Assembly (NCBI GenBank): GCA_963799845.1
Contig: CAWCYI010000006.1
Coordinates: 448,001-512,000 of the forward strand
Source of the DNA: an uncultured Nitrososphaerota archaeon
GTDB taxonomy: Archaea > Thermoproteota > Nitrososphaeria > Nitrososphaerales > CADDZS01
DNA: 64,000 nucleotides
Reading direction: 5' to 3'
The notes under the pieces were generated by a model, which had not been told where the DNA came from, did no database searches, and saw only the letters and a list, made by a program, of their open reading frames with translations. Made by a program: the position numbers and the translations under genes. The first letter of the stretch is position 1. Each line of letters opens with the position of its first letter. Positions 1 to 64,000 of this stretch are shown in pieces.

Positions 1-225
1 AACGGCCATGCCAACGGACACAACGGCTCTTGGCACGACAAGCCCGTTCTTGGTGATTTCTGTCCCAAAATCTGTCCAGAAGACAAGACCAAGGACCACG
101 AGAAAACGACGCGCCTCCAAAGTTGACAGTATTCCATCTCTCACAGGACCAACCTTAACTGGATCACCAGTTCCAAGTGTCGATAATCAGACCACGAAGG
201 GACCTTCCGAACCCTGACCGCCTAA

Positions 226-1560
226 TTAAACAATCCAACCATCGATAAGGTTCTCTGGTGTCTCTGTCTTCTTTTCCGACGAGGAATACCTGTGGAGCGG
301 CTTTGTTAGATGCCGGTGCGCTTTCAACGGCGGAATATAGAGTTTCTTGGAAATACTTCTCTTTTCTTCGTGTGATTGCTTAGGCGCCATTGAAACGTTT
401 CCACATTTGTAGCACTCAAATCCTTGCCCCTTTCCCATCGATTTCATCGCAATTTTGCAGCTGGGGCATTTCGGGTTCGAAAGTGTAATAATACGTTCTA
501 GCTTTACGGGGCGAACTGCCTCAAGATTGAGCACCCTGGAATGAGTCGATGTGGGTTTACGTATCCCACCAGAAGCCTCTACTGTGTCCCCTGGTATCAA
601 GCCAAGTACAGTCTTCCTGAAATCCGCAGTAGGTTCGTAACAGGCGCAAGTGATCTCGCCCTCTCTGTTTTCGAGATTGAAGAAGACGTGTCCTCCCATT
701 TCGATCATGGGTTTAGACGACACCCTTCCGACAACAGTTCCCGAAGAGTATGCGCTAGAATTGGTCAAGTCAAGTGCATTCGAAAGATGTTCTCCAGTGG
801 CCTGGTTTGAGCGGAATATCATGTAGCCCAGAAGATTGTCAATAGGCTTGAGGTCACGGAATGCATCTCTGACCGCCCTCGCGTTCTCACCGCGAATCCC
901 ACAGAGCACTGGGTCCGGTCCATGAGGCGAGATCATCACTCGATCATAATCTCTATCATAACTGCTGAAGGTCTGGGGAAATCTAGTTTCGCTCATCCTC
1001 ACCACTTTGTCAAAATCGATAACTCTCCTTCGGCGTACATCTTTGCGGTAGGCAATTAGTTCGAAAGTGTGATCGCGCGCCAGACGGTTCCCAATGCTAG
1101 CGAGCGCACCGACTATGCCTTGACCGGAGCGCAACTCGAAGCTGTCCATTTTGAACATACTAACGAGGCCTCGAGCCTCTCGGAGGCTCATAACGGAAAA
1201 GAGGGCTCTCCTTGAGAATTCCTGAATCTCGTCAGGTGTCTCCAACCCCTCATGCAGTACGAGACCAGAGTTTGCACGGGGACTGGTTGCAAATTTCTCG
1301 ACTATTCCTTTGAAGAAGCGGAAGACGGCATTACGCGAGAGTGTGGTCTTTATTTGTAGGGCTAAAGCGGCGTTGCCCCTCGTCTTCCACGGGATGTTGG
1401 GATTCAGCCTAATCAGGTGAGGATAGTCGACAACTTCGGTCTTTCCACTCTTGAGCAGCTGTTTTACAGCGGTATAGCATAGAAAGGTAGTGCACATCCC
1501 GTCGCTCGAATCGGTATCATCTATTCCGATTTGAAAAAATCTGAACTCTTCTTTCGACAT
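226..1560 (-). CDS. tiaS: tRNA(Ile2) 2-agmatinylcytidine synthetase
   Basis: IGIDDTDS..GMCTT, LIRLNPNIPWKTRGN, PHGPDPVLCGIRG, OB fold (GGHVFF) and C-terminal CPSC..CYKC Zn ribbon. Confidence 0.93.
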   Translation of the reverse strand: MSKEEFRFFQIGIDDTDSSDGMCTTFLCYTAVKQLLKSGKTEVVDYPHLIRLNPNIPWKTRGNAALALQIKTTLSRNAVFRFFKGIVEKFATSPRANSGLVLHEGLETPDEIQEFSRRALFSVMSLREARGLVSMFKMDSFELRSGQGIVGALASIGNRLARDHTFELIAYRKDVRRRRVIDFDKVVRMSETRFPQTFSSYDRDYDRVMISPHGPDPVLCGIRGENARAVRDAFRDLKPIDNLLGYMIFRSNQATGEHLSNALDLTNSSAYSSGTVVGRVSSKPMIEMGGHVFFNLENREGEITCACYEPTADFRKTVLGLIPGDTVEASGGIRKPTSTHSRVLNLEAVRPVKLERIITLSNPKCPSCKIAMKSMGKGQGFECYKCGNVSMAPKQSHEEKRSISKKLYIPPLKAHRHLTKPLHRYSSSEKKTETPENLIDGWIV

Positions 1561-1606
1561 ACGTAGCCGCCGCTGGCGGAACAGACATTTACGGAAAAAA
1601 CGTAAG

Positions 1607-1840
1607 CTAGGATTCTACAACGATCATCGTCAAGGTCGAGCGGACTTTTTCGAGCCGCCTGATCTTCCAGGTAATCGTCTCCTTGACCTTTTCCATAGTG
1701 TCCGCCTCAATTTTCGCGACGATATCGTAGACTCCGTATACAACGTATACTTCCTTAACGTGCTCTATACTCTTCAGCTCGCGAACTAGTTCTTCCTCAG
1801 CGCCGAGATCCGCGTTTATCAAAACGAAGGCCATCGGCAT
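1607..1840 (-). CDS. Lrp/AsnC ligand-binding (RAM) domain stand-alone protein
   Basis: MPMAFVLIN...VYGVYDIVAKIEA...IRRLEKVRSTLTMIV; ATG at 1840 preferred as start. Confidence 0.85.
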   Translation of the reverse strand: MPMAFVLINADLGAEEELVRELKSIEHVKEVYVVYGVYDIVAKIEADTMEKVKETITWKIRRLEKVRSTLTMIVVES

Positions 1841-1902
1841 GTGTTGTGCGGTCACAAACCGTCTCTGTTACCGTCTCATTAAATAGGTTTTCTATCTTTC
1901 AA

Positions 1903-2475
1903 ATGATCAAGATGGGAAACATTGGAAATAGAATCATCTCGAGTACCGAACGGGACGAGTATCCCAAAATCTTCACGGTTGAGCTTCGAGAAGATGATCC
2001 TGCTAAATGTACTTCAGCGAAAATGCGAAAGTTTCAACTGGCAAGATCGATCAGACCGAACCAGATTGATAGAACTTCGATTGTGCTGAGTCCTTTTGCA
2101 GCGGAGATTGTTTCTCGAGGCGACAGGGGGCTCGCGCTATCGGGAGGAATCGTCGTCATCGACTGCTCATGGGTCAATGCAACTTCGACCTTCAAGAGGA
2201 GAATGAATGGAATTCATCGTCGACTTCCCGTTTTGATGGCGGGTAATCCGACAAACTATTCGAAGCTCAACAGCTTGAGCTCTGTTGAGGCTTCTGCCGC
2301 TGCTCTTTACATCATGGATTTCCGGGTTCTCGCTGAACGACTCCTTTCTCTCTACAAATGGGGTGGAACTTTTCTTTCCCTGAACCTAGATGCTCTAAAC
2401 GACTATGCCGTAGCAACAAGCCAGGAAGAGATCAAGAAAATTGAGCTTGATTACTTCCCAAAAATTGCGGGCTGA
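1903..2475 (+). CDS. tsr3: 16S rRNA aminocarboxypropyltransferase Tsr3
   Basis: DDPAKCTSAKM, VIDCSW, RRLPVLMAGNPTNY, LSSVEA, YKWG.TFL.LN; start uncertain (1903/1912). Confidence 0.88.
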   Translation: MIKMGNIGNRIISSTERDEYPKIFTVELREDDPAKCTSAKMRKFQLARSIRPNQIDRTSIVLSPFAAEIVSRGDRGLALSGGIVVIDCSWVNATSTFKRRMNGIHRRLPVLMAGNPTNYSKLNSLSSVEASAAALYIMDFRVLAERLLSLYKWGGTFLSLNLDALNDYAVATSQEEIKKIELDYFPKIAG

Positions 2476-2642
2476 TAATCCCTGAACCGATCGGAGATTT
2501 CAAAAATCCTGCTGTGCTTACGTTTAGCGTCGATTTGCATTGACGAGACATAGGCTTCAGCTAACCACAAGTTGGGGAATGATGATGCCTTTTCCAAAGA
2601 TAGGTTTAACTCAGTCCTATAATTAGAGCAAAGTATTAGATT

Positions 2643-3314
2643 TTGGCTTCCACTGGCCTCTTTTCCCTCGACCAGCTTCTTGGGAGCGATGGCTATCCAG
2701 ACAAGTCAACCATTCTGATCGTTGGCCCTCCCGGAATAGGCAAGGAAGCCCTTGGCTACTGGTTCACCCACTCAGGACTTCTGCAGAATGATTTCTGTCT
2801 ATACACCACGAGACTATCCACGAGAGAAGTACTTCAGGATGTCAAGGCGTTCAACGTTGACTTTTCTCAAAGAGTACCATTCTGGTTTGCAAGCGAGGGA
2901 GGGCAGATCAAGTTTGATGTTAACGACCTAGCGAGCTTATCGTTCAATATCAAAGACATCCTAAAGAAAAACGCAGACAGGAGAATCAGAGTGGTGACTG
3001 ATGTACTTTCTTCCCTGCTGATGTTGAACCAGCCAGATACAATTTACAAATTCTTAACGCAACTCTTTGCTGACGTAAAGCAATACGATTCTGTGGCACT
3101 TGCAACACTGGAAGAAGGGATGCATCCTCCAAACGTCCTGGCTGCTATGCAACAGCTGTTCGATGGAGTGATTGAACTGAGATTGTACGAGGAAGGCCTC
3201 CGGGTGCTTCCTCTACTTAGAATAAGGAAAATGAGAGGAGTTCCTCCGCAGCAGGGTTACTACAACTTTTCGTTCACAAAAACTGGAATGGAGGTTAGCG
3301 CGTTTGTCAGATAG
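2643..3314 (+). CDS. KaiC/RAD55-like RecA-fold P-loop protein, module copy 1
   Basis: STG..LD.LL..GYP, Walker A GPPGIGKE, Walker B RVVTD, FDGVIEL, RIRKMRG. Confidence 0.88.
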   Translation: MASTGLFSLDQLLGSDGYPDKSTILIVGPPGIGKEALGYWFTHSGLLQNDFCLYTTRLSTREVLQDVKAFNVDFSQRVPFWFASEGGQIKFDVNDLASLSFNIKDILKKNADRRIRVVTDVLSSLLMLNQPDTIYKFLTQLFADVKQYDSVALATLEEGMHPPNVLAAMQQLFDGVIELRLYEEGLRVLPLLRIRKMRGVPPQQGYYNFSFTKTGMEVSAFVR

Positions 3315-4070
3315 CCTTGGATTCGCCCTCGCGATAATCTTTACTGAGATCTTGCCCGCGGCCATTGGTTTTTACGCCGCATACTGGGCTTTGTCTATTA
3401 GGCGTGCGCTCGTCAGCCGCGTCTATCGCAACCACGCTCTCTGGTTGGGTGTTTTAGTTATCTTTTTGGAGGTGAATTCACTTACCGTCAACCTTACGAG
3501 CAACAATGCGATTATTACGCTAGCACTCCATCTTATTCTCTACTCGGTCATCGTATTCGCATTTGCATTTATCGACTCTACCATTCCTGTTGCACGGCGC
3601 TCGGATCCGCTCCTTCGCAGCATACTGCATTGGAGCAAGGTCCGTATTGTGCTCTGGGTTGATGTTGCCCTGGCAGGAATTTATCTGGTCGTTACGGCAA
3701 TCAGCCCATCCTTCAATGCGAGTGTTGCCGCAGGCTTTTTGGGATTCCCCCTCTTCTCACTCCCGCTGCTTCTTGGAGCACCGGCTCTGCTGATCGGGCC
3801 AGAAGATCCAGAGACCCAGTGCTTCGCGGGAGCTTGAAATGGTTTGGTATATTCTTATTGCTGTTCTTGGTTAACACAGTGTTGTCCATTATCGAATCGG
3901 TCGTCTTCGGCATCAGCAGCTACAATGAATCATATTCATACCCTGCAATTGTTTTCGCTCCGGCGTACGTTCTGGCAGCCTATGCTCTTTACAGGAGCGC
4001 TCGGTCTCTTGCACCAATAAACCGACTGTCGCTAGAAGTTCCACCCAAAGTAGAACCGCCACCGCCCTAG
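3304..4070 (+). CDS. 7-TM membrane protein, module copy 1 (single-base frameshift near 3797)
   Basis: ORFs 3304-3837 and 3819-4070 join into a full paralog of 19332-20102; one G missing in ATC GGG (G)CC restores LLIGARRSRDP. Confidence 0.8.
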
Positions 4071-4216
4071 TTCGACCCTTCCACTATATTTCTTAGACAA
4101 TGGTTTTTCGTTTGTCTCGAACATTTTGATCTTGTGCTCTGCTATCTAGCTGGGCCTGAACATTGCAGCAATTGTGAGAATTACAAGAATGCCCTCGACA
4201 CGAGACTATGATGCAG

Positions 4217-4290
4217 ATATTTGTACATAGGAGTACATTCGATATTATATATTGCGATAGCGCTCAGATCGTTGAGCACTAAACAAATGC
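4217..4290 (+). promoter_or_regulatory. GTACA-repeat operator/promoter, copy 1
   Basis: tttgtacataggagtacattcgatattatata...gatcgttgagcactaaacaaatg, homologous to 6044-6115. Confidence 0.65.
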
Positions 4291-4411
4291 CACAACCATT
4301 GCCTGGCCAAATTGTAGTGATCTTCGAAAAACTGAGGGAGAAGATTGGATCGAAGAAAACTGTTTATCTTATGCTATCGTCAGGTTCGCGCCATAGGAGG
4401 TTTCTCCAATA

Positions 4412-5865
4412 ATGCAAAATCACCGAAGATCTTCGATTGCAGTGATCTTCTCGTGTTTTGTTCTGCTTACCATAGGACTTTTTTCAAGCTCGATCCCGCA
4501 AAGTTACGCCGCGAGTAGCACAACGCTGATTGTCCCTTCACAATATTCTACGATTCAATCCGCAATTAATGCCGCGAATTCCGGAGACACGGTCAAAGTT
4601 CTTAGGGGCACTTATACCGAGCAGCTTTTCATCAACAAGTCGATAACGCTGTTAGGCGCTGGTGCCTCCTCTACCGTAATCAATGAGCCCAAGAAACTTG
4701 CTACAGATAGCTTTGGGTATTATTGGGGCGTGCACATAGCTCACGGCGCTGAGGTAACGATCTCCGGCTTCTCTTTCACGACGCCGCCGAAGTTTTTCAA
4801 GCCCTGCACTGTGCTACCCTCTTGCGGCACGATAGGAGTGGACGGGGGCGCGAGTCTCGAGCTGTCTTCAAGCATTGTGCATCTCACTTACTTGACTGCT
4901 GGCTTGTGGGTGGGACTGGGTGATACTCCTTCGAGCGTTCCATTTTCAACTGGCCAAGCGGTTGTTAATGCCGTTGATTTTGAGGTGCCATCTACGGCTA
5001 CAAAAAATCTTACGGAGCCAGGGGCAGGTTATGCTGGGATATGGCTCTCAGGTGATGGCTCCCTGCAAGTCTCGTACAGCAGAATCGTAACAATTCCAAC
5101 TTTTTATGGCGATACGTTCGGCATTTTTCTAGATACTGGGACGACGGCATCAATCTTGCACAACACAATTGTCGGCGCCAGTGCAATCGTCACTGAACCT
5201 GACGCGCACGCTGATATTTCGTACAACACTCTCATGCCCACAGGTCTCTCACTGTTCGGAGCGATTCCTAGTGCTACCACGGGCATCTCAATCAGTCAGG
5301 GCTCCAATGTCAAGATTACTTACAACACGATTACCAGCGGCCCGAATGTCTTGGCCGGATCTTTCTAGTAGCAAACAATGTCTCATCAGATCCTACGATT
5401 GCAGATGTCTCCCACAACACAATAAGTAATTTCCTCTGCACAGATCTGACCGGCAGACCTGCTGGATACTGCGGGCCGAACATTTTGGAAGGGCAAGACC
5501 AGAACAACGGGATTGTTGTCTTCGGAATTTTCGGACCCCAGACGACGAAAAATGCGATATCAATCACAGACAATTATATCACAAGAACCGATAATGGGAT
5601 TGGACTAGCCGATGCTCAGAATTGCTGCGTCGTTTCTGACAATGTGATACTGAAAAGCACGGACTTTGCACTTGCGGCTGTGAACGGGAACTACACTTTT
5701 TCGAATAACAAAATCATAGGTGGACTGTACGCAGTTACAGCGTTCGCCGGTGCCATAAACATGACAGTAACGATGAACGGCAATATCATTCAGGGCATAT
5801 CGATTGCTCCAACCTACCTCCAGACTATTCCACCCTTCACAGCGAAAGTAGTGTTCAAGAAGTAA
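4412..5865 (+). CDS. Secreted parallel beta-helix (pectin lyase/NosD-like) protein (frameshift near 5357)
   Basis: Signal peptide, VPSQYSTIQSAINAA..GDTV.V..GTY.E, repeated I.xNTI units; the frame after 5357 (IFLVANNVS...) runs into ORF 5485-5865. Confidence 0.75.
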
Positions 5866-6043
5866 GATTCACTGTCGTATCGATTCGTGTGGGGATTTGG
5901 TAGTCTAGAATTATCATTTTGCTAGTACCCGCCAATATGCTTAACCGGACTTCCGTTGGTTGAAACAATCAATCTCAGATTTCTCACCCTAAATTACGTT
6001 GGGTATTACTGACTTATGCTTCTTATTCTCTTTCTCTGGCAAA

Positions 6044-6115
6044 CATTTGTACATAATCGTACATTCGATGTGATATAGAGCAACGGTGCCTAGATCGGTG
6101 AGCACTAAACCAATG
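6044..6115 (+). promoter_or_regulatory. GTACA-repeat operator/promoter, copy 2
   Basis: catttgtacataatcgtacattcgatgtgatatag upstream of ATG 6113. Confidence 0.7.
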
Positions 6116-6904
6116 ACTCTGAAAACAAGACCCTCGGTGTCGCGTAAATCGCTCGTATTTCTGGTGCCTTTCTTAGGTTTGCTTTATGACGCCATCTGCC
6201 ATGTTTATGCCTTCGTATTCTATTATTTCCAGACTCCAATCTTTGCAATATTTATCATCGTGCCGCTTCTCGGTGCGCTAGCCGTCCTGCGGGGTGGTAG
6301 GATTGGCTATATCATCTCGACAGCTATCAGCTTGCTATTCTTCTTCGTGGAAGGCGGAATGGGAACTTCTGAATGGAGCTCTGTGACGGTGACAAATGTC
6401 TTCCTCATTTATATCACAGTGGTCCCTGCGCTTCTCTTAGCTCTGGTCTACTCGGTGTTGGGGTTGAAGCAAGTCTTCTCGAGGCCAACGATTCCCCAGA
6501 AACCATCTAGGATGATACCCGCTCGCAGCTTCTTGGTTCTCCTGGCTATTGGTTTCATTCTCGGCGGGGCCACGATAGGATTCATCGCTGCCCCGGTAGA
6601 ATTGAGACTGGCTCAATCAAACCCCGTGACCGGAGACATATTCATTGTCCAAGGTGCAGGAAATTCGAACAACGGACAATTCTACTTGCCGAGCTCGTAC
6701 AATGTGGCTGTTGGAACTACCGTAAGTTGGGTGAACCACGATACGACAACGCACACAGTGACCGAGGACAACGGACTGTTCGATTCGGGGCCTATCCCAC
6801 CGGGCGGGTCCTTCAGCTATACTTTCACTAAAACGGGAACGTACCAATATGCCTGCTCATATCATCCTTGGATGACTGGGACCATCGTTGTAACTTCCAG
6901 CTGA
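6113..6904 (+). CDS. Multi-TM membrane protein fused to C-terminal cupredoxin (plastocyanin/azurin-like), paralog 1
   Basis: About 5 hydrophobic helices, then WVNHDTTTHTVT...YACSYHPWMTG (type-1 Cu ligands H, C, H, M). Confidence 0.85.
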   Translation: MTLKTRPSVSRKSLVFLVPFLGLLYDAICHVYAFVFYYFQTPIFAIFIIVPLLGALAVLRGGRIGYIISTAISLLFFFVEGGMGTSEWSSVTVTNVFLIYITVVPALLLALVYSVLGLKQVFSRPTIPQKPSRMIPARSFLVLLAIGFILGGATIGFIAAPVELRLAQSNPVTGDIFIVQGAGNSNNGQFYLPSSYNVAVGTTVSWVNHDTTTHTVTEDNGLFDSGPIPPGGSFSYTFTKTGTYQYACSYHPWMTGTIVVTSS

Positions 6905-7036
6905 TTTGAAGATTAGCATGCGGTGAATGTAATGAGCAATTCAGAAACGTACTCTTCGGACAAGGAGATCCATTGCTGAGATAGTTTTGCTTCGAAATCA
7001 AAAACAAATATCCAAGACGGAGGTGTAAATCGTCAA

Positions 7037-8331
7037 TTGCAATCATCATTGAATCAGGAGAAACATGTCGAAAAGTCAAACGACAGAATTGTCGCAAAAA
7101 ATGGAATCCTGATTGTCGGAGCAGGGCTTGCGGGATTATCACTTGCTCTAACCCTCGCCAGAAGAGGAATCGCATGCACCGTGATCGAAAAACAAACTGA
7201 AATCGTTCCGAGTAAGTGGGCTATTCTTGTCTACCCACAGGGGATCAAGATTTTTGATGAATTAGGCGTACTCGAAGACATCAGGCGACTTGGCGTGCCC
7301 CTAAAGCCGCCTGAGATGGTTGTGGACGGAGCGACACTCCTTGTGGCTGACAGCGGATTGCTCGTTGAGCCCAAGTACAACTATCACCTGAACCTAGGAC
7401 CTTCTGAAATCAGGCAGGTGTTGAAAAAACACGCCTTGTCTCAGGGCGTAGAGATTCTGGAAGGCATAGATTATACATCATTGATCCGCGACTCGAGCAA
7501 CAAGATAATTGGCGTCGAGGCAAGAGGTAAAGATGCCCAATCAATCAAGATCTCGTCTCAGGTTGTGGTTGACGCAACCGGTTACAAGTCAGTGCTGCGA
7601 AATCAACTTGGAGTCCAGTCCACCGTCAAGCAGCATGACTCGCTCATCGTCTGCTTCTTCATCGACGACTGCATACATGGTCAAGATCAAATCCAGCTTT
7701 TCCTTGGTAACGGATGTGTCTCGTTGAGTCTGCCATGCACAGAAAAACGGATCCTATTGGCCTACGAGGAAAGTGGTCTGACAGTTGAAAAGCTCAGAGA
7801 AAAGGGAGGGGAATCATATGTAAGGCGCAAAATCCTAGACGCTGCTCCCAACCTCTGGCAAATTATGGAGAGATCTACTGCGAACCTATCGGACGGCAGT
7901 ATGATGACGATGCAACCAACGATTTCAAGAGTTTCTCCTTTCGTCGTTGACGGTGCTGTTATGATCGGAGATTCCGCTCTTTCTGTTCACCCTGGCACCG
8001 GTTCAGGCGCGCAGCTGAGCTTTTCAAGATTCGATTACTCTCGCACCCGTGATTGAGAAGTGCATGGACAAGGGCGATTTTTCCTTGGCCGGATTGAACG
8101 AGTACGAGCTGAGGAGGAGGCCCTTCATGAAAACGGTAGACATTACGAGCAGGTCTGTCGATTCCTTGACGTTCGCAAAGGGTCGCTTCAAATTGTGGTT
8201 AAGGAGAAGACAGACTGTGGGCGATCAACAAACTAATGACGCGAAAGGAATACCAAGAGATTATCGACGGAGTCCGAGCACCCAACGGTAAGGAAATATT
8301 TGTTCTCACTATGAGAACGATCTTTTCTTAA
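7037..8331 (+). CDS. FAD-dependent monooxygenase (UbiH/aromatic hydroxylase family), two apparent frameshifts (about 8022 and 8213)
   Basis: IVGAGLAG, VVDATG, MIGDSA..VHPGTGSG; removing one T in the TTTT at about 8022 gives FQDSITLA, continuing into ORF 8049. Confidence 0.78.
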
Positions 8332-8416
8332 AACTAAACGTAGTAAAGACGCATGATGGCAGAGCGAATTAGTTAAACTTCTCCGAAATTTCAAGAAGAT
8401 GCTAGTAGGTATCTTC

Positions 8417-9232
8417 TTATTGGGTCTCGGTTCCTTTTTTGCCTTTCTTCCACTGGCCCAAGAGCTTCTTTTCAGATTCAGAGACTTTTCGCTCGCCCTG
8501 ATTTGAAGCTACGGCGCCCCGCAGAAAACTCCGATACGAATTGATCACCGTGCGTTCATCGCCGGAAATGATTCCCTCTTTCTCCGCCGCATAAAGATTG
8601 TCAACCCACTCCTGCGACTGCTCAACTTCCGTAACCGGGAGCTCTTCATCGGCTGTCTTCAGGAGCTCGGCGAAGGTTTCCATTTTTGTTTCATCTGATG
8701 CAGTTGAAAGTGGATCTTCTTTAGTTCCCTTTGGAAAATATCTTCCAAAATTGTAGCCAACCCAGTAGACGATTTTAGACGGTTCGACCCTGATCAATCT
8801 ATACTTGTACAACTTTCGCTCATCTGGTAGCTCCTTTCCGCTCGCGTAGAAAGTAAACATGCCCGGGTACTTTTTCGCGAAACTGGCCATTTTCGGCCCG
8901 ATTGAGAGAATTGATAGCACGGTCTTCACAATACTGAACACTTTCGCCTTGCCTTGAATCATCGCGCCGCAGGAGCCCTTTGTCAGAAGGTGATTGTCAA
9001 CAAGAAATGAAACAGTAGGGTTTCCTCTGATGAATTTTAGTTTGGCTGCGCTGATCGGGGTCATGAAATACACTCTGAAACCCGAGAAATAGAAGGCGAC
9101 GGGGTAGCTGTACAATTCGCCCTTGCTGGACGTTACGGACAAATATCCGATACCAGAAGTTTTTAGAACATCTAGAACGTTTTCCGGAATCTCCTGCTGC
9201 TGTTGATCCTTGGCAGGCATTCGAGTTCTCAA
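8417..9232 (-). CDS. Pyridoxamine 5'-phosphate oxidase-like (flavin/F420-binding split barrel) protein with C-terminal extension
   Basis: GYLSVTS..G..YSYPV.F, K.KFIRGNPTVSFLVD; overlaps the upstream KaiC-like gene by 4 nt. Confidence 0.75.
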   Translation of the reverse strand: MRTRMPAKDQQQQEIPENVLDVLKTSGIGYLSVTSSKGELYSYPVAFYFSGFRVYFMTPISAAKLKFIRGNPTVSFLVDNHLLTKGSCGAMIQGKAKVFSIVKTVLSILSIGPKMASFAKKYPGMFTFYASGKELPDERKLYKYRLIRVEPSKIVYWVGYNFGRYFPKGTKEDPLSTASDETKMETFAELLKTADEELPVTEVEQSQEWVDNLYAAEKEGIISGDERTVINSYRSFLRGAVASNQGERKVSESEKKLLGQWKKGKKGTETQ

Positions 9233-9987
9233 TAAATTTCTTCCGTAGCGTAAACTTGGAGACCGCTCTCGTTGATGACGTAAGGTCTTGCGTGGGTGTC
9301 AACTTTGGATCCTCTCATCTTCAAAATCTGAATAGATCTGACTCCCTTCTGAAGCGTCCTCATGATTACGACACCTTCCGCGAGATACTCTTCGGGCTGT
9401 AACAACCTTCCCTCTCCCGTTGAAAGCAGCTCACTCGTCATGAGGCATGTTGCCTTCGTAGACTGTAGAGTCTCAACTAGATCCAGAACGACTGGGCGAC
9501 GTTCTTCCACTTTTGGATATCGAAAGACCAGGTCTGAAATCGAGTCCACAACAACTCGCTTCGGGGAATATTTTTCGATAGCTTCCTGAATCATGTCCAT
9601 CAGATTCACCAGCCCAAGCTCTCTACCGCCGACGGGAATTCTTCCGACTTTTGCCTCTTCGGGAATGCGCCTGACTTCGGTTGCGTCGACGTATGAGAAA
9701 CTTCCCGATTTTTCCAGCTTGTCAAAATCCATCCCCAGCCCGGCCATTTCCTGCATGAATCGGGACTTTGGCTCGTTCATCCCGATGAAGATGCTTTTCT
9801 CGTTTTTCTGGATCGCTCCGTGGAAAAGGTATTGAGAGCAAAGGATAGTCTTGCCGCTTCCAGGTTCTCCTAGCACCAGAACGACCCGCCCTTCATTGAA
9901 GCCGCCGTCTAGCATGGAGTCTAGTCCCGGAATTCCCGTCTCAAGCCTTGCATTTTTTTCTTGGTTTTGGGCCATCTGTGTAGACAA
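9229..9987 (-). CDS. KaiC/RAD55-like ATPase, canonical motifs
   Basis: TGIPGLDSMLDGG, Walker A GEPGSGKT, Walker B RVVVDSIS, ILKMRG. Confidence 0.9.
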   Translation of the reverse strand: MSTQMAQNQEKNARLETGIPGLDSMLDGGFNEGRVVLVLGEPGSGKTILCSQYLFHGAIQKNEKSIFIGMNEPKSRFMQEMAGLGMDFDKLEKSGSFSYVDATEVRRIPEEAKVGRIPVGGRELGLVNLMDMIQEAIEKYSPKRVVVDSISDLVFRYPKVEERRPVVLDLVETLQSTKATCLMTSELLSTGEGRLLQPEEYLAEGVVIMRTLQKGVRSIQILKMRGSKVDTHARPYVINESGLQVYATEEIY

Positions 9988-10096
9988 CTTCCCTGAACAA
10001 GAGATCTCTATTTCTGCATTCCTAGGTAAAATGCATCCTTGGCTTCATGATAAACTAAGATCATTATCTGAATCCTCCAATATATGTCGCACATTT

Positions 10097-10530
10097 CTAG
10101 CTCTGAACTTGAGATTCCAGTATGCGTTTCACGTTGCCGACTTCGAGTCCGCCTTCTCTCCTCGCTCTTCGGGCAAGGAAAGGCCCTACCAGTCTAAACA
10201 TGCCACTAAATCTTAGATCAAATGCTCGGGTCAGTCTAGTTTTCCCTTCGATGCTTTCCAAGCTGTAAGTGACCTTGTTCCCTTTATCGGCCCTGAAATA
10301 AACTCCAGAGTGAACTTCTTGCTCTGCTCGTACTCAATTGCCTTAGCATTCATTACTCTCTGTTTTGGGTGAACTGATTGGATCGTTGTACCAATTCCAA
10401 CGGGACCTGCAGAAGTTTGCCGAACTTCGAGAACACCGGGGTCCCATTTTGGGGTGTTAGACAAATCAGTCATGAATGTCCATATCTGCTCGCGAGGACG
10501 GTCTACGATCACACTCGCTTCAATTTTCAC
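10097..10530 (-). CDS. SRPBCC/polyketide cyclase family protein (frameshift near 10275)
   Basis: IEASVIVDRPREQIWTFMTDLSNTPKWDP; a +1 A continues as KVTYSLESIEGKTRLT...NVKRILES* ending at 10097. Confidence 0.75.
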
Positions 10531-10619
10531 ATTACCAACCCTCCACTAAATCCAAAACCTGTTGCCATTCCACCTTTCCGGCGATTAATATCGAATTTGT
10601 GCAAGACTCTCCAAACCTC

Positions 10620-11525
10620 TTAAGGCTTGGCTATCACCGTCACAGATCCGGTCATAAATGGGTGAATTTCGCAGTGGTAGCCGTAGGTTCCGGGCGAAGC
10701 GAACGTGTAAGTCCATGAGTTACCATTGTTCAGCAGTCCGGAGTTGAAAAGACCGGTGTCACTCGTGATGGTATGTATGCTGTAATCATTGTTAGTCCAG
10801 GTGACGGTATTGTTCACCCCGACCACAAGAGTAATCGCCGAAGGGGCAAAGTGACCAGCTGCGTTGGATGGATTGAAGGCACCATTTACGATAGACACTG
10901 CGACAGCGCTCGTTGCGGCTGTCGAGACTGGAGAGTATGCTCCAATCAAAGCTCCTGCGATAGCAAGGGCCGCGATAATGAGAGTAAGAGCTCCACTAAA
11001 TGATCTCGCACTTGCGAGATATGTCTTCTGATTCAAGCCCTTTTTGCGATTTGCAAAACACAATACGGTTAGAATCGCCACGATGACTAGCGCTGGTACA
11101 ATCGTGTCGGCAACGATGAACGTGTTGTAGTCGTGCGGATTGGACAGGGTTGGAATCCAAGCATTGAGCCCGTTTGCTCCAATGATGAAACCCAGACTGA
11201 CTAGACCGGCCAGAAGATAGCCCCACGTCTTCTGCCAAAAAGTGCCTATCGAGCCTATGACGCATAGTAAAATGAAGAGGACCATGATGTAGAGGAGCGG
11301 ATCGGAAGACGAAGAAAGTTTGGGCAAATCGGGACTGATCCCGTAGAGTAGATCCAAAGCAGAAAACACAAGGCCAATAGCTATCACCCAGATTGCGAAT
11401 GGCCTGCTGGAAGTTTTGCCTTTCGTCTCCTGAGCCTTGATAGACAGGCCAGAGTTTTGGTTCAACGCATCGGAATCTCCTTTATTTTGGGAGTCAGCGG
11501 TCGCTTGTGCTAGAGTCAAATACAC
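10620..11525 (-). CDS. Multi-TM membrane protein fused to C-terminal cupredoxin, paralog 2
   Basis: Hydrophobic helices, then WTNNDYSIHTITS...YHCEIHPFMTG. Confidence 0.85.
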   Translation of the reverse strand: MYLTLAQATADSQNKGDSDALNQNSGLSIKAQETKGKTSSRPFAIWVIAIGLVFSALDLLYGISPDLPKLSSSSDPLLYIMVLFILLCVIGSIGTFWQKTWGYLLAGLVSLGFIIGANGLNAWIPTLSNPHDYNTFIVADTIVPALVIVAILTVLCFANRKKGLNQKTYLASARSFSGALTLIIAALAIAGALIGAYSPVSTAATSAVAVSIVNGAFNPSNAAGHFAPSAITLVVGVNNTVTWTNNDYSIHTITSDTGLFNSGLLNNGNSWTYTFASPGTYGYHCEIHPFMTGSVTVIAKP

Positions 11526-11547
11526 TCTACCGATCCAAGAACAGCTG

Positions 11548-11592
11548 GTACTATATCACGTCGAATGTACGCTTATGTACAAATGTTTGTAC
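11548..11592 (-). promoter_or_regulatory. GTACA-repeat operator, copy 3, between divergent cupredoxin and RHH genes
   Basis: Reverse complement reads gtacaaacatttgtacataagcgtacattcgacgtgatatagtac. Confidence 0.7.
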
Positions 11593-11624
11593 AACTTCAA
11601 AAGGCAGCAGAGTGAATTTTTCGA

Positions 11625-12239
11625 TTGGGCAGGACAAACATCGCGGTCGATTATGGTGTGGCAGACGAATTGTCTCTTGAAGCTGGAAGAGAGAACAAGA
11701 CACAATACGCTCTCGCAAACGAAGCGCTCAAGGCAGTGCTCGAAGTAGCCAAGGGCGGAGGCAGCCCCAAGCAGATCTATCCTTCTTGGAAGTTTGTAAG
11801 TATGATGAAAGACGTGGGATGCATTGTTCTTCCTGAGGATCTGGTCGAGAAACTTGTTTCCAAGATTTATGCGATTGACAAGGACTGGCTTTTGAACGCC
11901 TGGTACGACGAGGGTTCAAGGCTCGGAGACTTTCTCAAGATGTCCGCCCTAAGACCAGAAGATCTAGGCGACGTGATAAAGGAGTTCCAGGTACTTCTCC
12001 CAGCACAGAAAATCGAGTTCAAGAAAGTAGCCGGAGAAGGGAAAGATTCATCCGGTTATGGCAAATCAACGTACGAGATCAGAGCAATGGGCGTAGCAAG
12101 CTCTGTAGAATCCACGACATGCGCTGAGCAGTTCATCAGAGGAATAATTTCTTCCTACTCCCTCAAAATAATAGAAAGCAGGATATCAAGGGGAATCATC
12201 AGAGTCAAGGCAGTAGAGACATACCCGCCGTCTTCATAA
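11625..12239 (+). CDS. Putative ribbon-helix-helix transcription regulator with C-terminal ligand-binding (V4R-like) domain
   Basis: N-terminal beta-strand TNIAVD plus two helices (VADELSLEAGRE, TQYALANEALK); C-terminal domain call is tentative. Confidence 0.6.
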   Translation: MGRTNIAVDYGVADELSLEAGRENKTQYALANEALKAVLEVAKGGGSPKQIYPSWKFVSMMKDVGCIVLPEDLVEKLVSKIYAIDKDWLLNAWYDEGSRLGDFLKMSALRPEDLGDVIKEFQVLLPAQKIEFKKVAGEGKDSSGYGKSTYEIRAMGVASSVESTTCAEQFIRGIISSYSLKIIESRISRGIIRVKAVETYPPSS

Positions 12240-12278
12240 TAAAATATGCCCTAACAAAAATACCATTGAAAGGTAGGA

Positions 12279-13127
12279 GTGCACATCTTGCAAAACGATT
12301 CGATGAAGGGGAGAGTATGCATCGTCACCGGGGCAAATTCTGGGATCGGGAAGGCAGCTGCAACCCAACTTGCTCGAATGGGTGCCACAACAGTAATGGT
12401 CTGTCGTGAGCTGACAAAGGGAATGGCCGCACAGGAAGAGATCAAAAGTAACACTGGTTGTCAGTCGGTAGAGCTCATGCTTGCAGATTTGTCGTCTCTG
12501 GATTCCGTTAGAAAGGTCGCGAGCGAGTTCAAAGGGAGTCACGATAGATTGCACTTGATCATAAATAATGCAGCGGTCGTCGAAGGGCACCGAGTAGTCA
12601 CAAAGGATGGTCTTGAAGAAGTGTTCGTTGTGAATTACCTCTCCCAGTTTTTGCTGACCAATCTTCTACTCGACACCTTGAAGTCGTCCGCTCCAGCGCG
12701 AGTGGTGAATGTCACATCGAGCGTCCATGCGCGCATAGATTTTGATGATCTTCAAATGGAAAAAGGCTACAACGCAATCAAATCTTACGGGCAATCCAAA
12801 CTAGCGCAGATTCTATTCACACATGAGCTCGCGAACCGCCTAGCGGGTTCCGGTGTGACAGTCAATTGCGTTCACCCGGGAGCCGTACGCACGCACCTCG
12901 GCGATGAGGGAGGCATTGTGGGAATTGGCATCAAGATACTCAGACCATTTTACATGACACCCGAGAAGGGGGCCGAGACACTGATTTATCTGTCAACTTC
13001 GTCCGACGTAGAAGGGATTACCGGGAAATATTTTTACAAGAAGAAGGAGAGATCGGCTCCGTTCAACAGGGATGATGCAAAGCGATTGTGGGACGTAAGC
13101 ATGAAACTCTCTGGCCTCCAATCATGA
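12279..13127 (+). CDS. Short-chain dehydrogenase/reductase (retinol-DH-like)
   Basis: TGANSGIG, INNAA, YGQSK, VHPGAVRT. Confidence 0.9.
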   Translation: MHILQNDSMKGRVCIVTGANSGIGKAAATQLARMGATTVMVCRELTKGMAAQEEIKSNTGCQSVELMLADLSSLDSVRKVASEFKGSHDRLHLIINNAAVVEGHRVVTKDGLEEVFVVNYLSQFLLTNLLLDTLKSSAPARVVNVTSSVHARIDFDDLQMEKGYNAIKSYGQSKLAQILFTHELANRLAGSGVTVNCVHPGAVRTHLGDEGGIVGIGIKILRPFYMTPEKGAETLIYLSTSSDVEGITGKYFYKKKERSAPFNRDDAKRLWDVSMKLSGLQS

Positions 13128-13134
13128 ATACATT

Positions 13135-13605
13135 TCATGGATGAGCCAGCGGTATCAGCAAACCAAGAAAAATGCCGTAGACGATATCCGAGAACAAACT
13201 TCCAACTAGTCCACGATTTGTAATTCGGATTCCTCCAGCAGATTCGATGGTCCTGCGCCCTAGAACATTGAAGAGAATCCAGAGCACGATGCCGTACACC
13301 ACAGTGTCGAATATTACTGAGAATTTTGCAAAAGGAATTAACGTGAAGAAAACGGGGAGTAGAAGGCGAAATGCGATTCCCGCCACGATTCCGTGGGAGA
13401 TGTGACTCGCGATCGTCCACGAGAGGATCGGCTTCTGCATGGACTTCCATTTCTGATTCAGCATGGATACCATCACCCAATTCACCTGCCACTCGACCAC
13501 GGCCTCCATGCCCCATTTTTTCCAAAATGGATACTCGAGCAGTGTCATGAGTACAGCACTAACCAGACCGGCGATGCCGGCCCACTCCAAATCGACAAGA
13601 ATCAT
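13135..13605 (-). CDS. 4-TM hypothetical membrane protein, tandem paralog A
   Basis: AGL..A..MT..E.PF.KKWGM..V.EWQV and I.I.NRGL..SL shared with 13612-14088. Confidence 0.7.
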   Translation of the reverse strand: MILVDLEWAGIAGLVSAVLMTLLEYPFWKKWGMEAVVEWQVNWVMVSMLNQKWKSMQKPILSWTIASHISHGIVAGIAFRLLLPVFFTLIPFAKFSVIFDTVVYGIVLWILFNVLGRRTIESAGGIRITNRGLVGSLFSDIVYGIFLGLLIPLAHP

Positions 13606-13611
13606 CAGTCT

Positions 13612-14088
13612 CTAGCCTGACAATAGAGTAAGGAAGAGACCGAGGAAGATTCCATAGACTATGTGAGAAAGCAGGCTTACCAGCAAACCACGATTGGAAA
13701 TTCGGATTTGACCCAATGATTCAAAGGTCGTCTTGCCCATGACCGGAAACAGAACCCATAGTACGAAACTATAGACAGTCGTGTCGTAGAGTATCGAAAG
13801 CCTTGCGTCTGGAATAAACACGTAGAAAGTTGGGAGCAGAAGACGAAACGCGACGCTCGCGATGATTCCATTCAGTAAATGAGTTCCGACGGTTTTCCAC
13901 GGAAAACCGCTTTCCTCGATTAGATTCGTCCTGCGAAGAATGATTCTCGAATAAATCACGTTGTCCACCTGCCACTCGCCCACTCCTGACATTCCCCATT
14001 TTTTATAGAAGGGAAATTCCGATAGAGTCATGAAAACGGCGGCCGCTAGACCAGCTATTGACGCTTCGATTACATCTAACACTATCAA
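13612..14088 (-). CDS. 4-TM hypothetical membrane protein, tandem paralog B
   Basis: Paralog of 13135-13605; TM His motifs HLLNG and SHIVYG. Confidence 0.7.
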   Translation of the reverse strand: MIVLDVIEASIAGLAAAVFMTLSEFPFYKKWGMSGVGEWQVDNVIYSRIILRRTNLIEESGFPWKTVGTHLLNGIIASVAFRLLLPTFYVFIPDARLSILYDTTVYSFVLWVLFPVMGKTTFESLGQIRISNRGLLVSLLSHIVYGIFLGLFLTLLSG

Positions 14089-14157
14089 TGGGGTTTCTCA
14101 ACGACCAAGTTCAATGAGGGTTTTCTAGCAGTAAGATTCAAGATCTGAACATGATGT

Positions 14158-14964
14158 TCAAGAGCTTCTTACGATGACCGTCCCATTCATGTAGGGATGG
14201 ATTGCACAATGATAAGCGTATGTTCCAGCTGTTAAGAATGTGTAACTCCATTTGTCACCGAAGTTAAGCAATCCTGAATTGAAGAGGTTGGAATTGCTAG
14301 TTACAGTATGTATGGTGTAGTCCTGGTTCACCCATATGATTGTGTTGTTCACCCCGATTACCACGATGATAGAATCAGGGAGAAAGTGCCCGGCACTATT
14401 TGATGGATTGCTCGCTCCCGGGACAATTGAGACGGTGACTGCGTCGAACGTAGACACGCTTGGGGCGAAAAAAGCGCCATACGATACTCCGCCAACGACA
14501 AGTACCAACATTGCGACCGTCAGCACTCCACCGATAGACCTGGGACTGGTAAGAAATTTTTTCTGGTTAAGTCCCTTGTTTAGATTTACTAGACATAGAA
14601 TTGAGAATATCGCAACCAGCGCTAGAAGAGGAATACTGGACATCGCAATCGCGAATGTGGTAGAACCACTGGGTTTGGGATAGACTGCGAGGGACGGTAC
14701 AACGAACCCCAGACTGACCACGACTGACAAGACGAAACTCCACCTTCTTTGTGTTACAAAAGCACCGAACGCAGAGAAGAGGCAGAGTACAACGAAGCCG
14801 AGAACAAGGACAAGAAACGGATCAAAGAGAGAAGGTTTTTGCAAATCGGGAATTATGCCGTAAAGAAGATCCAATCCTGAAAAGATGAGTCCAGCGAATA
14901 TTACCCATACTGCGAAAGGATGCTTTCGAACCACGGACATAGTAAAACCATTTTGCACAAACAT
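14158..14964 (-). CDS. Multi-TM membrane protein fused to C-terminal cupredoxin, paralog 3
   Basis: PFAVWVI..GL.FS.LDLLYGI.PDL shared with 10620-11525; HTVTS...YHCAIHPYMNG. Confidence 0.85.
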   Translation of the reverse strand: MFVQNGFTMSVVRKHPFAVWVIFAGLIFSGLDLLYGIIPDLQKPSLFDPFLVLVLGFVVLCLFSAFGAFVTQRRWSFVLSVVVSLGFVVPSLAVYPKPSGSTTFAIAMSSIPLLALVAIFSILCLVNLNKGLNQKKFLTSPRSIGGVLTVAMLVLVVGGVSYGAFFAPSVSTFDAVTVSIVPGASNPSNSAGHFLPDSIIVVIGVNNTIIWVNQDYTIHTVTSNSNLFNSGLLNFGDKWSYTFLTAGTYAYHCAIHPYMNGTVIVRSS

Positions 14965-15183
14965 TCAGTGTCCATTTGTTAAGACTTTTCGACGCGACAA
15001 TCAAAACGTCGCCTTCCTTCGAGTGAGATACTAGGTAAGACGACTATTTGATGAAAGATGTACAACTATGTACTCGTCTACATCTGGCCTAATTAGCAGG
15101 CCTAAATTTGCAGAGTTTGTTCTGGTGAATGCTGGCATTGGACCCGATCTCAGGATAACTTTATGATTGCCTAACTTAGGGGT

Positions 15184-15870
15184 TTGATGCTCTCGGTGTT
15201 GGTTTCCTCCGGCCTTTCCTCATTAGATTCCGTACTAGGAGGGGAGGGATATCCGGAAAAATCAGCAGTTCTCGTTGTCGGACCTCCGGGCATCGGAAAG
15301 GAAGCATTAGGGTACTGGTTTACGCATTCGGGTCTGATCCAGAATGACTTTTGCCTCTACACTACAAGATTATCCGTCCGCGAAGTACTCCAAGATGTTA
15401 AGGCATTCAATGTTGACTTTTCCCAGAGGGTTCCGTTCTGGTTTGCGAGCGAAGGTGGACAGATTAAGTTCGACATCAACGACCTATCCAGCTTATCGTA
15501 CAACATCAAAGAAGTCCTGAAGAAAAATGCGGATCGCAGGATCAGGGTCGTAACCGATGTTATTTCTTCACTCCTGATGCTCAATCCTTCCGAGACCATT
15601 TACAAATTCCTTACTCAACTCTTTGCTGACGTAAAGCAGTATGACGCAGTGGTACTTGCGACGTTAGAAGAAGGGATGCACTCGCCCCAAGTTCTAGCTG
15701 CGATGCAGCAATTGTTTGACGGCGTCGTAGAGTTGAGACTGTACGAAGAGGGATTGAGAGTTCTACCTCTCTTACGAGTTAGAAAGATGCGAGGAGTACC
15801 ACCGCAGCCCGGTTACTACAATTTCTCATTCACGAAAACTGGAATGGAGATTAGCGCATATGGAAAGTAG
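15184..15870 (+). CDS. KaiC/RAD55-like P-loop protein, module copy 2
   Basis: GPPGIGKEALGYWF, RVVTD, RVRKMRG; very similar to 2643-3314. Confidence 0.88.
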   Translation: MMLSVLVSSGLSSLDSVLGGEGYPEKSAVLVVGPPGIGKEALGYWFTHSGLIQNDFCLYTTRLSVREVLQDVKAFNVDFSQRVPFWFASEGGQIKFDINDLSSLSYNIKEVLKKNADRRIRVVTDVISSLLMLNPSETIYKFLTQLFADVKQYDAVVLATLEEGMHSPQVLAAMQQLFDGVVELRLYEEGLRVLPLLRVRKMRGVPPQPGYYNFSFTKTGMEISAYGK

Positions 15871-16633
15871 TTCTGACGTCGAGAATATTATTCGAGTGGC
15901 ACTGCCTCTCGTACAGGCTGCGATGTTCGGATATGCGGCTTTTTGGGGGTTTAACATTAGGCATGCTCTGTATGTGAGACTGTATCGAAATCAGGCGCTT
16001 GGAATCGGGTTAATCGGATTAGCATTTGTATTTGTGACCATCGCGAACAACGTAATCGATTTCATTTATTCGAATAATAGTAACCTAGCCGGAAACCTTG
16101 TTGTTCCGGTTTATTATGTTGGATTTATCGTGATATTCTACTGGATAGACGCTTCGGTTCTCGCTGCGCGAAGATCCGACCCACTTCTGAGGGACACTTT
16201 TCATTGGACGCGGTTGCGAGTTCTACTTTGGTCAGTGATGATTATCCTAGTAGCCCTTGCTATGTCTGTCGACGCGTACTCATTATTGACTGGAAATCCC
16301 ATCCCTACAAATCTTCAGCCTCTCCCCGGAATCAATTTCCTTCTAATTCTTGCAACTGGCGCTGCCCTATTGCCCGTTTCTGCACGGAGGTCCAAAGACA
16401 TGTCTTTTCGAAAACATCTGGAGTGGTTTGGGATTTTCGCAGCCGTCTTCTTTGGTTTCATAGTCGAGACGATAGTGATAAACCTTCCAACTGTAACAAA
16501 TACGACTGTCATCTCGACGCTCGAAGCAGTTGTACCACTTACTATTGCTGCGTATTTTCTGTCAAGGAGTGCAAGATCACTTGTACCGTTGAACAGGCTT
16601 TTATTAGACGAACCTGACAGACCCAATGCCTAA
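15860..16633 (+). CDS. 7-TM membrane protein, module copy 2
   Basis: YAAFW..IRHAL..RLYRNQA, IDAS..AARRSDPLLR, ARRSKD..FRKHL.WFG, RSARSL.PLNR. Confidence 0.82.
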   Translation: MESSSDVENIIRVALPLVQAAMFGYAAFWGFNIRHALYVRLYRNQALGIGLIGLAFVFVTIANNVIDFIYSNNSNLAGNLVVPVYYVGFIVIFYWIDASVLAARRSDPLLRDTFHWTRLRVLLWSVMIILVALAMSVDAYSLLTGNPIPTNLQPLPGINFLLILATGAALLPVSARRSKDMSFRKHLEWFGIFAAVFFGFIVETIVINLPTVTNTTVISTLEAVVPLTIAAYFLSRSARSLVPLNRLLLDEPDRPNA

Positions 16634-16737
16634 TTCAGGACGAACGAGAAGCTAACACTGTTTGCGATATCTGTTGGTGCCTCTAAGCTTCTCAACTTCA
16701 AGCTAATCAACGGTGACACTGACTATGAGTTCGCGGT

Positions 16738-16827
16738 TCAAGCGTACTGCGTCTTGTTCTCCCTGCCGGCTTCAAGAGACAATTCGTCTGCTACACCATA
16801 ATCGACCGCAACATTTGTCCCACCCAA
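16738..16827 (-). pseudogene. Truncated duplicate of the RHH regulator N-terminus
   Basis: LGGTNVAVDYGVADELSLEAGRENKTQYA* is almost identical to the first 29 aa of 11625-12239. Confidence 0.8.
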
Positions 16828-16859
16828 TCCAAGTCCTCCCTTCGCAGGCATTTGGGGTC

Positions 16860-16904
16860 GTACAAACATTTGTACATAATCGTACATCCGATGTGATATA
16901 GTAC
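16860..16904 (+). promoter_or_regulatory. GTACA-repeat operator, copy 4
   Basis: gtacaaacatttgtacataatcgtacatccgatgtgatatagtac. Confidence 0.7.
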
Positions 16905-17040
16905 AACTACCCTCAGAACGCTCGAGTGGATTTGACTCCATTACAAGAGTTGAATGGATGCCTTTCTTGCGGCAAGAAAAGGAGACAAATAAAATATTCT
17001 CTAGATAAGAGCCCACAAACCATAGATCAACGGGAGGTAA

Positions 17041-17484
17041 ATGACCTCTGTAACAAACTGGTGGATCGAGGGAGGCCTTGAAGCCTTGCCAACCGTACCG
17101 CCTAAGCAAAAAATCGAAAGGGGTCCAAAGCAATCAATTCCTATCATTCTAGATCCAAATTTATTGCTTAGCAAACTACCTCTGAATTTTACGAAGACTA
17201 TGGTGAGCATCACAATAGGGTTGAGAGCGTTTACGGTCATTTCCACGTATCTAATGGTGGTACTTTATCGCGTTGCAATAGAGAATAACCCGATTCCCAA
17301 TAATCTAGGAATCGTCCCATACATGTTTTCATCAGCAACTATTGTTTGCCTTGCAATTTGGGTCTTGTATAGAAGAGCCCCAAGAGACGTTACCTTTCCG
17401 CTGCTATTTGGACTATTTCTAGTGACCGTGATGGACGCAGCAATGGATGCTACTACAGCTGTCAAAATAATTCTTTGGCAATGA
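17041..17484 (+). CDS. Hypothetical membrane protein
   Basis: 147-aa ORF with about 3 hydrophobic segments; GGAGGT upstream. Confidence 0.45.
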   Translation: MTSVTNWWIEGGLEALPTVPPKQKIERGPKQSIPIILDPNLLLSKLPLNFTKTMVSITIGLRAFTVISTYLMVVLYRVAIENNPIPNNLGIVPYMFSSATIVCLAIWVLYRRAPRDVTFPLLFGLFLVTVMDAAMDATTAVKIILWQ

Positions 17485-17787
17485 GATTAGGAAAATTCAA
17501 GGGATTCATTCGTACGAAGCATTTTCAAAGTGGCAGAGTCATCTCGAGTTGTCTTTTCAGAGCAACTCAGAGGAGAATCGACTTTTCTACAGCGTTGCTG
17601 AGCCGGGTTACCACGTGTAATTCTATATTCCACTATCAGCTGCTCCAAAATTCCCAGCAATCTGATTCAGCTGAATAGTAAATATACGACAGACGTTGTA
17701 TTCTATCAATAGCTGCTCTGCCGTCTTACGTTTAATTCAAACAATTGGAATCTGAAGAGTTGAACCTTGATCTACAAATTTGCTTTA

Positions 17788-18456
17788 TCAAACTAATTTT
17801 GAGTGCTTGAGATTTAGACGATAAACCTCAATCGGAATCTTAACATTCTTCAGCTTTTTCTTTCCAAGACTAGAAAACCGCATATTCAATTTGTTCCTTA
17901 CCTGAGAGTAAACCTGTTCAGTGACGCATACGGATCCCGGCACGCAGAGCGGCCCAATCCTGGACGCTACGTTAACGGCATCCCCCAACACATCATTGTT
18001 CCTGTGAATCACGTCTCCAAGGTGTACTCCAATTTTTAGAAGAAGCTTCTTTTCACTTGGGTGGTCCATGTTGAAATCGTTTACTGAACCTTGAATGTCG
18101 ATCGTACATTGCACTGCCTCAAGAGCACTCGCAAATTCAACGAGAAACGCATCACCCATCGTCTTTATTTCTCTTCCATTGTGCTTTCGAAAAATCGGTC
18201 GCAATAGCAATCTATGTTCTTCAAGAAGGTTTAGAGCAATGACTTCATTCTTCTGGGACAGAGCGGTATACCCGGTCATATCCGTGAACATGATTGCGGC
18301 CAGTCTTCTCTCATCGTCTTGGGTTGTTGCTGGCTCTACAAGCTTGTGCTGTTCAGTCCCGTTATTCTTAGAAGATTTCCATCTTTTGAGAAGAGTTTTC
18401 TCTTCGGCCGTAACTTTGTCTGCACTTACTGAACCATCTTTATCTGAGACACCCAT
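17788..18456 (-). CDS. Class III adenylate/guanylate cyclase (stand-alone catalytic domain)
   Basis: RRLAAIMFTDMTGYT, KTMGDAF, IGVHLGDV, DVLGDAVNVASRI, LKNV. Confidence 0.88.
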   Translation of the reverse strand: MGVSDKDGSVSADKVTAEEKTLLKRWKSSKNNGTEQHKLVEPATTQDDERRLAAIMFTDMTGYTALSQKNEVIALNLLEEHRLLLRPIFRKHNGREIKTMGDAFLVEFASALEAVQCTIDIQGSVNDFNMDHPSEKKLLLKIGVHLGDVIHRNNDVLGDAVNVASRIGPLCVPGSVCVTEQVYSQVRNKLNMRFSSLGKKKLKNVKIPIEVYRLNLKHSKLV

Positions 18457-18670
18457 CTTTGAGAAGGCCCACTTTCGATTTTCTTGAGTTTGCCCATCCT
18501 AATATCTTTCATACTTATTCGCTGATTCGAGAAGCTCATTCCAGTTTCGAAATTTCCTATCCCGAGAAATCACCAAGTTAGCCCGAGGCTGTCTCACAAG
18601 TCAGAGAATTCTTAGGCCAATCCCAAGATAGATTTATCTCAATCCTAAACTCAGAGCGGGGCAATAGCCT

Positions 18671-19342
18671 TTGGCTTCGACGGGTATATCATCGCTCAAC
18701 AGTCTACTCGGGAGTGATGGTTATCCAGACAGGTCAACAATTCTCATTGTTGGCCCTCCTGGAATCGGGAAGGAAGCTCTCGGCTACTGGTTCACTTACA
18801 CCGGCTTAGTCCAGAACGATTTCTGTTTATACAATACTAGATTATCTTCAAAGGAAGTTCTCCAGGATGTTAAGGCATTCAACGTAGATTTCTCTCAAAG
18901 AGTTCCGTTCTGGTTTTCGAGCGCTGGTGGTCAGGTTAAGTTTGATGTTAACGATCTTGCAGGACTATCATACAATATCAAAGACATTCTGAAGAAAAAC
19001 TCTGACAGAAGAATCAGGATAGTAACTGATGTACTCTCGTCTCTATTGATGTTAAACCAACCCGATACAATCTACAAATTCCTAACGCAACTATTTGCCG
19101 ACACAAAGCAATACGATTCAGTAGTACTCACGACTCTCGAAGAAGGAATGCATCCTCCAAACGTTCTAGCCGCAATGCAGCAGCTGTTCGATGGAGTAAT
19201 AGAACTCAGACTCTACGAGGAGGGGTTGCGAGTGCTTCCCCTCTTGAGAATAAGGAAGATGAGAGGAGTTCCCCCTCAACCCGGTTACTACAACTTTGCT
19301 TTCTCGAAAACTGGAATGGAGGTAAGTGCATTTGTCAGATAG
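18671..19342 (+). CDS. KaiC/RAD55-like P-loop protein, module copy 3
   Basis: GPPGIGKE, RIVTD, RIRKMRG; near-identical to copy 1. Confidence 0.88.
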   Translation: MASTGISSLNSLLGSDGYPDRSTILIVGPPGIGKEALGYWFTYTGLVQNDFCLYNTRLSSKEVLQDVKAFNVDFSQRVPFWFSSAGGQVKFDVNDLAGLSYNIKDILKKNSDRRIRIVTDVLSSLLMLNQPDTIYKFLTQLFADTKQYDSVVLTTLEEGMHPPNVLAAMQQLFDGVIELRLYEEGLRVLPLLRIRKMRGVPPQPGYYNFAFSKTGMEVSAFVR

Positions 19343-20102
19343 TTTGGGATTCGCACTGGCATTAATCATCGCCGAGATCGTGCCCGCTGCAATCGCACTT
19401 TATGCGGCGTACTGGGCGTTTGCAATCAGGCGAGCGCTCGCCGGCCGAATCTATCGCAACCACGCTTTTTGGCTGGGCGTTGTGTGCATCCTATACGCGG
19501 CGGCGGAATTTGTTACTTATAGCAACAATGCTATCGTCCAAGATGCTCTCGGTATCTTTTATTTGATTTTGAATCCGGTTATATTCGCGTTTATCGATTC
19601 CACGGTGCGCGTTGCCCGACGATCGGACCCGCTCCTCCGCACTGTGCTCCGCTGGGAGAAGCTTCGCATAGTGCTCTGGATTGATGAGATCGCCCTCGCA
19701 ATCTTATTGGCTTCTATGTTTGACCCTTCAATCATTGCGAGTATCAATCCAGCTGTGGGAGGCCTTCTGTTCATTATCTTGATATCAATCCCATACATCG
19801 GGGGAACGCCCGCCTTGCTTATTGGAGCCAGAAGGTCCAGGGACCCTGTGCTTCGAAGAAGTCTGAAGTGGCTGGGTGTGTTCTTTCTATTCTTTCTCGG
19901 ATATTTGTTGGAGTTCGGCATAATCCAACTTATCATCCCTGGTATCAGCCAATTTGAACTGTATTATTCGTACACTGCCATTCCCGGTGGGATCATCGGA
20001 ATCTTGGGAGCATACGCTATCTACAAGAGCGCCCGGTCTCTCGCGCCAATAAATCGCATGTCATTAGAAGTTGAGCCCAAAGTGGAACCTCCCCGGGCCT
20101 AA
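19332..20102 (+). CDS. 7-TM membrane protein, module copy 3
   Basis: Seven hydrophobic segments; TTG start at 19332 by analogy with copy 1 (MSDSLGFALA). Confidence 0.85.
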   Translation: MSDSLGFALALIIAEIVPAAIALYAAYWAFAIRRALAGRIYRNHAFWLGVVCILYAAAEFVTYSNNAIVQDALGIFYLILNPVIFAFIDSTVRVARRSDPLLRTVLRWEKLRIVLWIDEIALAILLASMFDPSIIASINPAVGGLLFIILISIPYIGGTPALLIGARRSRDPVLRRSLKWLGVFFLFFLGYLLEFGIIQLIIPGISQFELYYSYTAIPGGIIGILGAYAIYKSARSLAPINRMSLEVEPKVEPPRA

Positions 20103-20186
20103 TTCGATCCCTCCACTGTACAGCTAGGGGATATTAATTTAGGTCAGCGAGCAGTTGGCTTCCACATAATATAAGTTGGTGAGCTT

Positions 20187-20856
20187 CTGGCTTCCACTGG
20201 AGTTCCATCACTTGACGCTTTACTTGGTAGCGATGGCTACCCTGACAGATCAGCTATTCTCGTAGTCGGAGCTCCTGGAATTGGAAAGGAGGCATTAGGT
20301 TACTGGTTTGTTCGCTCTGGTTTGATTCAGGGAGATTATTGTCTCTATGCCACTCACTGCCCTGTCTCCGATGTCCTGCGAGATATGAAAGGAGTTGGAA
20401 TAAGTACAGAACGTGTTCCCGAATGGATCGCAGAGCTCTGGTTCACCTTTAAAGTTAGACCTCAGAGACGCAACCTCAATTTCGTTCGACATCAAGGAAG
20501 CAGTACACCGAAATAAGAATAGGCGGGTCAGAGTCGCGACAGATGTCCTGTCTCCACTCCTGGTACTGAATCCCCTCGAATCGATGTACAATTACTGGTC
20601 TCAGCTTCTCTCTGATATAAAGCAGCAAGATGCTGTCATCTTTGCGCTCGCAGAGGATGGTATGAATCCTCCAAACGTCCTAACCACAATGGAACAGATA
20701 TTCGACGGAGTAATCGAAATGAGGCTCTATGAAGAAGGTCTTTCCATTACGCCGCTCTTCCGCGTGAAGAAGATGCTTGGTCTTCCACCGCTTCACGGTT
20801 ACTTCAGGTTCTCAGTTTCGAGTACGGGAATGGAGGTTGTTCCATATACCCATTGA
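20187..20856 (+). CDS. KaiC/RAD55-like P-loop protein, module copy 4 (CTG start, frameshift near 20433)
   Basis: (L)ASTGVPSLDALLGSDGYPDRSAILVVGAPGIGKE in the frame of ORF 20322, continuing in ORF 20413. Confidence 0.75.
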
Positions 20857-21551
20857 TATCAGCTCCATTATCGACGTGTTACTCTTCATAGAGAGGATCA
20901 TCACCGCAGGAATATTCCTCCTAAGTACTGTACAGAGCCCTAAAAATTGGAAAAGCGCTCGTGAGTTCCGTCTATCGTAATCGGGCGTACTGGTTGGCGG
21001 CCCTTACGGTCACCCTCATCATCGGTGGTTTGAATGCTTACGTGACTTATCCCAATACGCCGCTTGGCTGGTTTCTGAGTCGCAATAACTACAACTTCCC
21101 ATTTCTTGTTGGACTGACTCTCGTTTTCGCCTTCTTGGACAGCGTGATCCTCGTTGCGATGGAGATGGATTTCTTTCACAGGGACACCCTGCGCTGGAGG
21201 CAGCTTCGAGCGCCCGCATACGCGGTTTTCCTTGTAGCCATTTTCATTCTATCAATACCGAATTCGCTACTGTTTAATGTCTTATCCACAGTCCTTCCGG
21301 TAATCTCCGCGGGATATGCCATTGCCGTCCTCATAGTTGCCTCGCGAAGAACCCCGGACATGACGCTGAGAAGACACACAAGGTTACTCGGATACGCATT
21401 CATTGTCTACATAGTATCTGTTCTCGTGTTCTCGATCCCGATCTGGGGTAATCTTATCTCGGATCTTTTCGTCATAATCTCCGCCTATCTGATTTATCTG
21501 GCGACCATGTCGCTATCGCCGATGAGCCGGATCGAGAAGACGATTGCCTAA
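20846..21551 (+). CDS. 7-TM membrane protein, module copy 4 (ATA at start position, frameshift near 20930)
   Basis: IPIDISSIIDVLLFIERIITAGIFLLST joins YRALKIGKALVSSVYRNRAYW; RDTLRW, SRRTPD..LRRH, SLSPMSR. Confidence 0.7.
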
Positions 21552-21619
21552 CGGCCTCCACCAGTCTGTCTCCCGATTTATCTTGATTGGAAGCTCAGAC
21601 TGCCTAAACAATTGGGATT

Positions 21620-22759
21620 TTAGTCGACCTTGTGACCTGCTTTCCTAAGTAGCGCGACAAATCTCGGGTCAGAACGAACGCTGTTCCACTCCCATTCTGT
21701 GTTCAATCCTCCGAGAAAGGCAGGGTTGTGCTCCTCTATAGCTTTCTCAGCCCACAGAAAAGTTTTGTCAAGCTCGCCCAAGGCGAGATAGACCATTGCG
21801 ATCGCGTCGGCGACGGGGCGCTCCCCAGAAATATTCTCAAAGGTTTCAATTATTTTTCTAGCTTCCTCCTCCTTGCCGCTCCTTGCGTAGGCCTCTCCTA
21901 GGTAACCGACATATCGGAGATCCTTTCCTCCAGTAAGCTTGATCGCTAATTGCAATTCTGAAATTGCTTCGTCAAACCTAGACGCTGCAAGATAGGTACA
22001 GCCCAAAGTCATGTGGCTTGCATGAAAATAGGGGTCCATTTCGATCGTCTTCTTGAGTTGATTTATGGCCTCATCAAATAGACCATTTTGGCAAAGCATC
22101 CATCCGAGCTCAGTGTTGGTTCTAGGTGAAAGTGGATCCAGGCCCGCAAATTTCCTCGTCTCCATCAGCGCTTCTTCACGCCTTCCCAGAACACGGAGAT
22201 GAATTGCATGCTGGAAGTGGCCCCCTGCATAACTTGGATCAAGCTCAACACTTCTTCTTGATTCTGCTTCAGCACCAGCATAATCAAGATCGTTGAATTT
22301 GATCCCTGCAATTAGTATGTGGGCATCGGCTGAATCTTTGTCGAGCTCAATTGCCTTAAACGCTGCGGCATAGGCTTTGTCCATCACTTCATCAAAACGA
22401 ACATATCCAAAAATCGCCTGAAGAAAATAAGATGCGTACGTCAAGACATAGGGCTGGGCATAGTTTGGATCTGCCAAGACGGCGAGGCTGAAATATTGGA
22501 GCGCCTTTCCAAATCCTTCCTCAGTGTATTCATTAAAATGTTGCAAGCCTTTCAAATAGAGAGAATGTGCTTCCTGGCTCTTTGTTGGTTCTTTCTCAAT
22601 CCGTTTTTTCACACTGGCCATTAATTGAACTTGTAGCGCACCTGCGACTCGTTGGGCGACATCGCTTTGAATCGCAAACACATCCTTCAAATCCCGATCA
22701 TAGGTGTCGGACCAAAGGTGCTCGCTTGTCTGCGAGTCGGTCAATTTTATCAAGATCAA
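21620..22759 (-). pseudogene. TolB-like/TPR C-terminal part of a cyclase-TolB-TPR protein, N-terminally truncated
   Basis: EHLWSDTYDR.LKDVFAIQSDVAQ, TPR repeats, DPRFVALLRK; paralog of 48165-49580 with no cyclase domain upstream. Confidence 0.7.
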
Positions 22760-23660
22760 GGATGATCTTCCGAGCTTCCAGCTCCGATGGCTCTATCAAT
22801 GCCCCTGACTTTTCCTGCAGTTCGGAGGCCAATATTACTTTGAAACTTCACTCGAGTTTTCCTCGCTCTCCCATATTTAAGAGAATTAACTTTTTTGGAA
22901 CGTCGAATCAAAACTGTAGCTTTCGTCCCTGACGAAATATTGTCCAAATAGGGGAATCCGGATCTTCGAAATGTTCGACAACTGCGATGCTCGAACCAAA
23001 TGCTTATTTCAAAAGAAAAGAATCCAAAAGACTGGTACGAGCAAGCGAGCGGGTCTCGGAGAACTTCTGAGGAAACTCCTCTGTCCACGCGGAAAAATCA
23101 CGGCGCCGAGAGACGCAATCAGAGATGGTTGGCTACAAAACAGAAACGATATCCAATCCAGATCATACGAGGAGGCAGAAATGCTGAGGTTCCTGGTGCG
23201 GAATGAAACGGTTGTCCCGTGCGGACAAAGGCCAAACAGGGAACGATGACTTCCGCAAGAGTCCCAGGTAGGCCGCATAGCTGAATCCCGCATAAAACAG
23301 AAAGAGGGTTACTACTTGCACGTACCTTTTCATTAATAGAGCAGGAGAAAGACTGCTCCCATTAATTTTTTTCAAGTCAGGGCGGAATAAGAGCACTGCG
23401 GAAGTCGTACTAAGACATCGACCTTTTGACTAAAATCGGAGGATACTACATGACGACGCGGGGTCAGTTGTGAAACTGCCGAGTTATCGGCGACCCCACA
23501 TCTTCCCGTCGCAATGAGAAAATGCAAGTCCCAATTGTAGGGCTGGTCACTTAACGACTGTGTCAGACTCTTCGATTATAAGAGTAAACTTCACTTCATC
23601 AGGAAAGCTCAAAATCAATATCTCCAGTCGCGAAGAGAAATAATTAATCATGTGAAATTC

Positions 23661-24494
23661 TTAGCTTACATTCACTCCGTTTAGCAGATAGTAGAATACT
23701 GTGAATGCGATCCCGAGGGTGACTGCGAGTGCGCCTAAAACCATATCGAGTTTCCAGATGTTTTTTGTCTTTGCAAATTTGAGGAGGTACGAAATTGTCA
23801 GTAGGCCGATTAGGAGAGCAGTTACGATCGCAACGATTAATCCGAGCGGCGAAACCGTTTGGATGTCCGTATTTATTGCACCTCTGGTGAACAAAATACT
23901 GACTCCGAAGGCGCCAAGCGATGCAGGAATGTACGCCAGATACGAGAGCCTGAATGCTTGATCTTGTTTCACGCCCATAACTAGCATTGTTGAGACTGTC
24001 ATTCCTGACCTGCTTACTCCGGGAAGTGCGGCAATTCCCTGGGCGATTCCGACGATGATGTAATGCTTAATTTTCATCTGCTCATGGCCAGCGATCTTTG
24101 GAAGCGCACGTGAGTACCGGATGTAGAATCCGATTCCGATCAATGACAGCCCCAAGGCGATCATCGGTACTCCAATGAAGGGAGAAGTGTGCTGGAGGTA
24201 GGTGTCCGTTATATAGTAAAGAGGCGCGCCAACAATAGCAGTGAAAATAGTAACAACGAGCAGATACATGAAGAGTTTCCTGTCATGAATTAGAGCGACA
24301 ATATCTTTGCGGAAATAAATTATTGCAGACCCCAAGGAACCAATTTCCAAAAACAGCCCGAAAGCGTAAGCAGCTGCGATTGGGAGCCCAAATAAAACGT
24401 AAGAAGCGAAAAGCACCTGCGTCTTGCTGCTGATCGGTAGCCACTCAGAAACGCCCTGAACCAGGCCTAGAATAATCGAATAAAGTAAGTTCAT
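23661..24494 (-). CDS. uppP: Undecaprenyl-diphosphate phosphatase (BacA family)
   Basis: GLVQGVSEWLPISS, QGIAALPGVSRSGMT. Confidence 0.88.
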   Translation of the reverse strand: MNLLYSIILGLVQGVSEWLPISSKTQVLFASYVLFGLPIAAAYAFGLFLEIGSLGSAIIYFRKDIVALIHDRKLFMYLLVVTIFTAIVGAPLYYITDTYLQHTSPFIGVPMIALGLSLIGIGFYIRYSRALPKIAGHEQMKIKHYIIVGIAQGIAALPGVSRSGMTVSTMLVMGVKQDQAFRLSYLAYIPASLGAFGVSILFTRGAINTDIQTVSPLGLIVAIVTALLIGLLTISYLLKFAKTKNIWKLDMVLGALAVTLGIAFTVFYYLLNGVNVS

Positions 24495-24672
24495 TCTTGT
24501 GTCAATTACCTAGATTAATTGTTGGGCAGATAGTAATCCGATGAGCTCGAAGACTGTGCGCATTTGATTTTTGTTCTGTAATAACGATAACGCACAATCC
24601 AGTGGAGGTAATTCTCTGGAATTCCCTGATTCTGGAATGCATAAATAATTGCTTCCCAATCCTGTTGCTACC

Positions 24673-25179
24673 ATGTCCAAAGTCTCGCGCTCCGTCGATA
24701 TCTCCGCACCGGTCGGAAATGTGTTCCAGTACTACGCAAGGCCCGAACATATAGCGAAAACTTTTCCCGAAGATGTCAAGATGAAGGTGGTGCCGATAAA
24801 CATCAAGGAGGGTTTCGGCGTAGGAACTGTTTTCAGGATTGAGGGGGAGTTCGGCGGGAGACCGCTTGCATGGGATATGGAAACTGTCGCTTACGAGAAC
24901 AATAAGGTGATCCAAGTAAAGGCGATCAACGGGCCGTTCAAGAAAAACGTGATCTCCGTGTTTTTTGAATCGCTGCTGAACGGCGAGGAAACAAAGCTTA
25001 CCTTCGAGGCTGATTACGAGCTCGGCTATGGAATCTTCGGCAAAGCGATCGACAAACTGAAGCTGAAGAAAGAAATCGAGATGGGGATCGAGAGGAGCTG
25101 CCAATCGGTGAAAAAGTTCATAGAATCCGGGAAATCTTCAAACGAGATGATTTCCGAGATAAAGGCTGACGCAGCCTAG
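24673..25179 (+). CDS. SRPBCC family protein
   Basis: SRSVDISAPVGNVFQY...GPFK...GEETKLTFEADY. Confidence 0.75.
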   Translation: MSKVSRSVDISAPVGNVFQYYARPEHIAKTFPEDVKMKVVPINIKEGFGVGTVFRIEGEFGGRPLAWDMETVAYENNKVIQVKAINGPFKKNVISVFFESLLNGEETKLTFEADYELGYGIFGKAIDKLKLKKEIEMGIERSCQSVKKFIESGKSSNEMISEIKADAA

Positions 25180-25201
25180 CCCAAACTTGGATGAGAGCCA
25201 A

Positions 25202-25522
25202 TCAGCGCTTTTTGGTCGAAGCTGCGGCAGTCTTTTCGCCTCTAACGTTGGAAAGGACTTTTGCAACTTCAGAGATTATTTTGAGTTTTTTCTCCCCGCT
25301 TCTTTTCTCTATTGAAACATATCCCGAAGGTATCATCATGCGTGAGGGGTACTTCGCGGTCACGACTTCAGGATTGTAGCCCAGCCTGCGAGTCGCTTCT
25401 CCCAGCTCCTCGACCGTGGGATCTTTGACCGATTTGTTTTGTGGGACCCTTCGCCCATTCTCGCGGCTGTACGTCGAGTTGAAGTAATCAATCCAGAGTA
25501 CGAATCGCTTGTAATCTTTCAA
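25202..25522 (-). CDS. srp19: Signal recognition particle protein SRP19
   Basis: VLWIDYFNSTYSRENGRRVP, KYPSR; follows rps8e as in the conserved archaeal arrangement. Confidence 0.9.
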   Translation of the reverse strand: MKDYKRFVLWIDYFNSTYSRENGRRVPQNKSVKDPTVEELGEATRRLGYNPEVVTAKYPSRMMIPSGYVSIEKRSGEKKLKIISEVAKVLSNVRGEKTAAASTKKR

Positions 25523-25573
25523 TTGCAAAGAGCTTCCAGTTTGAAGCCAATCACGGGTAGCGCGAAACAAAAA

Positions 25574-25960
25574 TTACTTTGCAACCAGTAGCGCGTTGAT
25601 GACACCGTCTTGAGCCGGCCTGGACGTGACCCTTGCTCTTCCCAGATCAGTGTCGATTAACGCGCCGCGAGTAATCACTCCTCTTCTTTCGTAATCCCTG
25701 TTCGCGGGGTTTTCCAGTATCCTGGTAATTCTGCTCTTCTGAGTCTTGCCGGAAGTGCTGTCGTGAACGTTCGCGGTATTGGCGAACTTCAAACTTATTT
25801 TCACGGAACCACCCCTGGTTCTCCTCTGATAATTCTCGGTCTCGCCGAGTTGTGTCTCTGCGGCATAACCGTCCTTCTCGTAAGCACGTCGGGATCGAAG
25901 ACGTTTTGTCCTTCCGCCAGTCAATTTTCGCTTTTGCAGGTTCTCAATCGGTTTAACCAA
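25574..25960 (-). CDS. rps8e: 30S ribosomal protein S8e
   Basis: RKLTGG, RTRGG, NPANRDYERRGVITRGA, ARVTSRP.QDGVINA. Confidence 0.95.
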   Translation of the reverse strand: MVKPIENLQKRKLTGGRTKRLRSRRAYEKDGYAAETQLGETENYQRRTRGGSVKISLKFANTANVHDSTSGKTQKSRITRILENPANRDYERRGVITRGALIDTDLGRARVTSRPAQDGVINALLVAK

Positions 25961-26199
25961 ATCGCGTCACGCTGTGAATATCCTAAAGGTGAAACCGTTT
26001 CTATTTTTCCCCATATAAACACTTTCAGTTTGACGGAAAAAGAAGGCGTCGCTTTGGGCAAAAAATCGTTCGAATTTTGATAGGGCTTACGCAGTTAACT
26101 AGATCACTCAATTCGAATCTTTCCTTTCGTGACATCCAAAAAAATCTCAAACGGATCTACAATGAATTCAACAGTAACACGATGAAGTAGGAATCGACG

Positions 26200-26619
26200 T
26201 TACTTCTTTCTCTTAGTGAGGGCGACGACCGGGATGATTCTCTTGGTCTTGCGTTGATATTCGGCGAACCCGGGGTATAACATGGCTTGGCGCGCGTAGA
26301 GGCTGTCATGTTCAAGCCCTTTGATCTCTTCCGCATGAACGTCGATCGTCTCGTCCCCGACCTCGATCTGGACGTCGGGATGGGCTTTGAGGTTGATGAA
26401 CCAGTCCGGGTGAGTATCAGCGCCTCCTTTCGACGCAAACACCAGATAACGTTCCCCGTCTTTGAGGTACATTACCGGGTTGACGCGAAGTTTGCCGCTG
26501 CGTTTCCCGGAGGAATGGAGCAGCAGCAACGGCGCCCCCTCAAAGTAGCCGCCTACCTTTCCGTGGTTCTTGCGGAACTCGGCGATCGTCTGCGCGTTGT
26601 AGTCACCGGAACTACTCAT
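26200..26619 (-). CDS. Deazaflavin (F420)-dependent nitroreductase/quinone reductase (Ddn family)
   Basis: IAEFR.N.GKVGG.F, G.RSGK.R..P, ASKGG...HPDW..NL...P, YQRKT.R.IPVV. Confidence 0.88.
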   Translation of the reverse strand: MSSSGDYNAQTIAEFRKNHGKVGGYFEGAPLLLLHSSGKRSGKLRVNPVMYLKDGERYLVFASKGGADTHPDWFINLKAHPDVQIEVGDETIDVHAEEIKGLEHDSLYARQAMLYPGFAEYQRKTKRIIPVVALTKRKK

Positions 26620-26841
26620 TCAGCTGGCCTCCTCTGAAATTGGTGCACCTGCTCTAGCTCGAGATATGGCTATGTCCGTAACATCGACAACAGAAATCTT
26701 TTCTTCCATCCACACGTCGTCCTCATCTCCACAATTAAATGGACAGCAAAACTTGGGCGCTATTATATCTTAGCGTATTTCTTGCTACGGAGGACGGTTT
26801 TCAACAAAACAGTTTCTAGGCGACGATTATGAGATACCTCG

Positions 26842-27383
26842 TTGTGTCGGAACCTTATCATTCCCAAATGGCGGAACAAACATAAGCTCTCAAGCAAAAG
26901 GAACTATGCGTTTAGGCCTATCGATCTGAGCGTACTGGCGACGCTTGTACAGACAATCGTAATCACCCTCACCCTGCTCGTTTTCATCTTCCAGTTCCGG
27001 AGTCAGGAGAAAGCGATCAGGGAATCGTCTTACCAGAACGTCCTCGGGAGATACAACGATTACGTCATGTCAGGCACTCGTACAGACGATCTAATTCTGG
27101 CACGGCTGTTTTCTCCTGCCAAGGAGCTCTCAAAGGAAGAGATAGCCGGGATTCGTCGCCCCATGATAGTTACGGCATCCTAGAGGAAACCTACGAGCTT
27201 TACAAGAAGAAATGGATCAACAAGGAGACTTGGGATCAGTGGGACGCCTGGCTCAAAGCTATCTGTACGCATCCAAATTTCGCCATGCTCCATTCTGCTG
27301 CCGCGGGGATGTTCGACAAGGATTTCCAAGACCATGTATCTCAACTAATCAAGTCGAATTCATCCGAAACAAAAAGAAGCTGA
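26842..27383 (+). CDS. Hypothetical single-TM protein (frameshift near 27170)
   Basis: TM LATLVQTIVITLTLLVFIFQ; alternate frame continues GILEETYELYKKKWINKETWDQWDAWL...* to 27383; start uncertain. Confidence 0.5.
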
Positions 27384-27432
27384 CTAGGCTCCCACCCGCC
27401 GCACTAACCATTACTTGTAAATTCGTATGTGT

Positions 27433-27479
27433 GTGATACGCTCGGCACGACCGATCTCTCGGGATTTTTGGACTTATTG
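27433..27479 (+). repeat. Dispersed repeat A, copy 1
   Basis: gtgatacgctcggcacgaccgatctctcgggattttt. Confidence 0.8.
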
Positions 27480-27943
27480 GACGTTCGTTATTCAAAAAAA
27501 GGGATTCCTAGTATCATGGGTTCGAATCGTATCCAAACGTATAATGGGTTTGAATCCCCGCCTCTAAGTTATGTTGAGTCGCACATGCCGGCTTGCTATT
27601 CCTTCTCTATCGGCAATGTTTACCTTGGTTAATCCCACTGTCGAAATCTAATGGTCGAAAACATGAGAGTCTATGGTTTTACGCGCGCGCGCCAAAAAGA
27701 GGGTAGGTGATCTTCATAGTTGAAAATGATTAGTACCAAAAATATCTGACCGTACATTCTGTGGTCTCACACTAAGGAAATTAGTATCTGTTTAGTGAAG
27801 GAGGTTGACAATCTATCGTTTTCTCACGGTAATGCTGACTGTGCCCTAAAGCTATTATCAACATTGAGGATCCTGATTGCTATTTGATTAGCTAGGGTAA
27901 GATCGGACTCGTTCAATGGTAATGTGTTAGGTCGCCCTATTTA

Positions 27944-29067
27944 ACCTGGCCGACATAAATTATTAGACTGAAAGGGCCACAGACCTAGACATTCTCATTT
28001 TTGGCCAACTTCCCTTCCTATCTCAGGTTGTATGTCTCGATTACAGGCACCGAAGGAGATTGTTGAAGAGGCTTATAGAGAGGAGAGGGACGCAAACGTA
28101 AGCAAGAGGATATTCCTCGTTCTGAAGGTCAAGTACGAGGGTGTCCCGGCGTCGCACGTAGCAAGGGAAGTTCACCGGCACAAATCATGGACGACACCGT
28201 GGCTTAGACGTTTCGAGAAAGATGGGCTAGAAGGACTCAAGACGATGGAAAGGAGCGGGAGACCTCCGAAGCTCGATCACAACAAGTTCATTGCGGTGAA
28301 GAGGAAGGTCGTGAAGAACGAATGCGGCTGGACCGTGAAGGAGGTCAGGGAGATGATCCGCAAGGAAGCAGACGTGGCATACACTGAGAGACACATCTAC
28401 AGGTTGATGCAGAAGTGGGGAGTGAGAGCAATTGTCCCTGACAAGAGGTTACTTCACAAGGCTTCCCTCGAAGAGAGGCTCGAATTTAAAAAAGGACCGC
28501 AAGACTCCTCAGGAATATCCCGGAAGGCTTCACCGTAGCATCCGAAGACGAATCAATCTTCGTCCAGAACATAGAAACCAAAAGGGTGTGGGCGGTCAAA
28601 GGGATTCGACCGATTCGGATTGTGTCAGGCTCGCACGGCAACACCGTGGTGTTTGGAGCGATCAGCCTGGACGGGACACAAATCTTCAGGCAGTACGAGA
28701 AATTCAATGGCGAGACATTCCTCGACTACCTGAAGAAGGTGCACAGGAAGTTTGGATCACTCTATCTCTTCCTTGACAAAGCAAGGCAACACCACAAAAC
28801 CAGGATCGTAACTGATTATTTGGGTAAGAACAGGAAGACTCTCAGAGTCAGATGGATCCCGACAGCTTCGCCAGAGTTCAACATGATGGAGGAGTGTTGG
28901 CGCGAGGGTGAGAAGGATCTCTCAAGGCTTCCAACCTTTCCGACGTCATTGAAAGAACTGAAATCAATCCTGGCAGAATACTATCGAACGCGAAGGTTTT
29001 GCTCGCATCTTGACATGAAGAAATTCCTTCTGACCAACAGGTGTCTATGAACTTATGTCGGCCAGGT
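27944..29067 (+). mobile_element. IS630-family insertion sequence
   Basis: 25-bp imperfect TIRs (acctggccgacataaattattagac / gtctatgaacttatgtcggccaggt) with TA target duplication at 27942-43 and 29068-69. Confidence 0.92.
28032..29050 (+). CDS. IS630 transposase (-1 frameshift at TTTAAAAAAG, 28485-28494)
   Basis: HTH ORF (RSGRPPKL, wHTH) plus DDE ORF (EDES, FLDKA, PEFNMMEECW). Confidence 0.88.
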
Positions 29068-29177
29068 TAGTTTGGTTGTTATCATTGTTGATAATCGTAT
29101 TCCTCGTTTATTAAGAACAAATATCTGTTCGTTCAGTTGAAGGTACCATACAAGCGCAGGCTAAGATTGAGAAAGGA

Positions 29178-29567
29178 ATGCTTCTAGGAAAGGCACATCT
29201 GAAGTATGTACCATATACGATTAAGGAAATCACACCTTTCGGAGTTCTAATTGAAGCGAATGGGGTTGGAGATTTCGCAGGAGTATACAACGCAACCCAG
29301 AACGAGACAACAACCGTATTTCTGAGAATCGACGGGACATACGATTGGCAATTAAAAGCATTTCAGTCAACAAACGAAGGAGACTTCATAACCGGACATG
29401 GTCACGGAACAGGTAAGGAAACTGGCAACTGGAAATCGGACGCGGGCGACGGAGAAATATTGATCATGACCCAATCTCCAAGACTTTCGTGGCTGAACAA
29501 CAAGAAGTGGAGAATCGAGTACACATTAGCTGGATTAGAGTACGACGAAAAGTTCTTCGCACTCTAA
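29178..29567 (+). CDS. Hypothetical beta-rich protein
   Basis: 129-aa ORF with AAGGA upstream and pyrimidine/T-rich tract downstream. Confidence 0.6.
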   Translation: MLLGKAHLKYVPYTIKEITPFGVLIEANGVGDFAGVYNATQNETTTVFLRIDGTYDWQLKAFQSTNEGDFITGHGHGTGKETGNWKSDAGDGEILIMTQSPRLSWLNNKKWRIEYTLAGLEYDEKFFAL

Positions 29568-29581
29568 GTGTGAGGCTATGA

Positions 29582-29606
29582 TCCCTCCCTTTCCTTTTCT
29601 TTTTTG
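29582..29606 (+). terminator. Probable archaeal oligo-T terminator
   Basis: ccctccctttccttttctttttt just after the stop of 29178-29567. Confidence 0.4.
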
Positions 29607-29949
29607 TCGAGGATTTCTTTTTGGATAAGAATCTGGCTGTTAGACGGCTAGGCTTACATCATTCTTTTTAGAGAACATTGTCTTCGCAGGCATAACATCT
29701 CCTTTGATGAACTCACGTAGGGGGCATATGTGCGGTCGTCTTGAATAAAAATGCCCAAGTTCTCCCTAGCAAATTTCCCAATCAAACCATCGGTTAAGAT
29801 TCATTTCATTAATAGAGGTAAAAACCTGCAGCTATCGAATGTTTCGCTGCAGTTTTCAAATCCAAGAAAGATGATTCGATCGTTATGACGAATTTCGGAA
29901 AAAAATGCGCGGATCAAATAGTGGATTTACAAGTTTTTTTCCTGGCCGG

Positions 29950-30022
29950 GTGATGGGTTCCGCCCGACCGATCTCTCGGGATTTTTGAGATTATTGCGCT
30001 CCAATGAGGATTAAGTCACCTG
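29950..30022 (+). repeat. Dispersed repeat A, copy 2
   Basis: gtgatgggttccgcccgaccgatctctcgggatttttgagatt...aggattaagtcacctg. Confidence 0.8.
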
Positions 30023-30079
30023 CCCTCGTGACCCGGCTCGAAGATTGGTTCGGGCCGATTGAGGGACTCTTCTTCTGGT

Positions 30080-30976
30080 TTAGTTGATCAAATGTAACGA
30101 GATGTGGCGGACTGTGTACTCGTTCACTTTAGAAGTCGAGCCTTGAGCAGTTATCTCGGATGTCATGTATTCATCGAGAGTAGCTTTTCGAACCCAAAGA
30201 TTAGCCAGATCAACATAGATGTCTCCCTTGTATTGATCGCCGCCAACTGTAACAGTGTCATTGCCCATCGAGTCCGGCACCAACATTTTGAGCTTACTTT
30301 CACCAGCATCATAGGAGATAAGAGCACAGACGGCTCCATCGACCAAACTTACTCCCTTCAACTCAAGACTGACCTCGCCATTTTGAAATATGGAACCGGC
30401 TTTGACCTCATTACCGAATTTGACTGAAGCCTCTATGAAGGATGCGGGATGCACAACTCTCTGGCCTATTTCTCTGAGATCCTGAATTCCCTTACCGAAC
30501 TTCATTGGTTTGGTAAAAATGTCATTGAAGCTGTGGAAATCGATAAAATTAGTATATGCAGCGTAACGGGTACTGAAAGGTAACGCACTTCCTAGATTAT
30601 CGTGAAGACTAGCAAATTTATCCTGAGAAATGCCCCAGAAAGGCCCGCGATCATCCGCCCCGGATAACGTGGGATTGAATACGTAAGACCAGTTATTCAG
30701 TTCGGGGATAATAACCGGAGGATCGTCATTGATTTTTAGTCGAAGTTCCGAAGTTGTGTATTGGTCTTCCGCTGGCGAAGCCTTCGGATTGTATTGGAGT
30801 CTCAGAAGATAAGTCTCTGTTCGGAATCTCTTACCGTTCATCCCAAAATGAATGTACTTCGTTTCCATCTGGAAATTTTGAACTTGTCGCTCTCTTTGAA
30901 AAGACAGATCAAAAGACCCCTTAAGATCTCTAGCAAGCTGTTCCAAGTCCAACTCTGACACCAGCATATCATTCAC
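30080..30976 (-). CDS. Hypothetical protein
   Basis: 298-aa ORF; no motif recognised. Confidence 0.6.
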   Translation of the reverse strand: MNDMLVSELDLEQLARDLKGSFDLSFQRERQVQNFQMETKYIHFGMNGKRFRTETYLLRLQYNPKASPAEDQYTTSELRLKINDDPPVIIPELNNWSYVFNPTLSGADDRGPFWGISQDKFASLHDNLGSALPFSTRYAAYTNFIDFHSFNDIFTKPMKFGKGIQDLREIGQRVVHPASFIEASVKFGNEVKAGSIFQNGEVSLELKGVSLVDGAVCALISYDAGESKLKMLVPDSMGNDTVTVGGDQYKGDIYVDLANLWVRKATLDEYMTSEITAQGSTSKVNEYTVRHISLHLIN

Positions 30977-31071
30977 TCATTTAACAGTTCGATTGATAAT
31001 AAGAAATAAAGATCGGGACGATCTTCAATCATGATAACAGGAGCCCATCACACATGTACTAACTTACTAGG

Positions 31072-31117
31072 GTGATACGCTCGGCACGACCGATCTCTAG
31101 GGATTTTGTAGGATTTT
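31072..31117 (+). repeat. Dispersed repeat A, copy 3
   Basis: gtgatacgctcggcacgaccgatctctagggatttt. Confidence 0.8.
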
Positions 31118-31172
31118 CATATCAATAGTCGCTGGGATTGGAATATGCCCTAACGTGGGTCAATATTATTGA

Positions 31173-31967
31173 TTACTTATCGCTCTCTGTCAAAGCCCTT
31201 GCAAGGAATGTGCGCACGACTTTGGCAAACTCGGCAGGATTGTCTCGATGAATAACGTGTCCTCCGTCTAAAGTAAATAGTTGTGTGTTCGGTCGTCTGG
31301 ATGCCATCTGTTCTAAATGTTCTTGGCTCGTAAGGCGACTATCACGCCCTCTAAGTATCAATGCGTGACAATCGCTTGCGAGCCAATCCTTCCAGTGATA
31401 TCCATTCACAAAATTCTGCGATTCCAGCATGTCTTCAGGATCAAAAGCTAGTCGCCATCCGCCGGAAACTTCGCGGACCGAATCCCGGAGGTAAGGTGCT
31501 AGACGAGATCCGATTCTGTTTTCGAGTTCTTCGCGAGTTTGGAAGGTCCCTTTCCACTTTAGGACGAAGCTCGTATCTTCAGATATTACGACTCCAATAT
31601 CCTCTATGATTAGGGCGCTAACGCGGTCGGGATAGCGCGCAGCAAACTGATAAGCATTCACGCCTCCCAAAGAGTTGCCCATGAGAACTGCTCCCTTTCG
31701 AAGTCCGAGGTGATCATACAGAGTCAAGAGATCGCCGATGTAATCTTCGCGCGCGTAGCTCGATGAATGGTCGCTGTACCCATGCCCGCGTTGGTCCAGC
31801 GCTACAACTCGAAACTCAGGATAAAGAAGATCTGCAACCTTCGAAAAGGTTGAACCTTCCATCCAGTGAGAATGCAGTGCTATGATTTCCCTCCCGTCGC
31901 CTCCGGCATCAAGGTAGGAGAGATTTAGACCGCCTGAGCGAAAATAATTCCTGTCCGTTGCTCTCAC
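31173..31967 (-). CDS. Alpha/beta hydrolase
   Basis: DQRGHGYS, nucleophile elbow GNSLGG, C-terminal GGHVIH. Confidence 0.88.
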   Translation of the reverse strand: MRATDRNYFRSGGLNLSYLDAGGDGREIIALHSHWMEGSTFSKVADLLYPEFRVVALDQRGHGYSDHSSSYAREDYIGDLLTLYDHLGLRKGAVLMGNSLGGVNAYQFAARYPDRVSALIIEDIGVVISEDTSFVLKWKGTFQTREELENRIGSRLAPYLRDSVREVSGGWRLAFDPEDMLESQNFVNGYHWKDWLASDCHALILRGRDSRLTSQEHLEQMASRRPNTQLFTLDGGHVIHRDNPAEFAKVVRTFLARALTESDK

Positions 31968-32037
31968 CTTCTTTTGGTATGCGTACCGAGTGATATATCT
32001 AGAAGCAAGATAGACTTCAACTTGACGGGAAGGCTCA

Positions 32038-32110
32038 GTGATGCGCTACGAACGACCGATCTCTCGGGATTTTGGAGATTTTTGTGCTCTAAAAAGGATT
32101 AAGTCGCCTG
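32038..32110 (+). repeat. Dispersed repeat A, copy 4
   Basis: gtgatgcgctacgaacgaccgatctctcgggattttggagatt...aggattaagtcgcctg. Confidence 0.8.
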
Positions 32111-32126
32111 TGTTTCTTGATATCGA

Positions 32127-32405
32127 TTGTCCCCCTGTCCGTGTCCCCAGGGCGACGTCACAATGCAGTGGGGCATGAACGTAACTTCCGTGCCAGGAAG
32201 CACACTTGCGCACACCTTCACGATTCCCTCTTTAGGTGTCAATATACCAGTTGTCGGTGGGGACACAGTCATGGCCTATCTCCGCTTTGATCAAACTGGC
32301 GTTTTCCAATGGTTCTGTCAGACTCCTTGCGGTCTTGGACCGACTGGCACGCTGGGAGCAATGTCACAGGCTGGCTGGATGGAAGGCCAGATAACAGTAA
32401 CCTGA
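32127..32405 (+). pseudogene. N-terminally truncated cupredoxin (CoxII/sulfocyanin-like) fragment
   Basis: HTFTIP...G.FQWFCQTPCG...GWMEGQITV; begins right after repeat A with no signal peptide. Confidence 0.6.
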
Positions 32406-32459
32406 GACTCAATTCTGAGCCTTGATAAGAAAAGTTTCGACCTACGTAGATGACATTCG

Positions 32460-33086
32460 TTGAGAAGACTCTGGATGGTTGTCTCGGGCGTCGTAGTCGC
32501 TCTTGCCCTCCTTCTGATAATAATCGCAGGGTATGTTCTTGACTATCAGTCAGGGACTTCGATGTCGAACATAATAGGTCAGATGATGGGAGGCCAGTAT
32601 TCTGGCCTTGTGAATCCTATGCCCACTCACGTTTGGTTAACGATGATTGCGCTAATCGCAGCGTTGGCAGCTAGTGTAATCGGAACTCTGTACTATGTTA
32701 TGTATCCAGAGATAAAACAAACAGCGGAGCCCACAGACACCGAGAAGAGCCTATCAAATTCGGATGCAGTCGATAAGGCTCCTCCAACTAATTCGACTAG
32801 CGATTCCACAGCACCTTCAAAAGAAAGTTGGTCGATGCTTATGCGGACTTCCAAGCCAGAGGAAAAGAAGATCTTGGAGGTCCTTTCAGCCCACAACGGA
32901 GTCTATCTGCAAAAATTAATAGTCAAGGAATCTGGTCTGAGCAAACTGAAAACTCATCGAATAATTTCTCGCTTCGTGGAGCGTGGAATCGTGACTGCAA
33001 TGAAGAGTGGTAACACCAATGAAGTGAGATTATCCCCGTGGTTGAATCAACCTTCTCAAACAGATAAACCCTCGAAAAACGAGTGA
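32460..33086 (+). CDS. Membrane-anchored winged-helix transcription regulator (2 TM plus C-terminal wHTH)
   Basis: Two TMs with a Met-rich loop; EKKILEVL..HNG..LQ..IVKESGLSKLKTHRIISRF.ERGIV...KSGNTNEV. Confidence 0.75.
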   Translation: MRRLWMVVSGVVVALALLLIIIAGYVLDYQSGTSMSNIIGQMMGGQYSGLVNPMPTHVWLTMIALIAALAASVIGTLYYVMYPEIKQTAEPTDTEKSLSNSDAVDKAPPTNSTSDSTAPSKESWSMLMRTSKPEEKKILEVLSAHNGVYLQKLIVKESGLSKLKTHRIISRFVERGIVTAMKSGNTNEVRLSPWLNQPSQTDKPSKNE

Positions 33087-33148
33087 TATTGAAAGTCATT
33101 TTCTCGCAACTCATCGGTACTTCTCTACTGCCTCTTGCATGACTCTTC

Positions 33149-33171
33149 GAAACGTGAAACGGTTTCGTTTC
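33149..33171. promoter_or_regulatory. Inverted-repeat operator candidate
   Basis: GAAAC-GT-GAAAC-G-GTTTC-GTTTC upstream of the cupredoxin gene at 33226. Confidence 0.45.
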
Positions 33172-33225
33172 AGCGAACTTCCATACGCCCCTTGTTTCCA
33201 TATACTAAGGCTAGGTTGAAATAAA

Positions 33226-33783
33226 ATGAAAACAAGGACAATGATCGTATTAGGAACCGCAGTCGCCGTAGCCGTCGGATTGACTTTGCCGTTCGCCAGC
33301 GCGTATGGAACTTCTGGTGGACTACAGGGGTTGATCAGCGGAATGATGGGGAGAAACACACAGGAGTCATCATATCCATCAATGATGGGTAATGGTTACA
33401 GCTATGGAGGCGGGATGATGGACCAAGGTGGGATGATGTCGTCAGGATCGATGATGGGTAGTAATTATGGCAGCTCCTGCTATCAGTATATGCAGAACTA
33501 TTACTCCACCAATGTTAGCCGAGGAAACCTGGTCATCATCTCTGGATATTCCTTCCATCCGTCTAGCTTGACAGTTACAAGGGGCACGACCGTCACTTGG
33601 ATCAATATGGATTTCGCCACTCTCACGGTAACTTCTGGAACCGAGCAAAACCCTACAAATCTCTTTGATTCTCACGAACTCTCACATATGGAGAGCTTCA
33701 GCTATACTTTCACATTCCCAGGTGTCTACCAGTACTATTGCGATATTCATCCAGGAATGGTCGGAACGATAACCGTGACTTAG
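33226..33783 (+). CDS. Secreted plastocyanin/azurin-like cupredoxin with Met/Gly-rich linker
   Basis: Signal peptide, GMMG/SMMG repeats, F.P..LTV..GTTVTWIN.D, YYCDIHPGMVG. Confidence 0.82.
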   Translation: MKTRTMIVLGTAVAVAVGLTLPFASAYGTSGGLQGLISGMMGRNTQESSYPSMMGNGYSYGGGMMDQGGMMSSGSMMGSNYGSSCYQYMQNYYSTNVSRGNLVIISGYSFHPSSLTVTRGTTVTWINMDFATLTVTSGTEQNPTNLFDSHELSHMESFSYTFTFPGVYQYYCDIHPGMVGTITVT

Positions 33784-33889
33784 GGAAAAGGCGATTCTCA
33801 GATTTGGTAATCATGTGGTCGTCTTTTATTTCATCGAGGACATTGAAGTTAGGGTCTGGGAGTACTCAAGATCGGAGTGGACATTTGAT

Positions 33890-34390
33890 TTGAGCAGAGA
33901 CGGAATCTCAAAGGTCGTTGTCATCTCCCTCGCTGCGATTGTGATTGCAATCGCGATTTTCGGAGGCTACTTGGCATATTCTCTGAATAATCCTAATAGA
34001 AACGCCTCTTCCAGCTCGAAAACGAATGCTAGCATCTCGCTCGCAGGTTTTTCCATCGATCCTGTCAGTTCAAATCTTTCAGGAACTGTCTTGGTAAGAA
34101 GTAGTTCACCCCTAGTTCAGACAGACCTTTACATCAATGGGACTTTCATGGGTTCAGTGAACTACACAAAGGGAATGATGTCGAATTCAACTTATTCCCT
34201 GATGTACTCAACTAATCCGAGATTCATGCCGATGATGTCTAGAATGCAGATGGTCGCTGGGAGAAGCTACATGATCACGTTGATGGCAGTGTTCAGCGAC
34301 GGAACGAGGTTCAATGCATCTTCGGCTGTCGTTGCTGGAGAGAAATATCAAATGGGGTCTTCGTCAAACGGAATGATGTCTTCAACTTAA
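33890..34390 (+). CDS. Membrane-anchored Met-rich hypothetical protein
   Basis: N-terminal TM, GMMS/MPMMSRMQM segments; TTG 33890 chosen as start. Confidence 0.6.
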   Translation: MSRDGISKVVVISLAAIVIAIAIFGGYLAYSLNNPNRNASSSSKTNASISLAGFSIDPVSSNLSGTVLVRSSSPLVQTDLYINGTFMGSVNYTKGMMSNSTYSLMYSTNPRFMPMMSRMQMVAGRSYMITLMAVFSDGTRFNASSAVVAGEKYQMGSSSNGMMSST

Positions 34391-34439
34391 CATACGATCC
34401 CAGATTTGATAGTGAAAGAAGATAAATCTAACAATCAAA

Positions 34440-34820
34440 TCACGTAGTTGACGTTGGAGAGTCAGTACTTTCTGAAAAAATAATCAGATGTCGATCAGGA
34501 TCGCATACCACAAATTCTTTCATGCCGTATTCCTTTTGCGCCAAGTGGCCGCTGACGATATCTTTTGCAAGACATTGTTCATAGAGTTCATCAATCCCCC
34601 TCATGCCTATGTAACAAACAGATCTCTTTGGATTTTCGGACGGCTCGAAGAGATTGAAGTGAATTTCAATTCCGTCCCGCTCAATTATCAGGAAACCCTC
34701 GTCCTTGTAAGCCGGTTGGAAACCCAATTTTTGGTAGAAATCAACCGTTTCATCAAAGTTTGTTGAGGCAAAACGAGGGGCTATGCTCAGTAGTTCACTC
34801 TTGGTTTTCTATTGAGTCAT
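34440..34820 (-). pseudogene. VOC/bleomycin-resistance family protein (in-frame TAG at codon 4)
   Basis: MTQ*KTKSELLSIAPRF...FYQKLGF...EYGMKEFVVCDPD. Confidence 0.65.
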
Positions 34821-34949
34821 GATGAATTCGTTCACTCAGTTGAGATGAAACAATTACGTTTTCTGTCGCGATTTCAATAATTGGACGGGTGAGAAATCCT
34901 CGCTGGGAATACGATTCTTTGAAATATCAGCAAGGGCCAGATTTACTCC

Positions 34950-35369
34950 ATGCACTTGCGACTTTGGCGGAGCAAGTATCATTCTGGCTCCGCGTTGCCA
35001 GTAATAAATGAGAGAAACCTGGAGCAGCCCCCTTGGTGCTATCTGCTATGGGGAGCGCCTGCGGTTCTCGCTTTTGTGACATCATACGGCTACGACCGTT
35101 ATTTCTTATCCGTTACTGAGGCAGGAATTTTCTGGACTTTGTCAGTGGCCTGGATTGGAATTGGATGTTTGCTCAATGGCAGGTTTTGTGGCAGAGTACA
35201 CTGTTTGATAGATGGAATCTCCTTTCCGCTTCTGGCCATCATAGGAGTGCTCAATATTCTCTCAGTAATAGCAATCAGTTGGAGCCTGTTTTGGGCATCG
35301 TTCTTTGTGATACTGGCTACAAGTTTTGGTGCAGAGCTGGTTTTGGGAAGGTACCGTCCAAGGAGTTAA
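34950..35369 (+). CDS. Small 4-TM membrane protein with C..N.R.CGR.HC motif (possible metal-binding)
   Basis: GIGCLLNGRFCGRVHCLIDG between TM helices. Confidence 0.65.
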   Translation: MHLRLWRSKYHSGSALPVINERNLEQPPWCYLLWGAPAVLAFVTSYGYDRYFLSVTEAGIFWTLSVAWIGIGCLLNGRFCGRVHCLIDGISFPLLAIIGVLNILSVIAISWSLFWASFFVILATSFGAELVLGRYRPRS

Positions 35370-35371
35370 GA

Positions 35372-35524
35372 GTGAATTTGTCTATCAAATGCGCAGACTG
35401 CAATTGTTTACCTGCCGAATGCGCTGCAAGTGAATCTGCCATATCCTGTCCTAATTGCAATCAAGAGATATGCTGTTGCTGGGAAGCAATCCATGAAACT
35501 GGAACGTTCTCTAACTTGAAATGA
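35372..35524 (+). CDS. Cys-rich metallothionein-like small protein
   Basis: GTG start after AGGAG; CADCNC..EC...CPNC...CCC (9 Cys in 50 aa). Confidence 0.55.
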   Translation: MNLSIKCADCNCLPAECAASESAISCPNCNQEICCCWEAIHETGTFSNLK

Positions 35525-35684
35525 TCAAACCCAATAAAATCGCAATAAACATCGGGACGTAATCTGGACGGAAGTTATCGCTACTATTGGAAGAAAGAAC
35601 TTTCCGAATCAGGTTGCGATTTAACAAAATTCCGAGATACCCAGTGATGCGTAAGAAGCTAAATACCCTTGTTTTCAGCCTCTG

Positions 35685-35713
35685 TTACTAGTAAACACGT
35701 GCGCGAATCCCGT
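35685..35713 (+). repeat. Dispersed repeat B, copy 1
   Basis: ttactagtaaacacgtgcgcgaatcccgt. Confidence 0.65.
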
Positions 35714-35948
35714 GTCTAGCCAGAGTTCATATTTCAGCAAATTATTTGAAACGGATCGGAGAATGGTAGGTTGACGGAGAAAGTCGCGATGGTTATTGGT
35801 GCTCTTCAGGTGCCATATGGTCCCCCTGAAGGTCCTAAACGGTCAATCATGTCTAGGTCGGACTTGCTGAGGCTTAGTTGAGTCGCAGCCACACTCTCTT
35901 CGAGCTGTTGTTCTGACTTCAACACAGTCAGTGATAGTGATCATTCAC

Positions 35949-36767
35949 TCAAGTTGACCCCGAGTCCTCTTCCTGTTCGATCATTTCCCTACCAGGCGAT
36001 ACGCGACTGAGGGGAGCAAGTGACCTGGCGTTTCGGTAGAGACAATACGTTGCGACAACGATCAATATTTGGAAGACATTGTAGCCAATGGCATAGATTC
36101 CTTTGTAGGCAAGAAAGTAGAGGAATCCGCTTGGAAATGCTCCGCCCGACGAGCCTTGGATCACTAACGAAATCGCTATAATCGCGGCCAGAACGAACAA
36201 GACGAAAAGACCGAACCATTTTAGATTCGTCCTTCGCGCGTCGCTCCTCGTTCTCCTTGCCGTGAGCAGGAGTGCGGGAGCTCCTGCAAGAAAAGTCGGT
36301 AAGTACACCGCTATGATCAAGACTGTCGCTACCGTTGCAACGGGAACCCCGGTGGCTGTTTCTAAGACGAGCAACCCAAAATAGAATGCAATCATCGCAA
36401 GGGTCATGCCCCAAACGCCGAACCGAAGTTTGCTCCATTTGAGAGTGTCCCTGAAGAGCGGATCAGATCGGCGGGCGGTGCGGACGGTACCGTCTATCCA
36501 GGCAAGCAGTACTATCGGCAGAGCTCCGACGTAGAAAACACTGATCACAAGCTGGGTGAGCGGGTCTGTGCTCATCGGTGTCGGGAGTACGGGTATCAAA
36601 AAGATGCAGACAACGCCAAGCCAAAGAGCTTGGCTCCGCGAAAATCGATTCCTGAGCACTCGTCTCAATACGAACGCCCAGTAAGCGGCATAAGCCAGGA
36701 TTGCACCTGCGACGATATCCTCCGCAAAGACCGCACCTATCATCATCAATATAATGTCACTTGGCAT
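35949..36767 (-). CDS. 7-TM membrane protein, module copy 5
   Basis: MPSDII..., YAAYWAF.LRR.L, WIDGTV.TARRSDPL.R.TLKW.KLR, ARR.R....R.NLKWFG, YRNARSLAPL.R. Confidence 0.83.
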   Translation of the reverse strand: MPSDIILMMIGAVFAEDIVAGAILAYAAYWAFVLRRVLRNRFSRSQALWLGVVCIFLIPVLPTPMSTDPLTQLVISVFYVGALPIVLLAWIDGTVRTARRSDPLFRDTLKWSKLRFGVWGMTLAMIAFYFGLLVLETATGVPVATVATVLIIAVYLPTFLAGAPALLLTARRTRSDARRTNLKWFGLFVLFVLAAIIAISLVIQGSSGGAFPSGFLYFLAYKGIYAIGYNVFQILIVVATYCLYRNARSLAPLSRVSPGREMIEQEEDSGST

Positions 36768-37434
36768 ATGCACTAACCTCCATCCCCTTAGAAGTAAAAG
36801 ATACATCATAGTATCCAGGGTGAGGGGGAACTCCCCTCATCTTCCTGATCCTCAACAACGGGAGGACTTTGAATCCTTCCTCGTAGAGTTTGAATTCGAT
36901 TACGCCGTCGAAGAGTTGTCGCATCGAGCTCAGCGTCTTCGTATCGTGCATCCCTTCATCCATCGTCGCAAGCAACACAATGTCGTACTGTTTGAGATCC
37001 GACAATAGTTGAGAGAGGAAGCTGTACATCATCTCCGGGGGATTCAGGACAAGGAGCGGAGAAAGAACGTCGGTAACAATCCTTATCCTTCGTTTACTGT
37101 TGCTCCTTGCGAGCTCCTTGAGCTTCACCGATATGGCAGTCAAGTCATTTATGTCAAATTTGATCTGCCCACCTTCACTTGCAAACCACACCGGACTCGC
37201 TTGACTCAAGTCGATTTTGTATCCCCTGACGTCCTCGAGAACATCATGGACGGGCAGCCTCGTCATGTAGACGCAAAAATCTCCGAGGTCGAGGCCCGAC
37301 TTCGTGAAGAAGTAGCCCAGTACTTCCTTTCCGGCGTCAGGACTCCCAAAGACTAGCACTGCGGACTTACTTGGATAGCCATCTCCACCTAAAATCGCGT
37401 CAAGGGATCCAAAGCCGGTGGAAACCAAAGTCAA
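36757..37434 (-). CDS. KaiC/RAD55-like P-loop protein, module copy 5
   Basis: STG..SLD.ILGGDGYP, Walker A GSPDAGKE, RIVTD, RIRKMRG. Confidence 0.87.
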   Translation of the reverse strand: MTLVSTGFGSLDAILGGDGYPSKSAVLVFGSPDAGKEVLGYFFTKSGLDLGDFCVYMTRLPVHDVLEDVRGYKIDLSQASPVWFASEGGQIKFDINDLTAISVKLKELARSNSKRRIRIVTDVLSPLLVLNPPEMMYSFLSQLLSDLKQYDIVLLATMDEGMHDTKTLSSMRQLFDGVIEFKLYEEGFKVLPLLRIRKMRGVPPHPGYYDVSFTSKGMEVSAYAK

Positions 37435-37561
37435 CAGCGACCGAAGAAGACTTTCAAGATAAACGTTTGCTCACAGCCCGGGACGATTAAGAAAACCTGT
37501 TTCCGCGGCAGGCCAATTTCGGAAAAGTATTTATCGAGTTAGGAAAGCTCCAGCGCACTCA

Positions 37562-37858
37562 ATGCCAGATGAAAATAACGGAAAGGGTACGCTGAAAGAA
37601 TTTGTTGACAGACTAAACAACGATCCGGCGACTCGTACGCAATTTCTCTCCAATCCCGTAGAAATCCTTCGAGGCTACGGGATAACGCTGTCGAAGTCAG
37701 CAGAAGAAGGACTGATGCAAATCATAGAAGAGTATCGCGAAAAGATCGCGTCGATTAGAGAATTACAAGGTAAGACAATAACAACAACTACAACAACAAC
37801 GACGACAGAAAGGAATGACTCCATAGAACCAGTTGGAGGTACGATGGACTTCATCTGA
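37562..37858 (+). CDS. Putative RiPP precursor with NHLP-clan-like leader, Thr run and GG-TMDFI terminus
   Basis: LKEFVDRLNNDPATRTQFLSNPVEILRGYGITLS resembles NHLP/nitrile-hydratase-like leaders (DPxFRxxxxxNPxxxLxxxGxxL). Confidence 0.6.
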   Translation: MPDENNGKGTLKEFVDRLNNDPATRTQFLSNPVEILRGYGITLSKSAEEGLMQIIEEYREKIASIRELQGKTITTTTTTTTTERNDSIEPVGGTMDFI

Positions 37859-37909
37859 GCGAGAATTGACCGAAAGCCCAATCTACTCAGAATTCGGTTC
37901 GGAGATAGG

Positions 37910-38845
37910 GTGGATAAGGAGGACCGTCAGCGAGCACGCCCTAATGCTGCCTTCGGTTTTCAAGCATTCCTTCATTATTATCTCAATGATAGACTAAAGA
38001 TCCTTACGAATGCGGTTCCAAAGGAAGCGAAGCTTGGCAGAGTATTTCCCTACTCGATCTTCTGGTTAGCCAATGCCCTTCCCAAATCAGAGCTTGCGAA
38101 TGTTCGCAAGCTCGCTCTTTCGGGAGTTTACGATTGCCTGAGTGTTACGATTGCAGATGACTTGCTGGATCGCCAAATCGAAGCGGATCGCGCAATACTA
38201 GTCGCGCTCGCCGGCGAGTATGCCAACATGCGCGCCAAACTACAAAGAGAACTTTTCGTTCCCAAATCAAGATTTTGGGATATCGTTTCATATTGCAGAG
38301 CCGACGCGGCCAAATACAACAGATGGAATTCGATCTGTACCGCATGGTCGGAGCCTTTGTCGGATAAATTCCTTCGGGATTCCTCGCGGTATGTTGTCTC
38401 TGTATTGCTGCCAGGTCTTGCTGGCGTCGCTATACTAGCTAGAAGTGAAAACAGGATAGAGGAGATCTCACGCTTCCTGAGGACTTTCTCCATGGCTTGG
38501 CGCATAGTTGACGATATCTGGGACTGGGAGGAAGACCTCCACGTGCGAAACTTGAACAATTCAACAATCCTCCATCTGATAAGGGCAAAGTCCGGAGCCG
38601 ATAAAATGTCAAACGAGATTGTCCTAGCCAAGTTCCTCGATGATAATTTTGTACGAGAAATTTACCAAAGGGCGTTAGAGCTCTTGAAAAGAGCTAAGAA
38701 AAGCTCGCACCAATTGAATTGCCCATATTTAGAGGAGTTCATGGAGAGCCAGATTGATTACCACGCCAGTCAGCGCGACTCGCTGCTGGGCTCCAACAAG
38801 TCTTTCCGGAGAGAGCTGACGAGTTTGCTCCCTGCAATCTCATAG
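37910..38845 (+). CDS. Class I isoprenoid synthase-fold enzyme (ComQ-like prenyltransferase/terpene synthase candidate)
   Basis: Asp-rich motifs ADDLLD and WRIVDDIWDWEED; predicted all-helical. Confidence 0.7.
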   Translation: MDKEDRQRARPNAAFGFQAFLHYYLNDRLKILTNAVPKEAKLGRVFPYSIFWLANALPKSELANVRKLALSGVYDCLSVTIADDLLDRQIEADRAILVALAGEYANMRAKLQRELFVPKSRFWDIVSYCRADAAKYNRWNSICTAWSEPLSDKFLRDSSRYVVSVLLPGLAGVAILARSENRIEEISRFLRTFSMAWRIVDDIWDWEEDLHVRNLNNSTILHLIRAKSGADKMSNEIVLAKFLDDNFVREIYQRALELLKRAKKSSHQLNCPYLEEFMESQIDYHASQRDSLLGSNKSFRRELTSLLPAIS

Positions 38846-38970
38846 GACAGCTAGGATTCGGAGTATTCGCCACAACCAGCGCTAAGAACTTCGCTGTTAC
38901 CGATCGCGATCAACTCCGTGATCCAGTTGACAAGTGAACAGCTGGAGACTTCTCTACAAAATTTAGAACG

Positions 38971-39655
38971 TTGAACGATGCGTGGAATGTGATTTTGCTT
39001 TCCAGTTTTTGGAGGACAGAAGGGAAATCCGTGCTTGAGAACCAGCGGTTAAGCGAAGTAACCGCGAACGAGAAGAAATTTCTCAAGAAGTGGAAGCGTT
39101 CGAAAAAGTCTGAAGATGAATCCAGACAAAAGGAGGATCGAAAATTCGAAGATGGGAGACGGCTTTGCGCCATTATGATCACTGACATTGTTGGTTACAG
39201 TGCCCTATCTCAAGAAAATGAGACGCATTCTCTTGAAGTTCTACAGAAGCACAATAGTTTGCTACGCGAGTTCTTCCGGAAGTACGGTGGTGTCGAGGTG
39301 AAGACAATGGGCGATTCTTGGTGGACGTACGGTTGGCTGGCCGGACTGGTTTGGGCATACGCTAGATCGGGCAAAGAAGGAAGAAGCCAAGAAAATTCAA
39401 GAGCAAGTCCAAGAATTTTCAAAGACACATTATGTAAGGTCGGATTGGCTGATTGTTATTCATCAGAGATTGGGCGAGAACGACGAGGCCATCCGGCTCC
39501 TAGAAAAAGCCTACGATATGCGGGAATACGATTCGTTGACCGGCATAAACGTTGAACCAATGTATGACGTCATACGTTCTGACCCGCGGTTCGTAGCGCT
39601 ATTGAAGAAAATAGGACTGGACGAATACGGCAATCTCGCGATTCCTTCTGGGTAA
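38971..39655 (+). pseudogene. Internally deleted cyclase-TPR gene remnant
   Basis: RRLCAIMITDIVGYS...KTMGDS joined directly to terminal TPR sequence (AYARSGK..., EAIRLLEKAY...DPRFVALLKKIGL). Confidence 0.75.
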
Positions 39656-39912
39656 CCTGACGCGGCTGGAGAGAGCTTACGAGTAACATTCTGGTTATCT
39701 GGTTGCGATCAGCTTCTAACAAACTTTCGACGACCTTCATCATGACCCCAGATTTCAGGCTTAACTGAAGAAAATTGGTTTTCCCGACGCAGGGTGATTC
39801 GATCGAATCTACCATCTAAACGCTGGCCTAGAGACGAACAAGAGGCCAACTTGGAAGCAAGAAAAAGAGTAACATTTTGACTCAAATCTTAATGTTCTGA
39901 GCTATTGCAATC

Positions 39913-39950
39913 TTTACTAGTGAATACGTGTCCGAATCCCGTACCTCGCA
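39913..39950 (+). repeat. Dispersed repeat B, copy 2
   Basis: tttactagtgaatacgtgtccgaatcccgtacctcgca; 36/38 identical to 48137-48174. Confidence 0.8.
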
Positions 39951-40801
39951 AACCTTTTCTTTAGGGCGTGATCGCCCTAAGACAGAGTACTGAGAGTACT
40001 GAATCAGATACTTCTTCTAATAAAAGTCGGAACCAACCAAGCCGCTCGCCGCCCAGCTCCGATAGGAGTTCCAACACCAACTAGTGCTGCTCGCATCGTA
40101 AGTAAATGCGCAAAACGAAGAACTATCGAGTTCATTAAGCACTCCTAAGGAAAATTATCGTATTCTTTCTTTGGAACGAAAAGTAAAGTCGAGCTGTTCA
40201 AGGAGAACGAGGAGAGGTCGAAAGGAAAACTACTGGAGCGCATACCTCAATAGTTCACAGTATGATTCCACAGACCAGATGACTTCGATTGCATTCACAT
40301 CCTCGAATCCGCAGAACGGATTCAGAGTCGGATTCATGCGGTAGAAACGCTCACCTGCCAGTTTGCGTGAATAGTCCTCTGAGACAAACAACTCCTCAAA
40401 GATTAGTTCGATAGGAAGCGCTTGTTCTTGTATCTGCATCTATTCTTTTTCACCTGGAATTTTGGGTCTGAATCCAGTGATGTTCGCTAAGATTCCTGTT
40501 GATATTAGATTAACAATATCTGACATTTCTACTAAGCCTCTTTCTCGACACTTAGACAGGGGAAAACTTCCCACATGGATGTGGACGAAAAACTAGTGAT
40601 AGCAAAATAGCTATCGGCGGCAGAAAGTTAGATCTTTTGAGTGGGCGATTCATGCTTATTCAGAAACTTTTACGGGTTTTCCCAAATATGTGCGGGATGT
40701 TCAGTTATCGTAAGGATTTTGAGCAACAATTGATTTAGACTGCCCTAAAGTGACAAGAAATGTTTTGGAGGGACCTGTGTTTTGGGTAAATAATACACAT
40801 C

Positions 40802-40862
40802 GGTGCCAGGGATGAACTCTGGATTCGGATCGGGTGCCAGGGATGAACTCTGGATTCGGATC
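40802..40862 (+). repeat. Tandem duplication of a 30-bp unit
   Basis: ggtgccagggatgaactctggattcggatc twice; a single diverged unit in the second copy near 42528. Confidence 0.85.
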
Positions 40863-41184
40863 CGAATTTCTTTCCAAGAGGAAAATTGCAGAAAAGTAAG
40901 TTTGGGATAATCTTGAAGTTCTTCTTACATGAGCAAAATGGCCCATTTATTGAAAGTCCGATTCAGAATTGAGATTTTCTGATCCGCTGCGAAAACACGC
41001 GACTCAACTTCGAGATTGAAAGAGCTAACAAACGTAATCATTCGATTTTGACCAACATCGCGAATTGGGTGCCCCAATTTGATTAAAAAACCACTTTGGG
41101 GATTTTTTTACGTGTTTGGGAGAATTCATGCTTTAGCCCAAACCCCTCATTCATCAAATTAGCGGTTTCCCCGAAGATTACGAT

Positions 41185-41484
41185 TTATGCCAGCGGCGCG
41201 ATCAATTGAAGGGATCCAACTTGTCCTAATACATTTGCATAAGTTTCTACAACTCGAGCACCTTTCTCAGTGAGCACGTAATTTTTTCTGCCCCGTACAT
41301 CGCTCGGGCTCACCAACCCCAATTCTTCGAGACTCCTAATGAAATTCCTGCAGACAGCCCATGAAAGCTTTGTTCGGTACATGATGTGAGTCGGCCTACC
41401 AGCTCCATCAAAAATAGCTTGGAGAATATCAATTTTCACTTCCATGTTGGATCTTCTTGGACGTGATGTTATCATTGTTGGCAA
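41185..41484 (-). CDS. Small winged-helix transcription regulator (archaeal RRS...I..IL...T.IMY..NLS type), paralog 1
   Basis: RRSNMEVKIDILQAI....PTHIMYRTKLSW...LEELGLV....Y.LTEKG. Confidence 0.8.
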   Translation of the reverse strand: MPTMITSRPRRSNMEVKIDILQAIFDGAGRPTHIMYRTKLSWAVCRNFIRSLEELGLVSPSDVRGRKNYVLTEKGARVVETYANVLGQVGSLQLIAPLA

Positions 41485-42149
41485 AATTATGTCATTCTGG
41501 TCACTTTAAGAAGCTCTCGCATTCTGTACGGCTGATCACCAATTCATGTTATGAGTACGCAACACGGTTACCTCTTAGGACTCTATGTTTGATCGAAAGG
41601 GACACAACTTCCTAAATCGGAACAACAAAAGATCGCATCATATCGAATCCCGAACAAACGATAAAGATCAGTTTAAGGCTAGCTATTTTTCAGACGAACG
41701 AATGATTTTTGACCGCATTTACTTCGAGATTCTGACCTTCGGCTTTCTCGTGACTGTAATCGTTGGAACAGCTTCGATTTCTTTCTGAGGACTTTCTTAA
41801 AAGAAATTTCACTGTCCAGTTCGAGTATGCCTTAAGTCATTCAAAATCCCAGCCGCGATCCCGAACGTCTGATTGACACAAACGCAATCAAGCCGTTCGC
41901 GCAATTCTGACTCGAAAGACACATGGAATCCTTCCGAAGCCTGAGATTAGATACCTGAAGCGATATGTGAGCACATTGAGAGAGTTTCGGGTCAAGTTGG
42001 TATGAATTAAGCAAACTGAGCTAGTAGTTCCTGGTATAAAGGCGGAACAGTGAGTGCTCAAGCGCAGCTCGAGGTTATTAGAAAGATGGTTGGGCAACTA
42101 AATTCGAAACGTCCGAAGTGCAAGGAAGTTGGAGCGAGCTATGATTTCC

Positions 42150-42443
42150 GTGGTCGTGAAGGTGTGGTCAAGATAAAGTACAAGGGCACAACGCATTTCC
42201 CCGTAGATGACCTACGAGTATCTCGAGGGACCGTTTGCGGGTTCGAAGCTCTTTCAATACTACATCCCGAAAGGTGACAAGACGGAGGTCGTGATGGTGG
42301 GCAACCTCGTCTCTCCGAACCTACCCGATGACAAGCTCAAGGCACTCTACGATGATTATGTGCAGGTTGTCTTCGACGAAGATAACGTCTCCAGAATCGT
42401 ATATGGTATACTCAGATATGTGCGAGATGTTCAGTTATCGTAA
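42150..42443 (+). pseudogene. SRPBCC-like gene fragment
   Basis: KIKYKGTTHFP / MTYEYLEGPFAGSKLFQYYIPKGDKTEVV split by a frameshift and cut by the duplicated unit. Confidence 0.4.
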
Positions 42444-43287
42444 GGGTTTTGACCAACAATTGATTTCGTCTGCCCTAACATGAGGAAATGTTTTGGAGGG
42501 GCCCAGGTTTTGGGTAAATATAATATCGGTGCCAGGCATAAACTCTGGATCTAAATTTCCCTCCAAAGAGGAAAGTTAAAGAAATTTGAGTTCAAGGTAG
42601 TTTGAAGTTCGTTATACTTGAGGAAAGGTAATTCGCAGCCGATTTGACCAGTTCAGAAAGCACTTGATGACTCCAAAGGCTTACTCAGTTATCATTTTTA
42701 GCATGTCGGATCCAACCTCAAGAAGGCTTGACAATAGCGTAAGGCCGTTTATGCTATTCCATTCCTGTTTTTCTCTGATTTAATGTGATTTTTTGCGTTG
42801 CAGGGAACATGACTTTCTACACGAATGATCGGTTGAACAAATCATTCGATTTTGACCAACATTGCGAATTGGGTGCCCTAATTTGATTAAAAAACCACTT
42901 TGGGGATTACGTGTTTGGGAGAATTCATGCTTTAGCCCAAACCCCTCATTCATCAAATTAGGCGGTTTCCCCAAAGATTACGATTTATGCCAACGGTGCG
43001 ATCAATTGAGGAGATTCTAGTTGCCTTCTAACATTTGCATAGGTATCTAGAACTCGGGCACCTTTCTGGGTGAGTGTGTAGTTCTTTCTGCCCTCCGCAT
43101 CGCTCGAGCTGACCAGTCCCTGCTCTTCGAGAGCCTTTACGAAATTCCGCATAGGTGCCCATGAAAGGTTTGATTGGTACATGATGTGTGTTGGCCTGCT
43201 AGCTCCTTCCGAAATCGCCTGGAGGATATCGATCTTGACATCTAGCTTGGATCTTCTTGGACCCGCTGTTGTTATTGATGTAGTCAT
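42416..43287. repeat. Duplicated unit (non-coding blocks plus wHTH gene), copy 2
   Basis: Homologous to 40686-41484. Confidence 0.8.
42985..43287 (-). CDS. Small winged-helix transcription regulator, paralog 2
   Basis: RRSKLDVKIDILQAI....PTHIMYQSNLSW...QLIAPLA. Confidence 0.8.
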   Translation of the reverse strand: MTTSITTAGPRRSKLDVKIDILQAISEGASRPTHIMYQSNLSWAPMRNFVKALEEQGLVSSSDAEGRKNYTLTQKGARVLDTYANVRRQLESPQLIAPLA

Positions 43288-44142
43288 TGTATTTCATAGA
43301 TATGTAATAGGTATGTCGTACTATATACATCTATGTCGAAGATTCCCTGAGGATTTCCATTTGATCCGTCCAGGGGAAGTTAACAAGATCGCAACATATC
43401 GGATTACGAGCAAACGCCTAAATTTATTTCCAAAAATCATCAGAAATCTACAAGGAAAGCAAACGACTTGTCTCATCATGTAATCCTAGGTTGCAGGATC
43501 GGCGCATTCGATTTCCTGAATTGGGGAGACATTGAACCAATTGAGAAAAATAGCGTTCTTCTCGCGGCAAAAGATCACGATTTACAGAGGAACGAACGAG
43601 GAATACTGTTCTTTCATAACCCCGTTGCCCTAGTCTCAGTCTGGATCCTCACGCTTTGCGGCTCTTACTTCTATAGTCCCATCCATCGACTCGTAAGTAA
43701 TGACCTGACCCTTTGGTAATCCAAGAATCGGCTCGAATGACATACTCGTCACTTTGAGAAGATAGATCCCTTATTCTCTCTTCTAGTTGTTTTTTTGTGG
43801 CAAATGAAGGACGTGCCTCAGACACGGACAACGTTGAACGATGGATTTATTGTTGGATATTTTTCTAATGCCATATCGATCTAACGATAGGGCGTTCTAC
43901 ATGTCATACGTGGATGCAGCGGTGGCGCATGCACGTCAATGATATTGACGGGGTAAAGGCGCAAAAAGGCGCATCTCCCTTTACCACAATCCGAAGTATC
44001 GCAAGACGTTGATGCCATCGCCATTAACGCAAACGACTTGTCCGACGGTCTGAAACGAGGAATGTCACTTTATATAGCATAGAAAACTGTTATAGGCAGT
44101 TATTTACCTATCCCTCCCCAACTATAACTGCTGAACCTGGCG

Positions 44143-44604
44143 ATGTATTCGCAACTGTCGGATTTGGACAGGAAGATGCTAAGGCTACTTCTGGATTCTG
44201 AGGGGAGCATGCCGACTCATGAAATGTCTATGCAGCTCGGTATTCCCTTGAGCACCGTCCAAAGAAGAAGGAAGAGATTAGAGGAAGAATATCTCATCAA
44301 GCATTATTCGTTAGATCCGATGAAATTTGGATATAGACGGATCGACCTCTTAATTTACACTCAAGGTGGCGAGACGATGAACATTGGAAAAGAATTGTTG
44401 GAGCGTGAAGAGGTAACCTACGCTGCAAGAACCATCGGAGAACATACTATAGACTTGCGCGTCGAAGTATTTGTAAAGGACAACGGTATTTTGCTCAATC
44501 TCCTTGAAGACGTAAAGGCCATGAAGGGAGTGAGAGACGTAGTCTGGACTGAAGTGATAGAGACTATCGGACGAAAGAATCCTCCAAATCACTTCGTTCT
44601 GTAA
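44143..44604 (+). CDS. Lrp/AsnC family transcription regulator
   Basis: LSDLDRKMLRLL, HTH LGIPLSTVQRRRKRLE, LDP.KFG, IGEHTID. Confidence 0.85.
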   Translation: MYSQLSDLDRKMLRLLLDSEGSMPTHEMSMQLGIPLSTVQRRRKRLEEEYLIKHYSLDPMKFGYRRIDLLIYTQGGETMNIGKELLEREEVTYAARTIGEHTIDLRVEVFVKDNGILLNLLEDVKAMKGVRDVVWTEVIETIGRKNPPNHFVL

Positions 44605-44722
44605 TTAGTTTACTTTGAAAATTCGATCCTAAATTCTTTCACCCGAAACGCCTTCTCGTTCCTCTGATAACGAAACAGAATCCCAAATATTTATCTTGGG
44701 CATTTTTTGATTTTATGCCAAA

Positions 44723-45184
44723 ATGCTTTCTCAGCTTTCAGAAGCTGACAGGGAGATGCTACTTCTTCTTCTGGATTCTGAGGGAGGGGTGTCCTCTATT
44801 GAATTATCCCGTCAGCTCAAAGTCTCGATAGGTTCTATCCGAGAACAACGAAAGAGATTGGAAGAAACTTGTCTCATCAAAGATTATTCGTTAGATCCAA
44901 CGAAGTTTGGGTGGAGACGAATTGATCTTCTCATCTATACTGAAGGTAGAGAGACAATGAGCATAGGGAAAGCGCTACTGAAACGCAAAGAGGTTACATC
45001 TGTTACCAGAATGATTGGAGAACACACAATCGACTTGAGGGTTGAAGTATTCGTCAGAGATAATGGCGAACTGCTCAATCTCATCGAGAAAATAAAGACT
45101 ATGATAGGCGTGAGAGACGTAGTCTGGACTGAAGTAGTAGAGACCGTAGGAAGGAAAAATTGGCCGAATCGCATTTTAGTTTAG
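44723..45184 (+). CDS. Lrp/AsnC family transcription regulator, tandem paralog
   Basis: Paralog of 44143-44604 with a different recognition helix (VSIGSIREQRKRLE). Confidence 0.85.
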   Translation: MLSQLSEADREMLLLLLDSEGGVSSIELSRQLKVSIGSIREQRKRLEETCLIKDYSLDPTKFGWRRIDLLIYTEGRETMSIGKALLKRKEVTSVTRMIGEHTIDLRVEVFVRDNGELLNLIEKIKTMIGVRDVVWTEVVETVGRKNWPNRILV

Positions 45185-45650
45185 GCTATACCTAGATCAG
45201 ATCGAAGTTAGGGCACCAAATAGACATTTTTGGTATAAATCCAATGATTTTCTTGGCCAATGTCTTATATCAAGGTCATCTCCATTTTAACGCAAAAAAC
45301 TGTACCAGTGATGAACTGGAATGGAACCCGAAAAGGAGAAGAACTAGGCAATGGCAATCTATATACCAAAATCAAACAACTGCTCAAAGATGAGACCTTG
45401 GTTGGATAATACTTCACTTTCAATTGCTCCTGATGACTAATTTAGTTGGATTAGGCACTGTTTGTTGCATTTTGTAGTAAGCTCGCTGCTGAGAAATGTC
45501 GGGTCGCGTTTTATATGAATCCTAGATACATAGACGCCCTAAGTATTCAGCAGATAAACCACATATTGGATTTACTCTTCTGCTACTGTCTCTTAATTCA
45601 TAATTGATTTAATCTGCATAGTATTTCATATACTCAAGGAAAATCGAGAA

Positions 45651-46728
45651 TTGCCATCTGATACAACTTATGATGTTGATACAGCAGCAAGAATGGACGA
45701 AATGGTGGAAAACGAAAAGATTGCAGCTGATAGTGCGATCTGCAAGACCCCAAGTCTCGGTTATCGGAGTCGGCGGCGCAGGCTGCAACATCGTCTCCTG
45801 GGTCAAGCAGAAGAAGGGCGGCATAGCCGGCACGAAATTGATTGCGGCAAATACTGATGCGACGCACCTCAGCATAATCAAAGCAGATCGGAGGATCCTG
45901 CTCGGGGAGAAGACAACTCGAGGAATGGGAGCAGGAGGATATGCGGAGAGAGGCGTAGCAGCTGCTAGAGAATCAATCGAGCAGGTCAAGAAAGACACTG
46001 CTGGATCAAACATAATTTACATCGCAGCCGGACTTGGAGGAGGAACCGGTACCGGAGCTTCGTGGGTTATTGCGGACGCTCTTCGACCAACGGGCGCTCT
46101 GATAATTGGAGTAGTTACTCTTCCCTTTGCAGTTGAAAGGTTCAGGTTCCAGAGCTCAAAGGACGGACTTCATAAGTTGAAAGGTTACTGCGACACTGTC
46201 GTTGTCATCGACAACAACCGACTAGCTAAAGTTGCAGGTGATCTTCCATTGAAGGAAGCGCTCGGAGTTGCAAACGAGCTTGTCGGCGAATTTGTCAAAG
46301 GAATCACCGAGACAATTACAACCGCGAGTTTGATCAACATCGACTTTGCGGACTTAAGGGCGATCATGGAGAAGCGAGGAATCGCAGCGATTGGAGTTGG
46401 CGAGTCTACTGGCGAATCGAGAGTAGAGAGAGCCGTTCAGATGGCGCTCGATGCTCAGCTGCTCGATATCAAGGATGCGACTAAGGCCTTTGGTGTGCTG
46501 ATCCACGTTTCTGGTGGTGACGACATCACTCTGGACGAAGTTACCCAGGCAGGAGAGATGGTCACGAGATCTCTTCCAGCAAAGGCGCAAGTCGTCTGGG
46601 GAGCGAGAGTTGACCCCACGCTGCAGGGAAAGGTCAGGGTCATGGTAGTTCTCACCGGAATTGAGAGCACGTTTGATACGGAAAAAACTAACTCCATATC
46701 CCGGATGATCAGATCAAGATCCAAGTAA
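45651..46728 (+). CDS. ftsZ: Cell division GTPase FtsZ (probable extra A near 45718 displaces the true N-terminus)
   Basis: VIGVGGAGCN, ANTD, GMGAGG, GLGGGTGTG, TLPF, T7 loop LINIDFADLRAIM, VVWGAR. Confidence 0.93.
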
Positions 46729-46845
46729 TCTGATATCGGAAGCACGCGTCATTTCTCGGGGCGAAAAATAGAAAATCCCTTTTATTTTTCCAGAATTGGG
46801 ATATTCGGCCCAAACAAAGCAAGAGAATCTAAAGTAAGAAGACGA

Positions 46846-47193
46846 TTGGCGCATGAGCTGGGAATCTGTTCATTCTGCCTTAAGCAGAAAAACAATCGAA
46901 AGATAATATGTTGCTCTGAAGAATGCTATAGACAATTCAGAAATAACTTTTCCTTTTGGATAAAATCTCGGCAAGATTTGAGGGATAATGCATTACAGAG
47001 AGATGGATACAAATGCAAAAAGTGCGGTAAAAAAGCAACCGATATAGATCATATTATAGAAATCATAGATGGCGGCCCAGAATTTGAACTAGATAATTTA
47101 CAGTCGCAATGCGAGGATTGCCATAAGAAAAAGACGCGGGAGAGCTGGAAGATAAGAGCAAATAGCGGGGCTAATCTAACCGAGCGAAACTAA
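46846..47193 (+). CDS. HNH endonuclease with N-terminal Zn-binding motif
   Basis: CSFC..CCSEEC; LQRDGYKCKKCG..DIDHI....GG....NLQSQCEDCH.KKT. Confidence 0.85.
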   Translation: MAHELGICSFCLKQKNNRKIICCSEECYRQFRNNFSFWIKSRQDLRDNALQRDGYKCKKCGKKATDIDHIIEIIDGGPEFELDNLQSQCEDCHKKKTRESWKIRANSGANLTERN

Positions 47194-47206
47194 GGGAAAT
47201 TTCCCG

Positions 47207-47515
47207 TTATCGAGATGAACGAAACCGAAATTTGCTTCCGTAAATGACTCGGAACCGCAACAAATGAAACCATTCGCTCGTTCTGATTTCACTCCGATCA
47301 GTTTCAGAACTTCCCTTAGAAATGAAACCATCAGCAAAATGGGCAACTGAGAAACTTGGAAGTTTGTGAATCTCTTCGATTAGTTCTTGACGAGACTTAG
47401 CAAGGTGAGAAACGATTCGAATTAATCCTTCGTCCGAGGAGAGCTGATCGCATAGATCATGCAACGATTCTTCGTATTCGTCTAGCGGATTCTTCGATGT
47501 TTCTTTGACGGTCAA
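47207..47515 (-). CDS. Hypothetical protein
   Basis: 102-aa ORF only. Confidence 0.3.
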   Translation of the reverse strand: MTVKETSKNPLDEYEESLHDLCDQLSSDEGLIRIVSHLAKSRQELIEEIHKLPSFSVAHFADGFISKGSSETDRSEIRTSEWFHLLRFRVIYGSKFRFRSSR

Positions 47516-48136
47516 TTTGCTTCAATCTCTTCAATATCTGCTTCTTTCGTCTCTGCAATTCTACTAGCTCATACTTTTGAAGCCCCATCTTCTTGGCTAT
47601 TGTTTTACGGATCTTCAGATAGAACCTTCTACGGCCTGAATATTTCTACGATTGATTTCTGCATGTCGATCATCAAGAGAACGATGGACGTCGATATTGC
47701 TTCGTACCTGAATAAACCGGAGCACGCCCTCAGGGCCAGAACTTGACTCCTGTAAAGCCGACGTGAAATAGTAAGCCAAATCCATGTCTAACAAAAGCGA
47801 TGGGATAAACTTCCTCCTCCGAGCGGTCCGCTCGAACTACCGGGATAGCAGATCCTCCCGATTTGAGAGATCTGTATTCACTGAAAGCTTCGCCGAGTAG
47901 ATCGCATCTCCAGTACACCTCACCAGACGGATTTTGACGCAGGGTATGTATAAGAACCGGCGACCGCATCCTTCGATTGCTTCAGAGTTGAACTGACTGG
48001 GTTCTGGTTAAATTCAAAGATGGGAGGAAATCGACCAATTCGTGATTGATTTGGGTCAAATCAAACTATTCATTTTGAATCCAAGAAATGACCTCAGGTG
48101 GCTTTGAAATCCCAGAGATTTGGACTTGAATTGGCT

Positions 48137-48174
48137 TTTACTAGTAAATACGTGTCCGAATCCCCTACCTCGCA
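48137..48174 (+). repeat. Dispersed repeat B, copy 3
   Basis: tttactagtaaatacgtgtccgaatcccctacctcgca; begins with the perfect palindrome TTTACTAGTAAA. Confidence 0.8.
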
Positions 48175-50166
48175 TATTTACCTCTCAGGAAAATCTCTGG
48201 GAGCTTTCTCCTAAACTGCTCAGGATTGTCCTCCGGCATTTGAAGTGCTAGCTTTGCTACCAATGACCTAAACCTCGGCTCCCCATGAAAGGAAGCAAAT
48301 CCCGGGTCTATGTTGAGAAGCGGATCCCCGATCACGGTATGCTCCTCATAAGATTTTTCCAACCAATCGAGAGCTTCAGCATTTTTGCCAATGGCAGCAA
48401 ATACCTGTGCCAGGAAGAGTCCATTTATGTCCCGCTTTGCACGCATCTCCAACAATTCATCTAGGATTTTCGAAGCATCCTGGCTTCTACCGGCCTTTGC
48501 GTACGCGAACCCCAAATTCGAAAGACAGAAAGGGGAACGACCAGAAAGTTCTGTCGCTCTTTCAAGACTTCTTACTCCCTCATCAAACCTTCCCAAGAAA
48601 ACTTGAGAAAGGCCAATGTCGCTGTGAATGAAAGGAAAATCAGGATCCATTTCGAGCGCTTTCTCATATTCAGATATTGCCAGCTCGTTTAGCCCACAGA
48701 GCGACAATGCAGTCCCCACATGTGCCCTTGAAGCAGGGGATAAAGGATTCAGTTCCGCACCCTTACGCGCTTCGTCAATCGCATCTTCATGATGACCAAA
48801 GTTGGCCAGAAAAAGGGCGTAATAAGTATGGGCTTCAGAATAGCTGGGGTTTAGCTCCAAAGCTCGAGTGAGTTCTGCTCTTGAAGTCTCCCAGTGAGCA
48901 TCGAAAAATGCTACTCGGCCCATGGCGAAATGGGCTTCGGGGATTGTATCGTCAAGCTTCAAAGCTCTGAGGGCTAATTCCTTAGCTTTTGGATAAGCCT
49001 CTCTAGGAGGCTCGAAACCAAAGTATCCCAATCCACAGTAACAGTAAGCAAGCCGCGCAATTGCGGCGGCATACTCTGGGTCTAGGTCGATTGCCTTTTG
49101 AAAGAGTTCCTCAGCCTTTCTGTAATCTGGTCCGTTATACTTTTGTAAAAAGTACAGCCCTCGAACATAGAAGACGTAGGCTTCCGGATTCGTAGTGGAC
49201 CTTTTTCCAAGCAGCTTCCTATCTGAATCCAACAGTTTGAGCTTCAGGGCGTCTGCGACATTTTCTGCCACACCCTTCTGAATCGAAAATACATCTTCCA
49301 TCTCTCGGTCATAGCTCTCCGACCAGAGATGTTGATCGGTTGTTGTATCAATTAATTGGGTGGTTATTCTTAGTCTTGTTCCGGATTTTCTCACGCTCCC
49401 CTCGAGGATTTTCGCAACCCCCAGCTCTCGTCCGATCTCCCTCGCATCCTTGTTCGTATTTCTGTATTTCATCGCAGACGTACGGGAGATAACGATGAGC
49501 GAAGGAATTTTTGAAATGGTCGAGATGACTTCTTCGGTCATGCCGTCGGCGAAGTAAGCATCATTGGGATCGGGACTCATATTGACGAATGGAAGGACCG
49601 CTAGCCTGTTGGGTTCTGTTCCTCAGCTCCCGGCTCTTCTCCCAAGGCAACTGAACTTTGTAAATTTCCAATGGAGAGGCCACGTTCTTCAGCGACTTTG
49701 CTCCAAGACTTACGAGCGGGAGCTCGATCTTGTTTTGTACCTGGTCGTAGACTTGACGGGTCAAAGAAATACCGTCAATATCCGCAAGGGATTGAACTCT
49801 GGAGGCAATGTTGACAGCATCACCAAAAATATCTCCGTTGCTTGATTCGACAATGTCTCCCAGGTGGATTCCCACTCTAAGATGGATTTGTTTTTCGACC
49901 GACAAACCGATGTTAAACTCCCTGGCGGCTCTCTGAATGTCGTAGGAGCACCTCGTAGCATCCAGCGCGTTCGGAAAATCCACCAAAAATGAGTCTCCTA
50001 TCATCTTTACCACGTTCCCTTTGTGTCTCTGAAAAATGGGGCGTAGCAGTTTGTCATGCTCTTCAAGCAGAACTAGCGAGAGCGACTCGTTTCTCTGCCC
50101 CATCGCCGTGAAACCGACAATATCGGTAAACATTATGGCCGCAAGCCGACGCTGTCCCTGAGACAA
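48165..50166 (-). CDS. Class III adenylate cyclase-TolB-like-TPR protein (frameshift near 49620-49640)
   Basis: RRLAAIMFTDIVGFT, KMIGDSF, DIFGDAVNIASR; the shifted frame gives PNRLAVLPFVNMSPDPND.YFADGMTEE, then TPRs. Confidence 0.88.
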
Positions 50167-50564
50167 GATTCTCTATTCATCTCGATGCTTGATTGATAAA
50201 TCCGTTGCGGGATTGTCGACAGCCCAGCTCGCCGTATTACGCTAAACCGTGTGAGGGTGTCGTCCCGATCCTTACCTACATTGAAACAACTAGGAAAGGG
50301 AGCAGAGACGGGGGTCTCACATTCTTTATTTCAATGGAGGTTCGGGAGGCCGCGATGTGGTTCTTTATGTAGGAATTCCCATTGATTCATTAAGAAAAGA
50401 ATTTTCTACGTTTCTACACATGTGAGCACTTTTTGGCCGAAGAGCTGCGTCCAAGCTCTGTTCAATTGAAACAGCTTGTTTCACCTGTCCGGAGCTTAAA
50501 CAGAGTTCGAAACGCCGAGTTCGATTTTTTCATTTGAAAATGATTGATTAGATCCGATTGAAGA

Positions 50565-51191
50565 TCAGGCGATGGGCTGGGAAGCTTGCTTCTCGACTGT
50601 CTGAGCTTTCGACACGAGTCCCTGCTTTGCGACCTGCTTTCTCTGCTGATCGGGATCATGGCTGAGCCCAAAATAATCTGCGAACGCATCGGTCGTCGTG
50701 AAAACTCTCGACCTCCCTCTTCTTTCATACTTCAGAAAGCCGACTTCGCTCAGCTCCTTCAGATGGGAGTACGCCTGCGATCCCCGCCGCTGAACCAGTT
50801 CGTGCGCACTTACCGGCTGCAGGTACACTATGTAAGAAAGTGTCCTCAGCGTTGACGTGGACAGGAGAGCCTTTGTCGCAAATCGCTTAGCAATCGAGTT
50901 GTATATTGGCTTCAGCTGTAGGGAGTACATCGGCCCCTCGATCTCCTTGAGCTCGATGGAGACGAATGTGGAATTGATTTTGCCAGCCAGCTCTCGCATG
51001 ATTTCATTCAGTCTTCTCTTCGAAACAATCCTTGAGACCCGGGAGAGTTCGTCGAGAGTAAGTGGCCGGCCGGACGCGTAGAGAGCCACCTCGATTCTCG
51101 CCTGGGCTTCTTTCGAGAGAACTATGGATGAATCTGGCTCGACAGTTGGACTCGACGATACCTCCTCTTCAACACGGGAAACTGAAGCCAT
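50565..51191 (-). CDS. scpB: Segregation and condensation protein B
   Basis: IEVALYASGRPL, LRTLSYIVYLQPV, RGSQAY.H, TT..FADYFGL. Confidence 0.92.
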   Translation of the reverse strand: MASVSRVEEEVSSSPTVEPDSSIVLSKEAQARIEVALYASGRPLTLDELSRVSRIVSKRRLNEIMRELAGKINSTFVSIELKEIEGPMYSLQLKPIYNSIAKRFATKALLSTSTLRTLSYIVYLQPVSAHELVQRRGSQAYSHLKELSEVGFLKYERRGRSRVFTTTDAFADYFGLSHDPDQQRKQVAKQGLVSKAQTVEKQASQPIA

Positions 51192-51203
51192 TTTGTTACA
51201 TCC

Positions 51204-51884
51204 CTACACCGTAGTAATCGGGACGCCCGAAATGAGAATGTCCTCGTTCTCTGTTTGCTCGAGCACAATGGTCCCCTCCATCGCAAGAAACAGGAAGAAG
51301 ATGAAAAACTGGGTCTTCTCAAGAGGATCTTTTCCAGCGGAAAAATCAGAAAAGAGAAAGGAGACCTTGACGCGGATTTCGGCGAGAATCCTGATTCTGA
51401 ATTCGTTCACAAGTTCGGAGATCTTGTTGAGAAACTTGTCCGGCTCAAAGGAGTACACCGGTTCGAGAAGCATGTTTGCTCTCTCCTGCTGCTTTCTCCT
51501 TCCGCGAATGATATCTTCGAGGATCGATTCTAGCGTCGAGACGAGATCCTCGATCGACGTCGAATAAATCTCCTGCCTGAATGGCATTTCGAGAATGAGC
51601 GGAACCTCGCCGGAGATGTCGATCCGCTGCATCCTCGCTTCCTTGATCTTGTCCAAGAGAAACAGGGTCTCGACCTTCAACCTGTAGATCAAAGCAGAAG
51701 AGAGCGCGGCGGAACCGCAGAGCCGAAGATCAATAAACTCGCTGCTGGAAATGATGTCCATAAACATCTTCAGCAGCCGTTCGAGATCGACCTCCCACGG
51801 CTTGTTGATCTTGTTACCGTCGGGATTCAGAAGCAGGTTGAGGGGCGGCCTGGACAGCTCGCGCTTTCTCTGTGGATCGGGCAC
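51204..51884 (-). CDS. scpA: Segregation and condensation protein A (kleisin)
   Basis: PWEVDL..LL, DLR..G.A..S.ALI..LK, FLFLA..G.I.LEQ; lies between smc and scpB. Confidence 0.85.
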   Translation of the reverse strand: MPDPQRKRELSRPPLNLLLNPDGNKINKPWEVDLERLLKMFMDIISSSEFIDLRLCGSAALSSALIYRLKVETLFLLDKIKEARMQRIDISGEVPLILEMPFRQEIYSTSIEDLVSTLESILEDIIRGRRKQQERANMLLEPVYSFEPDKFLNKISELVNEFRIRILAEIRVKVSFLFSDFSAGKDPLEKTQFFIFFLFLAMEGTIVLEQTENEDILISGVPITTV

Positions 51885-51888
51885 TATT

Positions 51889-54800
51889 TCACTCGTTTCT
51901 CACTTCGACCTCCATTCCGCTCTTGTACCTGATCACTTTGGAGCTTCCCTGCGTCATGTAGACTCCAATGACCGAGGTAGCTTTCGAAACTACGGTGTCT
52001 TTCAGGCTGACAATGATGATCTGAGAGTGGGCGCACCGCTCTGCGAGAATTGCCGCAAGGTTGCCGGAGTAAACGCTGTCAAGATGCGCGTCAACTTCGT
52101 CGAACACGTAGAAGGGCGAGGGAAAGACTGCCTGAATCGCGAGGATGAACGCAAGCGCCGACATTGTTTTTTCGCCGCCGCTGACCGAGCTCGAATCCCT
52201 CGGGAGTTTTCCGGGAAATTGCGCCATGAGGAAGACTCCGCTGTCGAAAATCGAATCGGGCTTTTCAATTTCAAGCCATGCGCTCCCTCCCGTCACCTTC
52301 GCGAAGATCACACGTAGCTCTCGATCGATCCTCTCGAACGCGTCCATGAACACCTTTCTTTTTTCGGAATCAATCGTCTCGATGAATGTGACAATTGCGT
52401 TTCGCTCTTTTTCTAGATCGTTTTTCCTGACGGAGGAGTACTTGTAATTCTCAAAGATTTCTCGATAGTTCTTGTCGGCGTTGAAGTTGACATTCATTCG
52501 CAGGGAATCGAATTCAGCCTGGAGCTCCTTCAGGAGCTCATCGACTCCTTCAAAGACCTCAACCGGTTCCGCGTACCCAAGCATTGCGAGCTCGCTAACT
52601 AGACTCCTCTCGGATTCCAAGTATCTGGAAAGGTCGTTGTTCGCGGAAAAATATTCCCGATCTGCAATAGCCAAATTCTTTCTAACAGATTCTTCTTCCA
52701 TTTTCAGCGACTTTAGACTGGAGTCAAGTGAATCAAGCAGCGGCTGGTACTTTGCGGCCCTGTCAAGGGTCTCGGCCTCTTTGATCTTCAGCTGATCAAG
52801 ATCCTTAAGCAGTTGCTCTAACCTTGCCGCAGTATCTAGCAGGAACTTTGATCGGTCGGCAAATCTCGTCTCGCTCTCCAGCTTCTGAGCGCGAAGACGC
52901 TCCAGAGCGGGCTTCTGGTTGTTCTCGAGCTCGCCGCGAATCCTCGTTATCTCGGTGGTGGTTTCTCTGATGTCGGACGAAACTCTGTCCATCTTGGCGT
53001 CGAGATCATTACGCCTACGATTTAGAGCACCGGACTTCACGTCAAACGTTGTCAGATCGAAAACGGAAAGCAGCGACCCTAACTTGTCGGAGCCGAGAGA
53101 CAAAGCAGAAATTCTTTTCTGAAAGGAACCAATTTCACTCAAAATTCTTGCAATTTCCTTATTGGATTGCTTTTGGCGCTCGATGAGAAGTTTGGTGTCG
53201 TCCGCATAGCGGGAGACAAACTGCCTGGTAGTTTCAAGCCGCGTCTCGATCTTGGATATTTCGAGGTCGTGCTCGTGCTCTCCACTTTCCAGATTCTGGC
53301 CCTTCGAATGCAGATTCGAGATCGAGGACCTTCTCCGCGCTATCAATTTTTGGAGCGAAGTCAGAACGTTCCTGATCCCATCGTCACTCTGTTGCTGGGC
53401 GAGAAGAGTTGCAACCTGAAGATACTTTTTCGAATAACCAGTCTGGAATGCAAGAACATCCGGCTCAAAAATATCACCTTGGAGGGTCACAGCCCTAAAT
53501 CCCTTCCTCGCCAAGATGAAAGCATTCTTCGCCGAATCGACGATAACCGCATCGCCGAAGACAAAATCGACGACATCACGCAACTCGATGTCAGTATCTA
53601 TGATATCTGACACGTAGGCGAGTACTCCCGGCAGCTCCAACTTCTCCTGAGTTTCTATCTTGCCTACTTCGCGAAGTGGGATCGCCGTCAAACGACTGAT
53701 CTTCATCTTCCGAGCCGCTTCCGTCACTCGAAGTAAGGCCGAGAGATCGCTTACGATCACCGCGTTCAGCCAGTCCTTGCCGACGGCAGTAACGGATTGA
53801 GCATATTCCTGATCATAGCTGACCAGAGATCGCAGCGGGCCATAGTATCCTCTGAGCGCGTTCGACCGTCCAAGCTCGTCGAGCTTCATTATTGCAATGT
53901 CCTCGCCCGCGACATTTTCAATCGCGGAAAATTCCGAATCATAGTCCCTTACAGCTTCCGTTGCCTTTTCGAGAATCATTAAAGCGATGCCGAGCTGCGC
54001 CTCAACCTTCCTACCGAGCTTTTCCATTTTGACCCTCGAAGACCTGAGATCATCTAGTTCGGAGCGCTGAAAGCCCAGCAGGTCTTCCAATGACTGGATG
54101 TTTTTCTTCGCCGACGCCAGGTTTTCTTCAAAAAACTTGATCTTCTCTTGAGTCGAAGACTTTCTGTTCCGAGCAGACTGGAGCTCGGAATTCAGCTTGT
54201 TGTATCTGTCCCGGGCAGCTTGAAGCTTTTGATCCTGCAGTTCCTTGGAGCTTCGTAGCTCGCTCAGCCGCTTTCGAGATAGCTCCATTTCCTTCTCGAA
54301 ATCGGTTCGATCTGTGGAGAGCTGATTTTGATGGATAACAAGATCGCGTTTTTCAGATTCAAATCCCGCAATCTTCTGCTGGAGCGAGACTACTTGCTCT
54401 TCCAGCTGGATTATCCTTGTTTGCTGAGATGAACTCATCTGGTCGAGCGTGGGTATTATCTGCCGGATCTTATCGACGTAGTCGCCGGCTTCGAGTCTTT
54501 CACGTTTCAGAGATTCGATCTCGTTTGTCAGTTTACCTACTTCGAGCTCGACCTTTGCAGCGCCGGAATCCATCGCAGATTTGATTAGCAGACTCCTCTG
54601 GAGATCGGATGAATCGATCAAAGATCTAATTTCTGTTAACCGTGATTGCATCTGCTCTAACTTCGTACCCGAGTCAGAGACCATCGCCTTTCTCTGAGCG
54701 ATTGTCGCCTTGACCCGGAAAAGCCTTGAAGACAAGGAAACCGCGCGCATCCAGCTCACCTGTTCTTCCAGCTGTCTTACCCTCAGCTGATCGTTTCTCT

Positions 54801-55440
54801 CCGCTTCAAGCTGCTGGACCCTGTCCCTTATCTCGCCGATTTTTGCCATCGCGACCTCGAGCTTCCTGTCCGCTTCGTCTAGATTCTTCATGGCGAGGTC
54901 CTTTTTCTCGTCAAATTGCGCTACTCCGACCATCTGCTCTATGAGTTTTCGCTTTTCGTCAGGAATAAGCTCCGAAATCCGGGTGATCATGCCCTGAAGG
55001 ACGATATTCAGCCCTCTGGAGGTGATCAGAGCAACTTCTAGCAGTTCTGACAGGTTGTTGCGCTGGATATGCTTCCCGTTGAGCGAGTAGATGCTTTCGC
55101 CGCTCTGCTTCAGTTCGCGAGAAATTGTGACGGAATCGCTATCCAACGGAATCCTTCGATCTGAATTGTCGAACTGCAGCGTCACTTTCGTGGAAGATGG
55201 CTTCTGCTCCTCGACAGAACCATCGTAAATCAGACCACCGAGATTCGGAACTCTGAGAGTCTTCGCGCTGTTCTCGCCAAGGCAGAATAGCGTAGCGTCC
55301 AGGAGGTTGCTCTTGCCCGAACCGTTGGGTCCTGTGATTGCGATAAAGCCCTTTTCGATGGGGATCGACATTAACTTTGATCCGAGAGACTTGAAACCTC
55401 TCGTCTCAATTTTCTTGAGATATACCAAGACGCTGAACAC
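51889..55440 (-). CDS. smc: Chromosome segregation protein SMC
   Basis: GFKS, GPNGSGKSN, coiled coils, hinge VTLQGD, SGGEKT, FDEVDAHLD. Confidence 0.96.
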   Translation of the reverse strand: MFSVLVYLKKIETRGFKSLGSKLMSIPIEKGFIAITGPNGSGKSNLLDATLFCLGENSAKTLRVPNLGGLIYDGSVEEQKPSSTKVTLQFDNSDRRIPLDSDSVTISRELKQSGESIYSLNGKHIQRNNLSELLEVALITSRGLNIVLQGMITRISELIPDEKRKLIEQMVGVAQFDEKKDLAMKNLDEADRKLEVAMAKIGEIRDRVQQLEAERNDQLRVRQLEEQVSWMRAVSLSSRLFRVKATIAQRKAMVSDSGTKLEQMQSRLTEIRSLIDSSDLQRSLLIKSAMDSGAAKVELEVGKLTNEIESLKRERLEAGDYVDKIRQIIPTLDQMSSSQQTRIIQLEEQVVSLQQKIAGFESEKRDLVIHQNQLSTDRTDFEKEMELSRKRLSELRSSKELQDQKLQAARDRYNKLNSELQSARNRKSSTQEKIKFFEENLASAKKNIQSLEDLLGFQRSELDDLRSSRVKMEKLGRKVEAQLGIALMILEKATEAVRDYDSEFSAIENVAGEDIAIMKLDELGRSNALRGYYGPLRSLVSYDQEYAQSVTAVGKDWLNAVIVSDLSALLRVTEAARKMKISRLTAIPLREVGKIETQEKLELPGVLAYVSDIIDTDIELRDVVDFVFGDAVIVDSAKNAFILARKGFRAVTLQGDIFEPDVLAFQTGYSKKYLQVATLLAQQQSDDGIRNVLTSLQKLIARRRSSISNLHSKGQNLESGEHEHDLEISKIETRLETTRQFVSRYADDTKLLIERQKQSNKEIARILSEIGSFQKRISALSLGSDKLGSLLSVFDLTTFDVKSGALNRRRNDLDAKMDRVSSDIRETTTEITRIRGELENNQKPALERLRAQKLESETRFADRSKFLLDTAARLEQLLKDLDQLKIKEAETLDRAAKYQPLLDSLDSSLKSLKMEEESVRKNLAIADREYFSANNDLSRYLESERSLVSELAMLGYAEPVEVFEGVDELLKELQAEFDSLRMNVNFNADKNYREIFENYKYSSVRKNDLEKERNAIVTFIETIDSEKRKVFMDAFERIDRELRVIFAKVTGGSAWLEIEKPDSIFDSGVFLMAQFPGKLPRDSSSVSGGEKTMSALAFILAIQAVFPSPFYVFDEVDAHLDSVYSGNLAAILAERCAHSQIIIVSLKDTVVSKATSVIGVYMTQGSSKVIRYKSGMEVEVRNE

Positions 55441-55569
55441 TCCCGAATTTTTCGAATGGCTGCCATCAAATATTCTCGTTATTTCGTATTTTGATGAATT
55501 TGCTAGACGGCCGTTTCCGTCCCTACGTTTGAGAAGATGTTAAACATTGTGCCGATTTGAAACCGGTTC

Positions 55570-56520
55570 TCAAACAAATCGCGGCCCGCTCTGAATCAGG
55601 TCCGATTCGAATATCGCGTGGCGAGGGATAAATTCTGAAAACCGTTTCGAGAATATTCTTCGCTGCGCTTTTTCGACCAGACAGTGTATCGCATTACCTA
55701 TCATGTTCGGCGTGGCCCCCAACGCTCCTGAATCGACCGCCTTATCGGACAGCTCCAGCAACTTCTTCGAAGCTAGACCTGTTTTTTCTGAAAAGACTCT
55801 CGCTTGTTTCAGCAGATTCTCAGGAGTTGGATCATCAAGGATCTTTTCAAGAGATATTCTTCCGAACTTGTTTATCTTGTCGCGAGTACTTTCTTTCGAA
55901 AGAATGGGCGACTTTCTGATCGGACCGAAAGTGGCACAAGCAAGATAAAATTCATTGTAATCGGCTAGAATTGTTTCCGTCCTTCCAATCGAGTAACTGC
56001 CAGGCTCGGTCACTAGTCCTATGGCGCCCCCGCCCGAGGCAAGCGAAACAACGGTCCCCAAACCGGTCAAGTTTTGCACCTCTGCTGTATGGGCGAATCC
56101 GGATGCTCTAGAAAGCGTGAATTTGAGGTTAAACAGGTCGCTAATTGCAATCGAAGTAGCCAGAGCTCCGGCTCCGCTCGTTCCAAACCCCTGACCGATT
56201 GGAGGAGTAATTTCATGGTATACTTGAACTGGCGGAATCCCGAATTCTTCCCGGATTAGTTGAACTACTCGAAGAGAAGTTCTGGCACCCTTTGCTATTC
56301 GCCCTGCGAACCTTATTTCGTCCTTTTTCAAGTTAGAATTTGACGATACGAATGTAGTCGTACCTTTTTTGATTATGAATCCCCCTCCTCTGGCGCCAAT
56401 TCTGAGAGGATCTCGGATTTTTGTCCCATCTTGATTGCGATCGCAGATTTCGAAAAAACTGGAAACGCCCGATGGAACGTAGCACTTCTTCGATGTTTTC
56501 GGACTAAATTCTACGGGCAT
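55570..56520 (-). CDS. pok: Pantoate kinase (GHMP family)
   Basis: P.GVSSFF, IGARGGG, PIGQGFGTSGAGAL, AH.AEV...TGLGTV, NMIG. Confidence 0.82.
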   Translation of the reverse strand: MPVEFSPKTSKKCYVPSGVSSFFEICDRNQDGTKIRDPLRIGARGGGFIIKKGTTTFVSSNSNLKKDEIRFAGRIAKGARTSLRVVQLIREEFGIPPVQVYHEITPPIGQGFGTSGAGALATSIAISDLFNLKFTLSRASGFAHTAEVQNLTGLGTVVSLASGGGAIGLVTEPGSYSIGRTETILADYNEFYLACATFGPIRKSPILSKESTRDKINKFGRISLEKILDDPTPENLLKQARVFSEKTGLASKKLLELSDKAVDSGALGATPNMIGNAIHCLVEKAQRRIFSKRFSEFIPRHAIFESDLIQSGPRFV

Positions 56521-56544
56521 TTGTTACGGACTGGTAGTTTCAAG

Positions 56545-57423
56545 TTATGCTGGAGATTTCTGCTCGGTACTCATCTTCGGTCGTGGAGATATCTGAGGTA
56601 GAAATGCTCCAATTACAAGGACAGCTATTGCAGAAAAAACGAACAAGACTTCCCAATTGACCGATCCTCCAAAGGCACTGACAACCGTCTTGACTCCTGT
56701 CAATCCCGAAATGAGCGCTACTGCGAGTCCGGCTAACACCAGAATTGCAACCAATATCGACCATGTCCAAACAATTTTCTTGTTCGGTTCACTAAGGTTG
56801 GGATACTCACGACCGACGGATAACTGGCTTGCGTATGGCCTCATAATTCGGATGAGTGGTGGAACGAGAATTATTACAAACGGAAACATCGTCCCAAACC
56901 AAAAAAGAAGAAGCCCAATCACCCATCCTACCGCCGATATACTACTCATTCCGGGAAACGGGTTTAAAGCGGAAAGAGGCAGGAATAACAAACCTAGAAA
57001 TACAACGCCAACCGCGGCAACCAAGTTCCCAACGAACAGTCCTGTCGTGGTCCCTAGGACAAAACCCCTCCAACTTTTCATTTTTTGGTAAACCCACCCC
57101 AGAGCGAGGAATCCTAGGAAATTGCCAATTCCTCCTCCTCCGACAGCCCAGAGGAATGTGCTCTTTCCAGCTGGAACAAGCGACAACATGTCACCGATGA
57201 ACGATCCAATAGCAGCTCCTAAGGCCGCAGGAAGAGGTCCAGCGGTTACGGCAAAGAAAGCTGGAATTACTACTCCGGGTCTAAATTCACCCACTCCGAA
57301 AGGAGTCTGGATGAAACTCGTTGCAATGTTAACAACTGCATAAAGTGCCGCGCAGATCGCTGCAGTAGAAACTAAAGAGGACCGACTTTTTGTTTGTGCG
57401 ACCAACAATAATAGTCGATGCAT
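56545..57423 (-). CDS. ECF transporter S-component-like membrane protein
   Basis: AICAALYA, EFRP.V.IPA.F....GP...LGAAIG.FIGD; start likely 57423 or 57405. Confidence 0.7.
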   Translation of the reverse strand: MHRLLLLVAQTKSRSSLVSTAAICAALYAVVNIATSFIQTPFGVGEFRPGVVIPAFFAVTAGPLPAALGAAIGSFIGDMLSLVPAGKSTFLWAVGGGGIGNFLGFLALGWVYQKMKSWRGFVLGTTTGLFVGNLVAAVGVVFLGLLFLPLSALNPFPGMSSISAVGWVIGLLLFWFGTMFPFVIILVPPLIRIMRPYASQLSVGREYPNLSEPNKKIVWTWSILVAILVLAGLAVALISGLTGVKTVVSAFGGSVNWEVLFVFSAIAVLVIGAFLPQISPRPKMSTEQKSPA

Positions 57424-57470
57424 AAGCAATATATTAAGACTATATCTAAAATCTCTAGAGTTATCTAGAT

Positions 57471-58457
57471 ATGCAGATGCGCAAGCTGCAGGAAATGGGA
57501 GGAGCAACTCTACTCGTATCTCTGCCCAAGGAGTGGGCTCGGAGTGCAGCCCTAAAGAAAGGCTCTCTTGTGACCATAGATCAATCATCGGACGGAGGGC
57601 TTCTAATTTACCCTACGAAGGAAGCCAACGACGAACATGTGGGGCGAGAAATTGAGATTCAGTATCCCTCGAAGTTCAGCAACGAGGGTGTTTCCAATGA
57701 AGTAACGGCCGCATACCTTCTGGGTTACGATCTTATCAAGGTCAGCGGTCAGATTAGAATCTCTCCACGGGATCGAGACAGAATAATCTCGTCGATAAAA
57801 CTTCTGATAGGACTAGAAGTAGTTGAAGAAGATGCACACAGCATTACCAGCCAATTTCTGGTTGACAACACAGTCGTCGAACCCAGCAAGATATTTCGAA
57901 GAATAAGCTCCATAGTGAGAGCAATGATCTCGGACACCATTAGGCAGCTTACTTCTAGCGAATCCACTGTGTTTGAATCGGTGGCTAAAAGGGACGACGA
58001 GGTGGACAGACTCCATTTTCTGCTGGTCAGGCTAATTCGAACGGCGGTAAGAGAACCACGTTCTGCAAGCAAGTTCGGTCTGTCTGCGATTGATTGCCTG
58101 GACTATCGAGTCGCAGCAAGCTCGTTGGAGACTGCGGGAGACTATGCCGTCGAACTTTCCAATTCGATACCTAGGCTCGGTCGCATCAGTCGAGACCTTC
58201 AAGTCCAAATGGCTGAAGTGAGCAATCTCCTCGACACGATCCAGTCCAACGCGGTGAGAAGTTTTATCCAGAGAGACTTCAAACTCGCGCAGCGAGTACT
58301 TGACGATTCTCTGAGATTGGAGAGGTTGATAACGGGACTCAGGGACTTTACTGACGGTTCGCTTCCCGAAGTTCTTCACCTTGCGGATACGATTGAACGG
58401 ATATCACGATGCCAGCGGGATGTCGCGGATCTCGTTTCCCCGATGGGCCCCGCATGA
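57471..58457 (+). CDS. phoU: AbrB-PhoU family phosphate uptake regulator
   Basis: RKLQ..GG.T..VSLPKEW, AAYL.GYD.I, RDDEVDRL.FL, LE..GDYA. Confidence 0.85.
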   Translation: MQMRKLQEMGGATLLVSLPKEWARSAALKKGSLVTIDQSSDGGLLIYPTKEANDEHVGREIEIQYPSKFSNEGVSNEVTAAYLLGYDLIKVSGQIRISPRDRDRIISSIKLLIGLEVVEEDAHSITSQFLVDNTVVEPSKIFRRISSIVRAMISDTIRQLTSSESTVFESVAKRDDEVDRLHFLLVRLIRTAVREPRSASKFGLSAIDCLDYRVAASSLETAGDYAVELSNSIPRLGRISRDLQVQMAEVSNLLDTIQSNAVRSFIQRDFKLAQRVLDDSLRLERLITGLRDFTDGSLPEVLHLADTIERISRCQRDVADLVSPMGPA

Positions 58458-58486
58458 AATTGATCTTGGATTCGGGTCTCCAAAAC

Positions 58487-59521
58487 TCTCTTATCAAACA
58501 ATTATTTCGCTCCATAGTCAACAAGGTTAGGCTGGGGGACTATTGGAGGAGCATCTGGAAGAAGCATGGCTATGGGTCAAGAAGCTTTCAGAGGAAAAGG
58601 TGGTGTGGGTGGTCAAGGCTAGAGAGAGCGGCCTTGCAGCCAGGGATATCGCATCAACCCAGAACATCACCGTGAGAAGAGTGGAGCAGCTTTATGCCCA
58701 ATACAGGGAATCCGGAGAGATACCATCTCTCAAGAAGGCAGGCAGAAAAAGAATCGAGATCCCAATTGAGGAGAGGAATGCGATCATCGAAGCTTCAAGG
58801 AAGTTTGGCGTCGGAGCCTGCTACCTCGTTTCAATCCTCAAGAGAGATTACGGCATCGATGAAACAAACCACATGCGAGTCTATAGCGTATTGAAGGAGG
58901 AAGGATTGTTGTACAATACAGCAAGGACGCGCTTCAAGCGCAAGTGGATCAGATATGAAAGGGAGCATTCCAATTCGTTGTGGCACGTCGATTGGCACGA
59001 GATGAAATCGTCAGTATACAGGGGCAAGTGGCTGGTAATCTACGAGGATGACGCATCGAGGTACATCCTGGGTTATGGCGTGTTTGACTCTCCGTCGTCT
59101 GAAAATGCAGTGAGCGTCCTGAAGGAAGCGATCAGGGAACATGGCAGACCAGCATCAATCCTCTCAGACAGAGGTACATCCTTCTATGCGGTCGAAGCTG
59201 AAACAAAAACGAAAGGTCTCACTGAATTCGAGCTCTATCTGATGAGGAATCACATCAAACATATTCTTTCAAGAGTGAGACATCCCCAAACCAATGGAAA
59301 ATTGGAGAAGCTCTTTGATACGGTTGAAAGAGGACTCGCGAAGGGATTCTCTCCGATTGAGGAGTGTGTACGCTGGTACAACTGCATCAAGCCCCACGGA
59401 GCCCTTGATCTGGAGAGAGCTGAAACTCCACTGGAAGCCTACTACAGGAAGATGGAAATAAAAGAGGAACTCATAGATCCTTCAATCATGTGGGAGAGCG
59501 AAATGATTCTTTGATAGAACA
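58487..59521 (+). mobile_element. IS481-family insertion sequence
   Basis: Imperfect ~26-bp TIRs (tctcttatcaaacaattatttcgctc / gagcgaaatgattctttgatagaaca) flanked by a 15-bp direct repeat tcgggtctccaaaac. Confidence 0.9.
58543..59514 (+). CDS. IS481 transposase (rve integrase core)
   Basis: RYERE.SNSLWHVD, DDASR, LSDRG, PQTNGKLE, YN...PH..L; true start may be ATG 58573. Confidence 0.9.
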   Translation: MEEHLEEAWLWVKKLSEEKVVWVVKARESGLAARDIASTQNITVRRVEQLYAQYRESGEIPSLKKAGRKRIEIPIEERNAIIEASRKFGVGACYLVSILKRDYGIDETNHMRVYSVLKEEGLLYNTARTRFKRKWIRYEREHSNSLWHVDWHEMKSSVYRGKWLVIYEDDASRYILGYGVFDSPSSENAVSVLKEAIREHGRPASILSDRGTSFYAVEAETKTKGLTEFELYLMRNHIKHILSRVRHPQTNGKLEKLFDTVERGLAKGFSPIEECVRWYNCIKPHGALDLERAETPLEAYYRKMEIKEELIDPSIMWESEMIL

Positions 59522-59572
59522 TCGGGTCTCCAAAACGGAAACGAATATAAGATTAAGCTGACAATCAAAATT

Positions 59573-61237
59573 ATGCCCGCAGTCTCTGAATATTCTACGC
59601 TTTCTCCCAATTCTTCCACGCCCCGCAAGTATGTCTTTGTGACAGGAGGCGTCATGTCTGGTCTTGGTAAGGGAATCTCCTCAGCCTCGATAGCCAAGCT
59701 TCTGCAGTTGTGCGGCTTTTCTGTTAGTTGTTTGAAAATAGATCCGTATCTCAACGTCGATGCGGGTACCATGAACCCCGTGGCACACGGCGAGGTTTTC
59801 GTGACCGATGACGGTGGCGAAACCGACATGGACATCGGCAACTATGAACGATTCCTGGACGTCAATCTAACTAGAGATCACAACATGACCACCGGGTCAG
59901 TCTATCTCAAGGTCATTCAAGAAGAGAGAAGCGGCAAGTATCTCGGAAAGTGCGTCCAGATCATTCCGCACATAACCGACGCAATAAAGGAAAGAATCAG
60001 ACATGTAGCTAATCAAGCAAACACCGATATTCTGCTCGTCGAGTGCGGTGGCACGGTCGGCGACATAGAGAGCCTCCCATTTCTTGAGGCATTCAGACAG
60101 ATGAGACTCGAAGAGGGTGCATCCAATTCTGTTTTTGTTCATGTTACCTTAGCTCCTGTACTTGAGACTGTGGGCGAACAGAAAACAAAACCTACCCAGC
60201 ACAGCGTTCAGGAACTTCGCAGAATCGGTATACAGCCAGATGTGATTGTTGTTAGATCCAAGAATAAGCTGACGAAGGAGTCCCGCGAAAAAATTTCGCT
60301 ATTTACCAGTGTCGAGTTGAAGAGTGTTATCTCAAATCCCAATGCAAAGTCGATTTACCAGGTACCTGAGATTCTCCGTTCAGAGGGCATAGTCGAAACC
60401 ATTTGTGAAAAATTGAGACTGACCCCGAACACGTTCAACTACGAAGCATGGCAGAAAGTGGCGGACCAGTTCGTCACTACAAAAGACGCGATAAAGATTG
60501 CGATGGTCGGGAAATACGTTTCGCTAACAGACAGCTACGCCTCGGTTAATGAGGCGCTGTCGCACGCGGGAGCGCAACAGGGATTGAGTGTAATTGTCGA
60601 AAACGTCGATTCGCAAGAGTTCGAGATAAGTCCCGACTCGATATCCAAACTGGCCGAGTACCATGGTATTTTGATCCCACAAGGATTCGGGAAAAGGGGA
60701 AGCGAAGGAAAAATACTTGCAGCTAATTACGCGAGAGAAAACGCGATCCCGTATCTCGGTTTGTGTTTTGGATTTCAAATGGCGATAGTCTCTTTCGCTA
60801 GATTTGTTTTAGGACTCGTGGACGCGAACTCGACCGAACTGAATTCTGCGACAAAAAATCCCGTAATCGACCTTCTTCCCGAACAAAAGCAGGTAAAAGA
60901 CCTCGGTGGTTCGATGAGACTAGGAGGGCACGAGATAAACATCGTTGACGGGACGATGGCTTCAAGGATTTACCAAAAGCAACAAATTCGAGAGAGGCAT
61001 CGGCATCGGTACGAACTGAACCAATCGTACTTGCCATTATTCGAGAAGGCTGGGATGCATTTCTCGGCTTTTAGCGACAGCGGAAAAAGAACAGAGATTC
61101 TAGAGATCAGGGAACACCCGTTCTTTTTCGCGACTCAGTACCATCCCGAATACATTAGCCGGCCTGGGAAACCGGAGCCGAGTGACTTTAGTTTCGTAAA
61201 GGCCGCCGCCTCAAGAAAGGTTACCGTACTTGCTTAG
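59573..61237 (+). CDS. pyrG: CTP synthase
   Basis: KYVFVTGGVMSGLGKG, KIDPYLNVDAGTMNP, GLCFGFQ, ERHRHRYE, QYHPE. Confidence 0.97.
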   Translation: MPAVSEYSTLSPNSSTPRKYVFVTGGVMSGLGKGISSASIAKLLQLCGFSVSCLKIDPYLNVDAGTMNPVAHGEVFVTDDGGETDMDIGNYERFLDVNLTRDHNMTTGSVYLKVIQEERSGKYLGKCVQIIPHITDAIKERIRHVANQANTDILLVECGGTVGDIESLPFLEAFRQMRLEEGASNSVFVHVTLAPVLETVGEQKTKPTQHSVQELRRIGIQPDVIVVRSKNKLTKESREKISLFTSVELKSVISNPNAKSIYQVPEILRSEGIVETICEKLRLTPNTFNYEAWQKVADQFVTTKDAIKIAMVGKYVSLTDSYASVNEALSHAGAQQGLSVIVENVDSQEFEISPDSISKLAEYHGILIPQGFGKRGSEGKILAANYARENAIPYLGLCFGFQMAIVSFARFVLGLVDANSTELNSATKNPVIDLLPEQKQVKDLGGSMRLGGHEINIVDGTMASRIYQKQQIRERHRHRYELNQSYLPLFEKAGMHFSAFSDSGKRTEILEIREHPFFFATQYHPEYISRPGKPEPSDFSFVKAAASRKVTVLA

Positions 61238-62221
61238 AGCAGGCCACAATTCATCCTGAACGGACTTCTCATTGATTCTCCGCCTACTTCCAGCAGACAT
61301 GATCCACTCGCCTTGCTCTCGTGGCAGGAATCTTCCGATCTCGGTGCAAAGAATTTTCTCAGCTTTCAATTGATTCACAATCGAATCAACATCCGACTTT
61401 TCACATGCGATCAGCAAAGAGCCCGATCCTATAAGTTTCAACGGATCGATTTTCAACTTTGAGCAAATGACTTTTGTCGAGCTGTCCAAAGGCACACGGT
61501 CTCCGAATAACTCGAATCCAAGCTCGGATGCCAAGCTCATCTCCAGGAGACACCCAATCACTCCTCCTTCGGTTAGATCATGCATCGCGTGAACCTTTCC
61601 GGTGGCGAAAGCTTCGCTGGCATCCTTCATTATGCTCAGTTTGTCCAATAATTTTCGACCCCGTTTCAATATCTTGGGATCTACCAATCTTGCAATTGCC
61701 GGCAGTCTCGAAAGTATGGACGTTCCCTCTATTCCTGCCGTTTTCGTCAGCAAGATAGAATCGTGGACTTTTGCGTCGGCCGCCGTGACGAACTTATCGC
61801 CCGATCCAAACGCAGTGACCATGATTATTTGCCGTTTGAGATTGGGAGTAATCTCCGTGTGCCCACCTGCTACGGTAATTCCGAGAGAGGACGCGGTCTC
61901 GTTTATTTCGTCCATGACTTTGACGATTGCATCACTTCGAGTGTCCTCGGGAAAGAGAGCGATTATGTTCAAAGTATCTGGCATGATCCCGCTAGTTGCC
62001 ACGTCATTCGCACTAACATTCACGGCGTGCCATCCGATCCGTTCAACAGCTCCTGTAATTGGATCAGAAGATGACACTAGATATTTTCCCTTAGATCGAG
62101 TGACGCCGACGTCGATCCCAATATTGGGAGCAACCACCAGACCTCTACTATTCATTGATCGAAGCATCGGCTCCAATATTTCGATCGGCAATTTTCCCTG
62201 AGGAAGCTTCTGACTGCTCAA
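61211..62221 (-). CDS. AIR synthase-related (PurM/HypE-like) protein
   Basis: SSDPITGA, AVNVSANDVA, GGHTE, MHDLTEGG, DPLKLIGSGSLL, DELW. Confidence 0.82.
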   Translation of the reverse strand: MSSQKLPQGKLPIEILEPMLRSMNSRGLVVAPNIGIDVGVTRSKGKYLVSSSDPITGAVERIGWHAVNVSANDVATSGIMPDTLNIIALFPEDTRSDAIVKVMDEINETASSLGITVAGGHTEITPNLKRQIIMVTAFGSGDKFVTAADAKVHDSILLTKTAGIEGTSILSRLPAIARLVDPKILKRGRKLLDKLSIMKDASEAFATGKVHAMHDLTEGGVIGCLLEMSLASELGFELFGDRVPLDSSTKVICSKLKIDPLKLIGSGSLLIACEKSDVDSIVNQLKAEKILCTEIGRFLPREQGEWIMSAGSRRRINEKSVQDELWPALSKYGNLS

Positions 62222-62378
62222 AATTAAGCGGTCTTCTGAAAGTCGAGAATTAACTGTTTTGGAAGAGTTCCTGATAAATTGGAGCGCCTTGGAGGGAAGA
62301 TTCAGATGACACGGCGACGAGCCGTGAAGTTCCTGCTTCGATAGCCATTATTAGCAGCCGAGAAACCATCCAATCCGT

Positions 62379-63278
62379 TTGTCATCTGCGCAAGTTGCTG
62401 CCAAAGCGATCAAAGACTTGGAACCTGAGGACTGGGCTGTTTTACACGCCATTGAAAAATCTATTTCAGATCATGAATCCGTTCCGATAAAATTGATCGA
62501 ACGAGACAGTATGCTCCATCGCGATCAGGTAGAGTTCAGGCTGGGGCGCTTAAACTACATCGGATTCGTTATGAGGACTAGATTCGGCTATATTATGAAT
62601 ACGGCCGGGCTGGACGTTCTCGCCCTAAATTCATTCGTGAAGAAAAACCTTGTCTCTGGTATGGGGAGATCCATCGGCATGGGAAAGGAATCGGACGTGT
62701 ATGAGGTCATTAATGAAAGCGGGAGACAGCTGGTCATCAAATTCTATAGAATAGGTCGGATTAGTTTCAGATCTACGAGACGATCCAGGTCGTACATGAA
62801 TCCGCAAAATCAGCATCAGTGGCTGGCGATAAACGTAGGCGCGGCACAGATAGAGGCACTCGGCTTGAAACAAGCAAGAGACGCAGGGGTCACCGTACCC
62901 GAACTAGTTGCGAGAGACAGACACGCAGTCCTGATGTCAGAAATACCCGGTGCAATGCTGTTCAAATGTACGAGAGAAGATATCAAGAGACCAAAGCAGC
63001 TGTTAAGAAAAATCCTCGAGAATATCAGGAAGGCCTACAAGGCTGACATGATAAACGGAGACATTAGCGAATTCAACATACTGTATGATGGGGTAAAGCC
63101 GTGGATTATCGATTGGCCCCAGTTTGTACCAACAACTCACGCCAACGCAAAAGAGATGCTCAGGAGGGACGTGGAGAATTCGATCTTGTTTTTCACGAGA
63201 AAGTTTGACTTTGTGGCTTCAATTGATGATGCTGTTTCGTATGTAAGCGGTCAAATCGACAAAGTAAAGATTTCCTAA
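62379..63278 (+). CDS. rio2: RIO2-type serine/threonine kinase
   Basis: N-terminal wHTH, IGMGKESDVY, KFYRIGRISF, GDISEFNI, IIDWPQ. Confidence 0.9.
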   Translation: MSSAQVAAKAIKDLEPEDWAVLHAIEKSISDHESVPIKLIERDSMLHRDQVEFRLGRLNYIGFVMRTRFGYIMNTAGLDVLALNSFVKKNLVSGMGRSIGMGKESDVYEVINESGRQLVIKFYRIGRISFRSTRRSRSYMNPQNQHQWLAINVGAAQIEALGLKQARDAGVTVPELVARDRHAVLMSEIPGAMLFKCTREDIKRPKQLLRKILENIRKAYKADMINGDISEFNILYDGVKPWIIDWPQFVPTTHANAKEMLRRDVENSILFFTRKFDFVASIDDAVSYVSGQIDKVKIS

Positions 63279-63520
63279 ACTTGGAAACCGCTGGCGATTT
63301 TGATGAAAAGAACGTTGTTACCCCGGATCACGACTTTACCATAGTTGGCAGAAGGATTTCCGCCACTGTATTCGGTTGCGTCGACTAGAATTACATTCAT
63401 GTACGGATCTACGTTAGTCATTTTGCCGCGATACTCAAGATCCATCTTCAACCGTACTGATACTTCTTTGTTGATGGCCTTTTGCAACACGTTCAGCGGC
63501 CTTTTTCCCTGCTGCGACAC
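63275..63520 (-). CDS. Sm-like archaeal protein (Lsm/SmAP)
   Basis: RPLNVL, YRGKM..VDPYMNVIL, YG.VVIRGNNVLFI. Confidence 0.92.
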   Translation of the reverse strand: MSQQGKRPLNVLQKAINKEVSVRLKMDLEYRGKMTNVDPYMNVILVDATEYSGGNPSANYGKVVIRGNNVLFIKIASGFQV

Positions 63521-63652
63521 CGGCTAATCCTTGAGCCGGCTTTCTTCGAATTCCGAGATAAAAACCTATCCGGCTATATTTTACCTGCAGCGCCAACTTT
63601 GAAATTTAAGCGATCCTGAATGGATGCTACTTCGGCCTGAGGCAAAATCGCG

Positions 63653-64000
63653 TTGAACAATTCAGAAGAACCGACTGACGAATTCTCATTCACTCGTCGT
63701 TTAATCCCGAGAATTACAACCGGGTCATTGGTGTTTGATTCACTGTTAGGCGGAGGTCTCCCTGTCTGCTGTGTTGTTGATGTTTTTGGAGCAGCTGGCA
63801 CTGGGAAGACTCAGTTCTGTTTTCAAAATATTGTAACTACATCTCATTTCCTCAACAGATTTGATCAGGAAGGCACGAAAGTCTGTCTTCGTTGATTGCT
63901 CTGGGTCCTTCAGACCCGAGAGGATAGTCGAGATCGCAGAGAATCGTTCATTGGGTTCTGCGAAGATTTTAGATAATATATCAACTATTTCTGCAAGGAG
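63653..64000 (+). CDS. RadB/RadA-like recombinase paralog (partial; frameshift near 63884)
   Basis: ITTGS..FD.LLGGGL, GAAGTGKTQ; the shifted frame reads VFVDCSGSFRPERIVEIA. Confidence 0.78.

What the first reader, a model, noticed from the sequence alone, without database searches (positions are those of the whole stretch)
35949..39655. Peptide precursor + ComQ-like enzyme divergent from a 7-TM/KaiC pair: possible prenylated-pheromone signalling locus
Seen: 7-TM <- KaiC-like <- (127 bp) -> 98-aa peptide -> isoprenoid-synthase-fold enzyme -> cyclase-TPR remnant. The peptide has an NHLP-like leader (DPATRTQFLSNPVEILRGYGITL), a Thr run, and ends VGG-TMDFI. The enzyme has DDLLD and DDIWDWEED but lacks the RRG that follows the first Asp-rich motif in chain-elongating trans-isoprenyl diphosphate synthases. 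Established: Bacillus ComQ is an isoprenyl-synthase homolog that prenylates the short ComX pheromone, and NHLP-type leaders are often cleaved at Gly-Gly. Inference: a lipidated short peptide (e.g. TMDFI) is the ligand for the adjacent 7-TM receptor, i.e. an archaeal quorum-sensing-like circuit. Caveats: the core has no Trp, and no peptidase or exporter is seen in the window.
Basis: partly seen in the sequence, partly recalled or inferred. Interest (0 to 1): 0.88.

Follow-up and report, generated by a model that had tools for sequence, protein, structure and literature searches.

The report
Archaeal PalQ-like peptide-lipidation cassette, decaying
A small leader-bearing peptide gene and a prenyl-synthase-fold enzyme gene form a conserved pair related to a known bacterial peptide-prenylation system, but this archaeal copy is damaged and its proposed tie to the neighbouring membrane receptor is weak.

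Summary
The gene order is as described. The 98-aa ORF and the enzyme ORF form a conserved two-gene cassette. Nine other loci (Nitrososphaerales, Bathyarchaeota, Acidobacteriota) carry the enzyme with a small same-strand ORF directly upstream.

The enzyme has a trans-isoprenyl-diphosphate-synthase fold (Z 21) and keeps both Asp-rich motifs. It lacks the IPP 'RRG' loop. It is homologous (hhalign 98.9%) to the enzyme of a Paenibacillus cluster built like the published PalP/PalX/PalQ system: histidine kinase, NHLP precursor, Trp prenyltransferase.

What is new is that the window's clade has Arg/Lys where characterised enzymes have the Trp-recognising Gln. Its precursors end in Trp-less hydrophobic tails.

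The 7-TM/KaiC receptor link is not supported:
- The module is multicopy, with five pairs in this window.
- It occurs in 28 of 401 genomes, against 3 of 401 for the enzyme.
- It was not found in 4 of 6 cassette-bearing genomes.

The cyclase-TPR gene is a stump. This copy is probably decaying.

The parts
37562..37858 (+). Precursor-like peptide gene (98 aa). It has an NHLP-clan-like helical leader, a Thr9 linker and a short hydrophobic C-terminal tail, TMDFI.
   Evidence: ORF. Sub-threshold NHLP-clan hits. Profile-profile match to bona fide Paenibacillus NHLP precursors: prob 89%, E 2.4e-6. The 84%-identical homologue P0006 keeps TMDFI while the residues before it vary.
37866..37961 (+). 5' part of the enzyme gene, in a different frame from the rest. 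It starts at TTG, 7 nt after the peptide's stop, and encodes the conserved N-terminal 32 residues.
   Evidence: BLASTP to the N-termini of P0003 and P0004: E 4e-10 and 9e-12. DNA.
37957..37964 (+). Frame break at a T4 run. One base is missing relative to the homologues' reading.
   Evidence: Homology passes from one frame to the other here. A contig built from a short-read run covers 37918-38900 with 0 other letters and 0 gaps.
37910..38845 (+). Main ORF of the trans-IDS-like enzyme (311 aa from an internal GTG). FARM is DDLLD and the SARM-like motif is DDIWDWEED, with Arg in place of the usual Gln upstream of it.
   Evidence: AF2 pLDDT 91.1. VIA Z 21.2 to heptaprenyl-PP synthase 5h9d_B. Family invariants. 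Profile hit to 4lob at E 3.2e-7. R/K counts.
38971..39555 (+). Fragment of a class III nucleotide cyclase gene. Only the first third of the domain remains.
   Evidence: Pfam Guanylate_cyc E 8.2e-6, profile positions 9-63 of 183. Frames.
39470..39655 (+). Last piece of a TPR sensor gene (TPR end-of-group domain), in another frame than the cyclase fragment.
   Evidence: NF047558 E 5.3e-7, 29.5 bits against a cut-off of 32. 43% identical over 49 residues to the C-terminus of the acidobacterial kinase-TPR next to a homologous cassette.
37435..37561 (.). 127-bp divergent spacer. A TTTAT(C) box lies about 25-30 nt upstream of each start codon.
   Evidence: Read directly from the sequence. Calling these archaeal TATA-like boxes is inference, not a test.
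36757..37434 (-). Single-domain KaiC-like ATPase gene. It is one of six such loci in the genome, and its Walker A reads GSPDAGKE.
   Evidence: Pfam KaiC 67.9 bits. Paralogues.
35949..36809 (-). 7-TM membrane protein gene, overlapping the end of the KaiC-like gene. It is one of five such loci, all inside this window.
   Evidence: No Pfam or NCBIfam family. Seven hydrophobic segments. 7-helix model with best VIA Z 14.7 to GPCR-like folds. Paralogues.

Best explanation
The peptide gene and the enzyme gene are a two-gene cassette for a ribosomally made, enzyme-modified peptide. It is of the same kind as PalX/PalQ of Paenibacillus and ComX/ComQ of Bacillus.

Proposed mechanism:
- The helical NHLP-like leader docks on the C-terminal helices of a trans-isoprenyl-diphosphate-synthase-fold enzyme.
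- The enzyme holds a prenyl diphosphate on its Asp-rich motifs. It has no IPP-elongation loop.
- It alkylates the short hydrophobic C-terminal tail of the peptide.
- An unidentified protease then frees a small lipopeptide.

Shown here: the conserved pairing, the fold, the motifs, and homology to the enzyme of a Pal-like cluster. Also obtained: a predicted leader-enzyme interface. Inferred: the prenyl transfer itself, the acceptor residue, cleavage, export and any signalling role.

The window's clade differs from all characterised members. Arg/Lys replaces the Gln that recognises tryptophan, and the precursors have no conserved Trp. The acceptor is therefore probably a different residue.

In this genome the system looks defunct or failing. 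The enzyme gene has a 1-nt frame break after codon 32, and the adjacent cyclase-TPR sensor gene is reduced to two fragments.
For: 1. Pairing.
- Besides the window, 9 loci hold a strong enzyme homologue (E 1e-98 or lower). Two came from genome scans. Seven more distinct ones came from the 73 pattern matches, where an eighth strong match, L020, is the same contig as G625. All were scored.
- All 9 have a small same-strand ORF directly upstream.
- An HMM was seeded with 4 peptides. Of the 7 non-seed ORFs, 4 score E 3e-6 to 3e-11, one scores 0.0045, and two (0.12, 5.9) are not significant.

2. Fold.
- AF2 pLDDT is 91.1.
- VIA Z is 21.2, rmsd 3.0 over 265 residues, to 5h9d_B. The next rows are GGPP and other polyprenyl-PP synthases at Z 19-21. 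Terpene cyclases score about 12.

3. Motifs.
- D83, D202, D209 and W52 are invariant. D84, D87, D201, D205 and W206 are at least 90% conserved in 34 sequences.
- FARM and SARM align with those of solved synthases, and the 'RRG' loop is missing.

4. Kinship with a Pal-like system.
- Paenibacillus cellulosilyticus encodes an enzyme hit by the family model at E 8.2e-22; hhalign gives prob 98.9, E 3.7e-17 over 241 columns.
- It is followed by five tandem precursors ending KYTWV, KFVWI, KYNWL, KYVWF and PFIWT, and by a histidine kinase.
- One of those precursors passes TIGR03793 (67.7 bits against 50.9).
- The published PalPXQ cluster has this make-up, and PalQ prenylates the C-terminal Trp of PalX (PMC10853753: passages and section 2.1 read).

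5. Leader. The family's peptide profile matches the Paenibacillus NHLP profile at prob 89, E 2.4e-6.

6. Complex.
- The intact G625 pair scored 0.64 against a best control of 0.00. That mark was reached by 58 of 80 solved complexes and 2 of 110 mismatched pairs.
- The runs agree in at least 58% of contacts, and partner pLDDT is at least 65. My own alignments were used, so these counts hold only roughly.
- Leader residues 3-57 lie on enzyme residues 244-265 and 310-330.

7. RiPP company elsewhere.
- G389 has a TIGR03975 RiPP radical-SAM C-methyltransferase (619.5 bits) just upstream of the peptide.
- Distant family members are fused to SPASM peptide maturases. In two such loci a Cys-rich repeat peptide lies upstream.

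8. Decay.
- Frame break: and contig support.
- The 99%-identical P0001 starts in the same shifted frame and is also cut short at its C-terminus.
- The cyclase-TPR gene is in fragments.
Against: - No chemistry was or could be tested.
- The window's peptide has no Trp. According to the 2026 review, all characterised trans-IDS-like peptide prenyltransferases target Trp (PMC13290415, section 2.4).
- The Gln that recognises Trp is Arg here, so the enzyme may do something other than peptide prenylation.
- The Gln-Trp rule is not strict in my own data. Gln-type enzymes in L016 and L029 sit beside NHLP-like peptides without Trp.
- NHLP-clan hits of the window's peptide are all below threshold. Two of the upstream ORFs (L074, L071) are not significantly similar to the others.
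- No protease or exporter lies in the window. An S8 subtilase is adjacent in only 1 of the 9 other loci, L044.
- I could not compare against the real PalQ sequence. Calling the Paenibacillus cellulosilyticus cluster a Pal cluster rests on its architecture and on the paper's statement that the cluster is conserved in Paenibacillus. The paper's supplementary Figure S3 could not be seen.
Confidence: 0.68

Rival explanations
1. One reading: the lipidated C-terminal peptide is the ligand of the adjacent 7-TM protein, which signals through the KaiC-like ATPase. This would be a quorum-sensing-like loop specific to these four genes.
For: - In both genomes that have the cassette and the 7-TM family (G000, G625), a KaiC-like/7-TM pair is the immediate neighbour of the cassette. 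The orientations differ: divergent in the window, convergent with a 35-nt overlap in G625.
- Under uniform random placement this would be rare. My rough inference is about 1% per genome.
- A 68%-identical 7-TM homologue (P0094) and the 61%-identical enzyme homologue (P0003) both come from a JGI contig of 8548 bp. It is probably the same contig.
- The 7-TM model resembles GPCR-like bundles. The best match is Z 14.7, rmsd 4.3 over 214 residues.
- The Pal-like cluster's kinase has a weak 7TMR-DISM_7TM hit, 21.1 bits against a cut-off of 29. ComP and PalP are membrane kinases.
Against: - The module is multicopy. There are 6 KaiC-like and 5 7-TM loci in G000, and all five pairs lie within window 2.6-36.8 kb. 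G625 has 6 copies of each. Adjacency may simply reflect a variable island.
- In one sample of 401 genomes of the order, 28 have the 7-TM family and 3 have the enzyme. So 26 of the 28 lack the enzyme.
- The 7-TM family was not found in 4 of 6 cassette-bearing genomes: G389 (99% complete), G744, G745 and G746.
- The G625 copy next to the cassette is the least similar of its six to the window's KaiC-like protein: 49% against 53-55%.
- None of the other 8 loci shows the pair within the DNA held. Several of those loci are short.
- The Walker A reads GKE rather than GK[ST].
- Z values near 13-14 are common for helical bundles, according to the tool's own note.
Confidence: 0.12
2. The product is sensed or regulated by TPR-containing sensor proteins (cyclase-TPR in archaea, Ser/Thr kinase-TPR in Acidobacteriota), not by the 7-TM protein. 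The window keeps only the stump of that partner.
For: - All 3 acidobacterial loci have a large TPR protein directly beside the cassette. The arrangements are three different ones. A Pkinase domain is seen in 2 of them (L065, L033); in L031 the protein's start lies off the locus, and only TPR families are seen in the part held.
- Two of them match TIGR04510 'putative peptide modification system cyclase' over its TPR part. E values are 3.4e-60 and 6.6e-64, at 204-217 bits, below the cut-off of 400.
- The window's stump has the same TPR end domain, 43% identical over 49 residues.
- The window's peptide weakly hits TIGR04509 'NHLP-related RiPP peptide' at E 0.0036.
- Haft et al. 2010 note a large Ser/Thr kinase beside NHLP-Burk precursors (PMC2887384, passages read).
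Against: - Kinase-TPR genes are very common in Acidobacteriota, and I made no background count.
- No TPR sensor was seen at the other archaeal loci.
- The window's stump did not hit TIGR04510.
- That TIGR04509 and TIGR04510 belong to one system is my reading of their names, not something I tested.
Confidence: 0.2
3. The enzyme makes a free isoprenoid, acting as an odd prenyl-diphosphate synthase or terpene synthase. The small protein would then be a non-substrate partner, such as a small subunit or regulator.
For: - The best structural and sequence matches are true chain-length synthases. They include heterodimeric hexaprenyl- and heptaprenyl-PP synthases, which work with a small subunit.
- Both Asp-rich motifs are intact, unlike ComQ, which lacks the second (PMC10853753 introduction).
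- There is no Trp acceptor in the peptide.
Against: - The IPP-binding 'RRG' loop and the FQ motif of elongating synthases are absent.
- Pfam polyprenyl_synt scores only 11.6 bits against a cut-off of 27.
- The small ORF has a conserved leader and a hypervariable remainder with a short conserved tail. That is the pattern of a precursor, not a subunit.
- Relatives are fused to, or sit next to, peptide maturases.
- The nearest system with a matching described make-up modifies its peptide.
Confidence: 0.1

Closest known systems
PalP / PalX / PalQ of Paenibacillus alvei (Miyata, Ito, Fujinami 2023, PMC10853753)
   Same: - An NHLP-type precursor lies next to a prenyltransferase of the isoprene-synthase superfamily, with a sensor protein beside them.
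- The target is the extreme C-terminus of the precursor.
- The family here is homologous to the enzyme of a Pal-like Paenibacillus cellulosilyticus cluster.
- It shares the DDxxDWxxD signature with that enzyme.
   Different: - The window's clade is separate. It forms a group of 41 rows with SH-aLRT 100 in a quick tree, while Paenibacillus falls in the Gln-type group.
- It has Arg/Lys instead of the Trp-recognising Gln.
- Its precursors lack a conserved Trp.
- Its hosts are archaea and Acidobacteriota.
- There is no histidine kinase.
- I could not compare with PalQ itself.
ComQ / ComX / ComP / ComA of Bacillus subtilis
   Same: A trans-IDS-fold enzyme lipidates a short ribosomal peptide near its C-terminus, and a multi-pass membrane sensor is encoded alongside.
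   Different: - ComQ has FARM but lacks SARM (PMC10853753 introduction). Here both are intact.
- ComX has no NHLP leader. That point is recalled, not tested.
- The acceptor in ComX is Trp.
- The window's enzyme does not reach the Pfam polyprenyl_synt threshold.
ChrPC-type prenyltransferase-cyclase fusions (known to me only from the review PMC13290415, section 2.4)
   Same: Distant members of the family found here are fused to squalene-cyclase-like domains (P0057, P0069), which resembles a P-domain plus C-domain enzyme.
   Different: The window's enzyme stands alone and belongs to the Arg/Lys clade. I did not compare with a ChrPC sequence.
Chain-elongating trans-isoprenyl diphosphate synthases (GGPP, hexaprenyl-, heptaprenyl- and octaprenyl-PP synthases)
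   Same: Same fold (Z 19-21), and FARM and SARM align.
   Different: There is no RRG loop after FARM, W-[RK] stands in place of F-Q before SARM, and an extra conserved W-x-x-D follows SARM.
NHLP/Nif11 precursor systems with kinase or cyclase partners (Haft et al. 2010, PMC2887384; NCBIfam TIGR04509, TIGR04510, TIGR03903)
   Same: An NHLP-clan leader, a hypervariable C-terminal part, and a large kinase or cyclase-TPR protein nearby.
   Different: - All hits of the window's genes to these models are below threshold.
- The Gly-Gly motif is not conserved here.
- Those systems use other maturases.

Membership tests
trans-IDS-like peptide prenyltransferases (ComQ, PalQ, ChrPC P domain) | trans-isoprenyl diphosphate synthase alpha-fold | tested here: met
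   AF2 pLDDT 91.1. VIA Z 21.2, rmsd 3.0, 265 residues aligned to 5h9d_B. The prenyltransferases MoeN5 (Z 18.2) and Ord1 (Z 18.0) are also listed.
trans-IDS-like peptide prenyltransferases (ComQ, PalQ, ChrPC P domain) | First Asp-rich motif (FARM) that holds the prenyl donor | tested here: met
   DDLLD. D83 is invariant and D84 and D87 are at least 90% conserved in 34 sequences. It aligns with the FARM of solved synthases.
trans-IDS-like peptide prenyltransferases (ComQ, PalQ, ChrPC P domain) | Conserved Gln just upstream of SARM that recognises the indole of Trp (review PMC13290415, section 2.4) | tested here: not met
   The window has Arg (WRIVDD). In the close set P0001-52, 34 are R, 12 are K and none is Q, out of 50. 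Two rows scored 'T' are a regex slip onto FARM and are really R. In the distant set, 29 of 39 are Q.
trans-IDS-like peptide prenyltransferases (ComQ, PalQ, ChrPC P domain) | Adjacent precursor peptide with a Trp acceptor near the C-terminus | tested here: not met
   A precursor-like ORF is adjacent in all 9 other loci, but the window's peptide has no Trp. Only 1 of the 10 distinct precursors seen beside a strong enzyme homologue (G389...AAFWPI) has Trp in its tail; the orphan homologue P0006 has none either.
trans-IDS-like peptide prenyltransferases (ComQ, PalQ, ChrPC P domain) | Sequence homology to a characterised member | tested here: inconclusive
   Homology to the enzyme of a Pal-like Paenibacillus cellulosilyticus cluster is clear (hhalign prob 98.9, E 3.7e-17).
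trans-IDS-like peptide prenyltransferases (ComQ, PalQ, ChrPC P domain) | Transfer of a prenyl group to the peptide | not testable with these tools
   This needs expression and mass spectrometry.
Pfam PF00348 polyprenyl_synt (includes elongating synthases; that ComQ belongs to it is recalled) | Score above the gathering threshold | tested here: not met
   11.6 bits against 27, E 0.16.
Chain-elongating trans-IDS | IPP-binding basic loop (RRG) after FARM and the F-Q-x-x-DDxxD SARM context | tested here: not met
   In the alignments to 4lob, 4jxy, 5h9d and 9kp1, the 'rrg' loop is an insertion relative to the family, and W-R aligns with F-Q.
NHLP leader peptide family (TIGR03793) | Score above the curated cut-off | tested here: not met
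   14.3 bits against 50.9. The clan-level relation is supported by hhalign prob 89, E 2.4e-6 to true NHLP precursors.
NHLP leader peptide family (TIGR03793) | Gly-Gly cleavage motif at the end of the conserved leader (Haft et al. 2010) | tested here: not met
   GG is present in the window (VGGTMDFI), but the 84%-identical P0006 has GY. There is no conserved GG column in the 11-sequence alignment.
KaiC / RecA-superfamily ATPase (PF06745) | Pfam score above threshold; canonical Walker A GxxxxGK[ST] | tested here: inconclusive
   The Pfam threshold is met (67.9 bits against 26.6). Walker A reads GSPDAGKE, and GPPGIGKE in the paralogues, with Glu in place of Ser/Thr. The protein has a single domain of 225 aa, not the double-domain KaiC.
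7-TM receptors (GPCR-like, rhodopsin-like, 7TMR-DISM) | Seven-helix bundle with likeness to a known receptor family | tested here: inconclusive
   Seven hydrophobic segments. Foldseek's best E is 0.015. VIA's best Z is 14.7, with all 50 rows being 7-TM or GPCR-like proteins, but such Z values are common for helical bundles. No Pfam family.
TIGR04510 putative peptide modification system cyclase | Cyclase plus TPR protein scoring above the cut-off | tested here: not met
   The window's fragments do not hit it. The acidobacterial neighbours hit its TPR part at 204-217 bits against a cut-off of 400.

The most novel reading that the evidence does not exclude
The Arg/Lys clade of trans-IDS-like enzymes lipidates a non-tryptophan acceptor at the extreme C-terminus of NHLP-like precursors. 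The acceptor could be the terminal carboxylate, a nearby Asp/Glu, or a Cys. This clade is found in Nitrososphaerales, Bathyarchaeota and Acidobacteriota.

It would be the first such chemistry for this enzyme class and the first prenylated ribosomal peptide of archaea. The product would serve as a secreted signal read by whichever sensor is encoded next to it: 7-TM/KaiC-like in some Nitrososphaerales, kinase- or cyclase-TPR elsewhere.
Probability: 0.22. Interest if true: 0.85.

Novelty: new variant of a known kind. Interest (0 to 1): 0.55.

Why it matters
According to the 2026 review, every characterised peptide prenyltransferase with the prenyl-synthase fold acts on tryptophan, through a conserved Gln. 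Here there is a well-separated clade that has swapped that Gln for Arg/Lys. It is paired with precursors that have no conserved Trp, and it occurs in archaea and Acidobacteriota.

- If active, intact members (not the damaged copy in this window) would extend enzymatic peptide lipidation to a new acceptor.
- They would also give a handle on peptide signalling or peptide natural products in ammonia-oxidiser relatives, where very little is known.
- For this window alone the result is sobering: the locus is a decaying copy, and the attractive receptor story is weakly founded.

Tried and rejected
- Gly-Gly cleavage giving TMDFI as the ligand: rejected as a family feature, because P0006 has G-Y and there is no conserved GG column.
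- Frame break as a long-read homopolymer error: set aside. A contig built from a short-read run (X1, possibly the source sample, so not independent of the sample) covers 37918-38900 without gaps. P0001 starts in the same shifted frame.
- Programmed -1 slip on GUU-UUC: it would give exactly the homologues' spacing, but I have no evidence for it and treat it as unlikely.
- RNA evidence: no RNA holder was listed, so nothing can be said about expression.
- X2 and X3 cover only parts of the stretch, and neither covers the frame break.
- Other cassette copies in the genome: none. The two further hits of the peptide model are nitrile-hydratase-alpha-like genes.
- ESM Atlas for the 7-TM protein: best score 0.87, no named family, nothing usable.
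- Foldseek for the 7-TM model: no match at E 0.001 or better.
- PADLOC and PHROGS libraries were not searched.
- L008/L009, the only metagenome hits (28% identity, high-GC bacterium): I read the ORFs of L008 only, saw nothing interpretable, and did not pursue either locus.
- Literature searches:
  - 'PalQ', 'ChrPC' and TIGR accession numbers (0 papers).
  - NHLP + polyprenyl + RiPP + archaea.
  - Nitrososphaera + RiPP + precursor peptide + quorum sensing.
  - None showed a paper on archaeal or Arg/Lys-type members. This covers only the held library.
- Supplementary files of PMC10853753 (Figures S2, S3, S5, S6) could not be seen. They may bear on motif conservation and on which Paenibacillus species carry the cluster.
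- The tree is the quick search, not the finished careful one. P0001 was left out as a near-duplicate, and sequences with a matched domain under 220 residues were dropped.

Full report
**What is there.** The window is G000:C6:448001-512000 of a 4.6-Mb archaeal assembly in 9 contigs (86.7% complete). It belongs to an order whose other members include many genomes of about 1.5 Mb. Related loci are titled Nitrososphaerales.

  - a 286-aa membrane protein, 35949-36809(-);
  - a 225-aa KaiC-like ATPase, 36757-37434(-);
  - a 127-bp spacer;
  - a 98-aa ORF, 37562-37858(+);
  - a 311-aa ORF, 37910-38845(+);
  - two fragments, 38971-39555 and 39470-39655.
- Pfam confirms KaiC (67.9 bits) and a partial nucleotide cyclase domain covering profile positions 9-63 of 183.
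- NCBIfam gives a TPR end-of-group domain for the last fragment (E 5.3e-7). For the peptide it gives only sub-threshold NHLP-clan hits.
- The two sensor fragments lie in different frames, with most of the gene gone.

Homologues of the enzyme begin with a conserved stretch, M-x-x-x-I-Y-x-x-F-...-W-I-R-...-L-P-x-x-F.

- In the window this stretch is encoded from TTG 37866, 7 nt after the peptide's stop codon, in a different frame from the 311-aa ORF. BLASTP gives E 4e-10 to P0003 and 9e-12 to P0004.
- The two frames meet at the T-run 37957-37960. One extra T would restore the exact spacing of the homologues.
- A contig built from a short-read run covers 37918-38900 with no gap and no other letter. 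That run may be the sample of origin. The break is therefore not an artefact of this assembly.
- P0001, a 99%-identical protein from a 17-kb contig, starts in the same shifted frame and is also cut short at its C-terminus.
- Together with the stump of the cyclase-TPR gene, this suggests the locus is decaying in this lineage.

**The enzyme.**
- The family is rare. It gave 4 hits in the 5.8-billion-protein index. In the exhaustive representative library it gave 87 hits at E 0.001 or better, of which 46 were at 1e-10 or better.
- With a 34-sequence alignment, AlphaFold2 gives pLDDT 91.1.
- The model matches trans-isoprenyl diphosphate synthases at Z 19-21. The best is 5h9d_B, at Z 21.2 with rmsd 3.0 over 265 residues. 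It matches class I terpene cyclases at only about Z 12. Foldseek agrees, with TM 0.6-0.67.
- A profile of the family finds solved synthases by sequence (4lob, E 3.2e-7). Both Asp-rich motifs align. The synthases' basic 'RRG' loop after the first motif falls in an insertion relative to this family.
- Pfam polyprenyl_synt is not reached (11.6 bits against 27).
- The whole family shares a signature, DDxxDWxxD.

**The pair is conserved.**
- Scans of 401 genomes of the phylum and 401 of the order found strong enzyme homologues only in G389 and G625. None of 6 congeners had one.
- A pattern scan of one genome per species gave 73 stretches. Eight hold a strong homologue: two Bathyarchaeota, a Nitrosocosmicus, an unclassified archaeon, three Acidobacteriota, and the G625 contig again. 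Nine hold weaker ones.
- That makes 9 distinct loci besides the window. In all of them a small ORF lies directly upstream on the same strand.
- An HMM was seeded with four of these peptides. It scores four of the seven non-seed ORFs at E 3e-6 to 3e-11, one at 0.0045, and two (L074, L071) not significantly.
- The alignment shows a conserved helical leader (F..VN.D...R..FL.DP...L...GI.L) followed by a variable stretch.
- The tails are short and mostly hydrophobic, often preceded by acidic residues:
  - TMDFI, ADEMLIV, AAFWPI, EDDPMMF;
  - DDEKILII, CKERIVVI, CKEGILII;
  - DDSFVC, EVPPPG, SFFPFG.
- The 84%-identical P0006 keeps TMDFI while the residues before it differ, including G-Y in place of G-G.

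**Link to a known system.** The literature search led to PalQ (PMC10853753; passages and section 2.1 read).

- In Paenibacillus alvei, a histidine kinase PalP, an NHLP-type precursor PalX and an isoprene-synthase-superfamily enzyme PalQ form a cluster. PalQ prenylates the C-terminal Trp of PalX.
- One of my pattern hits lay in a Paenibacillus cellulosilyticus genome. Searching that genome with the family model gave a hit elsewhere at E 8.2e-22.
- That locus encodes the enzyme, five tandem precursors ending KYTWV, KFVWI, KYNWL, KYVWF and PFIWT, and a histidine kinase.
- One precursor passes the NHLP model (67.7 bits against 50.9).
- hhalign of the family against this enzyme gives prob 98.9, E 3.7e-17 over 241 columns.
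- The peptide profiles match at prob 89, E 2.4e-6.
- I could not obtain PalQ's own sequence. Calling this a Pal-like cluster therefore rests on its architecture.

**Other RiPP company.**
- G389 has a RiPP radical-SAM C-methyltransferase (TIGR03975, 619.5 bits) just upstream of its peptide.
- Distant family members are fused to SPASM peptide maturases or to squalene-cyclase-like domains.
- Two such fusions have a Cys-rich repeat peptide upstream.
- One archaeal locus has an S8 subtilase next door.

**Complex prediction.** I used the intact G625 pair rather than the window's broken one.
- The score was 0.64 (runs 0.62, 0.65, 0.64) against a best control of 0.00. That mark was reached by 58 of 80 solved complexes and 2 of 110 mismatched pairs.
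- The runs agree in at least 58% of contacts, and partner pLDDT is at least 65. My own alignments were used, so these counts hold only roughly.
- Leader residues 3-57 lie on enzyme helices 244-265 and 310-330. Only residue 85 of the 87-residue peptide touches the enzyme with low expected error, near residue 60.
- This supports leader docking. It does not show where the tail goes.

**What is different.** The 2026 review (PMC13290415, section 2.4 read) makes two statements. All characterised trans-IDS-like peptide prenyltransferases target Trp. A Gln just upstream of the second Asp-rich motif, together with its first Asp, recognises the indole.

- In the close set (P0001-52) that position is R in 34 and K in 12 of 50, and never Q. 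Two rows labelled 'T' are a regex slip and are really R.
- In the distant set, 29 of 39 are Q.
- In a quick IQ-TREE the window lies in a group of 41 rows (SH-aLRT 100), all of them R/K. The Paenibacillus enzyme and the fusions lie among the Gln-type rows.
- The window's clade has thus lost the Trp-recognition residue, and its precursors lack a conserved Trp.
- The correlation is not clean. Two Gln-type acidobacterial enzymes (L016, L029) sit beside NHLP-like peptides without Trp.

**The 7-TM/KaiC pair.**
- The module is multicopy. G000 has six KaiC-like and five 7-TM loci, and all five pairs lie in window 2.6-36.8 kb. Some are split by frame breaks or stops. G625 has six of each.
- In G625 one pair abuts the cassette, but convergently. 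It is the least similar of the six to the window's KaiC-like protein, at 49% against 53-55%.
- In one sample of 401 genomes of the order, 28 have the 7-TM family and 3 have the enzyme.
- Of six cassette-bearing genomes, the 7-TM family was found in two, G000 and G625. It was not found in G389, G744, G745 or G746.
- P0094 (a 7-TM protein, 68% identical) and P0003 (an enzyme, 61% identical) both come from a JGI contig of 8548 bp. This hints at the same neighbourhood in a relative. I could not verify it.
- The 7-TM model (pLDDT 85.6) looks like a GPCR-type bundle, with best Z 14.7. That level is common for helical bundles.
- Adjacency in both genomes that have both elements is more than uniform chance would give. 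It is also what a shared variable island would give.

**Other sensors.**
- All three acidobacterial loci have a large TPR protein directly beside the cassette, in three different arrangements. Two carry a Ser/Thr kinase domain; the third's start lies off the locus, so only its TPR part is seen.
- Two of these match the TPR part of TIGR04510, 'putative peptide modification system cyclase', below its cut-off.
- The window's stump shares their C-terminal TPR end domain.
- Haft et al. 2010 already noted a large Ser/Thr kinase beside one NHLP precursor group (PMC2887384, passages read).
- A sensor next to the cassette is thus a recurring theme, but the kind of sensor varies.

**Verdict.**
- The peptide-plus-enzyme reading is well supported, and its kind has been known since 2023.
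- The Arg/Lys clade with Trp-less precursors in archaea and Acidobacteriota is an uncharacterised variant worth testing in intact members.
- The 7-TM receptor circuit is weakly supported.
- The copy in this window is probably on its way out.

Noticed in passing
window 2643-20856 and 35949-37434: This is an island of five KaiC-like/7-TM gene pairs: 2643-3837, 15184-16633, 18671-20102, about 20187-21551, and 35949-37434. Several are damaged, with a KaiC-like gene split at 20187-20856 and 7-TM genes split or carrying an in-frame stop. A sixth KaiC-like gene without a 7-TM partner lies at G000:C6:969482-970297.
   Followed up: partly
L085 (G742:C5:139000-150000), 5280-9703: Paenibacillus cellulosilyticus has a Pal-like cluster with five tandem NHLP precursors whose Trp is penultimate (KYTWV, KFVWI, KYNWL, KYVWF, PFIWT), not C-terminal as reported for PalX. 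Its histidine kinase has a weak 7TMR-DISM_7TM hit.
   Followed up: partly
L053 3111-5678 and L014 2092-4542: These are acidobacterial fusions of the prenyl-synthase-like domain (Gln type) with a radical-SAM/SPASM maturase. Each is preceded by a roughly 110-aa peptide with CxxNC-type Cys-rich repeats.
   Followed up: no
L007 (G389:C47) 7819-11135: In G389 a B12-binding RiPP radical-SAM C-methyltransferase (TIGR03975, 619.5 bits) lies directly upstream of the precursor (...GGAAFWPI) and the enzyme. This suggests a doubly modified peptide in that archaeon.
   Followed up: partly
L044 2193-3650: An S8 subtilase gene lies divergent from the precursor-enzyme pair of an uncultured archaeon. It is a candidate leader protease, and the only one seen in the 9 loci.
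   Followed up: no
window 41185-41484 and 42985-43287: Two paralogous winged-helix (HTH_45) genes of about 100 aa lie in a low-GC stretch downstream of the locus, among short unassigned ORFs.
   Followed up: no
G000:C4:248367-249290 and C6:833101-833908: These are nitrile-hydratase-alpha-like genes. One has the CTLCSC metal site; the other looks split. They account for the only other hits of the NHLP-like peptide model in this genome.
   Followed up: partly
window 37435-37561: Both divergent genes have a TTTAT(C) box about 25-30 nt upstream of their start codons. That would fit back-to-back archaeal promoters giving nearly leaderless transcripts. This was read from the sequence only.
   Followed up: no
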